This document shows positions 1 through 32,000 of a DNA stretch of 32,000 nucleotides, in pieces (positions within the stretch are counted from its first letter, which is position 1; each line of letters starts with the position of its first letter). A model generated the notes under the pieces. That model did not search any database. It saw nothing but the letters and a program-made list of their open reading frames with translations, and was not told where the DNA came from. This stretch comes from Bdellovibrionales bacterium (GTDB taxonomy: Bacteria > Bdellovibrionota > Bdellovibrionia > Bdellovibrionales > UBA1609), in the NCBI GenBank assembly GCA_965247685.1, contig OZ252021.1, positions 90,001 through 122,000 on the forward strand, in the 5' to 3' direction. A program made the translations under genes and the position numbers.

Positions 1-207
1 AATGAAATAAATTTTATTACTGTCCAAATTCTCAATTAATTGATTGATAACTCGTTTCTGTAATTTTTTGGACAGTCGATTCTGACTGACATGGGTCGAT
101 AGATATTGATATTGAATAGAATTAATCTTTTCACAACTGAGATCATAAGCCCAAGAACAAAAAGAAAAACATAAAACTAGAACAAATATAAGTTTACTAT
201 ATATCAT
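1..207 (-). CDS. Partial CDS (N-terminus only, runs off the left edge): secreted protein, possibly a tail-specific / C-terminal processing protease
   Basis: Not in the supplied ORF track. The reverse complement of 207..1 is an open frame of 69 codons with no stop: MIYSKLIFVLVLCFSFCSWAYDLSCEKINSIQYQYLSTHVSQNRLSKKLQKRVINQLIENLDSNKIYFI. It has a signal-peptide-like start. The ATG lies 2 nt after the topA stop, with GGTGA just upstream. The ...LIENLDSNKIYFI segment resembles the N-terminal helical region of Prc/Ctp proteases, but this is recalled from memory only. Confidence 0.4.
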   Translation of the reverse strand, partial: MIYSKLIFVLVLCFSFCSWAYDLSCEKINSIQYQYLSTHVSQNRLSKKLQKRVINQLIENLDSNKIYFI

Positions 208-209
208 AA

Positions 210-2792
210 TCACCGCACATAACTTGCCTTTTTGGACTTCTTATCCTTTTTTAACATAGAAAGATTCTTCACATCAATCTTGTTTTTTTTAACAACTGTA
301 CCCAGTAGCTGGACAGCCTGTTTGAGATCAATAGAAGCTACAGATATCTCTTTCGGTACAGAAATCCTTTGAGAACCACTTTGAATATAAGGTCCATATT
401 TACCGTCTAATATTTGAATAGGTTTTTCAGTACCTGGATGCACACCAATATCTTTTAATACTTTCTTACTTCTTGTTTTTTTAGGTTCTTTCAAAATAGA
501 TAAAGCCTGTTCTAAAGTTATATTAAAGAAATCATCTATGGAACGTACCGAACGAAAATCTCCATCATGTACAATATAAGGGCCAAACCTTCCAATACCT
601 TTTTTAACCTCTTTAGAAGTCTCTGGATGAACCCCTAAAGCTTCTGGAAGTTTTAATAGCTTTAATGCCATCTCTAAATCCACTATATCTGAATCCAGAT
701 CTCTGGGAATAGAGACTCTCTTTACATCAGATTTTTTATCTTCTGCGTCTCCTCTTTGTACATAAGGACCATACTTGCCTGTAAGTACATAAACAGGCTG
801 ATTCGTTTCCGGATCACTACCTAAACTATCATGACCTTTTTCTTTTTTATCCATAAGATCCATTAAAAACTCCTTGGTTAAATCTGAGGGGTAAACATTC
901 ATAGGAAGAGAAGATGACACATCTTTTTTACCTTTGCTATATGTCACATAAGATCCATAAGGACCTGCAGAAAAAACAAAATCCGAAAGCCCATCAAAAG
1001 TCATTGATCGGCTATTAGAATCAACTTTATGATTTTCTACTTGTTTTTTGAGTCCTTTAGATCCAAGAAAAAATTGTTTTAAAAACTGAATGGATTCTTT
1101 TTTACCCACAGCAATATCGTCTAAAATTTGTTCCATATCTGAAGTGAATTGACGACTGACATAATTAGGAAAATGATCAGTCAAAAATTTCGTGACAATA
1201 ATACCTGTCATTGTTGGAATAAGAGCGTTTTTATCCTTAAAAACATATCCTCTTTTTTGTATGGTCGCAATAATAGCGGCATAGGTAGAAGGTCGGCCAA
1301 TGCCCTCTTTTTCTAATGTCTGAACTAAGGAAGCTTCAGTATAACGTGCGAGAGGTCGAGTTTCATGATCGGATTCTTTAACACTCTTACAAGAAAGCTT
1401 ATCCGAAGCTTTTAAAGATGGTAATGGATTTTCTTTAATATCAGAATCTCCACTTTGATAGATTTTATAAAAACCATCAAACACAGTTTGAGTCCCAGAA
1501 AGAGAAAAAACAGCTTCATTCTTGGATGCAGTCACACGAGCAGAAACTCTTTTTTGCTGACAGTCTTCTGCCTGACTAGCCAAAGTTCTTTGCCAAATAA
1601 TTTGATAAAGTTTTAAAAGGTAACCTGTAAGCCCTGCATCTTTAGGATGAACAAAAGGAGTGCCTGCTGGACGAATCGCCTCATGAGCTTCTTGAGCTCC
1701 CTTAGATTTATTTTTATAAATCCGAGGTTGAGCGGGCAGATATTCTTTTCCGTATAAGCTTTGAATAGCTTTACGACTAGATTGAATAGCCTGCTGAGAT
1801 AAAAATACTGCATCTGTTCTCATATAAGTAATAAAACCTCTCTCATAAAGTTTTTGCGCTAAGTTCATTGTTTCCTTAGTGCTGAGAGAAAGTTTACGAT
1901 TTGCTTCTTGCTGCAAAGTGGATGTTGTGAAGGGAGGTTGAGGTTTTTTTGTATGCATCTGCGTCTTTACATCTGAAACCTCATAGGACAAAGATTGAAG
2001 CTCCTTGACCAGCTCCTTGGCCTTTTTTGAATCCAAAAGCAACTTGTTATTTTTCTTCTTAAATTCCCCCGTATTCCGATCAAAGTCAGAACTCGAAGCA
2101 ACATCTTTACCTTTATATGAAGTCAATTGAGCTACAAAAATTTGCTTCCCTTTATTAAAATTTCCCTCGATGCTCCAGTATTGAGATTTTTTAAATTTCA
2201 TTCGAAGAAGCTCACGCTCACTGATCAGCTTCACAGACACTGACTGAACTCTTCCGGCAGAAAGCCCACGAGCGACATGCTTCCAGAGTACTGGAGAAAG
2301 AGTGTAGCCCACCAATCGATCCAAAATACGACGTGTTTCCTGCGCATACACTAAATTTTTATCAATGCTGCGAAAGTTTTTAAGAGATTCTTTGATAGCT
2401 TCTTCAGTGATCTCATGAAAGACCATCCTTTTAAACTTCAACTTTGGAGATTTTAATATCTCATGCAAATGCCAACTAATACTTTCTCCTTCTCGATCTT
2501 CATCAGTAGCCAGTATCACTTCCTCTACATCTTTGGATTTTTTCTTTAACTGATTAACCACTTTAGTCTTAGATGAAGGAATACAGTAAATGGGTTTAAA
2601 CTCATCTTCCACATTCACACCAAGTCGTGACCATTTATATTTTTTATATTTTTCAGGAATATCCTTAGAAGACTCTGGAAGATCACGAAGATGACCCATA
2701 CAGAATTCCACTTCGTACCCCGCCCCTAAAAATTTCTTAATAGTACGAGCTTTAGTAGGTGACTCTACAATAACCAGTTTTTTATTACCCAT
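210..2792 (-). CDS. topA: DNA topoisomerase I (type IA)
   Basis: 860-aa ORF. It has a Toprim start (KKLVIVESPTKARTIKKFLG), the acidic motif ATDEDREGE, and active-site Tyr context GFITYMRTD. The C-terminal region carries repeated G(K/R)(Y/F)GPY motifs and a Lys-rich tail rather than Cys4 zinc fingers. Confidence 0.95.
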   Translation of the reverse strand: MGNKKLVIVESPTKARTIKKFLGAGYEVEFCMGHLRDLPESSKDIPEKYKKYKWSRLGVNVEDEFKPIYCIPSSKTKVVNQLKKKSKDVEEVILATDEDREGESISWHLHEILKSPKLKFKRMVFHEITEEAIKESLKNFRSIDKNLVYAQETRRILDRLVGYTLSPVLWKHVARGLSAGRVQSVSVKLISERELLRMKFKKSQYWSIEGNFNKGKQIFVAQLTSYKGKDVASSSDFDRNTGEFKKKNNKLLLDSKKAKELVKELQSLSYEVSDVKTQMHTKKPQPPFTTSTLQQEANRKLSLSTKETMNLAQKLYERGFITYMRTDAVFLSQQAIQSSRKAIQSLYGKEYLPAQPRIYKNKSKGAQEAHEAIRPAGTPFVHPKDAGLTGYLLKLYQIIWQRTLASQAEDCQQKRVSARVTASKNEAVFSLSGTQTVFDGFYKIYQSGDSDIKENPLPSLKASDKLSCKSVKESDHETRPLARYTEASLVQTLEKEGIGRPSTYAAIIATIQKRGYVFKDKNALIPTMTGIIVTKFLTDHFPNYVSRQFTSDMEQILDDIAVGKKESIQFLKQFFLGSKGLKKQVENHKVDSNSRSMTFDGLSDFVFSAGPYGSYVTYSKGKKDVSSSLPMNVYPSDLTKEFLMDLMDKKEKGHDSLGSDPETNQPVYVLTGKYGPYVQRGDAEDKKSDVKRVSIPRDLDSDIVDLEMALKLLKLPEALGVHPETSKEVKKGIGRFGPYIVHDGDFRSVRSIDDFFNITLEQALSILKEPKKTRSKKVLKDIGVHPGTEKPIQILDGKYGPYIQSGSQRISVPKEISVASIDLKQAVQLLGTVVKKNKIDVKNLSMLKKDKKSKKASYVR

Positions 2793-2802
2793 GAGTATCT
2801 CT

Positions 2803-3024
2803 TTATTTATGCCTATAAACTATCAATCCGTTAGTAAAATCATGATGAGAAAAACCGACCGTTACTTTATCTCCCACGACTACTTGAATATTATAACGGC
2901 GCATTTTACCACAAAGTTTCGCAGAAACTTCAGATTGGTTCTCATTGAGGCGAATTTTGTAGGTACCTTTCGGGCAAATCTGCGTAATTTCCCCTTCTAA
3001 CTGGACTAAATCACTCTTAGACAT
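2803..3024 (-). CDS. infA: Translation initiation factor IF-1
   Basis: 73-aa S1/OB-fold protein with the typical IF-1 layout (..LEGEI.....G.Y.I.L.N......AKLCGKMRRYNI.VVVGDKV.V..). It is tightly packed between the H1-like gene and topA on the same strand. Confidence 0.92.
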   Translation of the reverse strand: MSKSDLVQLEGEITQICPKGTYKIRLNENQSEVSAKLCGKMRRYNIQVVVGDKVTVGFSHHDFTNGLIVYRHK

Positions 3025-3025
3025 A

Positions 3026-3907
3026 TTATTTTTGTTTCCCTAAATTGTTAGAAGCCAGATATTTTTTGGAGTCTTCGAAGAGAACTTCTAGTCGATTATT
3101 GCGTACAGACAAGATATAACCCCAACCAAATACCTTATGTGCTAGAGGAACTTTTGAAGAATAAATTTTAGAAATATTATAAGACTCTGCAGATTCATCT
3201 TTGAGTTTGTTATGCAAAGCCATCCACCGTTTATGTTCTTCATTTTTTATTTTTTGATCAGCTAACTTCGCTTTTGTTAGCCTCTTTGCTTTTTTAACTT
3301 TTGTGGGTTTTTGAACAGAATCTTGCGATTTCGTTGCTTTTTTCTTTTTCGCTTTCGCAGCTTTTTGAGTGGAAACTTTTGCTTTTAAACTCACTTTAGA
3401 CTTTGCTGGAGTTTTAGTTTTAGATGAACTACGAGTCTTAGATAGACTGACTTTAGTTTTACTTGTTTTTTTAATCTCCTTTTTAGCAGACACACTTGTA
3501 GATGCAGGTGTTTTTTTAACCTGCTTTTTAACAGATACACTTTTAGATACAGGTGTTTTTTTAGCCTGCTTTTTAGCAGATACACTTTTAGATACAGGTG
3601 TTTTTTTAGCCTGCTTTTTAGCAGACACACTTTTAGATACAGGTGTTTTTTTAGCCTGCTTTTTAGCAGACACACTTTTAGATACAGGTGTTTTTTTAGC
3701 CTGCTTTTTAACAGACACACTTTTAGATACAGGTGTTTTTTTAGCCTGCTTTTTAACAGATACACTTTTAGATACAGGTGTTTTTGTAGCCTGCTTTTTA
3801 ACAGATACACTTGTAGATACAGGTGTTTTTTTAGCCTGCTTTTTAGCAGATACACTTTTGGATGCAACTTTAGTTTTATTTGTTTTTTTATTTTTCTTAG
3901 TCGACAC
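3026..3907 (-). CDS. Lys-rich histone-H1-like repeat protein with a small C-terminal HxxFGxGxV (Tudor/DUF3553-like) domain
   Basis: 293-aa ORF. Residues ~22-141 are eight tandem 15-aa units KKQAKKTPVSKSVS(A/V) plus degenerate flanking units. The C-terminus, AHKVFGWGYILSVRNNRLEVLFEDSKKYLASNN, resembles the small C-terminal domain seen on UvrD/PcrA-type helicases. The other two long ORFs over this stretch are alternative frames of the same repeat. Confidence 0.75.
   Translation of the reverse strand: MSTKKNKKTNKTKVASKSVSAKKQAKKTPVSTSVSVKKQATKTPVSKSVSVKKQAKKTPVSKSVSVKKQAKKTPVSKSVSAKKQAKKTPVSKSVSAKKQAKKTPVSKSVSAKKQAKKTPVSKSVSVKKQVKKTPASTSVSAKKEIKKTSKTKVSLSKTRSSSKTKTPAKSKVSLKAKVSTQKAAKAKKKKATKSQDSVQKPTKVKKAKRLTKAKLADQKIKNEEHKRWMALHNKLKDESAESYNISKIYSSKVPLAHKVFGWGYILSVRNNRLEVLFEDSKKYLASNNLGKQK
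3485..3844. repeat. Intragenic tandem repeat, 45-bp period, about 8 copies
   Basis: The unit (plus strand) cctgctttttagcagacacacttttagatacaggtgtttttttag recurs head-to-tail with a few substitutions. It encodes the KKQAKKTPVSKSVSA units of the 3026-3907 CDS. Confidence 0.9.
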
Positions 3908-4047
3908 TACAACCCTTCCACTATAATCATTTTAAAAATTAAAATTTTAACTATTTTATTATTCTAACACCAAAAAAGCAACTCTAGTCTACATAATCAT
4001 TGCAATTTTAAAGCCTTCCAAATAGACTCTTTCACACAAAACTCTAA

Positions 4048-5580
4048 ATGATTATCAACATGAACAAACTCTATATCACAACTCCTCTCTATTATGTCAA
4101 TGACAAGCCTCATGCGGGAACGGCATATTCCACCATCCTTTCGGACATTCATAACCGATATGCTCAGTTTTTTTCCAAAGAGACCTATTTTTTGACTGGA
4201 GTAGATGAGCATGGTCAAAAATGCCAACAAGTCGCCCTTTCCCTCAAAAAAGACCCTCAACAACATTGTGATGAAATGGCCGAAGTGTTCAAAAAAACAT
4301 GGAAAAGTCTCAATATTGGTTATAACCAATTCTATCGCACAAGCTCTTCACAGCATAAAAAGCAAGTACAGAAGGCCTTACAAAAGCTTTTCGACGACGG
4401 ATGGATTTATTCTGCTGTCTATGAAGGATGGTATTGTGTTAGTGAAGAAATTTTTTACCAGGAAAAAGATCTCGTAAATGGTCTTTCTCCTAATGGTAAA
4501 CCTGTCACTCAAATTAAAGAGAAGAATTATTTTTTCAAAATGTCTCATTTTAAAACTCAATTGATGGATCATTTGAAAAAAAACCCTCATTTTATTTTTC
4601 CATCTTTTCGACAAAATGAGGTTTTAGGTTTCCTTAAAAAGGATTTAGAGGACCTCTGCATCAGCCGCCCTAAAACAAGACTGCAATGGGGAGTGACTCT
4701 TCCCTTTGACTCCGATTATGTGGCCTATGTATGGGTGGACGCCCTGCTCAACTATGTTTTTGCAATAAATCTGTGGGATGAATCTCAACAATCTCCACAA
4801 TTTCAAGATTACTGGAGTTCGGCTATACATATCATTGGAAAAGATATTTTAGTGACTCATGCTGTCTACTGGCCGTGTTTACTACTAGCTCTAGGCCTCC
4901 AGCTTCCCAAACAAATCGTCAGTCATGGTTGGCTTCTGAATAAGGATCAAAAAAAAATGAGTAAATCTGAAGGAGATACTCTATCTCCTGATGAAATTGT
5001 ACAAGATTGGGGCGAAGATATTTTGAGATATTATTTTGCAAAGGCTGTACGTTTTGGACAAGATGCTTTTATTTCTAAATCTTTGATTCTTAAAGAATAC
5101 AATCAAGATTTAGCAAACAATCTAGGAAATCTACTCCAACGTGTAACCACCCTTCTTGAAAGAGTTCAAGACGGAAAAATCCCTATTCCCCCAAAAAATG
5201 ATCTTCCTTTGCAGAAACAAGGTATTCAATTATGTCAAAAAGTAAAAACAAATATTGAATCTTTTGCCTTTCACTCCGCTCTTTTTGATATTACAAATTA
5301 CCTGAATCAAGCAAATAAATATCTAGAAGAAACAGAACCTTGGAAGCTTATCAAAAAAGATAAAGAAAAAACTCTAGAGATCCTATATGTAGCCTTAGAT
5401 GTGATTCGAATTTCTACCAGTTTACTTCAGCCTGTTATACCTCGATCGGCTCAAAAAATTTTAAAAAGAATTGGACTTCAAGCCCAAAGTTTTGAACAGA
5501 CTCAACAAACTCACCAGCTCCCCACAGGTTTCAAAATGATCAAACAAGAAGCCATCTTCCCGCGTATTCAATCTTTATAA
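4048..5580 (+). CDS. metG: Methionyl-tRNA synthetase (short form, no C-terminal tRNA-binding extension)
   Basis: 510 aa. Class I HIGH-type motif (YYVNDKPHAGTAYS), KMSKS motif (DQKKMSKSEGD), and an anticodon-binding helical C-terminus. An alternative in-frame ATG lies at 4060. Confidence 0.93.
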   Translation: MIINMNKLYITTPLYYVNDKPHAGTAYSTILSDIHNRYAQFFSKETYFLTGVDEHGQKCQQVALSLKKDPQQHCDEMAEVFKKTWKSLNIGYNQFYRTSSSQHKKQVQKALQKLFDDGWIYSAVYEGWYCVSEEIFYQEKDLVNGLSPNGKPVTQIKEKNYFFKMSHFKTQLMDHLKKNPHFIFPSFRQNEVLGFLKKDLEDLCISRPKTRLQWGVTLPFDSDYVAYVWVDALLNYVFAINLWDESQQSPQFQDYWSSAIHIIGKDILVTHAVYWPCLLLALGLQLPKQIVSHGWLLNKDQKKMSKSEGDTLSPDEIVQDWGEDILRYYFAKAVRFGQDAFISKSLILKEYNQDLANNLGNLLQRVTTLLERVQDGKIPIPPKNDLPLQKQGIQLCQKVKTNIESFAFHSALFDITNYLNQANKYLEETEPWKLIKKDKEKTLEILYVALDVIRISTSLLQPVIPRSAQKILKRIGLQAQSFEQTQQTHQLPTGFKMIKQEAIFPRIQSL

Positions 5581-5624
5581 ACTTAATTTATTAATTTAAT
5601 GACCAAAAATATCATAAAAATATC

Positions 5625-5646
5625 AATGGAAGAATAAGCTTCCATT
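5625..5646 (+). terminator. Possible metG terminator hairpin
   Basis: An 8-bp perfect stem, aatggaag/cttccatt, with a 6-nt loop sits 45 nt after the metG stop. The downstream T-tract is weak. Confidence 0.3.
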
Positions 5647-5874
5647 CTATTCCGGCAAAAGACATCCTTGTCTTACTTTTATTACTCATCCTAATTTCTA
5701 TAAAAGCACCGGAATAAAATTACAGCTAACATGAACACTTTTCTTTTTCTTGTAAAGAAAAAATATTAAATGAACTGAGGCATTAAATACCATGCATAAA
5801 TTAATTTTTAAAAAATCTTTCTTAGAGTATGTGTCAAAATTTTTTGGAATAGAGGGTCAATTCTTTTTGATACT

Positions 5875-7110
5875 ATGTGTTTTATAATTCAATGTGTAGT
5901 GTTATATTTCCAATATAAAAGGGAGTTCAATTTGAAAACAGGATTCGAAGTTTTTATAGAAAATAAGAAATTAAGAAGTGCACTTCAGAATCAAAGAGTA
6001 GCTTATCTAGGAAACCCCGCTTCCGTCACTCAAAAATTAATACATTCACTCGATGTGTTAAAAGATCAAGATGATCTGAGTGTGACATGTTTATTGAGTC
6101 CTCAACATGGTCTGCAGGGTGTAGAACAGGCCAACATGATTGAAAGCTCTCATACTGTTTTAAAAGATTTGCCTGTTTTCAGTTTATATACACATAAGAC
6201 TCGTAAAATGACTTCCGACCAGTTGAATCATTTTGATGTACTCCTGGTCGATCTTCAGGATGTAGGGTGTCGAGTTTACACCTTTGTAACCACAATGATC
6301 TATGCTCTTCATTCTTGTGCAGAAAGTAATAAATCGGTATGGATACTAGATCGTCCCAATCCTGTAGGACGCAGTGTGGAAGGCTCTTTCATCCAAGATG
6401 ATTTTCGAAGTATGGTTGGAGCATGGAAATACCCCATGCGTTATGGTCTAACTATAGGGGAGCTTGCGAAAATGTATGTCAGCCTTGAAAAGCTAAAACT
6501 GAATTTACAGGTTGTACAAATGCAAAACTATAACCCCCATATAGGGTGGCCTAAGGATCGAACTTGGATTGCTCCCAGCCCTAATATGACAGATGTGGAG
6601 TGTGCAAGATGTTATAGTGGTACTGTTTTACTGGAAGGAACTCAAGTCTCTGAAGGAAGAGGCACGACAACTCCTTTAAAAGTTTTTGGTTTTCCGAATA
6701 TGAATATCGCCAAAATTCTATCTTTGATGAATCATTCTAATATTCTTGATGGATGCACAGTAAGACCATGTTTTTTTAAACCCACTTTTGACAAATTTAA
6801 AGATCAATTATGCTCAGCCATACAAATTCATGCTGACCATCACCATTACAACGAAAACTTATTTCGCCCCTATCGAATGATTTGTTTATTTTTAAAAGCT
6901 GTGAGCACTCTTTGTCCAGATTGGAACTGGCTCCTATCCCCTCCCTACGAATATGAATATAAAAAATGGCCTATAGATATTTTATCTGGAGATTCTTTTT
7001 TGAGAAAGTGGGCTCAAGATTCTAATTCCTCTTATAATGAATGTGATGAGAAACTCTCAAAAGATGAGAAACAATGGAAAGAACTGATTCAATCTTTTTA
7101 TCTCTATTAA
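5875..7110 (+). CDS. DUF1343 family protein (NamZ-like exo-beta-N-acetylmuramidase family)
   Basis: Family-typical blocks are present: LSPQHGLQG, LPVFSLY, FDVLLVDLQDVGCRVYTF, WILDRPNPVG and RYGLTIGELAKMY. The real start is probably the in-frame TTG at 5932, which is preceded by GGGAG (5921-5925). The first 19 codons of the ATG-initiated ORF look non-native. Confidence 0.85.
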   Translation: MCFIIQCVVLYFQYKREFNLKTGFEVFIENKKLRSALQNQRVAYLGNPASVTQKLIHSLDVLKDQDDLSVTCLLSPQHGLQGVEQANMIESSHTVLKDLPVFSLYTHKTRKMTSDQLNHFDVLLVDLQDVGCRVYTFVTTMIYALHSCAESNKSVWILDRPNPVGRSVEGSFIQDDFRSMVGAWKYPMRYGLTIGELAKMYVSLEKLKLNLQVVQMQNYNPHIGWPKDRTWIAPSPNMTDVECARCYSGTVLLEGTQVSEGRGTTTPLKVFGFPNMNIAKILSLMNHSNILDGCTVRPCFFKPTFDKFKDQLCSAIQIHADHHHYNENLFRPYRMICLFLKAVSTLCPDWNWLLSPPYEYEYKKWPIDILSGDSFLRKWAQDSNSSYNECDEKLSKDEKQWKELIQSFYLY

Positions 7111-7156
7111 TTTAAACTAGTAGAATATTTTTTATTTGAAAGCTCAAGAATCTATT
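7105..7156. repeat. Direct repeat copy 1 (~52 bp), includes the stop codon of the DUF1343 gene
   Basis: tattaatttaaactagtagaatattttttatttgaaagctcaagaatctatt matches 7265-7316 with 2 mismatches, at an offset of exactly 160 bp. Confidence 0.9.
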
Positions 7157-7264
7157 TATGAATTTTATTTTTAAGACCAGACGTCCATTTAAAACATCTG
7201 TTTGAAAAAATATGCAATCAAAAAATTTTAAACCATATCAACATTCCGTCATAAGGAGTGTTTA

Positions 7265-7316
7265 TATTAATTTAAACTAGTAGAATATTTTTTATTTGGA
7301 AGCTCAAGAATCCATT
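7265..7316. repeat. Direct repeat copy 2 (~52 bp), encodes the last residues and stop of the transglycosylase gene
   Basis: tattaatttaaactagtagaatattttttatttggaagctcaagaatccatt. The reverse complement encodes ..ILELPNKKYSTSLN*. Confidence 0.9.
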
Positions 7317-9318
7317 CTGGAAAGTGCATGGTTTTTTCAGGAGTATTGAGAATTTTATAGATGATAAAGTTTCTCATAATCAGCTTCACATAGTATTGCG
7401 TTTCTCTGTAAGGAATATTTTGGATAAATTCCGTAGGATCTTTTGTAGAAAATTTATCGAGCCAATGCAGTACAGGTTTTTGTCCTGCATTGTAAATAGC
7501 TGCATTTAGAATAAAATAATTCCCATACCGACCAAAAACATCTTTGAGATGTGCAGTGCCAATAAGAATATTCAGTTTAGGATTATATAAATCTCGAACA
7601 CCTCTGTAAGTAATACCTTGCTTTCTAGCTGTGTATTTCGCAACTCGAGGAAGCACTTGCATCAACCCCATTGCATCCGCAGGACTTCTCGCCTTTGGAT
7701 TAAATGCTGATTCCTGTCTTATGATAGAGTAGATCATCTCTGCTGGAGCGCTAAATAACTCCTCTGCTTTTTTTACTTCTTCTTGATAAATCTGAGGAAA
7801 AAGAATATCTGCATAATTTTTCATAAAAATATTTTTCTCTTTGGTAGGCAGTCCACCAATAAACTTAAAGAAAGGTAAATAAAGACCAGCTTGAGCTGAT
7901 TTTTTAAACAATCGAAACATGTCACCGTAATTTACGATTTTGCGCTTTTTATATTCTGAAATCTTATGCTGCATAAAAGACAGAACAAGATCATTTTCTC
8001 CAGCCATGATTAAATGATCCACAATCTGGTAAGAATCGTTCTTTTGGGATTGAACTTCTTGAGATTTATTATCCGTTTTCAAAGATAAAGGAGTTTTAGT
8101 GTAATAGTGACTGAGCATTCCGTGATAATCTAGGGGAGATTCTTCGATCAGTTGATTAAAAAGTTTTCGAGCGAATCTTCTTTTATTTAAATCATTGAAA
8201 GTCTGAGCTTTCCAGTAAATGTATCTGGGAGTAAACGGAAAAGAGTCTATCAGCTCTTGGAAAACTTTTAAAGCTTCTTCTCTTTTTTTTACTTTCCTTA
8301 AATTCCAAGCCAAACTCCATAGCATATTTTCATATAATTCATTCTCTTTATCGGAGTTTTTTTGAAGACTTTTTCTAAAGTATCCCACAGCTTGTTGATT
8401 TTGATTAATATTCTCGTGTATTTTCCCTTTCAACCAGTAAATTTCCATCAGAGGAGCTCCCTTTTGCTTCTCTAAAAGAGATAAAATTCTTAAAGCTTTT
8501 TTTGGCCGATCAATATTCCAGTACTTCTTAGCTAAAGAAATTTGGCTCTTGAAAAAATATTTTTTAGTTTTTGAATGAGTGTACATATATCTTCTTTGAA
8601 AAATATCATACTGCTGAACAGCTCTTTGATACCTTACCCTTTGACGAGTGATATTATAGAGCCACTGAAGAGCTTGAAAGCATTCTTGCTTCATCCCTAT
8701 CGTGGATTTTTTAGAATTTAAAACTTTTCTATAATAGTTAATAGCAGAGTTGTATAAGCTTCTCTTTTTATAATCACGAGCAACACTCAAATAGTCCTTC
8801 CTCTGAGGTCGAGGATTTCGACTGGGGGATAGAATATAAAGCCTTTTTCTTAAACGACTCAATTGTTTTAATTTATTCTCACCAGCTACCTTAATTGCAT
8901 GTTGAAGGTATCTAATCTTTTCATTTCTATCTTTAGAAAAACGACTCATATCCTGAGCATATTGAACAAACTTTCCAACATCCTTTTGTTGAGAAGCTCT
9001 ATGAAAGGAAGCTTCGATAGCTTCTTTCTTAAGCCATAAAGGAAACTGACTCCAATGAAACTTTCCAACTGAATGCTCAAGACACATCCTATAAAAACGA
9101 ATATATGAAACATCCTTTAAAGTAAAATCTTTTTTATCTGCTAATTCTTTTAGAGTTAAACAGTCTTTATTTTTTTTGGCAGAAATATATTTCTGAACTA
9201 ACTGTTCAGAGTTTTGTGTTGTAAAAAAAAGAAAACCAAAAGAGGGCAGTATAAAAACCAAACTGAGAAAAATTTTTCCACTTTGAAATAATCTGTTACT
9301 TGTTGATTGATCTTCCAT
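7267..9318 (-). CDS. slt: Soluble lytic murein transglycosylase (Slt70-like)
   Basis: 683 aa. It has an N-terminal hydrophobic signal, a long helical-repeat region, and a C-terminal SLT domain with the catalytic block IIRQESAFNPKARSPADAMGLMQV and AAIYNAG. Confidence 0.88.
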   Translation of the reverse strand: MEDQSTSNRLFQSGKIFLSLVFILPSFGFLFFTTQNSEQLVQKYISAKKNKDCLTLKELADKKDFTLKDVSYIRFYRMCLEHSVGKFHWSQFPLWLKKEAIEASFHRASQQKDVGKFVQYAQDMSRFSKDRNEKIRYLQHAIKVAGENKLKQLSRLRKRLYILSPSRNPRPQRKDYLSVARDYKKRSLYNSAINYYRKVLNSKKSTIGMKQECFQALQWLYNITRQRVRYQRAVQQYDIFQRRYMYTHSKTKKYFFKSQISLAKKYWNIDRPKKALRILSLLEKQKGAPLMEIYWLKGKIHENINQNQQAVGYFRKSLQKNSDKENELYENMLWSLAWNLRKVKKREEALKVFQELIDSFPFTPRYIYWKAQTFNDLNKRRFARKLFNQLIEESPLDYHGMLSHYYTKTPLSLKTDNKSQEVQSQKNDSYQIVDHLIMAGENDLVLSFMQHKISEYKKRKIVNYGDMFRLFKKSAQAGLYLPFFKFIGGLPTKEKNIFMKNYADILFPQIYQEEVKKAEELFSAPAEMIYSIIRQESAFNPKARSPADAMGLMQVLPRVAKYTARKQGITYRGVRDLYNPKLNILIGTAHLKDVFGRYGNYFILNAAIYNAGQKPVLHWLDKFSTKDPTEFIQNIPYRETQYYVKLIMRNFIIYKILNTPEKTMHFPEWILELPNKKYSTSLN

Positions 9319-9364
9319 AATCTCCTTTTATATCTCCTGAAGCAAACTCACCTTCCAAGTTATT

Positions 9365-10276
9365 TTAAGAGACTCTCATTCTTTCCAGTCTTTTAATTCT
9401 TGCCTTAAGTGGTGGATGAGTGGAAAGTAAACGCATCATGAGACTTGTTTTTCTATGGGAAGAAATTTTAAAAGTGTTATATTGTGCTGTTCCTTTGAGA
9501 GATTGAGGTGGTTGAGTGATGGACTGCAAGCACTGGAGAGCTTGAATCATTTTGTTTTTTCCCGCTAACTTTGCTCCGCCTTTGTCTGCCCGATACTCCC
9601 GCGCCCGAGAGAAAACATTAACCACCAGAATGGAGCCAAGTAGATTCAACACAGTTTGAAAAAAAAGATACAAACTCAATTCAACAAAGAAACTTCGACG
9701 ATTCATTCGGGAGAGGACCATTTCTGTACAAATCCGCGCCAATAAAAGAACCATCGTATTGACCATACCCATAACAAGAGCCATAGTAACCATATCTCCG
9801 TTAGCAACATGAGCTATTTCATGTGCCAAAACACCTTCCAATTGTTCATCATTCATGGTGTTAAGAAGCCCTGAAGAAACAACCACTAGAGACTTCTTCT
9901 TGCTTGAACCTGTAGCAAAAGCGTTGACTTCAGCACTTTCATATATGCCCATTTGCGGAGTCTTTGGAAGACCCGCTTTTTTAGAAAGTGCAAAAACCAT
10001 TTGGTATAATTTTTTTTCTGTTTCATTAAGTTTAGAACGAGCTCCAAGAGATGTATCGATCAGATGGATCTTAAAAGCTCTTTTTACAAGAAATATTGAA
10101 AGATAAAGAGAAAGAAAAGATCCTCCCATTCCAATGAGAGAATAAAAGACTGCGTAAAAGACCAGGGGGTAATCATTGAAGGAAATCCCAAAATAAGAGA
10201 AAACAGCATACGCAATAGCTGCTGCGGTTGCCGTAATCAGCACGTTTAATATTATAAAAATGAAAAATCTTCCCAT
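9365..10276 (-). CDS. htpX: Membrane zinc metalloprotease HtpX (peptidase M48)
   Basis: 303 aa with multiple TM segments and the HEXXH motif in LAHEIAHVANGD. The C-terminal STHPPLKARI is typical of the HtpX family. Confidence 0.9.
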   Translation of the reverse strand: MGRFFIFIILNVLITATAAAIAYAVFSYFGISFNDYPLVFYAVFYSLIGMGGSFLSLYLSIFLVKRAFKIHLIDTSLGARSKLNETEKKLYQMVFALSKKAGLPKTPQMGIYESAEVNAFATGSSKKKSLVVVSSGLLNTMNDEQLEGVLAHEIAHVANGDMVTMALVMGMVNTMVLLLARICTEMVLSRMNRRSFFVELSLYLFFQTVLNLLGSILVVNVFSRAREYRADKGGAKLAGKNKMIQALQCLQSITQPPQSLKGTAQYNTFKISSHRKTSLMMRLLSTHPPLKARIKRLERMRVS

Positions 10277-10584
10277 TGTTCAATCTCCTAGCCCGATGCT
10301 TTAAAAAGTAGTTTAAGAATTAAACCTCATTATATCTATTTTTCTTTTTAAAATCAAAGATATGTTGTCATTTTTTTATACTGCTATAATTCAGAGTGCT
10401 TTTAGGCTCAAAATTTCGACGCAGAGTTAAAGAACGACTGCTATTTTTAGCTCGTGGCTTATTTTGTAAACCTTAAAAATTGTTTTGAAAAATATACACC
10501 TTTTATGTTAGTTTTTAAGAGAGTATCATCTTTTTACTTTTATATGTAAATAAGCGAGAAGAATCTCATTAAGAGTTTTTTGAT

Positions 10585-10614
10585 TTGTCAATGAGGTTAA
10601 AGTTAGTGTATAGT
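10585..10614 (+). promoter_or_regulatory. Candidate sigma70-type promoter for ftsH
   Basis: TTGTCA (10585-10590), an 18-nt spacer, then TATAGT (10609-10614), about 50 nt upstream of the ftsH ATG. This rests on motif matching only. Confidence 0.35.
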
Positions 10615-10663
10615 CAGCATTTGATACAAATTTGAATTATTTTGTTCAACTAATGGAAAGAAA

Positions 10664-12622
10664 ATGAAAAAACAATCTGTGAGAGTTTTAATATCTTGGG
10701 TGGCCTTTATCGCATTAGGACTCATTTTTCTGAGAGTCTATGAAATGCAGAAGTCATCTCCAGTGCGAGACTTTAGTTACCCAAAATTTTTGCAAGCCTT
10801 GTCCGATAAGCATGTACAAGTGGATAGTGTTGTCTTTAACCAAGTTCATAATAAAATTAGTGGAAAACTAACTTCTAAGGGTCAAACCACATATGATGGA
10901 GAAACCTTTGAAATTGCTGGAAACGTGGGAGATAAAGGGCTCGCTATTTTAAGAGATGAATACGGAATCACTCCCGCCTACTCCAATAAAGATCGATTCT
11001 TCTGGTCTTCTATGTTTCTCAACTGGCTGCCATTAATTATTTTTGCTGCTCTGTTTATTTTCTTCATTCGCCAACTGCAAGTCGGCGGTGGCAAAGCTTT
11101 GTCTTTTGGAAAGAGCCGAGCTCGGCTTCAAATGGAAAAAGGCAAGGTGACTTTCGATCATGTTGCAGGTGTGGAAGAAGCTAAAACAGAACTTATGGAA
11201 ATTGTAGAATTCTTAAGAAATCCTAAAAAATTTACCCGCTTAGGAGGAAGAATCCCAAAAGGTGTTTTGTTAGTAGGTGCTCCTGGCACTGGAAAAACCC
11301 TCCTAGCTCGAGCTGTAGCAGGAGAAGCTAGTGTTCCTTTCTTTACTATTTCTGGATCAGATTTTGTGGAAATGTTTGTTGGTGTAGGTGCATCCAGAGT
11401 CCGAGATTTATTCGAACAAGGTAAGAAGCAAGCTCCATGTGTTATTTTTATTGATGAAATTGATGCTGTTGGTCGACACCGAGGAGCAGGTTTAGGCGGC
11501 GGGCACGATGAAAGAGAACAAACCCTTAATCAACTTTTAGTAGAAATGGACGGTTTTGAATCTAAAGAAGGAATTATTTTGGTCGCTGCAACCAATCGAC
11601 CGGATGTTTTAGATCCTGCTTTACTCCGACCTGGACGATTTGATCGCCGAGTAATAGTTTCTCTTCCAGATCTGAAAGGCAGAGAAAAGATTTTAGAAGT
11701 ACATACAAAAAAAACTCCTCTTGCAGAAGATGTGAAACTTTCAGTGCTCGCTCGCGGGACTCCTGGATTTTCTGGTGCAGACTTAGAAAATGTCGTTAAT
11801 GAAGCATGTTTAGTGGCAGCCCGGAAGAATAAGAAAAAAGTTTATATGGAGCATTTTGAATTTGCCAAAGATAAAGTGATGATGGGCTCTGAAAGACGCT
11901 CTTTGGTTCTCTCCGATGAGGATAAAAAAATTATTGCTTATCACGAAGCAGGACACACCATTGTTGGAAAAACTTTAAAAGGCTTAGATCCTATTCATAA
12001 GGTAACCATTATTCCAAGAGGAATGGCTTTAGGCATTACTCAAACTCTTCCAGAAAAAGAAGAAGTTAATCTGGCTCGCAGTAAAGCGACAAACACATTA
12101 GCTTTCTTACTTGGAGGCCGTTCTGCCGAGCAATTAATCTTTAAGGACTTTACAACAGGTGCAAGCAACGACATTGAACGCGCTACAGATCTGGCTCGTC
12201 GTATGGTTTGTGAATGGGGTATGAGTGAAAAAATTGGAGTGATCTCTTTGGAAAGAAAAAGTAATCCTGTTTTTGTAGGTATGCAGTCAGGCCAACCTAC
12301 GACAGAATACTCTGATTCTAAAGCTGAAGAAATTGATGCAGAAGTCGATCGCTTACTCACAGAAGCTCATCAAAAAGCCCTAGATATACTCAAAGAAAAA
12401 GAAGAAATCCTTCATAATATATCGAAAGCTCTTTTAAAATACGAAACAATTGACGGAAAAGAAGTAGATTTATTAATGACTGGAATAAAATGGAACGATT
12501 ACAAACAAAAAAAAGAAGAACTGAAGTCTTTGAAACCATCTCAAGATAAAAAAGACTCTTCTGAAGTCACTTCAGATGAAAATAAGAAAGTAGATTCTAT
12601 TCCTAAGCCCGTAATGGTTTAA
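10664..12622 (+). CDS. ftsH: ATP-dependent zinc metalloprotease FtsH
   Basis: 652 aa with two N-terminal TM segments and an AAA+ module: Walker A GAPGTGKT, Walker B IIFIDEID, and [22 protein letters not shown]. The zinc motif is HEAGH. Confidence 0.96.
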
Positions 12623-12654
12623 AAAAAAGGTCATGAATTTGCTACTCAGCAAGC

Positions 12655-13524
12655 ATGGCCGTCACCTTGAACCTTTTACTCTTCATCTCTCCTTTTAATC
12701 TGGAAATCTTCAATCCTATTATTCAAACGCTCCACGAGTGGTGTCTTTATCGTGTTAATGAGCACACCATGGATCACACAGATATTTACTCTGCCCTCTT
12801 ATGTGGAAAAAGACTGGAAGAAAGATCTATTCGAACTATTTTTACTCAAGTAGGATTGATTCACTTTATGGTCGTCTCAGGAGCTCATTTAATATTTTTA
12901 GAAAGACTATGGAATAAATTTCCTTCATGGCCTTTCAAAAATATTTTGATATTCTTTAGTTTATTAATTTATTCTCTCATGTCGGGACTCAACCCTCCAG
13001 TTCTAAGAGCCTTAATATCTTTTCTCATTCATCGGCTATCTCAAAAAATAAAACTCTCTTGGAACCCTTATTGGAGAGTGATGGTAAGCGGAGTGATCAC
13101 TCTTATACTTAAGCCTCACTGGATCGCTTCTACCAGTTTACAACTCAGCTGGATAGGGAGTCTTGGTTTTGTCACTGCGAGATACTCTACCCTCGTCTCA
13201 TCCTTCCTATGTTACTTTTTTATTTTACCTATTATCAGCCAATGGACAGTGCTTCACCCTTTAAGTATTGGAATGAATTTTATTTTCTTCCCCTTGCTAT
13301 CTATCACTTTATTTCCTTTATCTATTTTTAGTTTTATATTTCCTGTGTTTTTCCCTATAACTTCTTTCTTTTGGTCTTTATGGATTCAATTTTTAAATTC
13401 TCTTCAACCCCTCTTTAAAGCCACATTTTATATCCCCTCTTTATCTGGTTTTAATGTGTGGATTTACATATGTATTATATTTTTTATTCTTCAGGTGTTA
13501 TGGATTTTTACTCGAAGAAGCTAA
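12655..13524 (+). CDS. comEC: ComEC/Rec2-like DNA uptake channel, membrane (competence) domain only
   Basis: 289 aa and polytopic. It contains the ComEC competence-domain block FTQVGLIHFMVVSGAHLIFL. It ends in a different frame from, and overlaps, the next ORF. Confidence 0.7.
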   Translation: MAVTLNLLLFISPFNLEIFNPIIQTLHEWCLYRVNEHTMDHTDIYSALLCGKRLEERSIRTIFTQVGLIHFMVVSGAHLIFLERLWNKFPSWPFKNILIFFSLLIYSLMSGLNPPVLRALISFLIHRLSQKIKLSWNPYWRVMVSGVITLILKPHWIASTSLQLSWIGSLGFVTARYSTLVSSFLCYFFILPIISQWTVLHPLSIGMNFIFFPLLSITLFPLSIFSFIFPVFFPITSFFWSLWIQFLNSLQPLFKATFYIPSLSGFNVWIYICIIFFILQVLWIFTRRS

Positions 13525-14294
13525 AACACTCTATTTGGATAGCAATAATTTTTATTCTTATTGTTTTATCTTTTTTCTCTCCTGAAATAAAACTACAAGG
13601 AGAACATCTCATCGTGTGGAATGTGGGGCAAGGACAAATGGTCACCTACAGCACTCCTCAAGAATGCATACACTTTGACATGGGAGGAGAGAGATTTCCT
13701 AAAAATAAAATCTTTAAAATATGCCACAAAAAACAAAATATTGTGTATTATACTCATTGGGATTTGGATCATATTAATTTTTCTCTTCTTGCTCAAAAAA
13801 TATTTCCATCACTCTGTCGAGCCTTAACTTCTTTAGATACTCCTCAAAAAAAATATAAAAAAAGATGGTTTCAAAAAATACCCCCTTGTCATCAAGATCT
13901 TCCACCCTACATCAAAGAATTAAAAAATATTTACCATCATTCTCAAACATCTAATGAAAAAAGCCGTATCTTTATCATTAAGGATAAAATCCTCATCCCT
14001 GGAGACTCAAATAAGAAAATGGAAAAATATTGGAGTCCTCTAATTCCAAGTTCTATTCAAATACTGATTGCAGGACACCATGGAAGCAAAACATCTTCAT
14101 CTCATCTTTTACTCTCAAAACTTCCTCAACTTCAAATCGGCATTTCCAGTTCAAGAAAAAAAAGATACGGCCATCCTCATTCAAAAACTGTAAGAAGATT
14201 TCATCAAAGAGGAATCTTGTTTATTAGTACCGAAGACTTTCATCATATTCGAATTCCACTCAATCGAAAAAGACTGAAAATTTATTCTTTGTAA
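13458..14294 (+). CDS. comEC: ComEC/Rec2-like C-terminal metallo-beta-lactamase-fold domain (separate ORF)
   Basis: One TM helix is followed by MBL-fold ComEC blocks: VWNVGQGQM..IHFDMGG, YTHWDLDHI, AGHHGSKTSSS and RYGHPH. A more likely start is the ATG at 13500 (MDFYSKK..), which overlaps the previous ORF by 25 nt. Confidence 0.7.
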   Translation: MDLHMYYIFYSSGVMDFYSKKLKHSIWIAIIFILIVLSFFSPEIKLQGEHLIVWNVGQGQMVTYSTPQECIHFDMGGERFPKNKIFKICHKKQNIVYYTHWDLDHINFSLLAQKIFPSLCRALTSLDTPQKKYKKRWFQKIPPCHQDLPPYIKELKNIYHHSQTSNEKSRIFIIKDKILIPGDSNKKMEKYWSPLIPSSIQILIAGHHGSKTSSSHLLLSKLPQLQIGISSSRKKRYGHPHSKTVRRFHQRGILFISTEDFHHIRIPLNRKRLKIYSL

Positions 14295-15250
14295 TTGATC
14301 TTAATATATTGCTGCCCACTTTCTGTCAGCACTCTTCCCTTTGGAGTTCTTTGAATTAGACCTTGTTGCACTAAAAAAGGTTCATACACATCTTCTAAAG
14401 TAGAAGCATCTTCATTGAGCAACGAAGCTAGAGCGTCAATTCCAATAGGACCTCCATTAAATTCTTTCTGAATTAATTTTAAAATACACCCATCCATATA
14501 AGTCAAACCTCTATCATCTACTCCTAAATAACTTAAACCCTCACGAGCAATTTGAGCATCCAGCTGCTTGTAATTCTTCACTTGCATATAATCACGCACT
14601 CTTTTGAGTAATCGGTTGGCCACTCGAGGTGTTCCTCGAGATCTCAAGGCAACAACTTCTGCTCCTTCCTCACTCATTTTTAAATTTAAAAATTGAGAGG
14701 AACGTTGAATAATATTTTTTAAAGAAGCCTCATCATAATAAATTAAACGTTCAACAATACCAAAACGATCTCGAAAAGGAGCTTTGAGTAAACCCACTTT
14801 TGTTGTTGCTCCGATCAATGTAAACGGCGGCAGTTTAAATCGAACACTGCGAGCTCCAAGACCTTCACCCGTCATTACATCAATGTAAAAATCCTCCATC
14901 GCACTATAAAGATACTCTTCCACATCTTTGACCAAACGATGAATCTCATCAATGAACAATACCGTTCCTTTTTTAATAGTGGTCAACAGTGCAGCTAAAT
15001 CTCCTTTACGACGAATCGCAGGACCTGTAGTAGATCGAAACTCCACTTCTAAATGTTGAGCTATAATTTTTGCTAAGGTTGTTTTACCTAAGCCCGGCGG
15101 TCCTGAAAATAAACAATGGTCTAAGGTGTCTCCTCTTTTTTTACAGGCTGATAAAAAAATTCTAAGCCTTTCTTTAACTTGGTCCTGGCCCGGAAAATCT
15201 TCAAAACGAAGAGGACGAAATGAAAGTTGCTGTTTATTTTTTAGATCCAT
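14282..15250 (-). CDS. ruvB: Holliday junction branch migration helicase RuvB
   Basis: 322 aa with LRPLRFEDFPGQ, Walker A GPPGLGKTT, Walker B LFIDEIHR and the sensor RGTPRVANRLL. Its 3' end overlaps the convergent comEC-MBL ORF by 13 nt. Confidence 0.96.
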   Translation of the reverse strand: MDLKNKQQLSFRPLRFEDFPGQDQVKERLRIFLSACKKRGDTLDHCLFSGPPGLGKTTLAKIIAQHLEVEFRSTTGPAIRRKGDLAALLTTIKKGTVLFIDEIHRLVKDVEEYLYSAMEDFYIDVMTGEGLGARSVRFKLPPFTLIGATTKVGLLKAPFRDRFGIVERLIYYDEASLKNIIQRSSQFLNLKMSEEGAEVVALRSRGTPRVANRLLKRVRDYMQVKNYKQLDAQIAREGLSYLGVDDRGLTYMDGCILKLIQKEFNGGPIGIDALASLLNEDASTLEDVYEPFLVQQGLIQRTPKGRVLTESGQQYIKINYKE

Positions 15251-15263
15251 AGTTTTTTATTCC

Positions 15264-15842
15264 TTATAAATTTTGCAATATCGAAAGCGCGTGTCTAATT
15301 CCCTCTTTCACGCCCTGCTTACCATCTATTTTATCTATTACAACTTTTATCTCACTCGCACGAAACCCTAATCGCAAAAGCGCAGAATTGATTTCATTTT
15401 TTACATCCTGTGCAGCTGAGTCTACAACTGACTTTTGAGACTCTGGCCATTTTCCTTTCAAAGATAAAATAATCTGTTGAGCTGTCTTTTTACCAACCTT
15501 TGGAAGCTTCATCAAAAAATTAACATCTCCAGACTCTACTTTTTCCTTTAATGATTCATAAGAAACCGCAGATAAAATACCTAGTGCCGATTTAGGACCA
15601 ACTCCGCTAATACCAATCAAAGAAAGAAAGACTGACTTTTCTTCTTCTTCTTTAAAACCATAAAGAGAAAAAACATCTTCTCGCACATGAGTGTAAATCC
15701 ACAGTTCCACCTCTTGTCCTTGAGTGATAGGGTGATCTTTGCTCAAAGGTGTAAAAACTTCATAACCTACATCTTGAACATTAATGACTAAACGACCACT
15801 CATGTCGACAGCCATTGCATAACCCTTGATGTAAGCCAACAT
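15264..15842 (-). CDS. ruvA: Holliday junction DNA-binding protein RuvA
   Basis: 192 aa with an OB-fold N-terminus, the helix-hairpin-helix blocks GISGVGPKSALGIL and LPKVGKKTAQ, and a C-terminal domain III. Confidence 0.9.
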   Translation of the reverse strand: MLAYIKGYAMAVDMSGRLVINVQDVGYEVFTPLSKDHPITQGQEVELWIYTHVREDVFSLYGFKEEEEKSVFLSLIGISGVGPKSALGILSAVSYESLKEKVESGDVNFLMKLPKVGKKTAQQIILSLKGKWPESQKSVVDSAAQDVKNEINSALLRLGFRASEIKVVIDKIDGKQGVKEGIRHALSILQNL

Positions 15843-16378
15843 TAAGATTCACCTACTGCACGAAGTTGTTTTTGCATCTCTTGATTTTGAAAAGTATAAG
15901 CATGACATATAGCTACGGCCAAAGCATCTGACTGATCTAGATAATTCATAGGCTCACTTAAATTAAGAATATTTTGAACAATGTAGGCGATACTTTCTTT
16001 GCTTGCAGAGCCTAAACCTGTGACTGATTTCTTAATGTAACGAACATCATACTCAAAAACCTGACAAGACCAGCGATAGGCTTCACTGCACCCTATACCA
16101 AAAGCCTGCCCAATTTTAAACGCACTGTTTGGATTTTTTCCAAGAAACATTTTTTCTAAAGCTACATGCTGCACAGGATATTTTTCAAAGACACTCGTCA
16201 ACTGTTGATTTATCTCATGCAATCTATCCCCTACTACTTTCTTATGAGATTCTAAAACTCCACTATGAATATGTTTTAAACCTGCAGAATTAATAGACAA
16301 CACTCCATATCCCATTCTAAAAGTACCAGGGTCTAAACCCATGATACTCAAACCTTCGTCATTCCATTCTTTTTTCAT
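15842..16378 (-). CDS. ruvC: Crossover junction endodeoxyribonuclease RuvC
   Basis: 178 aa with the RNase H-like start GLDPGTFRMGYGVL and DQSDALAVAICHA near the C-terminus. An alternative start is the in-frame ATG at 16342 (MGLDPG). The stop overlaps the ruvA start, giving a ruvCAB operon. Confidence 0.9.
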   Translation of the reverse strand: MKKEWNDEGLSIMGLDPGTFRMGYGVLSINSAGLKHIHSGVLESHKKVVGDRLHEINQQLTSVFEKYPVQHVALEKMFLGKNPNSAFKIGQAFGIGCSEAYRWSCQVFEYDVRYIKKSVTGLGSASKESIAYIVQNILNLSEPMNYLDQSDALAVAICHAYTFQNQEMQKQLRAVGES

Positions 16379-16552
16379 AAACTAAACCTTACTGCTTATT
16401 ATCACTAATTATTTTCCTAGAATCCACGCCTTATACATATACTGCCCTATGGGCTTGACATTCACTCCTTTAAAAGACTCACACTTTTCTTTGACTTTAA
16501 AATGAAAATTTTGGTAAGAATCTATCATCTATGAAATTTAATAGGACTTTTA

Positions 16553-17257
16553 ATGAATAGGCACTCTTCAAATCACTCAAAATTATCTAAACCAGAGATT
16601 AAGTTTATTAATCAAAGTTTAAAAGCCCTTTACAAAAACCCCAAATCTTTAGTTTTTGCTCCTTTGGCCGACTTTTTTCGTCGCAACAAATTTTATAAAA
16701 AAGCACTTTTTATTTGCCTCAAAGGTGTGCATCAAAACCCTTCTTATGCAAAGGGTTATACCGTGTTAGGCTCCATTTACTTTGACCAAACTCAATATGA
16801 AAAAGCAATTCAAACCTTTGAACAAGCACTAGAATTAGAACCAAAAAATATGCTTGCTCTTCGCTCCCTAAGTCAGCTCTATATTCTCACGCGAAATGTT
16901 CCAAAACTTAAAGAAATATATGAAGTTCTCATACTCTATAACCCTCATGATCCGCATATTCAAAAAATAACACAAACACTCCATTCTGCACATTTGAAAG
17001 ATTATGATTACTTTACAGAAAAGACTATTTCAGAAATTTGCCAAGATTTATCTCAAGTCGAATTAGAAAAAAGACCTGTGCTTAAACCTTTTCACACTTC
17101 TCCGTGGAAACAACCTACACCCACCGTTGAGAGTATTCAGAAACTGATAAACCACTTTCCAAAACCAAACAACAAACATATCCCTATAACTGCTAAAGAA
17201 AAAAAAGAAAAACAGATTCACGCTTTGAAAAATTTACTCCATCAACTCAACTCTTAA
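16553..17257 (+). CDS. TPR-repeat protein, function unknown
   Basis: 234 aa. TPR-like helical pairs include YAKGYTVLGSIYFDQTQYEKAIQTFEQALELEPKNMLALRSLSQLY. Confidence 0.65.
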   Translation: MNRHSSNHSKLSKPEIKFINQSLKALYKNPKSLVFAPLADFFRRNKFYKKALFICLKGVHQNPSYAKGYTVLGSIYFDQTQYEKAIQTFEQALELEPKNMLALRSLSQLYILTRNVPKLKEIYEVLILYNPHDPHIQKITQTLHSAHLKDYDYFTEKTISEICQDLSQVELEKRPVLKPFHTSPWKQPTPTVESIQKLINHFPKPNNKHIPITAKEKKEKQIHALKNLLHQLNS

Positions 17258-17272
17258 TGAGGATAACTTTTT

Positions 17273-17845
17273 ATGTATGGGACTAGTGACTTTAAAAAAG
17301 GTTTAAAAGTATTAGTTAAAGATCAACCTTATGTGATTATAGATTTTCAACATGTTAAGCCAGGTAAAGGGAATCAATTTACTCGAACAAAAATGAAAAA
17401 TCTCATCACGGGCTCTAATTTAAATCTCACTGTTCGATCCGGTGAGAAGTTTAAAATTCCAAATATTACATATAAAGAAATGGTGTTTTTATACCAAGAA
17501 GCTGATCAGTTTTATTTTATGGACAACTCAAATTACGAACAAATTTCTGTACATAAAGATTTGATGGAGAACACTCATTTCTTAAAAAGTGATTTACCAG
17601 TCACAGTTTGCCTCTACAATGACAATGCTATTAGTATTGAGCTCCCTAAATCCATCATAATGAAAATTAAAAAAACAGATCCAGGATTCAAGGGCAATAC
17701 AGTCACCAACACCTTTAAACCTGCAGAACTGGAAACAGGATTTTCGCTGCAAGTCCCTCTTCACATCAACGAAGGAGATGAAATTCGAGTGAGCACTGAA
17801 GACGGAACTTATATCGAAAGAGTGCAGCTGGCGAGCTCGAAATAA
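17273..17845 (+). CDS. efp: Elongation factor P
   Basis: 190 aa. The loop VKPGKGNQFTRTKMKNL carries the conserved Lys, in a three-domain EF-P layout. GAGGA lies upstream of the ATG. Confidence 0.95.
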   Translation: MYGTSDFKKGLKVLVKDQPYVIIDFQHVKPGKGNQFTRTKMKNLITGSNLNLTVRSGEKFKIPNITYKEMVFLYQEADQFYFMDNSNYEQISVHKDLMENTHFLKSDLPVTVCLYNDNAISIELPKSIIMKIKKTDPGFKGNTVTNTFKPAELETGFSLQVPLHINEGDEIRVSTEDGTYIERVQLASSK

Positions 17846-17900
17846 AACGGAGAGATTTATTCAAATGATTCAAATTGACAAAATTCTTTTTTCAAAAGAC

Positions 17901-17971
17901 GGTGGCGTGGCCGAGAGGTTAGGCAGTGGACTGCAAATCCATTTACATCGGTTCAAATCCGGTCGCCACCT
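17901..17971 (+). tRNA. tRNA-Cys (GCA)
   Basis: It folds by hand into a cloverleaf. The acceptor is GGTGGCG/CGCCACC, the anticodon stem is GTGGA/TCCAT with loop CTGCAAA (anticodon GCA), and the T arm is ATCGG-TTCAAAT-CCGGT. The discriminator is T and no CCA is encoded. Confidence 0.88.
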
Positions 17972-17988
17972 CATTTTAAATAAACTTT

Positions 17989-19404
17989 TTAGTAGGATTG
18001 AATTTGCTGAAAAGACTTCAATGTAAATAACAAGGAAAACTCAACATCTTTTAATGTGATATCTTTATGCCCTTCTAGGTCTGCAATCGTTCGAGCAACT
18101 CTTAAAATAGCCGTCTTTCGGCGATAAGAACTTATATACTCTGGTAAAATATTTTTAATAATAAAAGGATCTACTTTTTTTTCAAAATCAGACCAATTTA
18201 AAAGACTGTTAGGAATCTCTTGCCCTCGCTCCTGACGCATGGAAAAAGATTGACTCACCTCCTTCATTATTTCTTCTAAAGAAATAGCGAGAGGTCCTTT
18301 CCAAAAAGAAGATACAGATAAAATATCAAACCGATCGAGCATTGGACCACTTAGTTTCTCCAATCGAGAACGGCATCTTCTTAGTGAGTAAGAACAAGGA
18401 ATGGATTTATCGGGAACATAATACCCACAAGGGCATAAGTTGGTGGCAGCAACAAGAATAAACTGAGCAGGGAAAAACACCCCCTCCCCTCTTCTTGAAA
18501 TACAAATCTCTCTTCTTTCAATAGGCTCACGTAAAGCTTCTTGTACTGCACTTTTAAATTCTAGGTACTCATCTAAAAAAAGTATTCCTCCGTGAGCTTT
18601 AGATACTTCTCCCATAAATGGAGGAAAACCTCCTCCGATCATAGATAGTAAAGGTGTACTATGGTGAGGATACACAAAAGGTCTCCAAGAAGTATCTTTG
18701 CTAAACAAACGAGATATTTTTTTAATCTCTTTAAATAAAGAAAGTGATGGTGGATTCAAAATACATTCCAAACAGCGAGCCAAAGTCGTTTTACCAGAAC
18801 CAGGCTCCCCAGCTAACAATATAGAGTGTTCACCACTTGACACAATTTTTAAAAGCCATGCTGAGTTTTCAGAAAACAAAAGAGAAGGAAGACATGGTCT
18901 TTTGAGGTAAGAAGATAGAGATTGAGCTTTGATTAACTTTGGAGATAAAAGATCACTGAGCGTTTCTACACTATAAACATTATGAAAATTTTCCTGATTT
19001 GTAAGACGGCCGGTAATGAGATGAGATTGATCGATTTGCATCCAATCCATTGGAGCTTCCACATTTCCACTGAGTGCTACTTCACCATAAACAAAGCAGT
19101 CTTCCTTGAACTGCGGAAATTGAACTTGATTAGTTTTATAAAGAAGTGCAACGGCAATAGCTAAGTCTAAACCTTGACTTGTTTTTTTGATATAAGCAGG
19201 ACGCACATTAATATTGACTTGTTTTTTATTAGGCCATTTGAAATTTTGTAATGAGAAAGCTGTTTTCAAACGAGAAACACTTTCTTTAATAGAAGTGTCT
19301 ACAGAGCCCGTAAACTCCACCTTAGGAAGTCCGGGAGTCAAAGAAAGCTCTACCTCACAAGGAATCAGCCGATGACCATCTTGTACATAAGATCGAATAC
19401 GCAT
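17989..19404 (-). CDS. comM: YifB/ComM family Mg-chelatase-like AAA+ ATPase
   Basis: 471 aa with a Lon-protease-like N-terminal domain (GLPKVEFTGSVDTSIKES), Walker A LLAGEPGSGKTT, Walker B GILFLDEYLEF, and LSGPMLDRFD. Confidence 0.88.
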   Translation of the reverse strand: MRIRSYVQDGHRLIPCEVELSLTPGLPKVEFTGSVDTSIKESVSRLKTAFSLQNFKWPNKKQVNINVRPAYIKKTSQGLDLAIAVALLYKTNQVQFPQFKEDCFVYGEVALSGNVEAPMDWMQIDQSHLITGRLTNQENFHNVYSVETLSDLLSPKLIKAQSLSSYLKRPCLPSLLFSENSAWLLKIVSSGEHSILLAGEPGSGKTTLARCLECILNPPSLSLFKEIKKISRLFSKDTSWRPFVYPHHSTPLLSMIGGGFPPFMGEVSKAHGGILFLDEYLEFKSAVQEALREPIERREICISRRGEGVFFPAQFILVAATNLCPCGYYVPDKSIPCSYSLRRCRSRLEKLSGPMLDRFDILSVSSFWKGPLAISLEEIMKEVSQSFSMRQERGQEIPNSLLNWSDFEKKVDPFIIKNILPEYISSYRRKTAILRVARTIADLEGHKDITLKDVEFSLLFTLKSFQQIQSY

Positions 19405-19549
19405 AACATGGATCTATTATGCAAATCCGTGTCCTCATTTATTAAAATTTTGTGTTTTAAATAAGACCTTAAGTGAAAATTAGGGATAAATAATGTCCGA
19501 GTTTTGCCATAGTGTCCAAATTCGGTCACATTTCATTCAGATGTGGTTT

Positions 19550-20056
19550 TTATTGAGAGCTTTTCCAACGCACTTCAATATCACCAAAATCCTCTTTTGT
19601 ATCTTCATCTTTTAAAGACCAGTCTTCTTCGTCGATGACTGTATCTAAATCTCTTTTTGCTATTTCTTTTTCAAACAAAGTTTCTTGCACTAAAGAAAGT
19701 AAATGATCTTGTCCTTTTTCAATTTCTTCTTCTTCTTCCTCTGCGACTACAGAAGCAGGTATTCTTTTATCTGGATTGACAATACTTTTGGAATCTTCTT
19801 TTTGTATTTTTACAAGCTTAGGCTCCACTCTTTCTTTTGCAGAAACTGTTTCTGCTTTTCTAATTTTATCCAAATCGACCATTTTAGGAACTTGATCAAA
19901 AATTTCAGAAACTGGGGCAGTCTTTTGAGAAGAGGTGTTGTTTTTTTGTTGTTGAACTCTTTGATCTTCTTTTTTTACTGAGTTATTTCTTTCACCAAAA
20001 GAGTAAAAAGAGGAGCATAATGCCGCAACAAAGAATATCTTGAATAAAACTCTCAT
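19550..20056 (-). CDS. Hypothetical secreted acidic protein
   Basis: The track ORF runs 19550-20143, but the internal ATG at 20054-20056 begins a signal-peptide-like MRVLFKIFFVAALCSSFYSF. The rest is low-complexity and Glu/Asp/Lys-rich (AEEEEEEIEKG). I recognise no family. Confidence 0.5.
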   Translation of the reverse strand: MRVLFKIFFVAALCSSFYSFGERNNSVKKEDQRVQQQKNNTSSQKTAPVSEIFDQVPKMVDLDKIRKAETVSAKERVEPKLVKIQKEDSKSIVNPDKRIPASVVAEEEEEEIEKGQDHLLSLVQETLFEKEIAKRDLDTVIDEEDWSLKDEDTKEDFGDIEVRWKSSQ

Positions 20057-20184
20057 AGAGAGCTCATCGGAAAAAATAGAGAAATTCTCAAGAGAGAAAA
20101 TCTGAAGAATCTTCAAAGAAACCCAATCAAATAACCATTTCATATAGCTATCAGTAGCAAATCCCTAGCCAGAAGCCCTGATTC

Positions 20185-20253
20185 AGTTTTTTTCGTTTTG
20201 GATCGACTCTTAAAATAACTTGCAAAATGGAGCGGGTGAAGGGATTCGAACCC
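20185..20253. repeat. 69-bp direct repeat, copy 1 (tRNA-Gly 3' end plus trailer)
   Basis: ag(t)ttttttcgttttggatcgactcttaaaataacttgcaaaatggagcgggtgaagggattcgaaccc is identical to 20363-20431 except for one base. Confidence 0.9.
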
Positions 20254-20295
20254 GGAGACCAACGTAGGCAAACGTCGGAGTTGGTCGAGTCATCC
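20228..20295 (-). pseudogene. Decayed partial tRNA-Gly copy (intact T-arm, 3' acceptor strand and CCA; no 5' acceptor strand)
   Basis: The minus strand reads ..ccgacgtttgcctacgttggtctccGGGTTCGAATCCCTTCACCCGCTCCA. The 3' 26 nt are identical to the real tRNA-Gly and a TTGCC anticodon-like string is retained. No GCGGGTG partner exists upstream and the anticodon and D stems do not pair. Confidence 0.55.
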
Positions 20296-20344
20296 TGTAA
20301 TATCAAGATCGAACACTTCTCTAGCTTTGTTAAAATTCTCTAAG

Positions 20345-20371
20345 AAAAAAGCTACACAGGTTAGCTTTTTT
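20345..20371 (-). terminator. Weak A/T-flanked hairpin downstream of tRNA-Gly
   Basis: aaaaaagcta-cacaggt-tagctttttt forms a palindromic stem with A-run and T-run arms. On the minus-strand RNA it is a hairpin followed by a U-run. Confidence 0.35.
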
Positions 20372-20431
20372 CGTTTTGGATCGACTCTTAAAATAACTTG
20401 CAAAATGGAGCGGGTGAAGGGATTCGAACCC
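20363..20431. repeat. 69-bp direct repeat, copy 2 (3' part of functional tRNA-Gly plus trailer)
   Basis: See 20185-20253. The offset between copies is 178 bp. Confidence 0.9.
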
Positions 20432-20481
20432 TCGGCCTCAACCTTGGCAAGGTCGCACTCTACCAGCTGAGCTACACCCGC
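20406..20481 (-). tRNA. tRNA-Gly (GCC), CCA encoded
   Basis: The reverse complement is GCGGGTGTAGCTCAGCTGGTAGAGTGCGACCTTGCCAAGGTTGAGGCCGAGGGTTCGAATCCCTTCACCCGCTCCA. It has a 7-bp acceptor stem, anticodon stem CGACC/GGTTG with loop TTGCCAA, and T arm GAGGG-TTCGAAT-CCCTT. Length is 76 nt. Confidence 0.92.
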
Positions 20482-20589
20482 ATATTGAAAATGGATAAGA
20501 ATTTGTAACACTTTGATACTAAAATGTCACTCATTCTAATGCCTCTAAATTGCATATTTTTTAATATTTTGTTACTTTAAAGCAAGAAG

Positions 20590-21273
20590 ATGAAAAAACT
20601 TTGCTTGCTTATTTTTATTTTATTCAGCTTTAACGCCTTTGCAGAAAAACATTATAGTTGCTTGCACAAAGAAACTGGAACAGGTGTTACTTTTTCTGTG
20701 TCAGACTTTAGTGGCATTCAAGTCGATCACATGGACTTTCCTCCAAAAATCATAAGTTCTTTACAAAAGAGTTATAAAGATCATTTAGATGCAAAAACTC
20801 CGAGTGGATACTATAACATTCAAATCACAGATCAATTGGCACAAGTGAACTATATACAAGATACAGTTTTGACAAGTATAAAATCTCCAACTGGAAAATC
20901 AGTTAAAGAAGGAACAAAAACTTTTGATAAACTTTATAGGGGTGAGCATCAACAAATCGTTCGCTTACATATTATCTGTCCAAGCTTAATAACTTTCAGT
21001 TTAAATCTTAAAACTCACAAGCTCACTGAGACTTCTACTTATTTAGAGCACCCAAGAAAAGGAACTAAAATTTATTTTGATACCAAAAAGAGAAAAAAAT
21101 CAACTGGTCATGTGTATCCTGTAAAAAGAGAACCTATGACGGATCAAGAAGTAAAAAAATATTTTTCAAAATACTCTAATCAACCCATTTACCAAAAGGA
21201 ATACTCGTGTGAATCCATGAATACCTTTAAAGGAAATTTTACTCATTGGATAAAAACGCTGTTCTTTCCATAA
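20590..21273 (+). CDS. Hypothetical secreted protein
   Basis: 227 aa with a clear signal peptide, MKKLCLLIFILFSFNAFA/EK. I recognise no family. Confidence 0.6.
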   Translation: MKKLCLLIFILFSFNAFAEKHYSCLHKETGTGVTFSVSDFSGIQVDHMDFPPKIISSLQKSYKDHLDAKTPSGYYNIQITDQLAQVNYIQDTVLTSIKSPTGKSVKEGTKTFDKLYRGEHQQIVRLHIICPSLITFSLNLKTHKLTETSTYLEHPRKGTKIYFDTKKRKKSTGHVYPVKREPMTDQEVKKYFSKYSNQPIYQKEYSCESMNTFKGNFTHWIKTLFFP

Positions 21274-21290
21274 TTTATTTTTAAATAATT

Positions 21291-21325
21291 TATAATAAAA
21301 AAGGCGGTGAAAAACTCACTACCTT
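21291..21325 (-). terminator. Rho-independent-type terminator closing the ankyrin-gene array / 23S fragment
   Basis: The minus-strand RNA reads AAGGTAGTGA-GTTTT-TCACCGCCTT (9 of 10 positions paired) followed by TTTTTTATTAT. It could also serve the convergent 20590-21273 gene. Confidence 0.55.
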
Positions 21326-21448
21326 CTTACGCCCATGGAAGATAGAGACCTAGCTGTCTCACGATGTTCTGAACCCAGCTCGTGTGCCTCTTTATTTAGC
21401 AAACAACCAAACCCTTGGGACATGCTTCAGCCCCAGGATGGGATGAGC
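21320..21448 (-). pseudogene. Isolated fragment of 23S rRNA domain V (about E. coli 2509-2630; helices ~90-93 including the A-loop)
   Basis: The minus strand reads GCTCATCCCATCCTGGGGCTGAAGCATGTCCCAAGGGTTTGGTTGTTTGCTAAATAAAGAGGCACACGAGCTGGGTTCAGAACATCGTGAGACAGCTAGGTCTCTATCTTCCATGGGCGTAAGAAGG. It is colinear with the conserved 23S stretch GGCUCAUCACAUCCUGGGGCUGAAG...GAGCUGGGUUUAGAACGUCGUGAGACAGUUCGGUCCCUAUCUGCCGUGGGCG. No other rRNA sequence lies on either side. Confidence 0.8.
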
Positions 21449-21470
21449 TTGTAGTTAAAGAATTTCAGTC

Positions 21471-23933
21471 TCATTTCAAAAGCTGAATGAATTTCTCACG
21501 ATATTCACCATTAGTGTTCTTCTTTGCAAAATCAAGAGCCATATGACCATATTTATTTTTAGAATTTTTATTAGCTCCACTCTCTACCAAGTACTCCGCG
21601 ATGTCTAGATTTCCTTTCCCTGCTGCGTACATGAGTGCTGTATAACCATTTATATTTGTGGCATCTATATCAGCTCCCCGAGCCAGCAAAAAATCCACAA
21701 ATTCTCGATCCCCTTCCTCTGCTGCTTGAATGAGAGCTGTCTCACCCCATCTATTTTTGGCATCTATATCAGCTCCTCTAGCCAGCAAAAAATCCACAAA
21801 TTCTCGATCCCCTTTCTTTGCTGCGTACATGAGGGCTGTCTCACTAAAAAAACTTCTAGCATTTATATCTAATAATATCTTAAATTTAGAATTTAAAACC
21901 TCCTCTATCTGCTGTTCGTTTTCAGAAAAAAATACTTGAGAAATCTGCCTTATAAACTCTCTCTTATAAGATACTCTTACATCTTTCCAATTACTCATCT
22001 CTCCTATAATAATTTTCTGCTCTTTTTCTGAAAAGAATTCTAACTGAGTAGATAAAAAATCTAAATCTACATCGACTCTCTTTCCTAGCTCTAAATTGAT
22101 TCTCTTTTTTAGCTCCCATTGAATTAAAGTAAATAAAGTCAACTTTCTGACTCTAGAATCAATATCTTGACCCTCTATTTTGTCCTTTAAATAACTTTTA
22201 ACATATTCTGAAGTGATATTGAGTCCTTCGATTTCTTTTAAGGATAACAAGTTATTTAAAAACTTTATCTGATCCTCTGTCTCATTGGATTTTCCTAACG
22301 AAAGTACAGGTTCATATAAACCTCTAACACTTAATTCTTCAGACGCTGTTTGTGGAATATATATTTCACCCGGTCTAATCGTAATATTATCCAGTCCCCT
22401 GCCTTCTCCCTCTAACACCAACATATCTAATCCCTTATCAGCTCTTGAATACTCTTTTGAATATCTATTTTCAAATTGGTATTCATTAGGATGAGGTTGG
22501 AACTTTCTTAAACGAACTTTTAACTGAGGTAAAATCTTCTCCTTAAGATAGCCCCTTGTTATATCATCATTGGAGATGCCATCATGATCTCCTACATTTT
22601 TAGGGAGACCTAGTTTATATCCTAATTCCTTTAAACTCAGTCTTATACCTTCTAGTGTAGGAAGAAGTAAATGATTGGGAAAGTCTTGTATCTTATCAAC
22701 AAAAGCTACCTGCTCCTTTTCTCCTCTTTCATTTTCAGCAGAACCCAAGACTACTGCAATATGCCCTGAAGATTTATAATTCTCACCTGTCAAAGTAAAA
22801 TAAAGATAATTAGGATCTAAAGCTTTCTCAAAATAATATTCCGTCGCGCAATCTCCACTCAAACAGGATCTAAATGGGGACTCTTGTATGGATAAGCTTC
22901 TCAATCGAAGAGTTTTCCTATAACCTTCCTTATTGGGCTGATTTTTTATATCATCTTCTATTCTTAGCAGTTGTGTAGAAACATCTTCATTAGGTTTAAC
23001 ATTTAAGGATTCTCTTAACTCAGAAAAATGCCCTTCAAATCCTAACTCAATCGCTATAACATTTCTTTCTGATAAAATTTTACGAACAGCATCTATTCTC
23101 TCTATTGGATTTTTACTTTTCAAAGAAGCCTCATAAAGAGGATTTCCAAAACCTGCTGTATCCACTAAATCCACCATAGCTTGTGATATGTATCGAACAT
23201 CTCTTTTATCTGCCAATAACTGATCTCTTGCTTCATTTAAAATCTTATAGAATCCTATGATTTTTTCCCTATAAGGAATGGAAGAGTTTTCTATAAATTT
23301 CAAATTTTCTTCGCTGATGAATTTCTTAAAATAATCTTTAAAACCTTCCATTTGTTTTTGTTTAAACTGTTTTCGTTCTTCTCTGTTTAAATTGGAAGAT
23401 GGTGGAGATTTTTGAACATCAAGTATTTTATGCCAAAATCCAATATTGGCTTCTATTTGAAATAAATTATTTCTTCGCCTCTTAGATGATTTTTTAAAGT
23501 TTTGGATAAATTGAATCAAACTTTGAGATTGTTCATATTCTTTAATAGAAATTTCCAGAATCTGCTCTCGAAGAGATGGCTTAGAAAGTTCAGGATATTT
23601 TTCTAAAATTTGAAACAGAAGAGTAAAATTGTTGTCTTTATCTATTTTTTCATTAAAATTTCCAAACCAATTTTTTAAATATAATTTCAATAAATCTTTC
23701 TGTTCCTTTCCAAGCAATAAGCCTTTAGTCATCGCTTCTGCAAAGGTTGTTGGAATCTCAGGGTTTGTATAAGCTCTTACTGGTTGTCCAGAAAAGATTT
23801 TGTTCCTAAAAAGCTTTCTACATAGGTCTTTTGTGTAGGTTTGAGAAGGCAGTATAAGCAAAACCATCATAGAAACGTAGAAGACTCTTTTATATCTGTA
23901 CTGAAAACTACTTTTTAATCCTTTAAATATCAT
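21471..23933 (-). CDS. Array gene A: signal-anchor + conserved unknown module + ~4 ankyrin repeats
   Basis: 820 aa, starting MIFKGLKSSFQYRYKRVFYVSMMVLLIL. The ankyrin consensus (..TALM.AA..G....V.FLL..GADI.) occupies the last ~133 aa (nt ~21474-21872). GAGGA lies 9 nt upstream of the ATG. Confidence 0.85.
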   Translation of the reverse strand: MIFKGLKSSFQYRYKRVFYVSMMVLLILPSQTYTKDLCRKLFRNKIFSGQPVRAYTNPEIPTTFAEAMTKGLLLGKEQKDLLKLYLKNWFGNFNEKIDKDNNFTLLFQILEKYPELSKPSLREQILEISIKEYEQSQSLIQFIQNFKKSSKRRRNNLFQIEANIGFWHKILDVQKSPPSSNLNREERKQFKQKQMEGFKDYFKKFISEENLKFIENSSIPYREKIIGFYKILNEARDQLLADKRDVRYISQAMVDLVDTAGFGNPLYEASLKSKNPIERIDAVRKILSERNVIAIELGFEGHFSELRESLNVKPNEDVSTQLLRIEDDIKNQPNKEGYRKTLRLRSLSIQESPFRSCLSGDCATEYYFEKALDPNYLYFTLTGENYKSSGHIAVVLGSAENERGEKEQVAFVDKIQDFPNHLLLPTLEGIRLSLKELGYKLGLPKNVGDHDGISNDDITRGYLKEKILPQLKVRLRKFQPHPNEYQFENRYSKEYSRADKGLDMLVLEGEGRGLDNITIRPGEIYIPQTASEELSVRGLYEPVLSLGKSNETEDQIKFLNNLLSLKEIEGLNITSEYVKSYLKDKIEGQDIDSRVRKLTLFTLIQWELKKRINLELGKRVDVDLDFLSTQLEFFSEKEQKIIIGEMSNWKDVRVSYKREFIRQISQVFFSENEQQIEEVLNSKFKILLDINARSFFSETALMYAAKKGDREFVDFLLARGADIDAKNRWGETALIQAAEEGDREFVDFLLARGADIDATNINGYTALMYAAGKGNLDIAEYLVESGANKNSKNKYGHMALDFAKKNTNGEYREKFIQLLK

Positions 23934-24224
23934 CCCATTAAATCCTCTAATGCATTATAAAAGGTTTTTATAATTGTTAAATATCACTCCAATTAACTCC
24001 TGTTAGAGACGAGCTATATGAAAAAAACTACTTTTATTTATGTAAAGATAAACTATCACGATGCACTGAAAATATCCATCAAACAAGAGTGAAGTGTGTA
24101 ATTTTTACACTTACCTTAGAATACTCATCCCACTCGCCTAAGTTGGTTTACGGTACAGGCAACATTAAAAACGTACTGTTTAGTTTTATTTTGTTGAATT
24201 ACCATTGGATGAGCCTAAAGAGTC
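23934..24224. repeat. Conserved inter-paralogue leader/spacer, copy 1 (upstream of gene A)
   Basis: It is alignable over its whole length with 27024-27311 and 30144-30465. On the minus strand it contains an RBS (23943-23947) and a TATAAT box (23954-23959). Confidence 0.85.
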
Positions 24225-27023
24225 TCATCTCAAGAGCCGAATGAGTTTCTTAAGATGTTTCCTATTAGCGTTCATCTTTGCAATATCAAGAGCCGTCTCA
24301 CCATTTTTATTTTTAGGATTTTTATTAACTCCACTCTTTACCAATAACTCCACGATTTCTAGATTCCCATGCCTTACTGCTTCCATGAGGACTGTAACAC
24401 CATATATATCTGTGACATCTATATTAGCTCCATTCTCCAACAATAACTCCACGAGTTTTGGATTCTTCCCTATCCCTGCTGCGTGCATGAGGGCCCGATT
24501 ATCATTAATTATGGAATTTCGACTAACTCCTCTATCCAGCAAGAACTGCACGAGTTTTGGATTCCCAGACATCACTGCGACCGTGAGAGTCGAAGAACCA
24601 TATTCATCTTTGAAATCCATATCAGCTCCTCTATTCAGCAAGAACTTCACGAAGTCTAGATCCCCTTTCCTTGCTGCTTCCATCAGAGCCGTGCTAGTAG
24701 CTGTAACATTTGTATCAGCTACAACATTTATATCAGCTCCTCTATCCAGCAAAAAATCCACAAATTCTCGATCGTCTCTCTTTGTTGCTTCAATGAGTGC
24801 TGTCCAACCAGATTTATTTTTGGCATTTATATCCAATAATATCTTAAATCTGGAATTTAAAGCCTTTTCTATTTTCTGTTTGTTTTCAGAAAACAATACT
24901 TGAGAAACCTGCCGTATAAACTCTCTCTTATAAGATACTCTTACATCTTTCCAATTACTCATCTCTCCTATAATAAATTTCTGCTCTTTTTCTGAAAATA
25001 ATTCTAACTGAGTAGATAAAAACTCTAAATCCAAACTGATTCTCTTTTTTAACTCCCATTGAATTAAAGTAAATAAAGCCAACTTTCTGACTTTAAAATC
25101 AATATCTTTACCCTTTATCTTATCACTTAAATAAGTTTCAACATATTCTGAAGTGATATTGAGTTCTTCGATTTCTTTTAAAACTAACAAGTTTTTTAAA
25201 AAATTTATCTGATCTTCTGCATTATTGGATTTTTCTAACAAAAATACGGGTTCAGATAAACCTCTAACACTTAATGCTTTAGACGCTGTTTGTGGAATAT
25301 ATATTTCACCTGGTCTAATCGTAATATTATCCAGTCTCCTGTCTTCTCCTCCTAACACCAACATATCTAATCCCTTATCAGCTCTTGAACGCTCTTTTGA
25401 ATACTCATTTTCAAATGGGTATTCATTAGGATAAGGTTGAAACTTTCTTAAACGAACTTTTAACCGAGGTAAAATCTTCTCCTCAAAATAGCTCCTTGTT
25501 ATACCATTATTGGAGATACCAGTATCAGAATCTCCTACATCTTTAGGAAGACCTAGTTTATATCCTAATTCCTTTAAACTCAGTCTTATACCTTCTAGTG
25601 TAGGAAGAATTAAATCATTGGGAATTTCTTGTATTTTATCAACAAAAGCTACCTGTACCTTTTCTCCTCTTTCATTTTCAGCAGAACCCAAGACTACTGC
25701 AATATGCCCTGAAGACTTAGAATCCTCATCTGTCAAAGTAAAATAAAGATAATTAGGATCTAAAGCTTTCTTAAAATAAGATGCCGTCGCACAATCTCCA
25801 CTCAAACAGGATCTAAATGGGGACTCTTGTATGGATAAGCTTCTCAATCGAAGAGTTTTCTTATAACCTTCCTTATTGGGCTGATTTTTTATATCATCTT
25901 CTATTCTTAGCAGTTGTGTAGAAACATCTTCATTAGGTTTAACATTTAAGGATTCTCTTAACTCAGTAAATTGCCCTTCAAATCCTAACTCAATCGATAT
26001 AATATTTCTTTCTGATAAAATTTTACGAACAGCATCTATTTTCTCTATTGGATTCTTACTTTTTAAAGCTTTCTCATAAAGAGGATTTCCAAAACCTGCT
26101 GCATCTACTAAATCCACCATAGCTTGTGATATGTATCGAACTTCTTTTTTATCAATCAATAACTGATCTCTTGCTTCATTTAAAATAGTATAGAATCCTA
26201 TGATTTTTTCCCTATAAAGAATGGAAGAGTTTTCTATAAATTTCAAATTTTCTTCGCTGATGAATTTCTTAAAATAATCTTTAAAACTTTCCAATTGTTC
26301 TTCTCTGTTTAAATTGGAAGATAATGAAGCTTTTTGAAAATCAAATATTTTATGCCAAAATCCAATATTGGCTTCTATTTGAAATAAATTATTTCTTCGC
26401 TTCTTAGATGACTTTTTAAAGCTTTGGATAAATTGAATCAAACTTCGAGATGGTTCATATTCTTTAATAGAAATTTCCATAATCTGATCTCGAAGAGGTG
26501 GTTTAGAAAGTTCAGGATATTTTTTGAAAACTTGAAACAGAAGAGTGAATTCTTTGTCTTTATCTATTTTTTCACTAAAATCTCCAAACCAATTGTTTAT
26601 ATATAATTTCAATAAATCTGCCTCCTCCTCTCTAGATAATAAGCCTTGAGTCATCGCTTTTACAAAGGCTTCTGGAGTCTTAGGATTTGTCTCAACTCTA
26701 AGACCTTTTGTCATCTCTTCTGCAAAGGCTGTTGGAATCTCAGGCTTTACCTCAGCTCTAAGACCCTTTGTCATCGCTTCTGCAAAGGCTGTTGAAATCT
26801 CAGGTTTTACCTCAACCCTTACTACTTCTGAAGAAGGCTGACTTTTTAGATCTTTTCTTACTGGTTGTCCAGAAAAGACTTTATTTCTAATATTAATAAA
26901 AAGCTTTCCACATAGGTCTTTTGTGTAGGTTTGAAAAGGCAGTACAAGCAAAACCACCATAGAAACGTAGAAGACTCTTTTATATCTGTACTGAAAACTA
27001 CTTTTTAATCCTTTAAATATCAT
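24225..27023 (-). CDS. Array gene B: signal-anchor + conserved unknown module (with 3x20-aa insert) + ~6 ankyrin repeats
   Basis: 932 aa with the same N-terminus and module as A. The ankyrin tail is the last ~203 aa (nt ~24228-24836). This is the most divergent copy. Confidence 0.85.
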   Translation of the reverse strand: MIFKGLKSSFQYRYKRVFYVSMVVLLVLPFQTYTKDLCGKLFINIRNKVFSGQPVRKDLKSQPSSEVVRVEVKPEISTAFAEAMTKGLRAEVKPEIPTAFAEEMTKGLRVETNPKTPEAFVKAMTQGLLSREEEADLLKLYINNWFGDFSEKIDKDKEFTLLFQVFKKYPELSKPPLRDQIMEISIKEYEPSRSLIQFIQSFKKSSKKRRNNLFQIEANIGFWHKIFDFQKASLSSNLNREEQLESFKDYFKKFISEENLKFIENSSILYREKIIGFYTILNEARDQLLIDKKEVRYISQAMVDLVDAAGFGNPLYEKALKSKNPIEKIDAVRKILSERNIISIELGFEGQFTELRESLNVKPNEDVSTQLLRIEDDIKNQPNKEGYKKTLRLRSLSIQESPFRSCLSGDCATASYFKKALDPNYLYFTLTDEDSKSSGHIAVVLGSAENERGEKVQVAFVDKIQEIPNDLILPTLEGIRLSLKELGYKLGLPKDVGDSDTGISNNGITRSYFEEKILPRLKVRLRKFQPYPNEYPFENEYSKERSRADKGLDMLVLGGEDRRLDNITIRPGEIYIPQTASKALSVRGLSEPVFLLEKSNNAEDQINFLKNLLVLKEIEELNITSEYVETYLSDKIKGKDIDFKVRKLALFTLIQWELKKRISLDLEFLSTQLELFSEKEQKFIIGEMSNWKDVRVSYKREFIRQVSQVLFSENKQKIEKALNSRFKILLDINAKNKSGWTALIEATKRDDREFVDFLLDRGADINVVADTNVTATSTALMEAARKGDLDFVKFLLNRGADMDFKDEYGSSTLTVAVMSGNPKLVQFLLDRGVSRNSIINDNRALMHAAGIGKNPKLVELLLENGANIDVTDIYGVTVLMEAVRHGNLEIVELLVKSGVNKNPKNKNGETALDIAKMNANRKHLKKLIRLLR
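26641..26820. repeat. In-frame 60-bp tandem repeat, 3 copies, inside gene B
   Basis: 26641-26700, 26701-26760 and 26761-26820 align in register. They encode (E)VKPEI(S/P)TAFAE(A/E)MTKGLR x3. Genes A and C have a single unit. Confidence 0.9.
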
Positions 27024-27311
27024 CCCATTAAATCCTCTAATGCGTTATTAAATATAAAAGGTTTTTATATTTGTTAAATGTCATTTCAATTAACTCCTGT
27101 TAGTGACGAGCTATATGAAAAAAAACTATTGTCATTGATATAAAGATAAACTATCACGATGCACTGAAAATATCCATCAAACAGGAGTGAAGTGTGTAAT
27201 TTTTACACTCACCCGAGTTGATTTACGGTACAGGTGATATTGAAAATATACTGTTTAGTTTAGTTTTCTTTTGTTGAATTTTTAATTACCATTGGATGAG
27301 TCTAAAGAGTC
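27024..27311. repeat. Conserved inter-paralogue leader/spacer, copy 2 (upstream of gene B)
   Basis: Homologous to 23934-24224, with small indels. Confidence 0.85.
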
Positions 27312-30143
27312 TCATCTCAAGAGCCGAATGAGCTCCTCACGACGATGTTCATTATTAATTTTAACGCTCTTCTCTGCAAAATCAAGAGCCGTCAACCCAT
27401 CTTTATTTGTGGCATCTTTATTAGCTCCTCTCTCCAACAAGAGTCTCACGATTTCTAGATACCCTTTCTCTACTGCTATCATGAGGGCTGTATCACCATC
27501 TTCATTTTTGCCATCTTTTTTAGCTCCACTCTCCAACAAGAGTCTCACGATTTCTGGATGCCCATGCCTTGCTGCATATATGAGGACTGTATCACCAAAT
27601 CCATCTTTGGCATTGACATCAGCTCCACTCTCCAACAAGAGCTTCACAAGTTTTAAATTCCCAATTATTGCTGCATGACTGAGGGCTGTAGAACCAAATC
27701 TATTTTTGGCATCTTTTTTAGCTCCATTATTCAGCAAGAACTTCACGATTTTTAGATCCCCTCCCTCTACTGCAAACATAAGGACCGTAGTACCACCTGC
27801 ATTTTTGTTATTTAGATCAGCTCCACTCTCCAACAAGAATCTCACGATTTCTAGATCCCCTTTCCTTGCTGCTTCCATAAGAGCCGTGCCAGTAAATCCA
27901 GTTACAACATTTAGATCAGCTGCAACATTTAGATCAGCTGCAACATTTAGATCAACTACAACATTTAGATCAGCTCCACTCTCCACCAAGAGCTTCATAA
28001 GTTTTAAATTCCCAATTATTGCTGCATACACAAGAACTGGAACACCATGTGAATTTATGGTATTTACATCTAATAATATCTTAAATCTGGAATTTAAAGC
28101 CTTTTCTATTTTCTGTTTGTTATAAGAAAAAAATACTTGAGAAATCTGCCTTATAAACTCTCTCTTATAAAATACTCTTACATCTTTCCAATTACTCATC
28201 TCTCCTATAATAACTTGTTGCTCTTTTTTTGAAAATAATTCTAACTGAGTAGATAAAAAATCTAAATCTACATCGACTCTCTTTCTTAGCTCTAAATTGA
28301 TTCTCTTTTTTATCTCCCATTGAATTAAAGTAAATAAAGCCAACTTTCTGACTCTAGAATCAATATCTTGACCCTCTATTTTGTCCTTTAAATAATTTTT
28401 AACATATTCTGAAGTGATATTGAGTTTTTCGATTTCTTTTAAGGATAACAAGTTATTTAAAAACTTTATCTGATCCTCTGCATTATTGGATTTTTCTAAC
28501 GAAAGTACGTGTTTATATAAACCTTTAACACTTAATGCTTTAGACGCTGTTTGTGGAATATATATTTCACCCGGTCTAATCGTAATATTATCCAGTCTCC
28601 TGCCTTCTCCCTCTAACACCAACATATCTAATCCCTGATCAGCTCTTGAATACCTATTTTTAAATGGGTATTCATTAGGATGAGGTTGAAACTTTATTAA
28701 ATGAACATTTAACCGAGGTAAAATCTGCTCCTCAATATATCCACTTGTTATACCATTATTGGAGATACCATTAAGATCCCCTACATCTTTAGGAAGACCT
28801 AATTTATATCCTAATTCCTCTAAACTCAGTCTTATACCTTCTAGTGTAGGAAGAAGTAAATGATTGGGAAAGTCTTGTATCTTATCAACAAAAGCTACCT
28901 GCTCCTTTTCTCCTCTTTCATTTTCAGCAGAACCCAAGACTACTGCAATATGCCCTGAAGATTTATAATTCTCACCTGTCAAAGTAAAATAAAGATAATT
29001 AGGATCTAAAGCTTTCTCAAAATAATATTCCGTCGCGCAATCTCCACTCAAACAGGATCTAAATGGGGACTCTTGTATGGATAAGCTTCTCAATCGAAGA
29101 GTTTTCCTATAACCTTCCTTATAGGGCTGATTTTCTATATCATTTTCTATTCTTAGCAGTTGTGTAGAAACATCTCCATTAGATTTAACATTTAAGGATT
29201 CTCTTAACTCAGTAAATTGCCCTTCAAATCCTAACTCAATCGCTATAGCATTTCTTTCTGATATAATTTTACGAACAGCATCTATTCTCTCTATTGGATT
29301 TTTACTTTTCAAAGAAGCCTCATAAAGAGGATTTCCAAAACCTGCTGTATCCACTAAATCCACCATAGCTTGTGATATGTATCGAACATCTCTTTTATCT
29401 GCCAATAACTTATCTCTTGCTTGTTTTAAAATCTTATAGAATCCTATAACTTTTTCCCTATAAGGAGTGGAAGAGTTTTCTATAAATTTCAAATTTTCTT
29501 CATTGATGAATTTATTAAAATAATTTTTAAAATCTTCCACTTGTTTTTGTTTCCACTCTTTTCGTTTTTGCCCTTTTAAATTGGAAGATGGTGGAGCTTC
29601 TTGAAAATCAAGTATTTTATGCCAAAATCCAATATTGGCTTCTATTTGAAATAAATTATTTCTTCGCCTCTTAGATGATTTTTTAAAGTTTTGGATAAAT
29701 TGAATCAAACTTTGAGATTGTTCATATTCTTTAATAGAAATTTCCAGAATCTGCTCTCGAAGAGATGGTTTAGAAAGTTCAGGATATTTTTCTAAAATTT
29801 GAAACAGAAGAGTGAAATATTTGTCTTTATTTATTTTTTCATTAAAATCTCCAAACCAATTTTTTAAATATAATTCCAATAAATCTGCTTGTTTCTCTCC
29901 AAGAAATAAACCTTGAGTCATCGCTTCTGCAAAGGCTCTTGGAGTCTTAGGTTTTGTCTTAGATTTTGTATCAGCTCTTACTGATTGTCCAGAAAAGACT
30001 TTATTTCTAATATTGATAAAAAGCTTTCTACATAGGTCTTTTGTGTAGGTTTGAGAAGGCAGTATAAACAAAACCACCATAGAAATGTAGAAGACTCTTT
30101 TATATCTGTACTGAAAACTACTTTTTAATCCTTTAAATATCAT
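27312..30143 (-). CDS. Array gene C: signal-anchor + conserved unknown module + ~7 ankyrin repeats
   Basis: 943 aa. The N-terminal two thirds are nearly identical to A. The ankyrin tail is the last ~253 aa (nt ~27315-28073). Confidence 0.85.
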   Translation of the reverse strand: MIFKGLKSSFQYRYKRVFYISMVVLFILPSQTYTKDLCRKLFINIRNKVFSGQSVRADTKSKTKPKTPRAFAEAMTQGLFLGEKQADLLELYLKNWFGDFNEKINKDKYFTLLFQILEKYPELSKPSLREQILEISIKEYEQSQSLIQFIQNFKKSSKRRRNNLFQIEANIGFWHKILDFQEAPPSSNLKGQKRKEWKQKQVEDFKNYFNKFINEENLKFIENSSTPYREKVIGFYKILKQARDKLLADKRDVRYISQAMVDLVDTAGFGNPLYEASLKSKNPIERIDAVRKIISERNAIAIELGFEGQFTELRESLNVKSNGDVSTQLLRIENDIENQPYKEGYRKTLRLRSLSIQESPFRSCLSGDCATEYYFEKALDPNYLYFTLTGENYKSSGHIAVVLGSAENERGEKEQVAFVDKIQDFPNHLLLPTLEGIRLSLEELGYKLGLPKDVGDLNGISNNGITSGYIEEQILPRLNVHLIKFQPHPNEYPFKNRYSRADQGLDMLVLEGEGRRLDNITIRPGEIYIPQTASKALSVKGLYKHVLSLEKSNNAEDQIKFLNNLLSLKEIEKLNITSEYVKNYLKDKIEGQDIDSRVRKLALFTLIQWEIKKRINLELRKRVDVDLDFLSTQLELFSKKEQQVIIGEMSNWKDVRVFYKREFIRQISQVFFSYNKQKIEKALNSRFKILLDVNTINSHGVPVLVYAAIIGNLKLMKLLVESGADLNVVVDLNVAADLNVAADLNVVTGFTGTALMEAARKGDLEIVRFLLESGADLNNKNAGGTTVLMFAVEGGDLKIVKFLLNNGAKKDAKNRFGSTALSHAAIIGNLKLVKLLLESGADVNAKDGFGDTVLIYAARHGHPEIVRLLLESGAKKDGKNEDGDTALMIAVEKGYLEIVRLLLERGANKDATNKDGLTALDFAEKSVKINNEHRREELIRLLR
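27906..27977. repeat. In-frame 18-bp tandem repeat, 4 copies, inside the ankyrin tail of gene C
   Basis: aacatttagatcagctgc x4 (27906-23, 27924-41, 27942-59, 27960-77) encodes ADLNVV-VDLNVA-ADLNVA-ADLNVV. Confidence 0.9.
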
Positions 30144-30465
30144 CCCATTAAATCCTCTAATGCATTATTAAATATAAAAGGTTTTTATAATTGTTAAATG
30201 TCATTCCAATTAACTCCTGTTAGAGACGAGCTATATGAAAAAAAACTACTTTTATTTATGTAAAGATAAACTATCACGATGCACTGAAAATATCCATCAA
30301 ACAAGAGTGAAGTGTGTAATTTTTACACTTACCTTAGAATACTCATCCCACTCGCCTAAGTTGGTTTACGGTACAGGCAACATTAAAAACGTACTGTTTA
30401 GTTTAGTTTTCTTTTGTTGAATTTTTCATTACCATTAGATGAGCTATGGTTAAAGAATTTCAGTC
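30144..30465. repeat. Conserved inter-paralogue leader/spacer, copy 3 (upstream of gene C)
   Basis: Homologous to 23934-24224 and 27024-27311. Confidence 0.85.
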
Positions 30466-32000
30466 TCATTTCAAAAGCTGAATGAATTTCTCACGATATT
30501 CACCATTAGTGTTCTTCTTTGCAAAATCAAGAGCCATATGACCATATTTATTTTTAGAATTTTTATTAGCTCCACTCTCTACCAATAACTCTACGATTTT
30601 TAGATACCCATGCCTTGCTGCATACATGAGGGCTGTCTGACCATTTTTACTTTTGGCATTTTTATTAGCTCCACTCTCCACCAATAACTCCGCGATGTCT
30701 AGATTTCCTTTCCCTGCTGCGTACATGAGTGCTGTATAACCATTTATATTTGTGGCATCTATATCAGCTCCCCGAGCCAGCAAAAAATCCACAAATTCTC
30801 GATCCCCTTCCTCTGCTGCTTGAATGAGAGCTGTCTCACCCCATCTATTTTTGGCATCTATATCAGCTCCTCTAGCCAGCAAAAAATCCACAAATTCTCG
30901 ATCCCCTTTCTTTGCTGCGTACATGAGGGCTGTCTCACTAAAAGAACTTCTAGCATTTATATCCAATAATATCTTAAATTTAGAATTTAAAACCTCCTCT
31001 ATCTGCTGTTCGTTTTCAGAAAAAAATACTTGAGAAATCTGCCTTATAAACTCTCTCTTATAAAATACTCTTACATCTTTCCAATTACTCATCTCTCCTA
31101 TAATAACTTGTTGCTCTTTTTTTGAAAATAATTCTAACTGAGTAGATAAAAAATCTAAATCTACATCGACTCTCTTTCCTAGCTCTAAATTGATTCTCTT
31201 TTTTAGCTCCCATTGAATTAAAGTAAATAAAGTCAACTTTCTGACTCTAGAATCAATATCTTGACCCTCTATTTTGTCCTTTAAATAACTTTTAACATAT
31301 TCTGAAGTGATATTGAGTCCTTCGATTTCTTTTAAGGATAACAAGTTATTTAAAAACTTTATCTGATCCTCTGTCTCATTGGATTTTCCTAACGAAAGTA
31401 CAGGTTCATATAAACCTCTAACACTTAATTCTTCAGACGCTGTTTGTGGAATATATATTTCACCCGGTCTAATCGTAATATTATCCAGTCCCCTGCCTTC
31501 TTCCTCTAGCACCAACATATCTAATCCCTGATCAGCTCTTGAATACTCATCTGAATACTCATTTTCAAATGGGTATTCATTAGGATGAGGTTGAAACTTT
31601 CTTAAACGAACTTTTAACTGAGGTAAAATCTTCTCCTTAAGATAGCCCCTTGTTATATCATCATTAGAGATGTCATTATGATCTCCTACATTTTTAGGGA
31701 GACCTAGTTTATATCCTAATTCCTTTAAACTCAGTCTTATACCTTCTAGTGTAGGAAGAAGTAAATGATTGGGAAAGTCTTGTATCTTATCAACAAAAGC
31801 TACCTGCTCCTTTTCTCCTCTTTCATTTTCAGCAGAACCCAAGACTACTGCAATATGCCCTGAAGATTTATAATTCTCACCTGTCAAAGTAAAATAAAGA
31901 TAATTAGGATCTAAAGCTTTCTCAAAATAATATTCCGTCGCGCAATCTCCACTCAAACAGGATCTAAATGGGGACTCTTGTATGGATAAGCTTCTCAATC
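30466..32000 (-). CDS. Array gene D (5' end beyond the window): conserved unknown module + ~5 ankyrin repeats
   Basis: The open frame reaches the window edge. The M at 31998 in the ORF track is a TTG (Leu in the paralogues: ..LRLRSLSIQ), so the gene is truncated by the window. The 3' ~100 nt and the downstream flank are identical to gene A. Confidence 0.85.
   Translation of the reverse strand, partial: LRSLSIQESPFRSCLSGDCATEYYFEKALDPNYLYFTLTGENYKSSGHIAVVLGSAENERGEKEQVAFVDKIQDFPNHLLLPTLEGIRLSLKELGYKLGLPKNVGDHNDISNDDITRGYLKEKILPQLKVRLRKFQPHPNEYPFENEYSDEYSRADQGLDMLVLEEEGRGLDNITIRPGEIYIPQTASEELSVRGLYEPVLSLGKSNETEDQIKFLNNLLSLKEIEGLNITSEYVKSYLKDKIEGQDIDSRVRKLTLFTLIQWELKKRINLELGKRVDVDLDFLSTQLELFSKKEQQVIIGEMSNWKDVRVFYKREFIRQISQVFFSENEQQIEEVLNSKFKILLDINARSSFSETALMYAAKKGDREFVDFLLARGADIDAKNRWGETALIQAAEEGDREFVDFLLARGADIDATNINGYTALMYAAGKGNLDIAELLVESGANKNAKSKNGQTALMYAARHGYLKIVELLVESGANKNSKNKYGHMALDFAKKNTNGEYREKFIQLLK

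Follow-up and report, generated by a model that had tools for sequence, protein, structure and literature searches.

Tandem paralogues in a Bdellovibrionales bacterium join an exported, conserved module with a predicted GNAT-like core to variable ankyrin tails

Within the 32,000-nucleotide stretch of Bdellovibrionales DNA analyzed here (the window), four neighboring genes encode a long conserved module followed by ankyrin repeats that differ in number from copy to copy. The locus raises the questions of what the constant module does, and of what the variable tails might select as targets.

Four tandem genes with variable ankyrin tails

The four consecutive minus-strand ORFs of the preliminary description were all recovered as tandem paralogues, the last of them cut by the window edge:

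21471 to 23933, minus strand: copy 1, 820 aa (signal peptide, ~650-aa module, 4 ankyrin repeats), identical to P0001
24225 to 27023, minus strand: copy 2, 932 aa, 6 ankyrin repeats, identical to P0002
27312 to 30143, minus strand: copy 3, 943 aa, 7 ankyrin repeats
30466 to 32000, minus strand: copy 4, 510 aa inside the window, 5 ankyrin repeats

In the source genome, copy 4 is a full-length protein of 860 aa (P0231), which would finish near window coordinate 33048; a TTG "start" at 31998 is a window-edge artifact. Protein identity to copy 1 is 78% for copy 2, 81% for copy 3, and 97% for copy 4. Copy 2, the most divergent of the four, carries an N-terminal 20-aa motif three times:

26650 to 26816, minus strand: copy 2 tandem repeat (60 nt x 2.8) that triplicates the conserved N-terminal motif P..P.AFAEAMTKGL

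All four C termini match Ank_2 in Pfam (E-values of 1e-36 to 2e-70), with a DNA period of 99 nt, and the repeat numbers originally proposed (about 4, 6, 7, and 5 in copies 1 to 4) are exact if the C-terminal cap is counted:

21474 to 21866, minus strand: ankyrin tail of copy 1, 3 full repeats plus the C-terminal cap; repeats 1 and 2 are internal duplicates with nearly the same sequence
24228 to 24830, minus strand: ankyrin tail of copy 2, 6 repeats
27315 to 28067, minus strand: ankyrin tail of copy 3, 7 repeats
30469 to 30960, minus strand: ankyrin tail of copy 4, 5 repeats, the same as the copy 1 tail with one further repeat in register

The copy 3 tail also contains an 18-nt micro-repeat (x 3.9, encoding ADLNVA) at 27905 to 27975. 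Within the ankyrin repeats, variation peaks at the canonical binding positions.

The hydrophobic N terminus was described previously as a signal-anchor. Its hydrophobic core of ~13 residues instead resembles that of a cleavable Sec signal peptide, and because signal peptides of this type are found in 154 of the 163 complete N termini in the family (~94%), we conclude that this segment is not a membrane anchor. The regions concerned are as follows:

23829 to 23933, minus strand: signal peptide region of copy 1 (aa 1 to 35), followed by the family-invariant Cys38
26919 to 27023, minus strand: equivalent region of copy 2
30039 to 30143, minus strand: equivalent region of copy 3

We also considered whether the conserved cysteine marks a lipoprotein, and rejected this reading for want of a lipobox, since the cysteine lies 2 to 6 residues past an AxA-type site or follows a proline. 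A search for other anchoring features (beta-barrel, sortase signal, PEP-CTERM signal) and for repeat or fiber-like domains found none.

Each gene is preceded by an intergenic region of ~290 bp that is ~90% conserved and includes a GAGGA ribosome-binding site, which indicates that whole gene-plus-promoter units were duplicated:

23934 to 24224, minus strand: upstream unit of copy 1, ~90% identical to 27024 to 27311 and 30144 to 30465, with the GAGGA Shine-Dalgarno sequence at its end

These spacers contain no credible ORF, whether for an immunity protein or for another small product, and no significant RNA structure (folding z-score of -0.4). A polymorphic toxin with an immunity gene was rejected on the first of these grounds and because the variable part of the protein is a binding repeat. 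A scan for promoters and terminators carried little information, with 52 promoter-like sites against 41.5 expected. The flank, which had been regarded as plain housekeeping DNA, is not purely so: downstream of copy 1, at a distance of 20 nt, is a 100-nt fragment of 23S rRNA, and there is a tRNA-Gly close by.

The preliminary description had put forward the idea that a constant module is coupled to a binding domain that diversifies, and this is well supported. Copy 4 is a mosaic with a copy-3-like N terminus and a copy-1-like remainder, joined at a clean breakpoint; dN/dS between copies is 0.6 to 1.2; and repeats have been gained and lost. Tandem arrays of the same family, with up to 5 copies, occur at ~12 other loci, and the sister subfamily described below diversifies its own binding domain by hypermutation. 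That the array is an assembly artifact, or consists of decaying and functionless pseudogene duplicates, is very improbable. Repeats do assemble poorly and a dN/dS of about 1 would suit pseudogenes, but the copies differ by 3 to 22% in protein sequence, with distinct indels and repeat numbers in addition to the mosaic breakpoint, which is unlike a mis-assembled collapsed repeat. Three of the four proteins are recorded independently, on one 1.28-Mb contig, and the arrays recur in unrelated assemblies. The ORFs of 820 to 943 aa are all intact with conserved ribosome-binding sites, and members of the family keep 35 to 45% identity over long distances.

The conserved module and its predicted core

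The module had been called unassignable, and at the level of sequence this holds. Pfam gives no match in the first ~690 residues and, beyond about residue 690, ankyrin repeats alone; likewise, searches of Pfam, NCBIfam, and PDB with single sequences and profiles, and of PADLOC and PHROGs, give no match to the module, all matches being confined to ankyrin or FGE parts. The family itself is large, with at least 221 matches, 305 representatives at an E-value of ≤1e-30, and at least 305 clusters at 50% identity. It is found essentially only in Bdellovibrionota, from which all but 2 of 70 genome loci derive, and its C-terminal partner is either a set of ankyrin repeats or a domain of the FGE-sulfatase type. 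When JGI metagenomes were scanned with copy 4 as the query, no relative was found.

At the level of structure, the assignment changes. The AlphaFold2 model of the module (pLDDT, 89.9; pTM, 0.86) has a single consistent fold match, a divergent GNAT (acyl-CoA N-acyltransferase) core of ~190 residues at its center (pLDDT of the domain model, 86.5). When the modeled domain was compared with PDB by Foldseek, the best 50 matches were all GNAT-fold proteins, nearly all of them acyl- or acetyltransferases, with E-values of 8e-4 to 2e-2 and probabilities mostly of 0.8 to 1.0; the TM-scores normalized to the target are modest, mostly 0.4 to 0.55. Foldseek searches of PDB and BFVD with the full model again returned the GNAT fold, and the predicted order of secondary-structure elements, β1-α1/α2-β2-β3-β4-α3-β5-α4-β6, is the GNAT topology. 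The predicted cores lie at the following positions:

22350 to 22934, minus strand: GNAT-fold-like core of copy 1 (aa 334 to 528), with motifs RSLSIQESPFRSCLSGDC, LDPNYLYFTLT, and VAFVDKIQ
25290 to 25877, minus strand: GNAT-fold-like core of copy 2 (aa 383 to 578)
28551 to 29123, minus strand: GNAT-fold-like core of copy 3 (aa 341 to 531)
31444 to 31998, minus strand: GNAT-fold-like core of copy 4 (part within the window)

In an alignment of 80 sequences, 17 of the 22 invariant residues fall in the GNAT-like core. They are mostly polar (R, E, C, D, K, Q, Y, T, and S) and include D378, K379, and Q381 at the end of β4; Y404 on β5 is nearly invariant. The end of β4 and β5 belong to the usual catalytic region of GNAT enzymes. 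The core is also the least-changed part of the rapidly diverging paralogues in the array. No GNAT model from Pfam (Acetyltransf_*) or NCBIfam matches the window copies at an E-value of ≤1 or any of 45 family members at ≤5, and a PDB profile search was empty. The pyrophosphate-binding loop of motif A (Q/R-x-x-G-x-G/A, between β4 and α3) was sought and is absent: the family consensus at this position, AFVDKIQNVPxxxI, is glycine-free, as are the window copies (VAFVDKIQDFPNHL; copy 2, ...QEIPNDL).

The predicted core thus shares its order of strands and helices with GNAT enzymes such as the AAC(6') aminoglycoside acetyltransferases, SpeG, and the tRNA-acetylating toxins GmvT, TacT, and AtaT, and its conserved residues at β4 and β5 lie where GNAT active sites lie. 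Unlike these enzymes, it has neither sequence-profile similarity nor a glycine-rich CoA loop, it is set within ~450 further residues of unmatched helical domains, and it belongs to an exported protein. Its most conserved motif, QESPFRSCLGGDC, is in α1-α2, which is the variable region of classical GNATs. Judging from the model and the conservation pattern, the module may be an acyltransferase; its constant activity would most likely be acyl transfer or the binding of an acyl-CoA-like ligand at a GNAT-type site.

A sister subfamily targeted by diversity-generating retroelements

A sister subfamily combines the module with short ankyrin repeats and, after these, with an FGE/C-type-lectin domain, which has been verified as a target of diversity-generating retroelements (DGRs). 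Reverse transcriptase (RT) and Avd genes adjoin a family gene at five loci, and in pairs of a template repeat (TR) and a variable repeat (VR) the mismatches fall at TR adenines in 16/16, 14/15, and 17/19 cases. The relatives L014, L019, and L020 each have a VR, a TR with adenine-specific mismatches, and an RT, which means that the family includes DGR targets. When the window was searched for RT and Avd (tblastn) and for a TR (blastn), nothing was found, and the four copies are not DGR targets within it. Three environmental FGE/DGR-type relatives that were scanned (P0092, P0102, and P0116), including the DGR-targeted one, have short ankyrin segments. The FGE subfamily has an operon partner, "U," and a test for divergent paralogy between it and the module was negative (hhalign probability, 0.03).

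The sister subfamily resembles DGR variable proteins of the Treponema TvpA type (category b of Wu et al. 2018, PMC5758913) in that the VR is at the 3' end of the FGE domain, the genes lie beside HRDC, Avd, and RT, and the differences between TR and VR are adenine-specific. In contrast, an FGE domain is lacking from the window copies, which are diversified by duplication and recombination. The ~650-aa module with its ankyrin spacer is absent from the appended domains in that survey, the text of which does not mention Bdellovibrio or ankyrin (PMC5758913), and through this family the catalogue of DGR targets gains a new N-terminal partner.

Ligand binding is the typical role of DGR targets that have FGE/C-type-lectin domains (PMC5758913), and this is consistent with a reading in which the proteins only bind, recognizing prey or host as receptors or adhesins that are either secreted or displayed on the surface, and in which the module is a structural stalk or a pseudoenzyme without catalysis. 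The absence of the canonical GNAT CoA-binding motif and the absence of acyl-CoA outside the cytoplasm point in the same direction, as does the use by Bdellovibrio bacteriovorus of chimeric (mosaic adhesive trimer) fiber proteins to recognize prey (PMC10769870). Those fibers share with the array proteins their phylum, their multigene organization, and the combination of a conserved part with diverse C-terminal binding tips; however, the array proteins are globular, with a GNAT-like core, and are unrelated in sequence and fold. Against a role in binding only, the invariant residues are mostly polar and concentrated in the core that is best conserved between the paralogues, a pattern seen more typically in ligand or catalytic sites than in stalks, and no repeat, fiber-like, or anchoring domain was seen. 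We regard this reading as rather doubtful.

Proposed function and possible targets

We propose that local amplification has made the array a repertoire of a single multidomain, Sec-exported family that is specific to Bdellovibrionota, in which a cleavable-type signal peptide is followed by the ~650-residue module and then by a C-terminal ligand-binding domain. Within the module, helical domains would lie on either side of a highly divergent GNAT-fold core, where most of the invariant polar residues are found, and the target would be chosen by the ankyrin tail. New specificities would come from tandem duplication, unequal crossing-over, gene conversion from copy to copy, and the gain or loss of ankyrin repeats, while DGR hypermutation of the C-type-lectin/FGE domain after the module would serve that role in the sister subfamily. 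We give this account, of an exported repertoire with a constant GNAT-like activity and a diversifying tail that chooses the target, an even chance of being correct.

By TopA, the window falls within Bdellovibrionales. Bdellovibrionota are known mainly as predators of bacteria. Ankyrin effector families are known from the intracellular bacteria Legionella, Coxiella, Wolbachia, and Rickettsia, where delivery is by type IV or type I secretion and the proteins lack Sec signal peptides. The array resembles these families in being multicopy, in its variable repeat number, and in its small AT-rich genome, and differs from them in the Sec signal and in belonging to a predator phylum. The preliminary description had suggested that these are ankyrin effectors directed at eukaryotic host proteins, and that the array diversifies the eukaryotic target range of a host-associated bacterium. 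The 4 to 7 ankyrin repeats in each copy and the diversification seen in dN/dS and in the mosaic copy are consistent with this, and the source contig of 1.28 Mb and ~34% GC, whose closest TopA relatives are on contigs of 1.1 to 1.4 Mb, fits a host-dependent lifestyle. However, the confinement of the family to Bdellovibrionota, the ankyrin segments of the environmental FGE/DGR-type members, the ordinary Sec export signal, and the lack of any eukaryote-like domain or type III or IV secretion context in the window all argue against it, and we consider it unlikely. Because export appears to be by Sec without a recognizable effector-translocation signal, the phylum is mainly predatory, and ankyrin repeats also occur in FGE-type relatives, the target could equally be bacterial prey, into which the proteins might be delivered.

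A bolder extension, which we hold to be possible but tentative, is that the GNAT-like exported family is a "programmable" effector, in which a single catalytic module would be turned toward new molecules of prey or host along three interchangeable routes: hypermutation of a lectin-fold domain by a DGR, shuffling of ankyrin repeats, and tandem gene amplification with gene conversion. If so, the range of prey or hosts open to predatory or parasitic bacteria would be determined in part by this family. A large, phylum-restricted, exported, multicopy family with at least 2 independent diversification mechanisms has the signature expected at a host or prey interface, and for the question of how predatory and parasitic Bdellovibrionota recognize and disable their victims, the module is a concrete candidate in work on prey or host specificity. 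It would also add to the GNAT fold a variant whose conserved motif is unusual and rich in cysteine. A literature search found no description of the module family; annotation pipelines name its members by their tails alone ("ankyrin repeat protein" or "SUMF1/EgtB/PvdO family enzyme"), and as a result the conserved 650-residue module has passed unnoticed.

Array organization and genomic setting

The GC content of the window is ~34%, and the genes at positions 1 to 21300 are ordinary: topA and ftsH match NCBIfam models, and metG, htpX, ruvCAB, efp, a gene for a ComM-like ATPase and others were assigned by reading translations. The closest named relatives of TopA (53 to 55% identity) are all Bdellovibrionales or Pseudobdellovibrionaceae, TopA relatives at 80 to 84% identity sit on contigs of 1.1 to 1.4 Mb, and the window's own proteins are on record from a single contig of 1,280,446 bp. 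These data place the source in an AT-rich Bdellovibrionales lineage with a small genome. From position 21471 to the window edge, we find four tandem minus-strand paralogues, as the preliminary description had proposed, and its ankyrin repeat numbers also hold when the C-terminal capping repeat is counted.

21471 to 23933 (-): copy 1, 820 aa, 4 ankyrin repeats
24225 to 27023 (-): copy 2, 932 aa, 6 ankyrin repeats, 78% protein identity to copy 1
27312 to 30143 (-): copy 3, 943 aa, 7 ankyrin repeats, 81% protein identity to copy 1
30466 to >32000 (-): copy 4, at least 510 aa in the window and 860 aa at full length in the source genome (database protein P0231), 5 ankyrin repeats, 97% protein identity to copy 1

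The upstream ~290-bp regions of copies 1 to 3 are mutually ~90% identical, with a GAGGA ribosome-binding site at the 3' end, which indicates that whole transcription units were duplicated. A 227-aa signal-peptide protein (20590 to 21273, +) adjoins the array, and in a related locus the only module gene is immediately followed by a gene for a weak homologue of this protein (L008:12624-13253; 24% identity, E 2e-9). A second related locus has a 46% homologue of the ComM-like gene (17989 to 19404, -) close to its module gene (L011:19742-21160). These neighbors hint that the array expanded in place from one ancestral copy.

A 100-nt 23S rRNA fragment lies at 21351 to 21451 (-), 20 nt downstream of the copy 1 stop codon. 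It corresponds to Rfam LSU model positions 2533 to 2632 (69.9 bits, E 8e-19), a region that includes the classical homing-endonuclease target 'CGTGAGACAG', and no rRNA operon accompanies it within the window. The fragment is outside the repeated unit and was found in none of the 70 related loci.

Recombination among copies and divergence of the tails

Where copies 1 and 3 differ, complete copy 4 first matches copy 3 at ~30 sites in a row, one site excepted, and thereafter matches copy 1, apart from a short copy-3 patch within this second stretch. So clean a mosaic shows that unequal crossing-over and gene conversion have taken place among the copies. Between copies, the module (the conserved ~650-residue region between signal peptide and ankyrin tail) has a dS of 0.03 to 0.12 and a dN/dS of 0.6 to 1.2, and its least-changed segment is the GNAT core (GNAT denoting the acyl-CoA N-acyltransferase fold). 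The ankyrin tails are much more divergent than the module (dS 0.25 to 0.47, dN 0.33 to 0.37), except for those of copies 1 and 4, which are near-identical. The copy 4 tail is the copy 1 tail plus one in-register repeat, and ankyrin repeats 1 and 2 of both copies are near-identical duplicates. The mosaic, the dN/dS values and the changes in repeat number support the earlier description of a constant module with a variable ankyrin tail.

On a smaller scale, copy 2 has a 60-nt triplication of a conserved N-terminal motif, copy 3 has an 18-nt unit repeated 3.9 times in an ankyrin loop, and a 24-nt duplication is found among the copies but is missing from copy 2. Variability across 16 ankyrin repeats is highest at the canonical target-contact positions, which is weak evidence for target diversification because this pattern is expected of ankyrin repeats generally. 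A 232-aa TTG-start ORF antisense to the copy 2 ankyrin tail (24205 to 24903, +) is almost certainly a by-product of repeat codon structure and no gene.

The module: distribution, export and predicted fold

Ankyrin repeats, starting at about residue 690, are the sole Pfam matches in the copies, and the first ~690 residues have no Pfam match even at E≤1. Neither single sequences nor profiles of the module match anything in Pfam, NCBIfam, PDB, PADLOC or PHROGs, and database names of family proteins reflect their tails only. The module, which had been called unassignable by sequence, is an undescribed domain family. A module-only search returned at least 221 proteins, which are 35 to 45% identical outside the source genome, and a profile search of 1.84 billion cluster representatives gave 305 matches at E≤1e-30 and 592 at E≤1e-10. 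The taxonomic survey that the preliminary description suggested, run on one genome per species, found 70 module loci, 68 of them from Bdellovibrionota (Bdellovibrionales, Pseudobdellovibrionaceae, Bacteriovoracaceae and Oligoflexia). The two exceptions (L040 and L069) are MAG contigs labelled Nitrosovibrio and Pseudomonadota; L069 has the same diversity-generating retroelement (DGR) cassette as Bdellovibrionota loci, and we suspect mis-binning rather than transfer. Most genomes have several module copies, and tandem arrays of 2 to 5 copies occur at about a dozen other loci. Two larger arrays lie in Pseudobdellovibrionaceae MAGs, with overlapping stop and start codons between some copies.

L013:1-19480: five family copies within 20 kb
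L018:2677-13297: three head-to-tail family copies

That the array in the window is an artefact or a set of pseudogenes is very improbable, given that its copies are intact, distinct and mosaic and that arrays recur elsewhere.

The N-terminus had been read as a signal-anchor, which our survey of 163 family members with complete N-termini contradicts: a hydrophobic core is present in 154, and the median uncharged run of 13 residues is too short, making a membrane anchor unlikely. A small-x-small site follows the core in 146 of the 163, and a cysteine lies just downstream of the core in 158. This cysteine (C38 in copy 1) is invariant in an 80-sequence alignment; a lipoprotein reading of it was rejected, as there is no lipobox context. 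Judged from these N-terminal sequences, Sec export with signal-peptide cleavage is the most likely fate of family proteins.

An AlphaFold2 model of the module (copy 1 residues 36 to 690, 80 homologues) is confident (pLDDT 89.9, pTM 0.86), and its PDB matches are weak but consistently GNAT-fold acetyltransferases. With a separate model of residues 318 to 535 (pLDDT 86.5), GNAT-fold proteins fill the entire PDB top-50 list, including AAC(6'), SpeG, the GmvT/TacT/KacT toxins, NatD and Gcn5 (E 8e-4 to 2e-2; probability mostly 0.8 to 1.0; TM-score normalised to target mostly 0.4 to 0.55). A viral structure library agrees, its matches being acetyltransferases and N-myristoyltransferases, and the predicted strand/helix order of the core is that of GNAT topology. 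The structure search adds a fold clue to a module that the preliminary description could not match. For the other ~450 residues there is no match; they form helical domains at the N- and C-terminal ends of the module and include strong motifs, among them NLFQIEANxGFW and ISQAMVDLVxTxGFGN.

The GNAT-like core holds 17 of the 22 residues that are invariant across the 80-sequence alignment (numbered as in copy 1: R345, L347, E351, P353, R355, C362, F368, Y378, T380, T382, S388, L396, G397, D413, K414, Q416 and F478). A further core residue, Y439, is nearly invariant across these 80 sequences and does not vary at all in a 45-sequence alignment. In the predicted structure, D413, K414 and Q416 are at the end of strand b4 and Y439 is on b5, the region in which the catalytic residues of classical GNATs sit. 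Three points speak against superfamily membership: the core lacks the Q/R-x-x-G-x-G/A CoA loop, it shows no profile similarity to GNATs, and its fold-match scores are modest. We conclude that the module contains a GNAT-like core, with superfamily membership resting on predicted structure; that the core may also work as a GNAT does, we can only infer.

Lectin-fold relatives, retroelements and proposed function

Of 40 longer family members, 20 carry an FGE-sulfatase (C-type-lectin-fold) domain as their C-terminal partner and 15 carry ankyrin repeats. The three FGE-type proteins scanned singly have the order module, 2 to 3 ankyrin repeats, FGE. Five loci from different MAGs have, after the module gene, an HRDC-like ORF, an Avd-like ORF and a reverse transcriptase (RT) gene. 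These belong to complete DGR cassettes, template repeat (TR) included, whose target is the FGE domain at the C-terminus of module-family proteins.

L014:12812-15325: HRDC-like ORF, Avd, RT, TR
L019:7619-10063: same components
L020:12793-15303: same components
L043:9640-14611: same components; variable-repeat-like copies in two adjacent genes
L069:2378-4962: same components

L014, L019 and L020 each carry a 125-nt repeat where the module gene ends (3'), matched by a second copy immediately downstream of the RT gene; of the mismatches between the two, 16/16, 14/15 and 17/19, respectively, fall at adenines of the RT-proximal copy. Such adenine-specific mismatches are the defining DGR signature. 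No RT, Avd or TR was found in the window. According to a DGR survey in which neither Bdellovibrio nor ankyrin is mentioned (PMC5758913), the FGE type makes up the largest class of targets, and some of these have N-terminal extensions of unknown function.

Different lineages therefore combine the constant module with two ways of making binding diversity, ankyrin shuffling and DGR-targeted FGE domains. No other finding supports a constant function with a variable target as strongly. We give about an even chance to a mechanism in which the exported proteins would use the GNAT-like module for a constant acyl-transfer or ligand-binding function, the variable tail would pick the target, and the array would be a recombining set of specificities. 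Because an acyl donor would be needed, action would presumably take place inside another cell. It is also conceivable, though we doubt it, that the proteins are binders only and the module a scaffold. The missing CoA motif and the DGR precedent favor this reading, and the concentration of invariant polar residues in the GNAT-like core speaks against it. Slightly less probable still are the eukaryotic targets proposed earlier. They are compatible with a small genome, but we found no specific support for them, the three FGE-type members scanned also have short ankyrin segments, and Bdellovibrionota are best known as predators of bacteria. Constant parts with diversifying binders in multigene families, DGR targets and the GNAT fold are already known; the architecture of signal peptide, helical domain, GNAT-like core, helical domain and ankyrin, with or without a DGR-targeted lectin domain, was not found in the libraries or literature searched.

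In the FGE-type subfamily, the module gene adjoins a gene for a ~600-aa signal-peptide protein, with overlapping stop and start codons in several loci. It occurs at the following positions and in six more loci.

L066:12730-14544
L027:4418-6229
L017:8094-9923
L035:13024-14790
L022:2982-5219

This protein, not present in the window, carries an SFEAHTQNM motif, and Pfam FhuF (IucA/IucC C-terminal) recurs as a weak match, seen in 9 of 10 members with a best E of 6e-6. These features suggest a second, cofactor-dependent enzyme-like partner. A relationship to the module was ruled out by hhalign.

Elsewhere in the window, a 293-aa lysine-rich protein (3026 to 3907, -), with no Pfam match, repeats a ~15-aa unit, KSVSxKKQAKKTPVS, ~11 times in tandem and brings to mind nucleoid proteins of the histone-H1-like or chlamydial Hc2-like kind. 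Two overlapping ORFs (12655 to 13524, +, and 13458 to 14294, +) with the motif HWDLDH, read from translation only, jointly resemble a ComEC-type competence protein, with its membrane part and its metallo-beta-lactamase part, and could represent a frameshift or a split gene.

Follow-up and report, generated by a model that had tools for sequence, protein, structure and literature searches.

Four tandem genes and their conserved block

The window, that is, the whole stretch of 32,000 nucleotides that was analysed, carries four tandem paralogous genes, here named A to D, all of them on the minus strand. Gene A encodes a signal peptide followed by a module of ~630 aa without database match and by C-terminal ankyrin repeats. 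A block of 72 aa, which the first-pass annotation had singled out in each of the four copies, was confirmed by translation, and in gene A the reverse-strand translation of 22686-22901 is exactly RSLSIQESPFRSCLSGDCATEYYFEKALDPNYLYFTLTGENYKSSGHIAVVLGSAENERGEKEQVAFVDKIQ. The features of the locus, with the evidence used to delimit them, are as follows.

21471-23933, minus strand: gene A, 820 aa (ORF list and translation)
21471-21866, minus strand: ankyrin repeats of gene A, aa ~690-820 (Pfam Ank families; 99-nt tandem repeats)
22359-22934, minus strand: predicted GNAT-fold domain, gene A aa 334 to ~525 (AF2 models; Foldseek; translation)
22491-22493, minus strand: His481, directly after β6, opening the conserved β6-β7 insertion (conservation counts)
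22686-22901, minus strand: 72-aa block, gene A aa 345-416 (translation; DSSP of the AF2 model; conservation)
22695-22763, minus strand: His391 (start of β3) to Asp413 (C-terminal end of β4) (translation; counts; strand limits)
22848-22865, minus strand: Cys loop C357-L-S-G-D-C362 (translation; conservation counts)
23820-23933, minus strand: N-terminal Sec-type signal peptide, then Cys38 (N-termini of 120 homologues)
24225-27023, minus strand: gene B, 932 aa, paralogue, with the block at 25629-25844 (ORF list, translation, paralogue comparison)
27312-30143, minus strand: gene C, 943 aa, paralogue, with the block at 28875-29090 (ORF list, translation, paralogue comparison)
30466-32000, minus strand: gene D, paralogue, its 5' part beyond the window end, with the block at 31780-31995 (translation, paralogue comparison)

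The numbering of the residues proposed as catalytic in gene A (C357, C362, H391 and D413) is correct, as are their spacings, 29 or 34 residues from cysteine to histidine and then 22 to the aspartate. In gene A, Pfam detects ANK alone, at residues ~670-815 (E = 1e-45), and none of its families in the N-terminal module, and residues 1-689 have no match in PDB, NCBIfam, PADLOC or PHROGs. Weak matches to mL44, AP-3 delta, a tautomerase and ApmA, all with E > 0.1, were dismissed. Moreover, the literature searched on Bdellovibrionota and ankyrin, on Bdellovibrio and GNAT, and on Pseudobdellovibrionaceae genomes holds neither a description of the family nor an experiment on any of its members. The family is one without Pfam, NCBIfam or PDB counterpart.

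The four paralogues are 78-97% identical overall, with dS of just 0.03-0.12 among them (residues 60-689) and zero nucleotide differences between A, C and D across the 216 nt of the block. Between A and B, 7 of the 72 codons of the block are nonsynonymous, as against 51/278, 22/124 and 28/141 for the regions that flank it, and divergence within the window is lower in the block than in its flanks by only about two-fold. The dN/dS among paralogues is ~1 overall, rises to 1.4-1.5 over the helical region at the N-terminus, and is lowest, at 0.46, in the block. The copies separated too recently for their comparison to tell much, and the invariance of the block among the four carries little weight.

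Conservation, export and distribution of the family

When ~230 homologues at 30-45% identity are compared, conservation within the family is highest over residues 341-420, so that the claim first made for the block from the four copies is borne out in distant relatives. Averaged per column over 120 proteins of 34-45% identity, the identity is 0.81 for residues 341-360, 0.79 for 361-380, 0.71 for 381-400 and 0.62 for 401-420, and at most 0.65 in all other 20-residue windows. Residues were counted over 231 domain matches, in which Cys357 is present in 226 and Cys362 in 230, the single exception being a gapped partial match, while Asp413 is found in 227 and replaced by Glu in the other four. Asp361, the neighbour of Cys362, is retained in 225, and D413-K414-x-Q416 is near-invariant (Q416 in 223). 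Each of R345, E351, R355, C357, D361, C362, T380, T382, S388, G397, D413, K414 and Q416 occurs in at least 217 of the matches, and a tyrosine of α4, Y462, is replaced by Phe in 81. Position 391 is His in 137 and Gln in 75, with Tyr, Ala, Phe or Asn in the rest; within the domain, His481 is the histidine that is more strongly conserved, being present in 200 (87%, versus 59% for H391). An invariant Cys, His and Asp had been proposed for the block, and of these both cysteines and the aspartate hold as near-invariant throughout the family, whereas the histidine does not. On the evidence of these alignments, the conservation of the block, of both cysteines and of the aspartate is real and far beyond chance, and the block is very probably the functional core of the family.

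By inspection and regular expressions, signal peptides were recognized in almost every full-length homologue. Of the 112 aligned homologues that possess the conserved Cys38, 88 show an uncharged stretch of 10 or more residues ahead of it, and a small-x-small motif lies within eight residues upstream of it in 102 of the 110 that have at least 15 residues upstream. These are features of Sec signal peptides, and the family proteins, as judged from their N-termini, are Sec-exported. Cys38, the third conserved cysteine, is situated a few residues past the likely cleavage site; a lipoprotein anchor through it was considered and rejected, a classical lipobox being found in only 1 of 110 sequences. 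The C-terminal partner of the module is variable, being either ankyrin repeats or an FGE-sulfatase/C-type-lectin-like domain (PF03781).

At 50% identity, the family accounts for only 303 clusters in a set of 1.84 billion proteins, and 77 loci carrying it are all in MAGs of Bdellovibrionota, save one MAG labelled Nitrosovibrio. Copies often number several per genome and lie in tandem. The family is restricted to uncultured Bdellovibrionota and expanded there in multiple, often tandem, fast-diverging copies. When all ORFs from 77 related loci and from window positions 15001-32000 were clustered, no conserved neighbour in the sense of an immunity protein, a carrier protein or an operon partner was found, and only extra copies of the family itself recur widely. 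An FhuF/IucC-like protein adjoins nine of the loci.

Predicted fold of the conserved domain

The fold predicted for residues 334 to ~525 is that of the GNATs (acyl-CoA N-acyltransferases), in a highly divergent form, and the domain sits between two large helical regions of the ~630-aa module. In the AF2 model of gene A aa 1-689 (pLDDT 88.9, pTM 0.84; a model of the domain only has a pLDDT of 84.3), DSSP assigns to residues 334-480 the canonical GNAT order β1-α1-α2-β2-β3-β4-α3-β5-α4-β6. The limits are 334-346 for β1, 352-359 for α1, 364-367 for α2, 376-382 for β2, 388-400 for β3, 406-416 for β4, 420-435 for α3, 440-444 for β5, 457-470 for α4 and 473-480 for β6; residues 481-503 form a long insertion that is conserved, and residues 517-524 the final strand. 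The GNAT core topology with its optional β7 is present in the predicted structure when residues 334-480 and 517-524 are taken together, and the conserved block makes up the end of β1, α1, α2, β2, β3 and β4.

Searched with Foldseek against PDB, the isolated domain gave as its best 50 matches only GNAT acetyltransferases, with probabilities of 0.95-1.0 and target-normalised TM-scores of ~0.42-0.54 for single-domain targets. Among them are GmvT (9ils, E = 4.8e-4), SpeG (3tth), meta-AAC0020 (5u08), AAC(6')-Ih (4e8o), Gcn5 (1m1d), TacT (7ak8) and the GNAT domain of ICL2. With the full-length model, the sole high-probability local matches in PDB and BFVD were GNAT or N-myristoyltransferase domains. 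The structural match is moderate, with TM-scores of ~0.5 and an rmsd of 7-9 Å over long alignments and ~4 Å over 100-130 columns.

Neither the searches of PDB sequences with two profiles nor that with a single sequence yielded a match to GNATs, and no GNAT-clan Pfam family was found at E ≤ 1 among 40 family members scanned. When the core profile was aligned with E. coli RimI by hhalign, a match of 11 columns was returned (ALDPNF versus AVDPDY, probability 0.9%), which was rejected as chance since the AF2 model places that segment before β2, not on β4. The Q/RxxGxG/A pyrophosphate loop (motif A, β4-α3) is not kept, only Gln416 being left of it and no Gly being conserved. Q416 lies 3-4 residues upstream of α3, where motif A of GNATs starts, and is followed in 120 aligned homologues by N/G, V/I and then P (72) or S (22), position 419 not being Gly. 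Conservation is also lacking at the place on β4 where GNATs usually have their general base, ~9-11 residues ahead of motif A.

By Foldseek, the nearest known proteins are those of the GNAT superfamily (Pfam clan CL0257, Acetyltrans-like), namely toxin acetyltransferases of the GmvT/TacT/AtaT type, the spermidine N-acetyltransferase SpeG, the aminoglycoside acetyltransferases AAC(6') and Gcn5, and the family resembles them in the predicted order β1-α1-α2-β2-β3-β4-α3-β5-α4-β6-β7, in the Gln with which the β4-α3 loop begins and in a conserved Asn opening α4. It differs from them in that sequence similarity is not detectable, the glycines of Q/RxxGxG/A have been lost, and the usual positions hold no conserved general base or acid. 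In addition, it has an invariant Cys pair in the α1-α2 loop and a conserved 20-residue insertion between β6 and β7, and its domain is embedded in a ~630-aa module with a signal peptide for export.

The missing catalytic and CoA-loop residues would suit a GNAT-like scaffold devoid of catalysis, either a ligand sensor or binding module like M. tuberculosis ICL2, whose GNAT domain senses acetyl-CoA, or a structural core displaying the variable repeats. The presence of the ICL2 domain among the structural matches and the paralogue dN/dS of ~1 are consistent with such a role. However, more than 12 polar residues are near-invariant across sequences that are otherwise 30-45% identical, which is a typical active-site pattern, and the block has the lowest dN/dS; a mere scaffold is regarded as distinctly unlikely.

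The block had originally been read as a triad of the papain, transglutaminase or arylamine-NAT type, in which Cys357 or Cys362 would act together with His391 and Asp413 in a cysteine peptidase, a transglutaminase or a NAT-like enzyme. With the papain- and transglutaminase-like peptidases and the arylamine NATs, the family shares the linear order and spacing Cys...His...Asp, with hydrophobic strands following the His and surrounding the Asp, and the near-invariance of both cysteines and the aspartate speaks for this reading. As judged from the β3/β4 register of the model, H391 and D413 would point to one side of the sheet in diagonal positions, where a His-Asp contact is plausible. The differences from these enzymes are in the unconserved histidine, the predicted fold and the lack of sequence or structure matches. 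A catalytic triad histidine cannot be Gln, and because Gln occupies position 391 in about one third of the homologues, His391 is ruled out as the triad histidine; mutual information revealed no column compensating for the His391/Gln391 exchange. No papain, transglutaminase or NAT fold is found among the Foldseek matches listed, and peptidase and transglutaminase families of Pfam and PF00797 gave no match at E ≤ 1 in gene A and the 40 members. In clan CA the nucleophilic Cys is at the N-terminus of a helix that packs on a β-sheet bearing the His and Asp/Asn, and in the AF2 model neither cysteine is so placed. Moreover, Cys357 shifts by 2-4 positions, and a positioned nucleophile would not tolerate such moves. 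On balance, a triad of this type is barely credible. The arylamine NATs are close in chemistry to an acetyltransferase reading of the domain, but their fold and mechanism are different.

The cysteine pair and the proposed action of the exported module

The Cys loop has the family consensus C-L-G-G-(S)-D-C, and in the AF2 model Cys357 is inside helix α1, near its end, and Cys362 in the α1-α2 loop, with a pLDDT of 81-91 in the full-length model and ~52 in that of the isolated domain. The spacing between the two cysteines is 4 in 125 sequences, 5 in 103 and 6 in 2, Cys357 is displaced by 2-4 positions in some homologues, and a CC variant occurs. C357 is absent in four sequences, three of which have gained a new Cys within a few residues. 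As a lost Cys357 is usually replaced nearby, selection acts on the Cys pair.

An invariant Cys pair in a short Gly-rich loop with an invariant Asp next to it could point to chelation of a structural or catalytic metal, Zn or Fe, by the two cysteines and Asp361, His481 or another ligand, and zinc-binding elements do occur in some acetyltransferases. Yet the domain offers only two cysteines, the candidate histidine ligands H391 and H481 are not invariant, and both the variation in Cys-Cys spacing and the occurrence of a CC variant would be unusual for a metal site, which makes a metal centre very unlikely.

The same loop allows for a GNAT fold with covalent thiol catalysis, in which Cys362 would be the nucleophile that takes the acyl group in a ping-pong reaction or attacks the substrate. 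His481 or Asp361 might assist, and Cys357 would serve as a resolving or capping residue, holding the enzyme in an oxidised, inactive state up to its arrival in a reducing compartment. Consistent with this, C362 is kept in all but the gapped partial match and C357 is occasionally replaced or displaced, D361 is beside C362 almost throughout, H481 is well conserved, and the α1-α2 and β6-β7 loops would flank the acceptor site by GNAT topology. Furthermore, the protein is exported, whereas thioester donors occur only inside cells. Against it speaks that most GNATs transfer directly, with no covalent intermediate, that H481 is not invariant, and that relocation of the partner cysteine fits a plain structural disulfide equally well. 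Taken together, covalent thiol catalysis is considered unlikely.

The favoured reading, to which we give about even confidence, is that of a secreted effector resembling an acyltransferase, with a divergent GNAT fold whose acceptor site is covered by a Cys loop of disulfide or redox type. The module would be exported through its Sec signal peptide, the GNAT-like domain would take an acyl group from a thioester donor and pass it to a target, and the variable C-terminal protein-binding domain may help recruit that target. D413-K414-x-Q416 at the C-terminal end of β4 and the β4-α3 loop would build the donor (pantetheine/pyrophosphate) side, while the α1-α2 Cys loop (C357...D361-C362) and the β6-β7 insertion (H481, Y485, S496, R497) would line the acceptor side. 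It is from GNAT topology alone that His481 is positioned near the acceptor side. The two cysteines may work as a pair, most simply as a disulfide, perhaps redox-sensitive, that would shut the loop and make it stiffer, and His391 would be an exchangeable hydrogen-bonding residue on β3, diagonal to Asp413, rather than a catalytic base. Against this secreted acyltransferase count the missing sequence match to GNATs, the departures from GNATs at motif A, at the general-base position and at Y462 of α4, and the moderate quality of the structural match. In addition, an exported enzyme would have no acyl-CoA around it unless delivered into another cell, and we know of no delivery route.

A bolder version would make the proteins a new enzyme family of exported GNAT-fold effectors from small-genome uncultured Bdellovibrionota, which, having no canonical CoA loop or general base, use covalent catalysis via Cys362. 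The Cys357 disulfide would keep the enzyme off until it meets the reducing interior of prey or host, the choice of target would fall to the variable C-terminal domain, ankyrin or FGE-like, and the tandem, fast-diverging paralogues would form a repertoire of specificities shaped by an arms race. This whole chain of suppositions is considered decidedly improbable.

Among known effectors, secreted ankyrin proteins with an enzymatic domain from intracellular bacteria, such as the Legionella Dot/Icm effector AnkX/LegA8, are comparable in that an enzymatic module, here a putative one, is fused to ankyrin repeats in a bacterium living off other cells. The present family differs from them in that its enzyme-like module comes first and is GNAT-like, a Sec signal takes the place of a C-terminal T4SS signal, and the organisms carrying it are Bdellovibrionota; NCBIfam T4SS Ank models match through the ANK repeats alone and far below their cut-offs (e.g. 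39 bits versus 1400). Bd3460 is reportedly an ankyrin-type self-protection protein of Bdellovibrio bacteriovorus, which would indicate that ankyrin repeats in Bdellovibrionota can target bacterial, not eukaryotic, proteins; unlike members of the present family, it is said to be a small ANK-only immunity protein without an N-terminal module.

Predatory Bdellovibrionota kill other bacteria by means of secreted enzymes, few of which, to our knowledge, have been identified outside B. bacteriovorus. The proteins described here constitute a lineage-restricted, expanded and fast-diverging family, apparently secreted, in which a predicted transferase-like core fold is combined with varying C-terminal binding domains, an architecture that would be expected of effectors modifying targets in another cell. 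If the activity is confirmed, the family would form a new branch within the GNAT superfamily, marked by an unusual active-site loop that carries a Cys pair, and would open a way into the biology of uncultured Bdellovibrionales whose genomes measure 1-2 Mb; should the domain turn out to be inactive, the gain would be a corrected annotation only. Public records name the family by its C-terminal domain alone, as 'ankyrin repeat protein' or 'formylglycine-generating enzyme'.

The conserved block and its family

The 72-aa block spanning gene A residues 345-416, within the ~630-aa module shared by the four tandem paralogues A to D, had been proposed in the first-pass annotation as an invariant Cys-His-Asp catalytic core, comprising C357 or C362, H391 and D413 (gene A numbering). 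Translation of the reverse strand at 22686-22901 reproduces the 72 residues exactly, the block recurs in B (25629-25844), C (28875-29090) and D (31780-31995), and the residue numbers and spacing are right. Its invariance across the four copies is uninformative, because they share 78-97% overall identity, the blocks of A, C and D have zero nucleotide differences, and synonymous divergence among the paralogues is as low as 0.03-0.12 (residues 60-689).

The N-terminal 689 residues of gene A had no match in Pfam, NCBIfam, PADLOC or PHROGs, or among PDB sequences with either a single sequence or profiles, and Pfam scans of 40 family members found nothing recurrent. Used as a query, they matched 221 proteins; the 120 top-ranking ones, the window's own copies excepted, share 34-46% identity over most of the query. 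A core-domain profile run against 1.84 billion representative proteins retrieved 303 clusters, 257 of them with E < 1e-30, which argues for a small, tight and isolated family. No experimental study of any member was found in the literature searched.

In the 120-protein alignment, residues 341-420 are the best conserved of the whole protein, as had been claimed, with a mean column identity of 0.62-0.81 against at most 0.65 in any other 20-residue window.

Conservation among 231 aligned domain matches
R345: kept in 229
E351: kept in 229
R355: kept in 228
C357: kept in 226
D361: kept in 225
C362: kept in 230
T380: kept in 230
T382: kept in 229
S388: kept in 230
H391: His in 137, Gln in 75, the remainder Tyr, Ala, Phe or Asn
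G397: kept in 230
D413: kept in 227, with Glu in 4
K414: kept in 217
Q416: kept in 223
H481: kept in 200

Both cysteines and Asp413 are thus near-invariant in remote homologues, but the histidine proposed for the triad varies. The His/Gln exchange is scattered among homologues, and no compensating column was found in the family alignment. A less likely rival reading is a metal site, in which the two cysteines would chelate an ion together with Asp361, His481 or another ligand; the variability of the candidate histidines, H391 and H481, speaks against it.

Predicted fold

An AlphaFold2 model built from 119 aligned sequences has a mean pLDDT of 88.9 and a pTM of 0.84, with 519 residues at pLDDT of at least 90.

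Elements of the predicted domain (gene A residues)
334-346: β1
352-359: α1
364-367: α2
376-382: β2
388-400: β3
406-416: β4
420-435: α3
440-444: β5
457-470: α4
473-480: β6
481-503: conserved insertion after β6
517-524: last strand, after the insertion

In the model, residues 334-480 show the order of elements that defines the GNAT (acyl-CoA N-acyltransferase) fold. When the whole model was compared with the PDB by Foldseek, the high-probability local matches were exclusively GNATs, including GmvT (0.97), YhbS (0.92) and AAC(6')-Ih (0.91), and also NatD, TacT, KacT and AtaT. When residues 325-540 were modelled on their own (pLDDT 84.3), the 50 best PDB matches were without exception GNAT acetyltransferases (E 5e-4 to 4.5e-3, probability 0.95-1.0), with target-normalised TM-scores of ~0.42-0.54 to single-domain targets. 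A viral structure library returned acetyltransferase, GNAT and N-myristoyltransferase domains. Together, the element order and these matches assign the block, on the predicted structure, to a GNAT-like domain, as its N-terminal arm. The papain, transglutaminase or arylamine N-acetyltransferase fold suggested earlier was not represented among the PDB and viral matches listed. With H391 replaced by Gln in 75 of 231 sequences and a GNAT-like predicted fold, the Cys-His-Asp triad is unsupported; what stands is that the block is the conserved core, probably with a catalytic role.

The family departs from ordinary GNATs in several respects. Motif A of GNATs (Q/R-x-x-G-x-G/A) starts 3-4 residues ahead of α3, and Q416 occupies that place, but the motif A glycines are missing, with Pro (72 sequences) or Ser (22) at position 419 in most of the 120, so that the complete cofactor-binding motif was not found. 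Many GNATs carry a general base on β4, 9-11 residues upstream of motif A, whereas this position is variable in the family, and the α4 tyrosine (Y462) is replaced by Phe in 81/231. The family profile also gave no hhalign match to E. coli RimI. Given the absence of this match, of the glycines and of a conserved base, superfamily membership is a purely structural assignment, made from a predicted model at moderate TM-scores. A non-catalytic, ligand-binding GNAT is a less likely rival; the missing catalytic and cofactor-loop residues speak for it, the strongly conserved polar residues of the block against it.

Cysteines, export and a possible active site

In the model, C357 falls within helix α1, C362 is part of the α1-α2 loop, H391 opens β3, and D413-K414-x-Q416 sits at the C-terminal end of β4. 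The pLDDT of the Cys loop falls from 81-91 in the full-length model to ~52 in the isolated domain, which suggests that the loop packs against a flanking helical region. Between the two cysteines lie 4 residues (125 sequences), 5 residues (103) or 6 residues (2). C357 is missing in four sequences, three of which have gained a Cys nearby (YLCESDC in P0037, GCRSFLGGSDC in P0152, RPGRCC in P0193), and C362 is never lost. Such variable spacing and relocation fit a pair of cysteines, either closing a loop by a disulfide or serving another two-Cys function, and fit less well a precisely positioned lone nucleophile. Covalent catalysis by C362 coupled to a redox switch is a less likely rival for which the constancy of C362 speaks; the relocation of its partner would suit a plain structural disulfide just as well. 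If the pair were catalytic or a redox gate, the finding would be considerably more interesting.

Nearly all full-length homologues begin with a charged stretch followed by a hydrophobic core and a small-x-small motif, an N-terminal signal from which the proteins are predicted to be exported. Conserved Cys pairs in exported proteins commonly form disulfides. A third conserved cysteine, Cys38 (23820-23822), is present in 112/120 homologues, 2-5 residues past the predicted cleavage site; a classical lipobox fits in just 1/110, and the model has low confidence in this region.

The best-supported reading is a secreted effector family with a divergent GNAT-fold transferase core, in which target choice would fall to the C-terminal repeats. 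Judging from known GNAT structures, the donor site would be formed by D413, K414 and Q416, where β4 ends and the β4-α3 loop follows, and the acceptor site would be flanked by the cysteine-bearing α1-α2 loop and by the insertion between β6 and β7 (H481, Y485, S496, R497). Strand register would put H391 and D413 diagonally across from each other on one face of the sheet; as Gln substitutes for H391, this residue is probably an exchangeable hydrogen-bond partner.

Gene array, architecture and distribution

The paralogues are arrayed head-to-tail over 21471-32000 (reverse strand) with spacers of ~290 bp.

Genes of the array (ORF list)
21471-23933, reverse strand: gene A, 820 aa
24225-27023, reverse strand: gene B, 932 aa
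27312-30143, reverse strand: gene C, 943 aa
30466 to window end, reverse strand: gene D, 5' part beyond the window

Paralogue dN/dS is ~1 over the module, 1.4-1.5 in the N-terminal helical region (residues 60-344) and 0.46 in the block, all from few substitutions; together with the low synonymous divergence, the values of ~1 to 1.5 point to a recent duplication, the sequence outside the core having since evolved under relaxed or diversifying selection. The copies also differ in how many ankyrin repeats (99-nt units) they carry.

Other features of the array and its surroundings
26650-26816, reverse strand, gene B: 60-nt unit x2.8, absent from other copies, triplicating the 20-aa EVKPEI(S/P)TAFAE(A/E)MTKGLR, a segment bearing the conserved module-start motif FAxAMTxGL
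27905-27975, reverse strand, gene C: 18-nt unit x3.9, (A)ADLNV repeats between ankyrin repeats
24205-24903, 27292-27678 and 27706-28125, forward strand: long TTG-start ORFs antisense to genes B and C, most likely artefacts of repetitive ankyrin-coding sequence on the opposite strand
19550-20143, reverse strand, and 20590-21273, forward strand: two Pfam-negative ORFs (197 aa; 227 aa) immediately downstream of the array
12655-13524 and 13458-14294, forward strand: overlapping ORFs of 289 aa (ComEC-type 'Competence' domain) and 278 aa (no Pfam match), perhaps a single ComEC-like gene that is split or frameshifted

Housekeeping genes surround the array (topA, metG, namZ, an SLT transglycosylase, ftsH, ruvABC and efp), and GC content in the window is 32-36%.

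Across the family, the module is followed at its C-terminus by ankyrin repeats or by an FGE-sulfatase-type domain (PF03781), both protein- or ligand-binding scaffolds, and public names reflect this C-terminal part alone ('ankyrin repeat protein', 'formylglycine-generating enzyme', 'SUMF1/EgtB/PvdO family'). Among 77 related loci, 76 come from Bdellovibrionota MAGs (Bdellovibrionales, Pseudobdellovibrionaceae, Bacteriovoracaceae, Bdellovibrionia, Oligoflexia) and none from a cultured strain; complete chromosomes (1.4-2.0 Mb) are common among them, and many genomes carry several copies, often adjacent. This distribution, rather than marker genes, is the basis for placing the window itself in the group. 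As modelled, the core would be a novel GNAT-fold variant with no known sequence relatives, in a secreted, expanded family of uncultured predatory bacteria.

No other gene is consistently linked to the family among the related loci and window ORFs. At nine loci, mostly Pseudobdellovibrio-type, the family gene adjoins a ~610-aa protein (L017:1172-2998, with equivalents in L028, L029, L037, L038, L043, L046, L069 and L074) whose N-terminus resembles a signal peptide, whose similarity to FhuF/IucC is weak (PF06276, E = 1.8e-5) and which is absent from the window. The lone taxonomic exception, L042, on an 8-kb contig (CALPVV020000094.1) of a MAG labelled 'Nitrosovibrio sp. Nv4', is probably misbinned and not a case of horizontal transfer.
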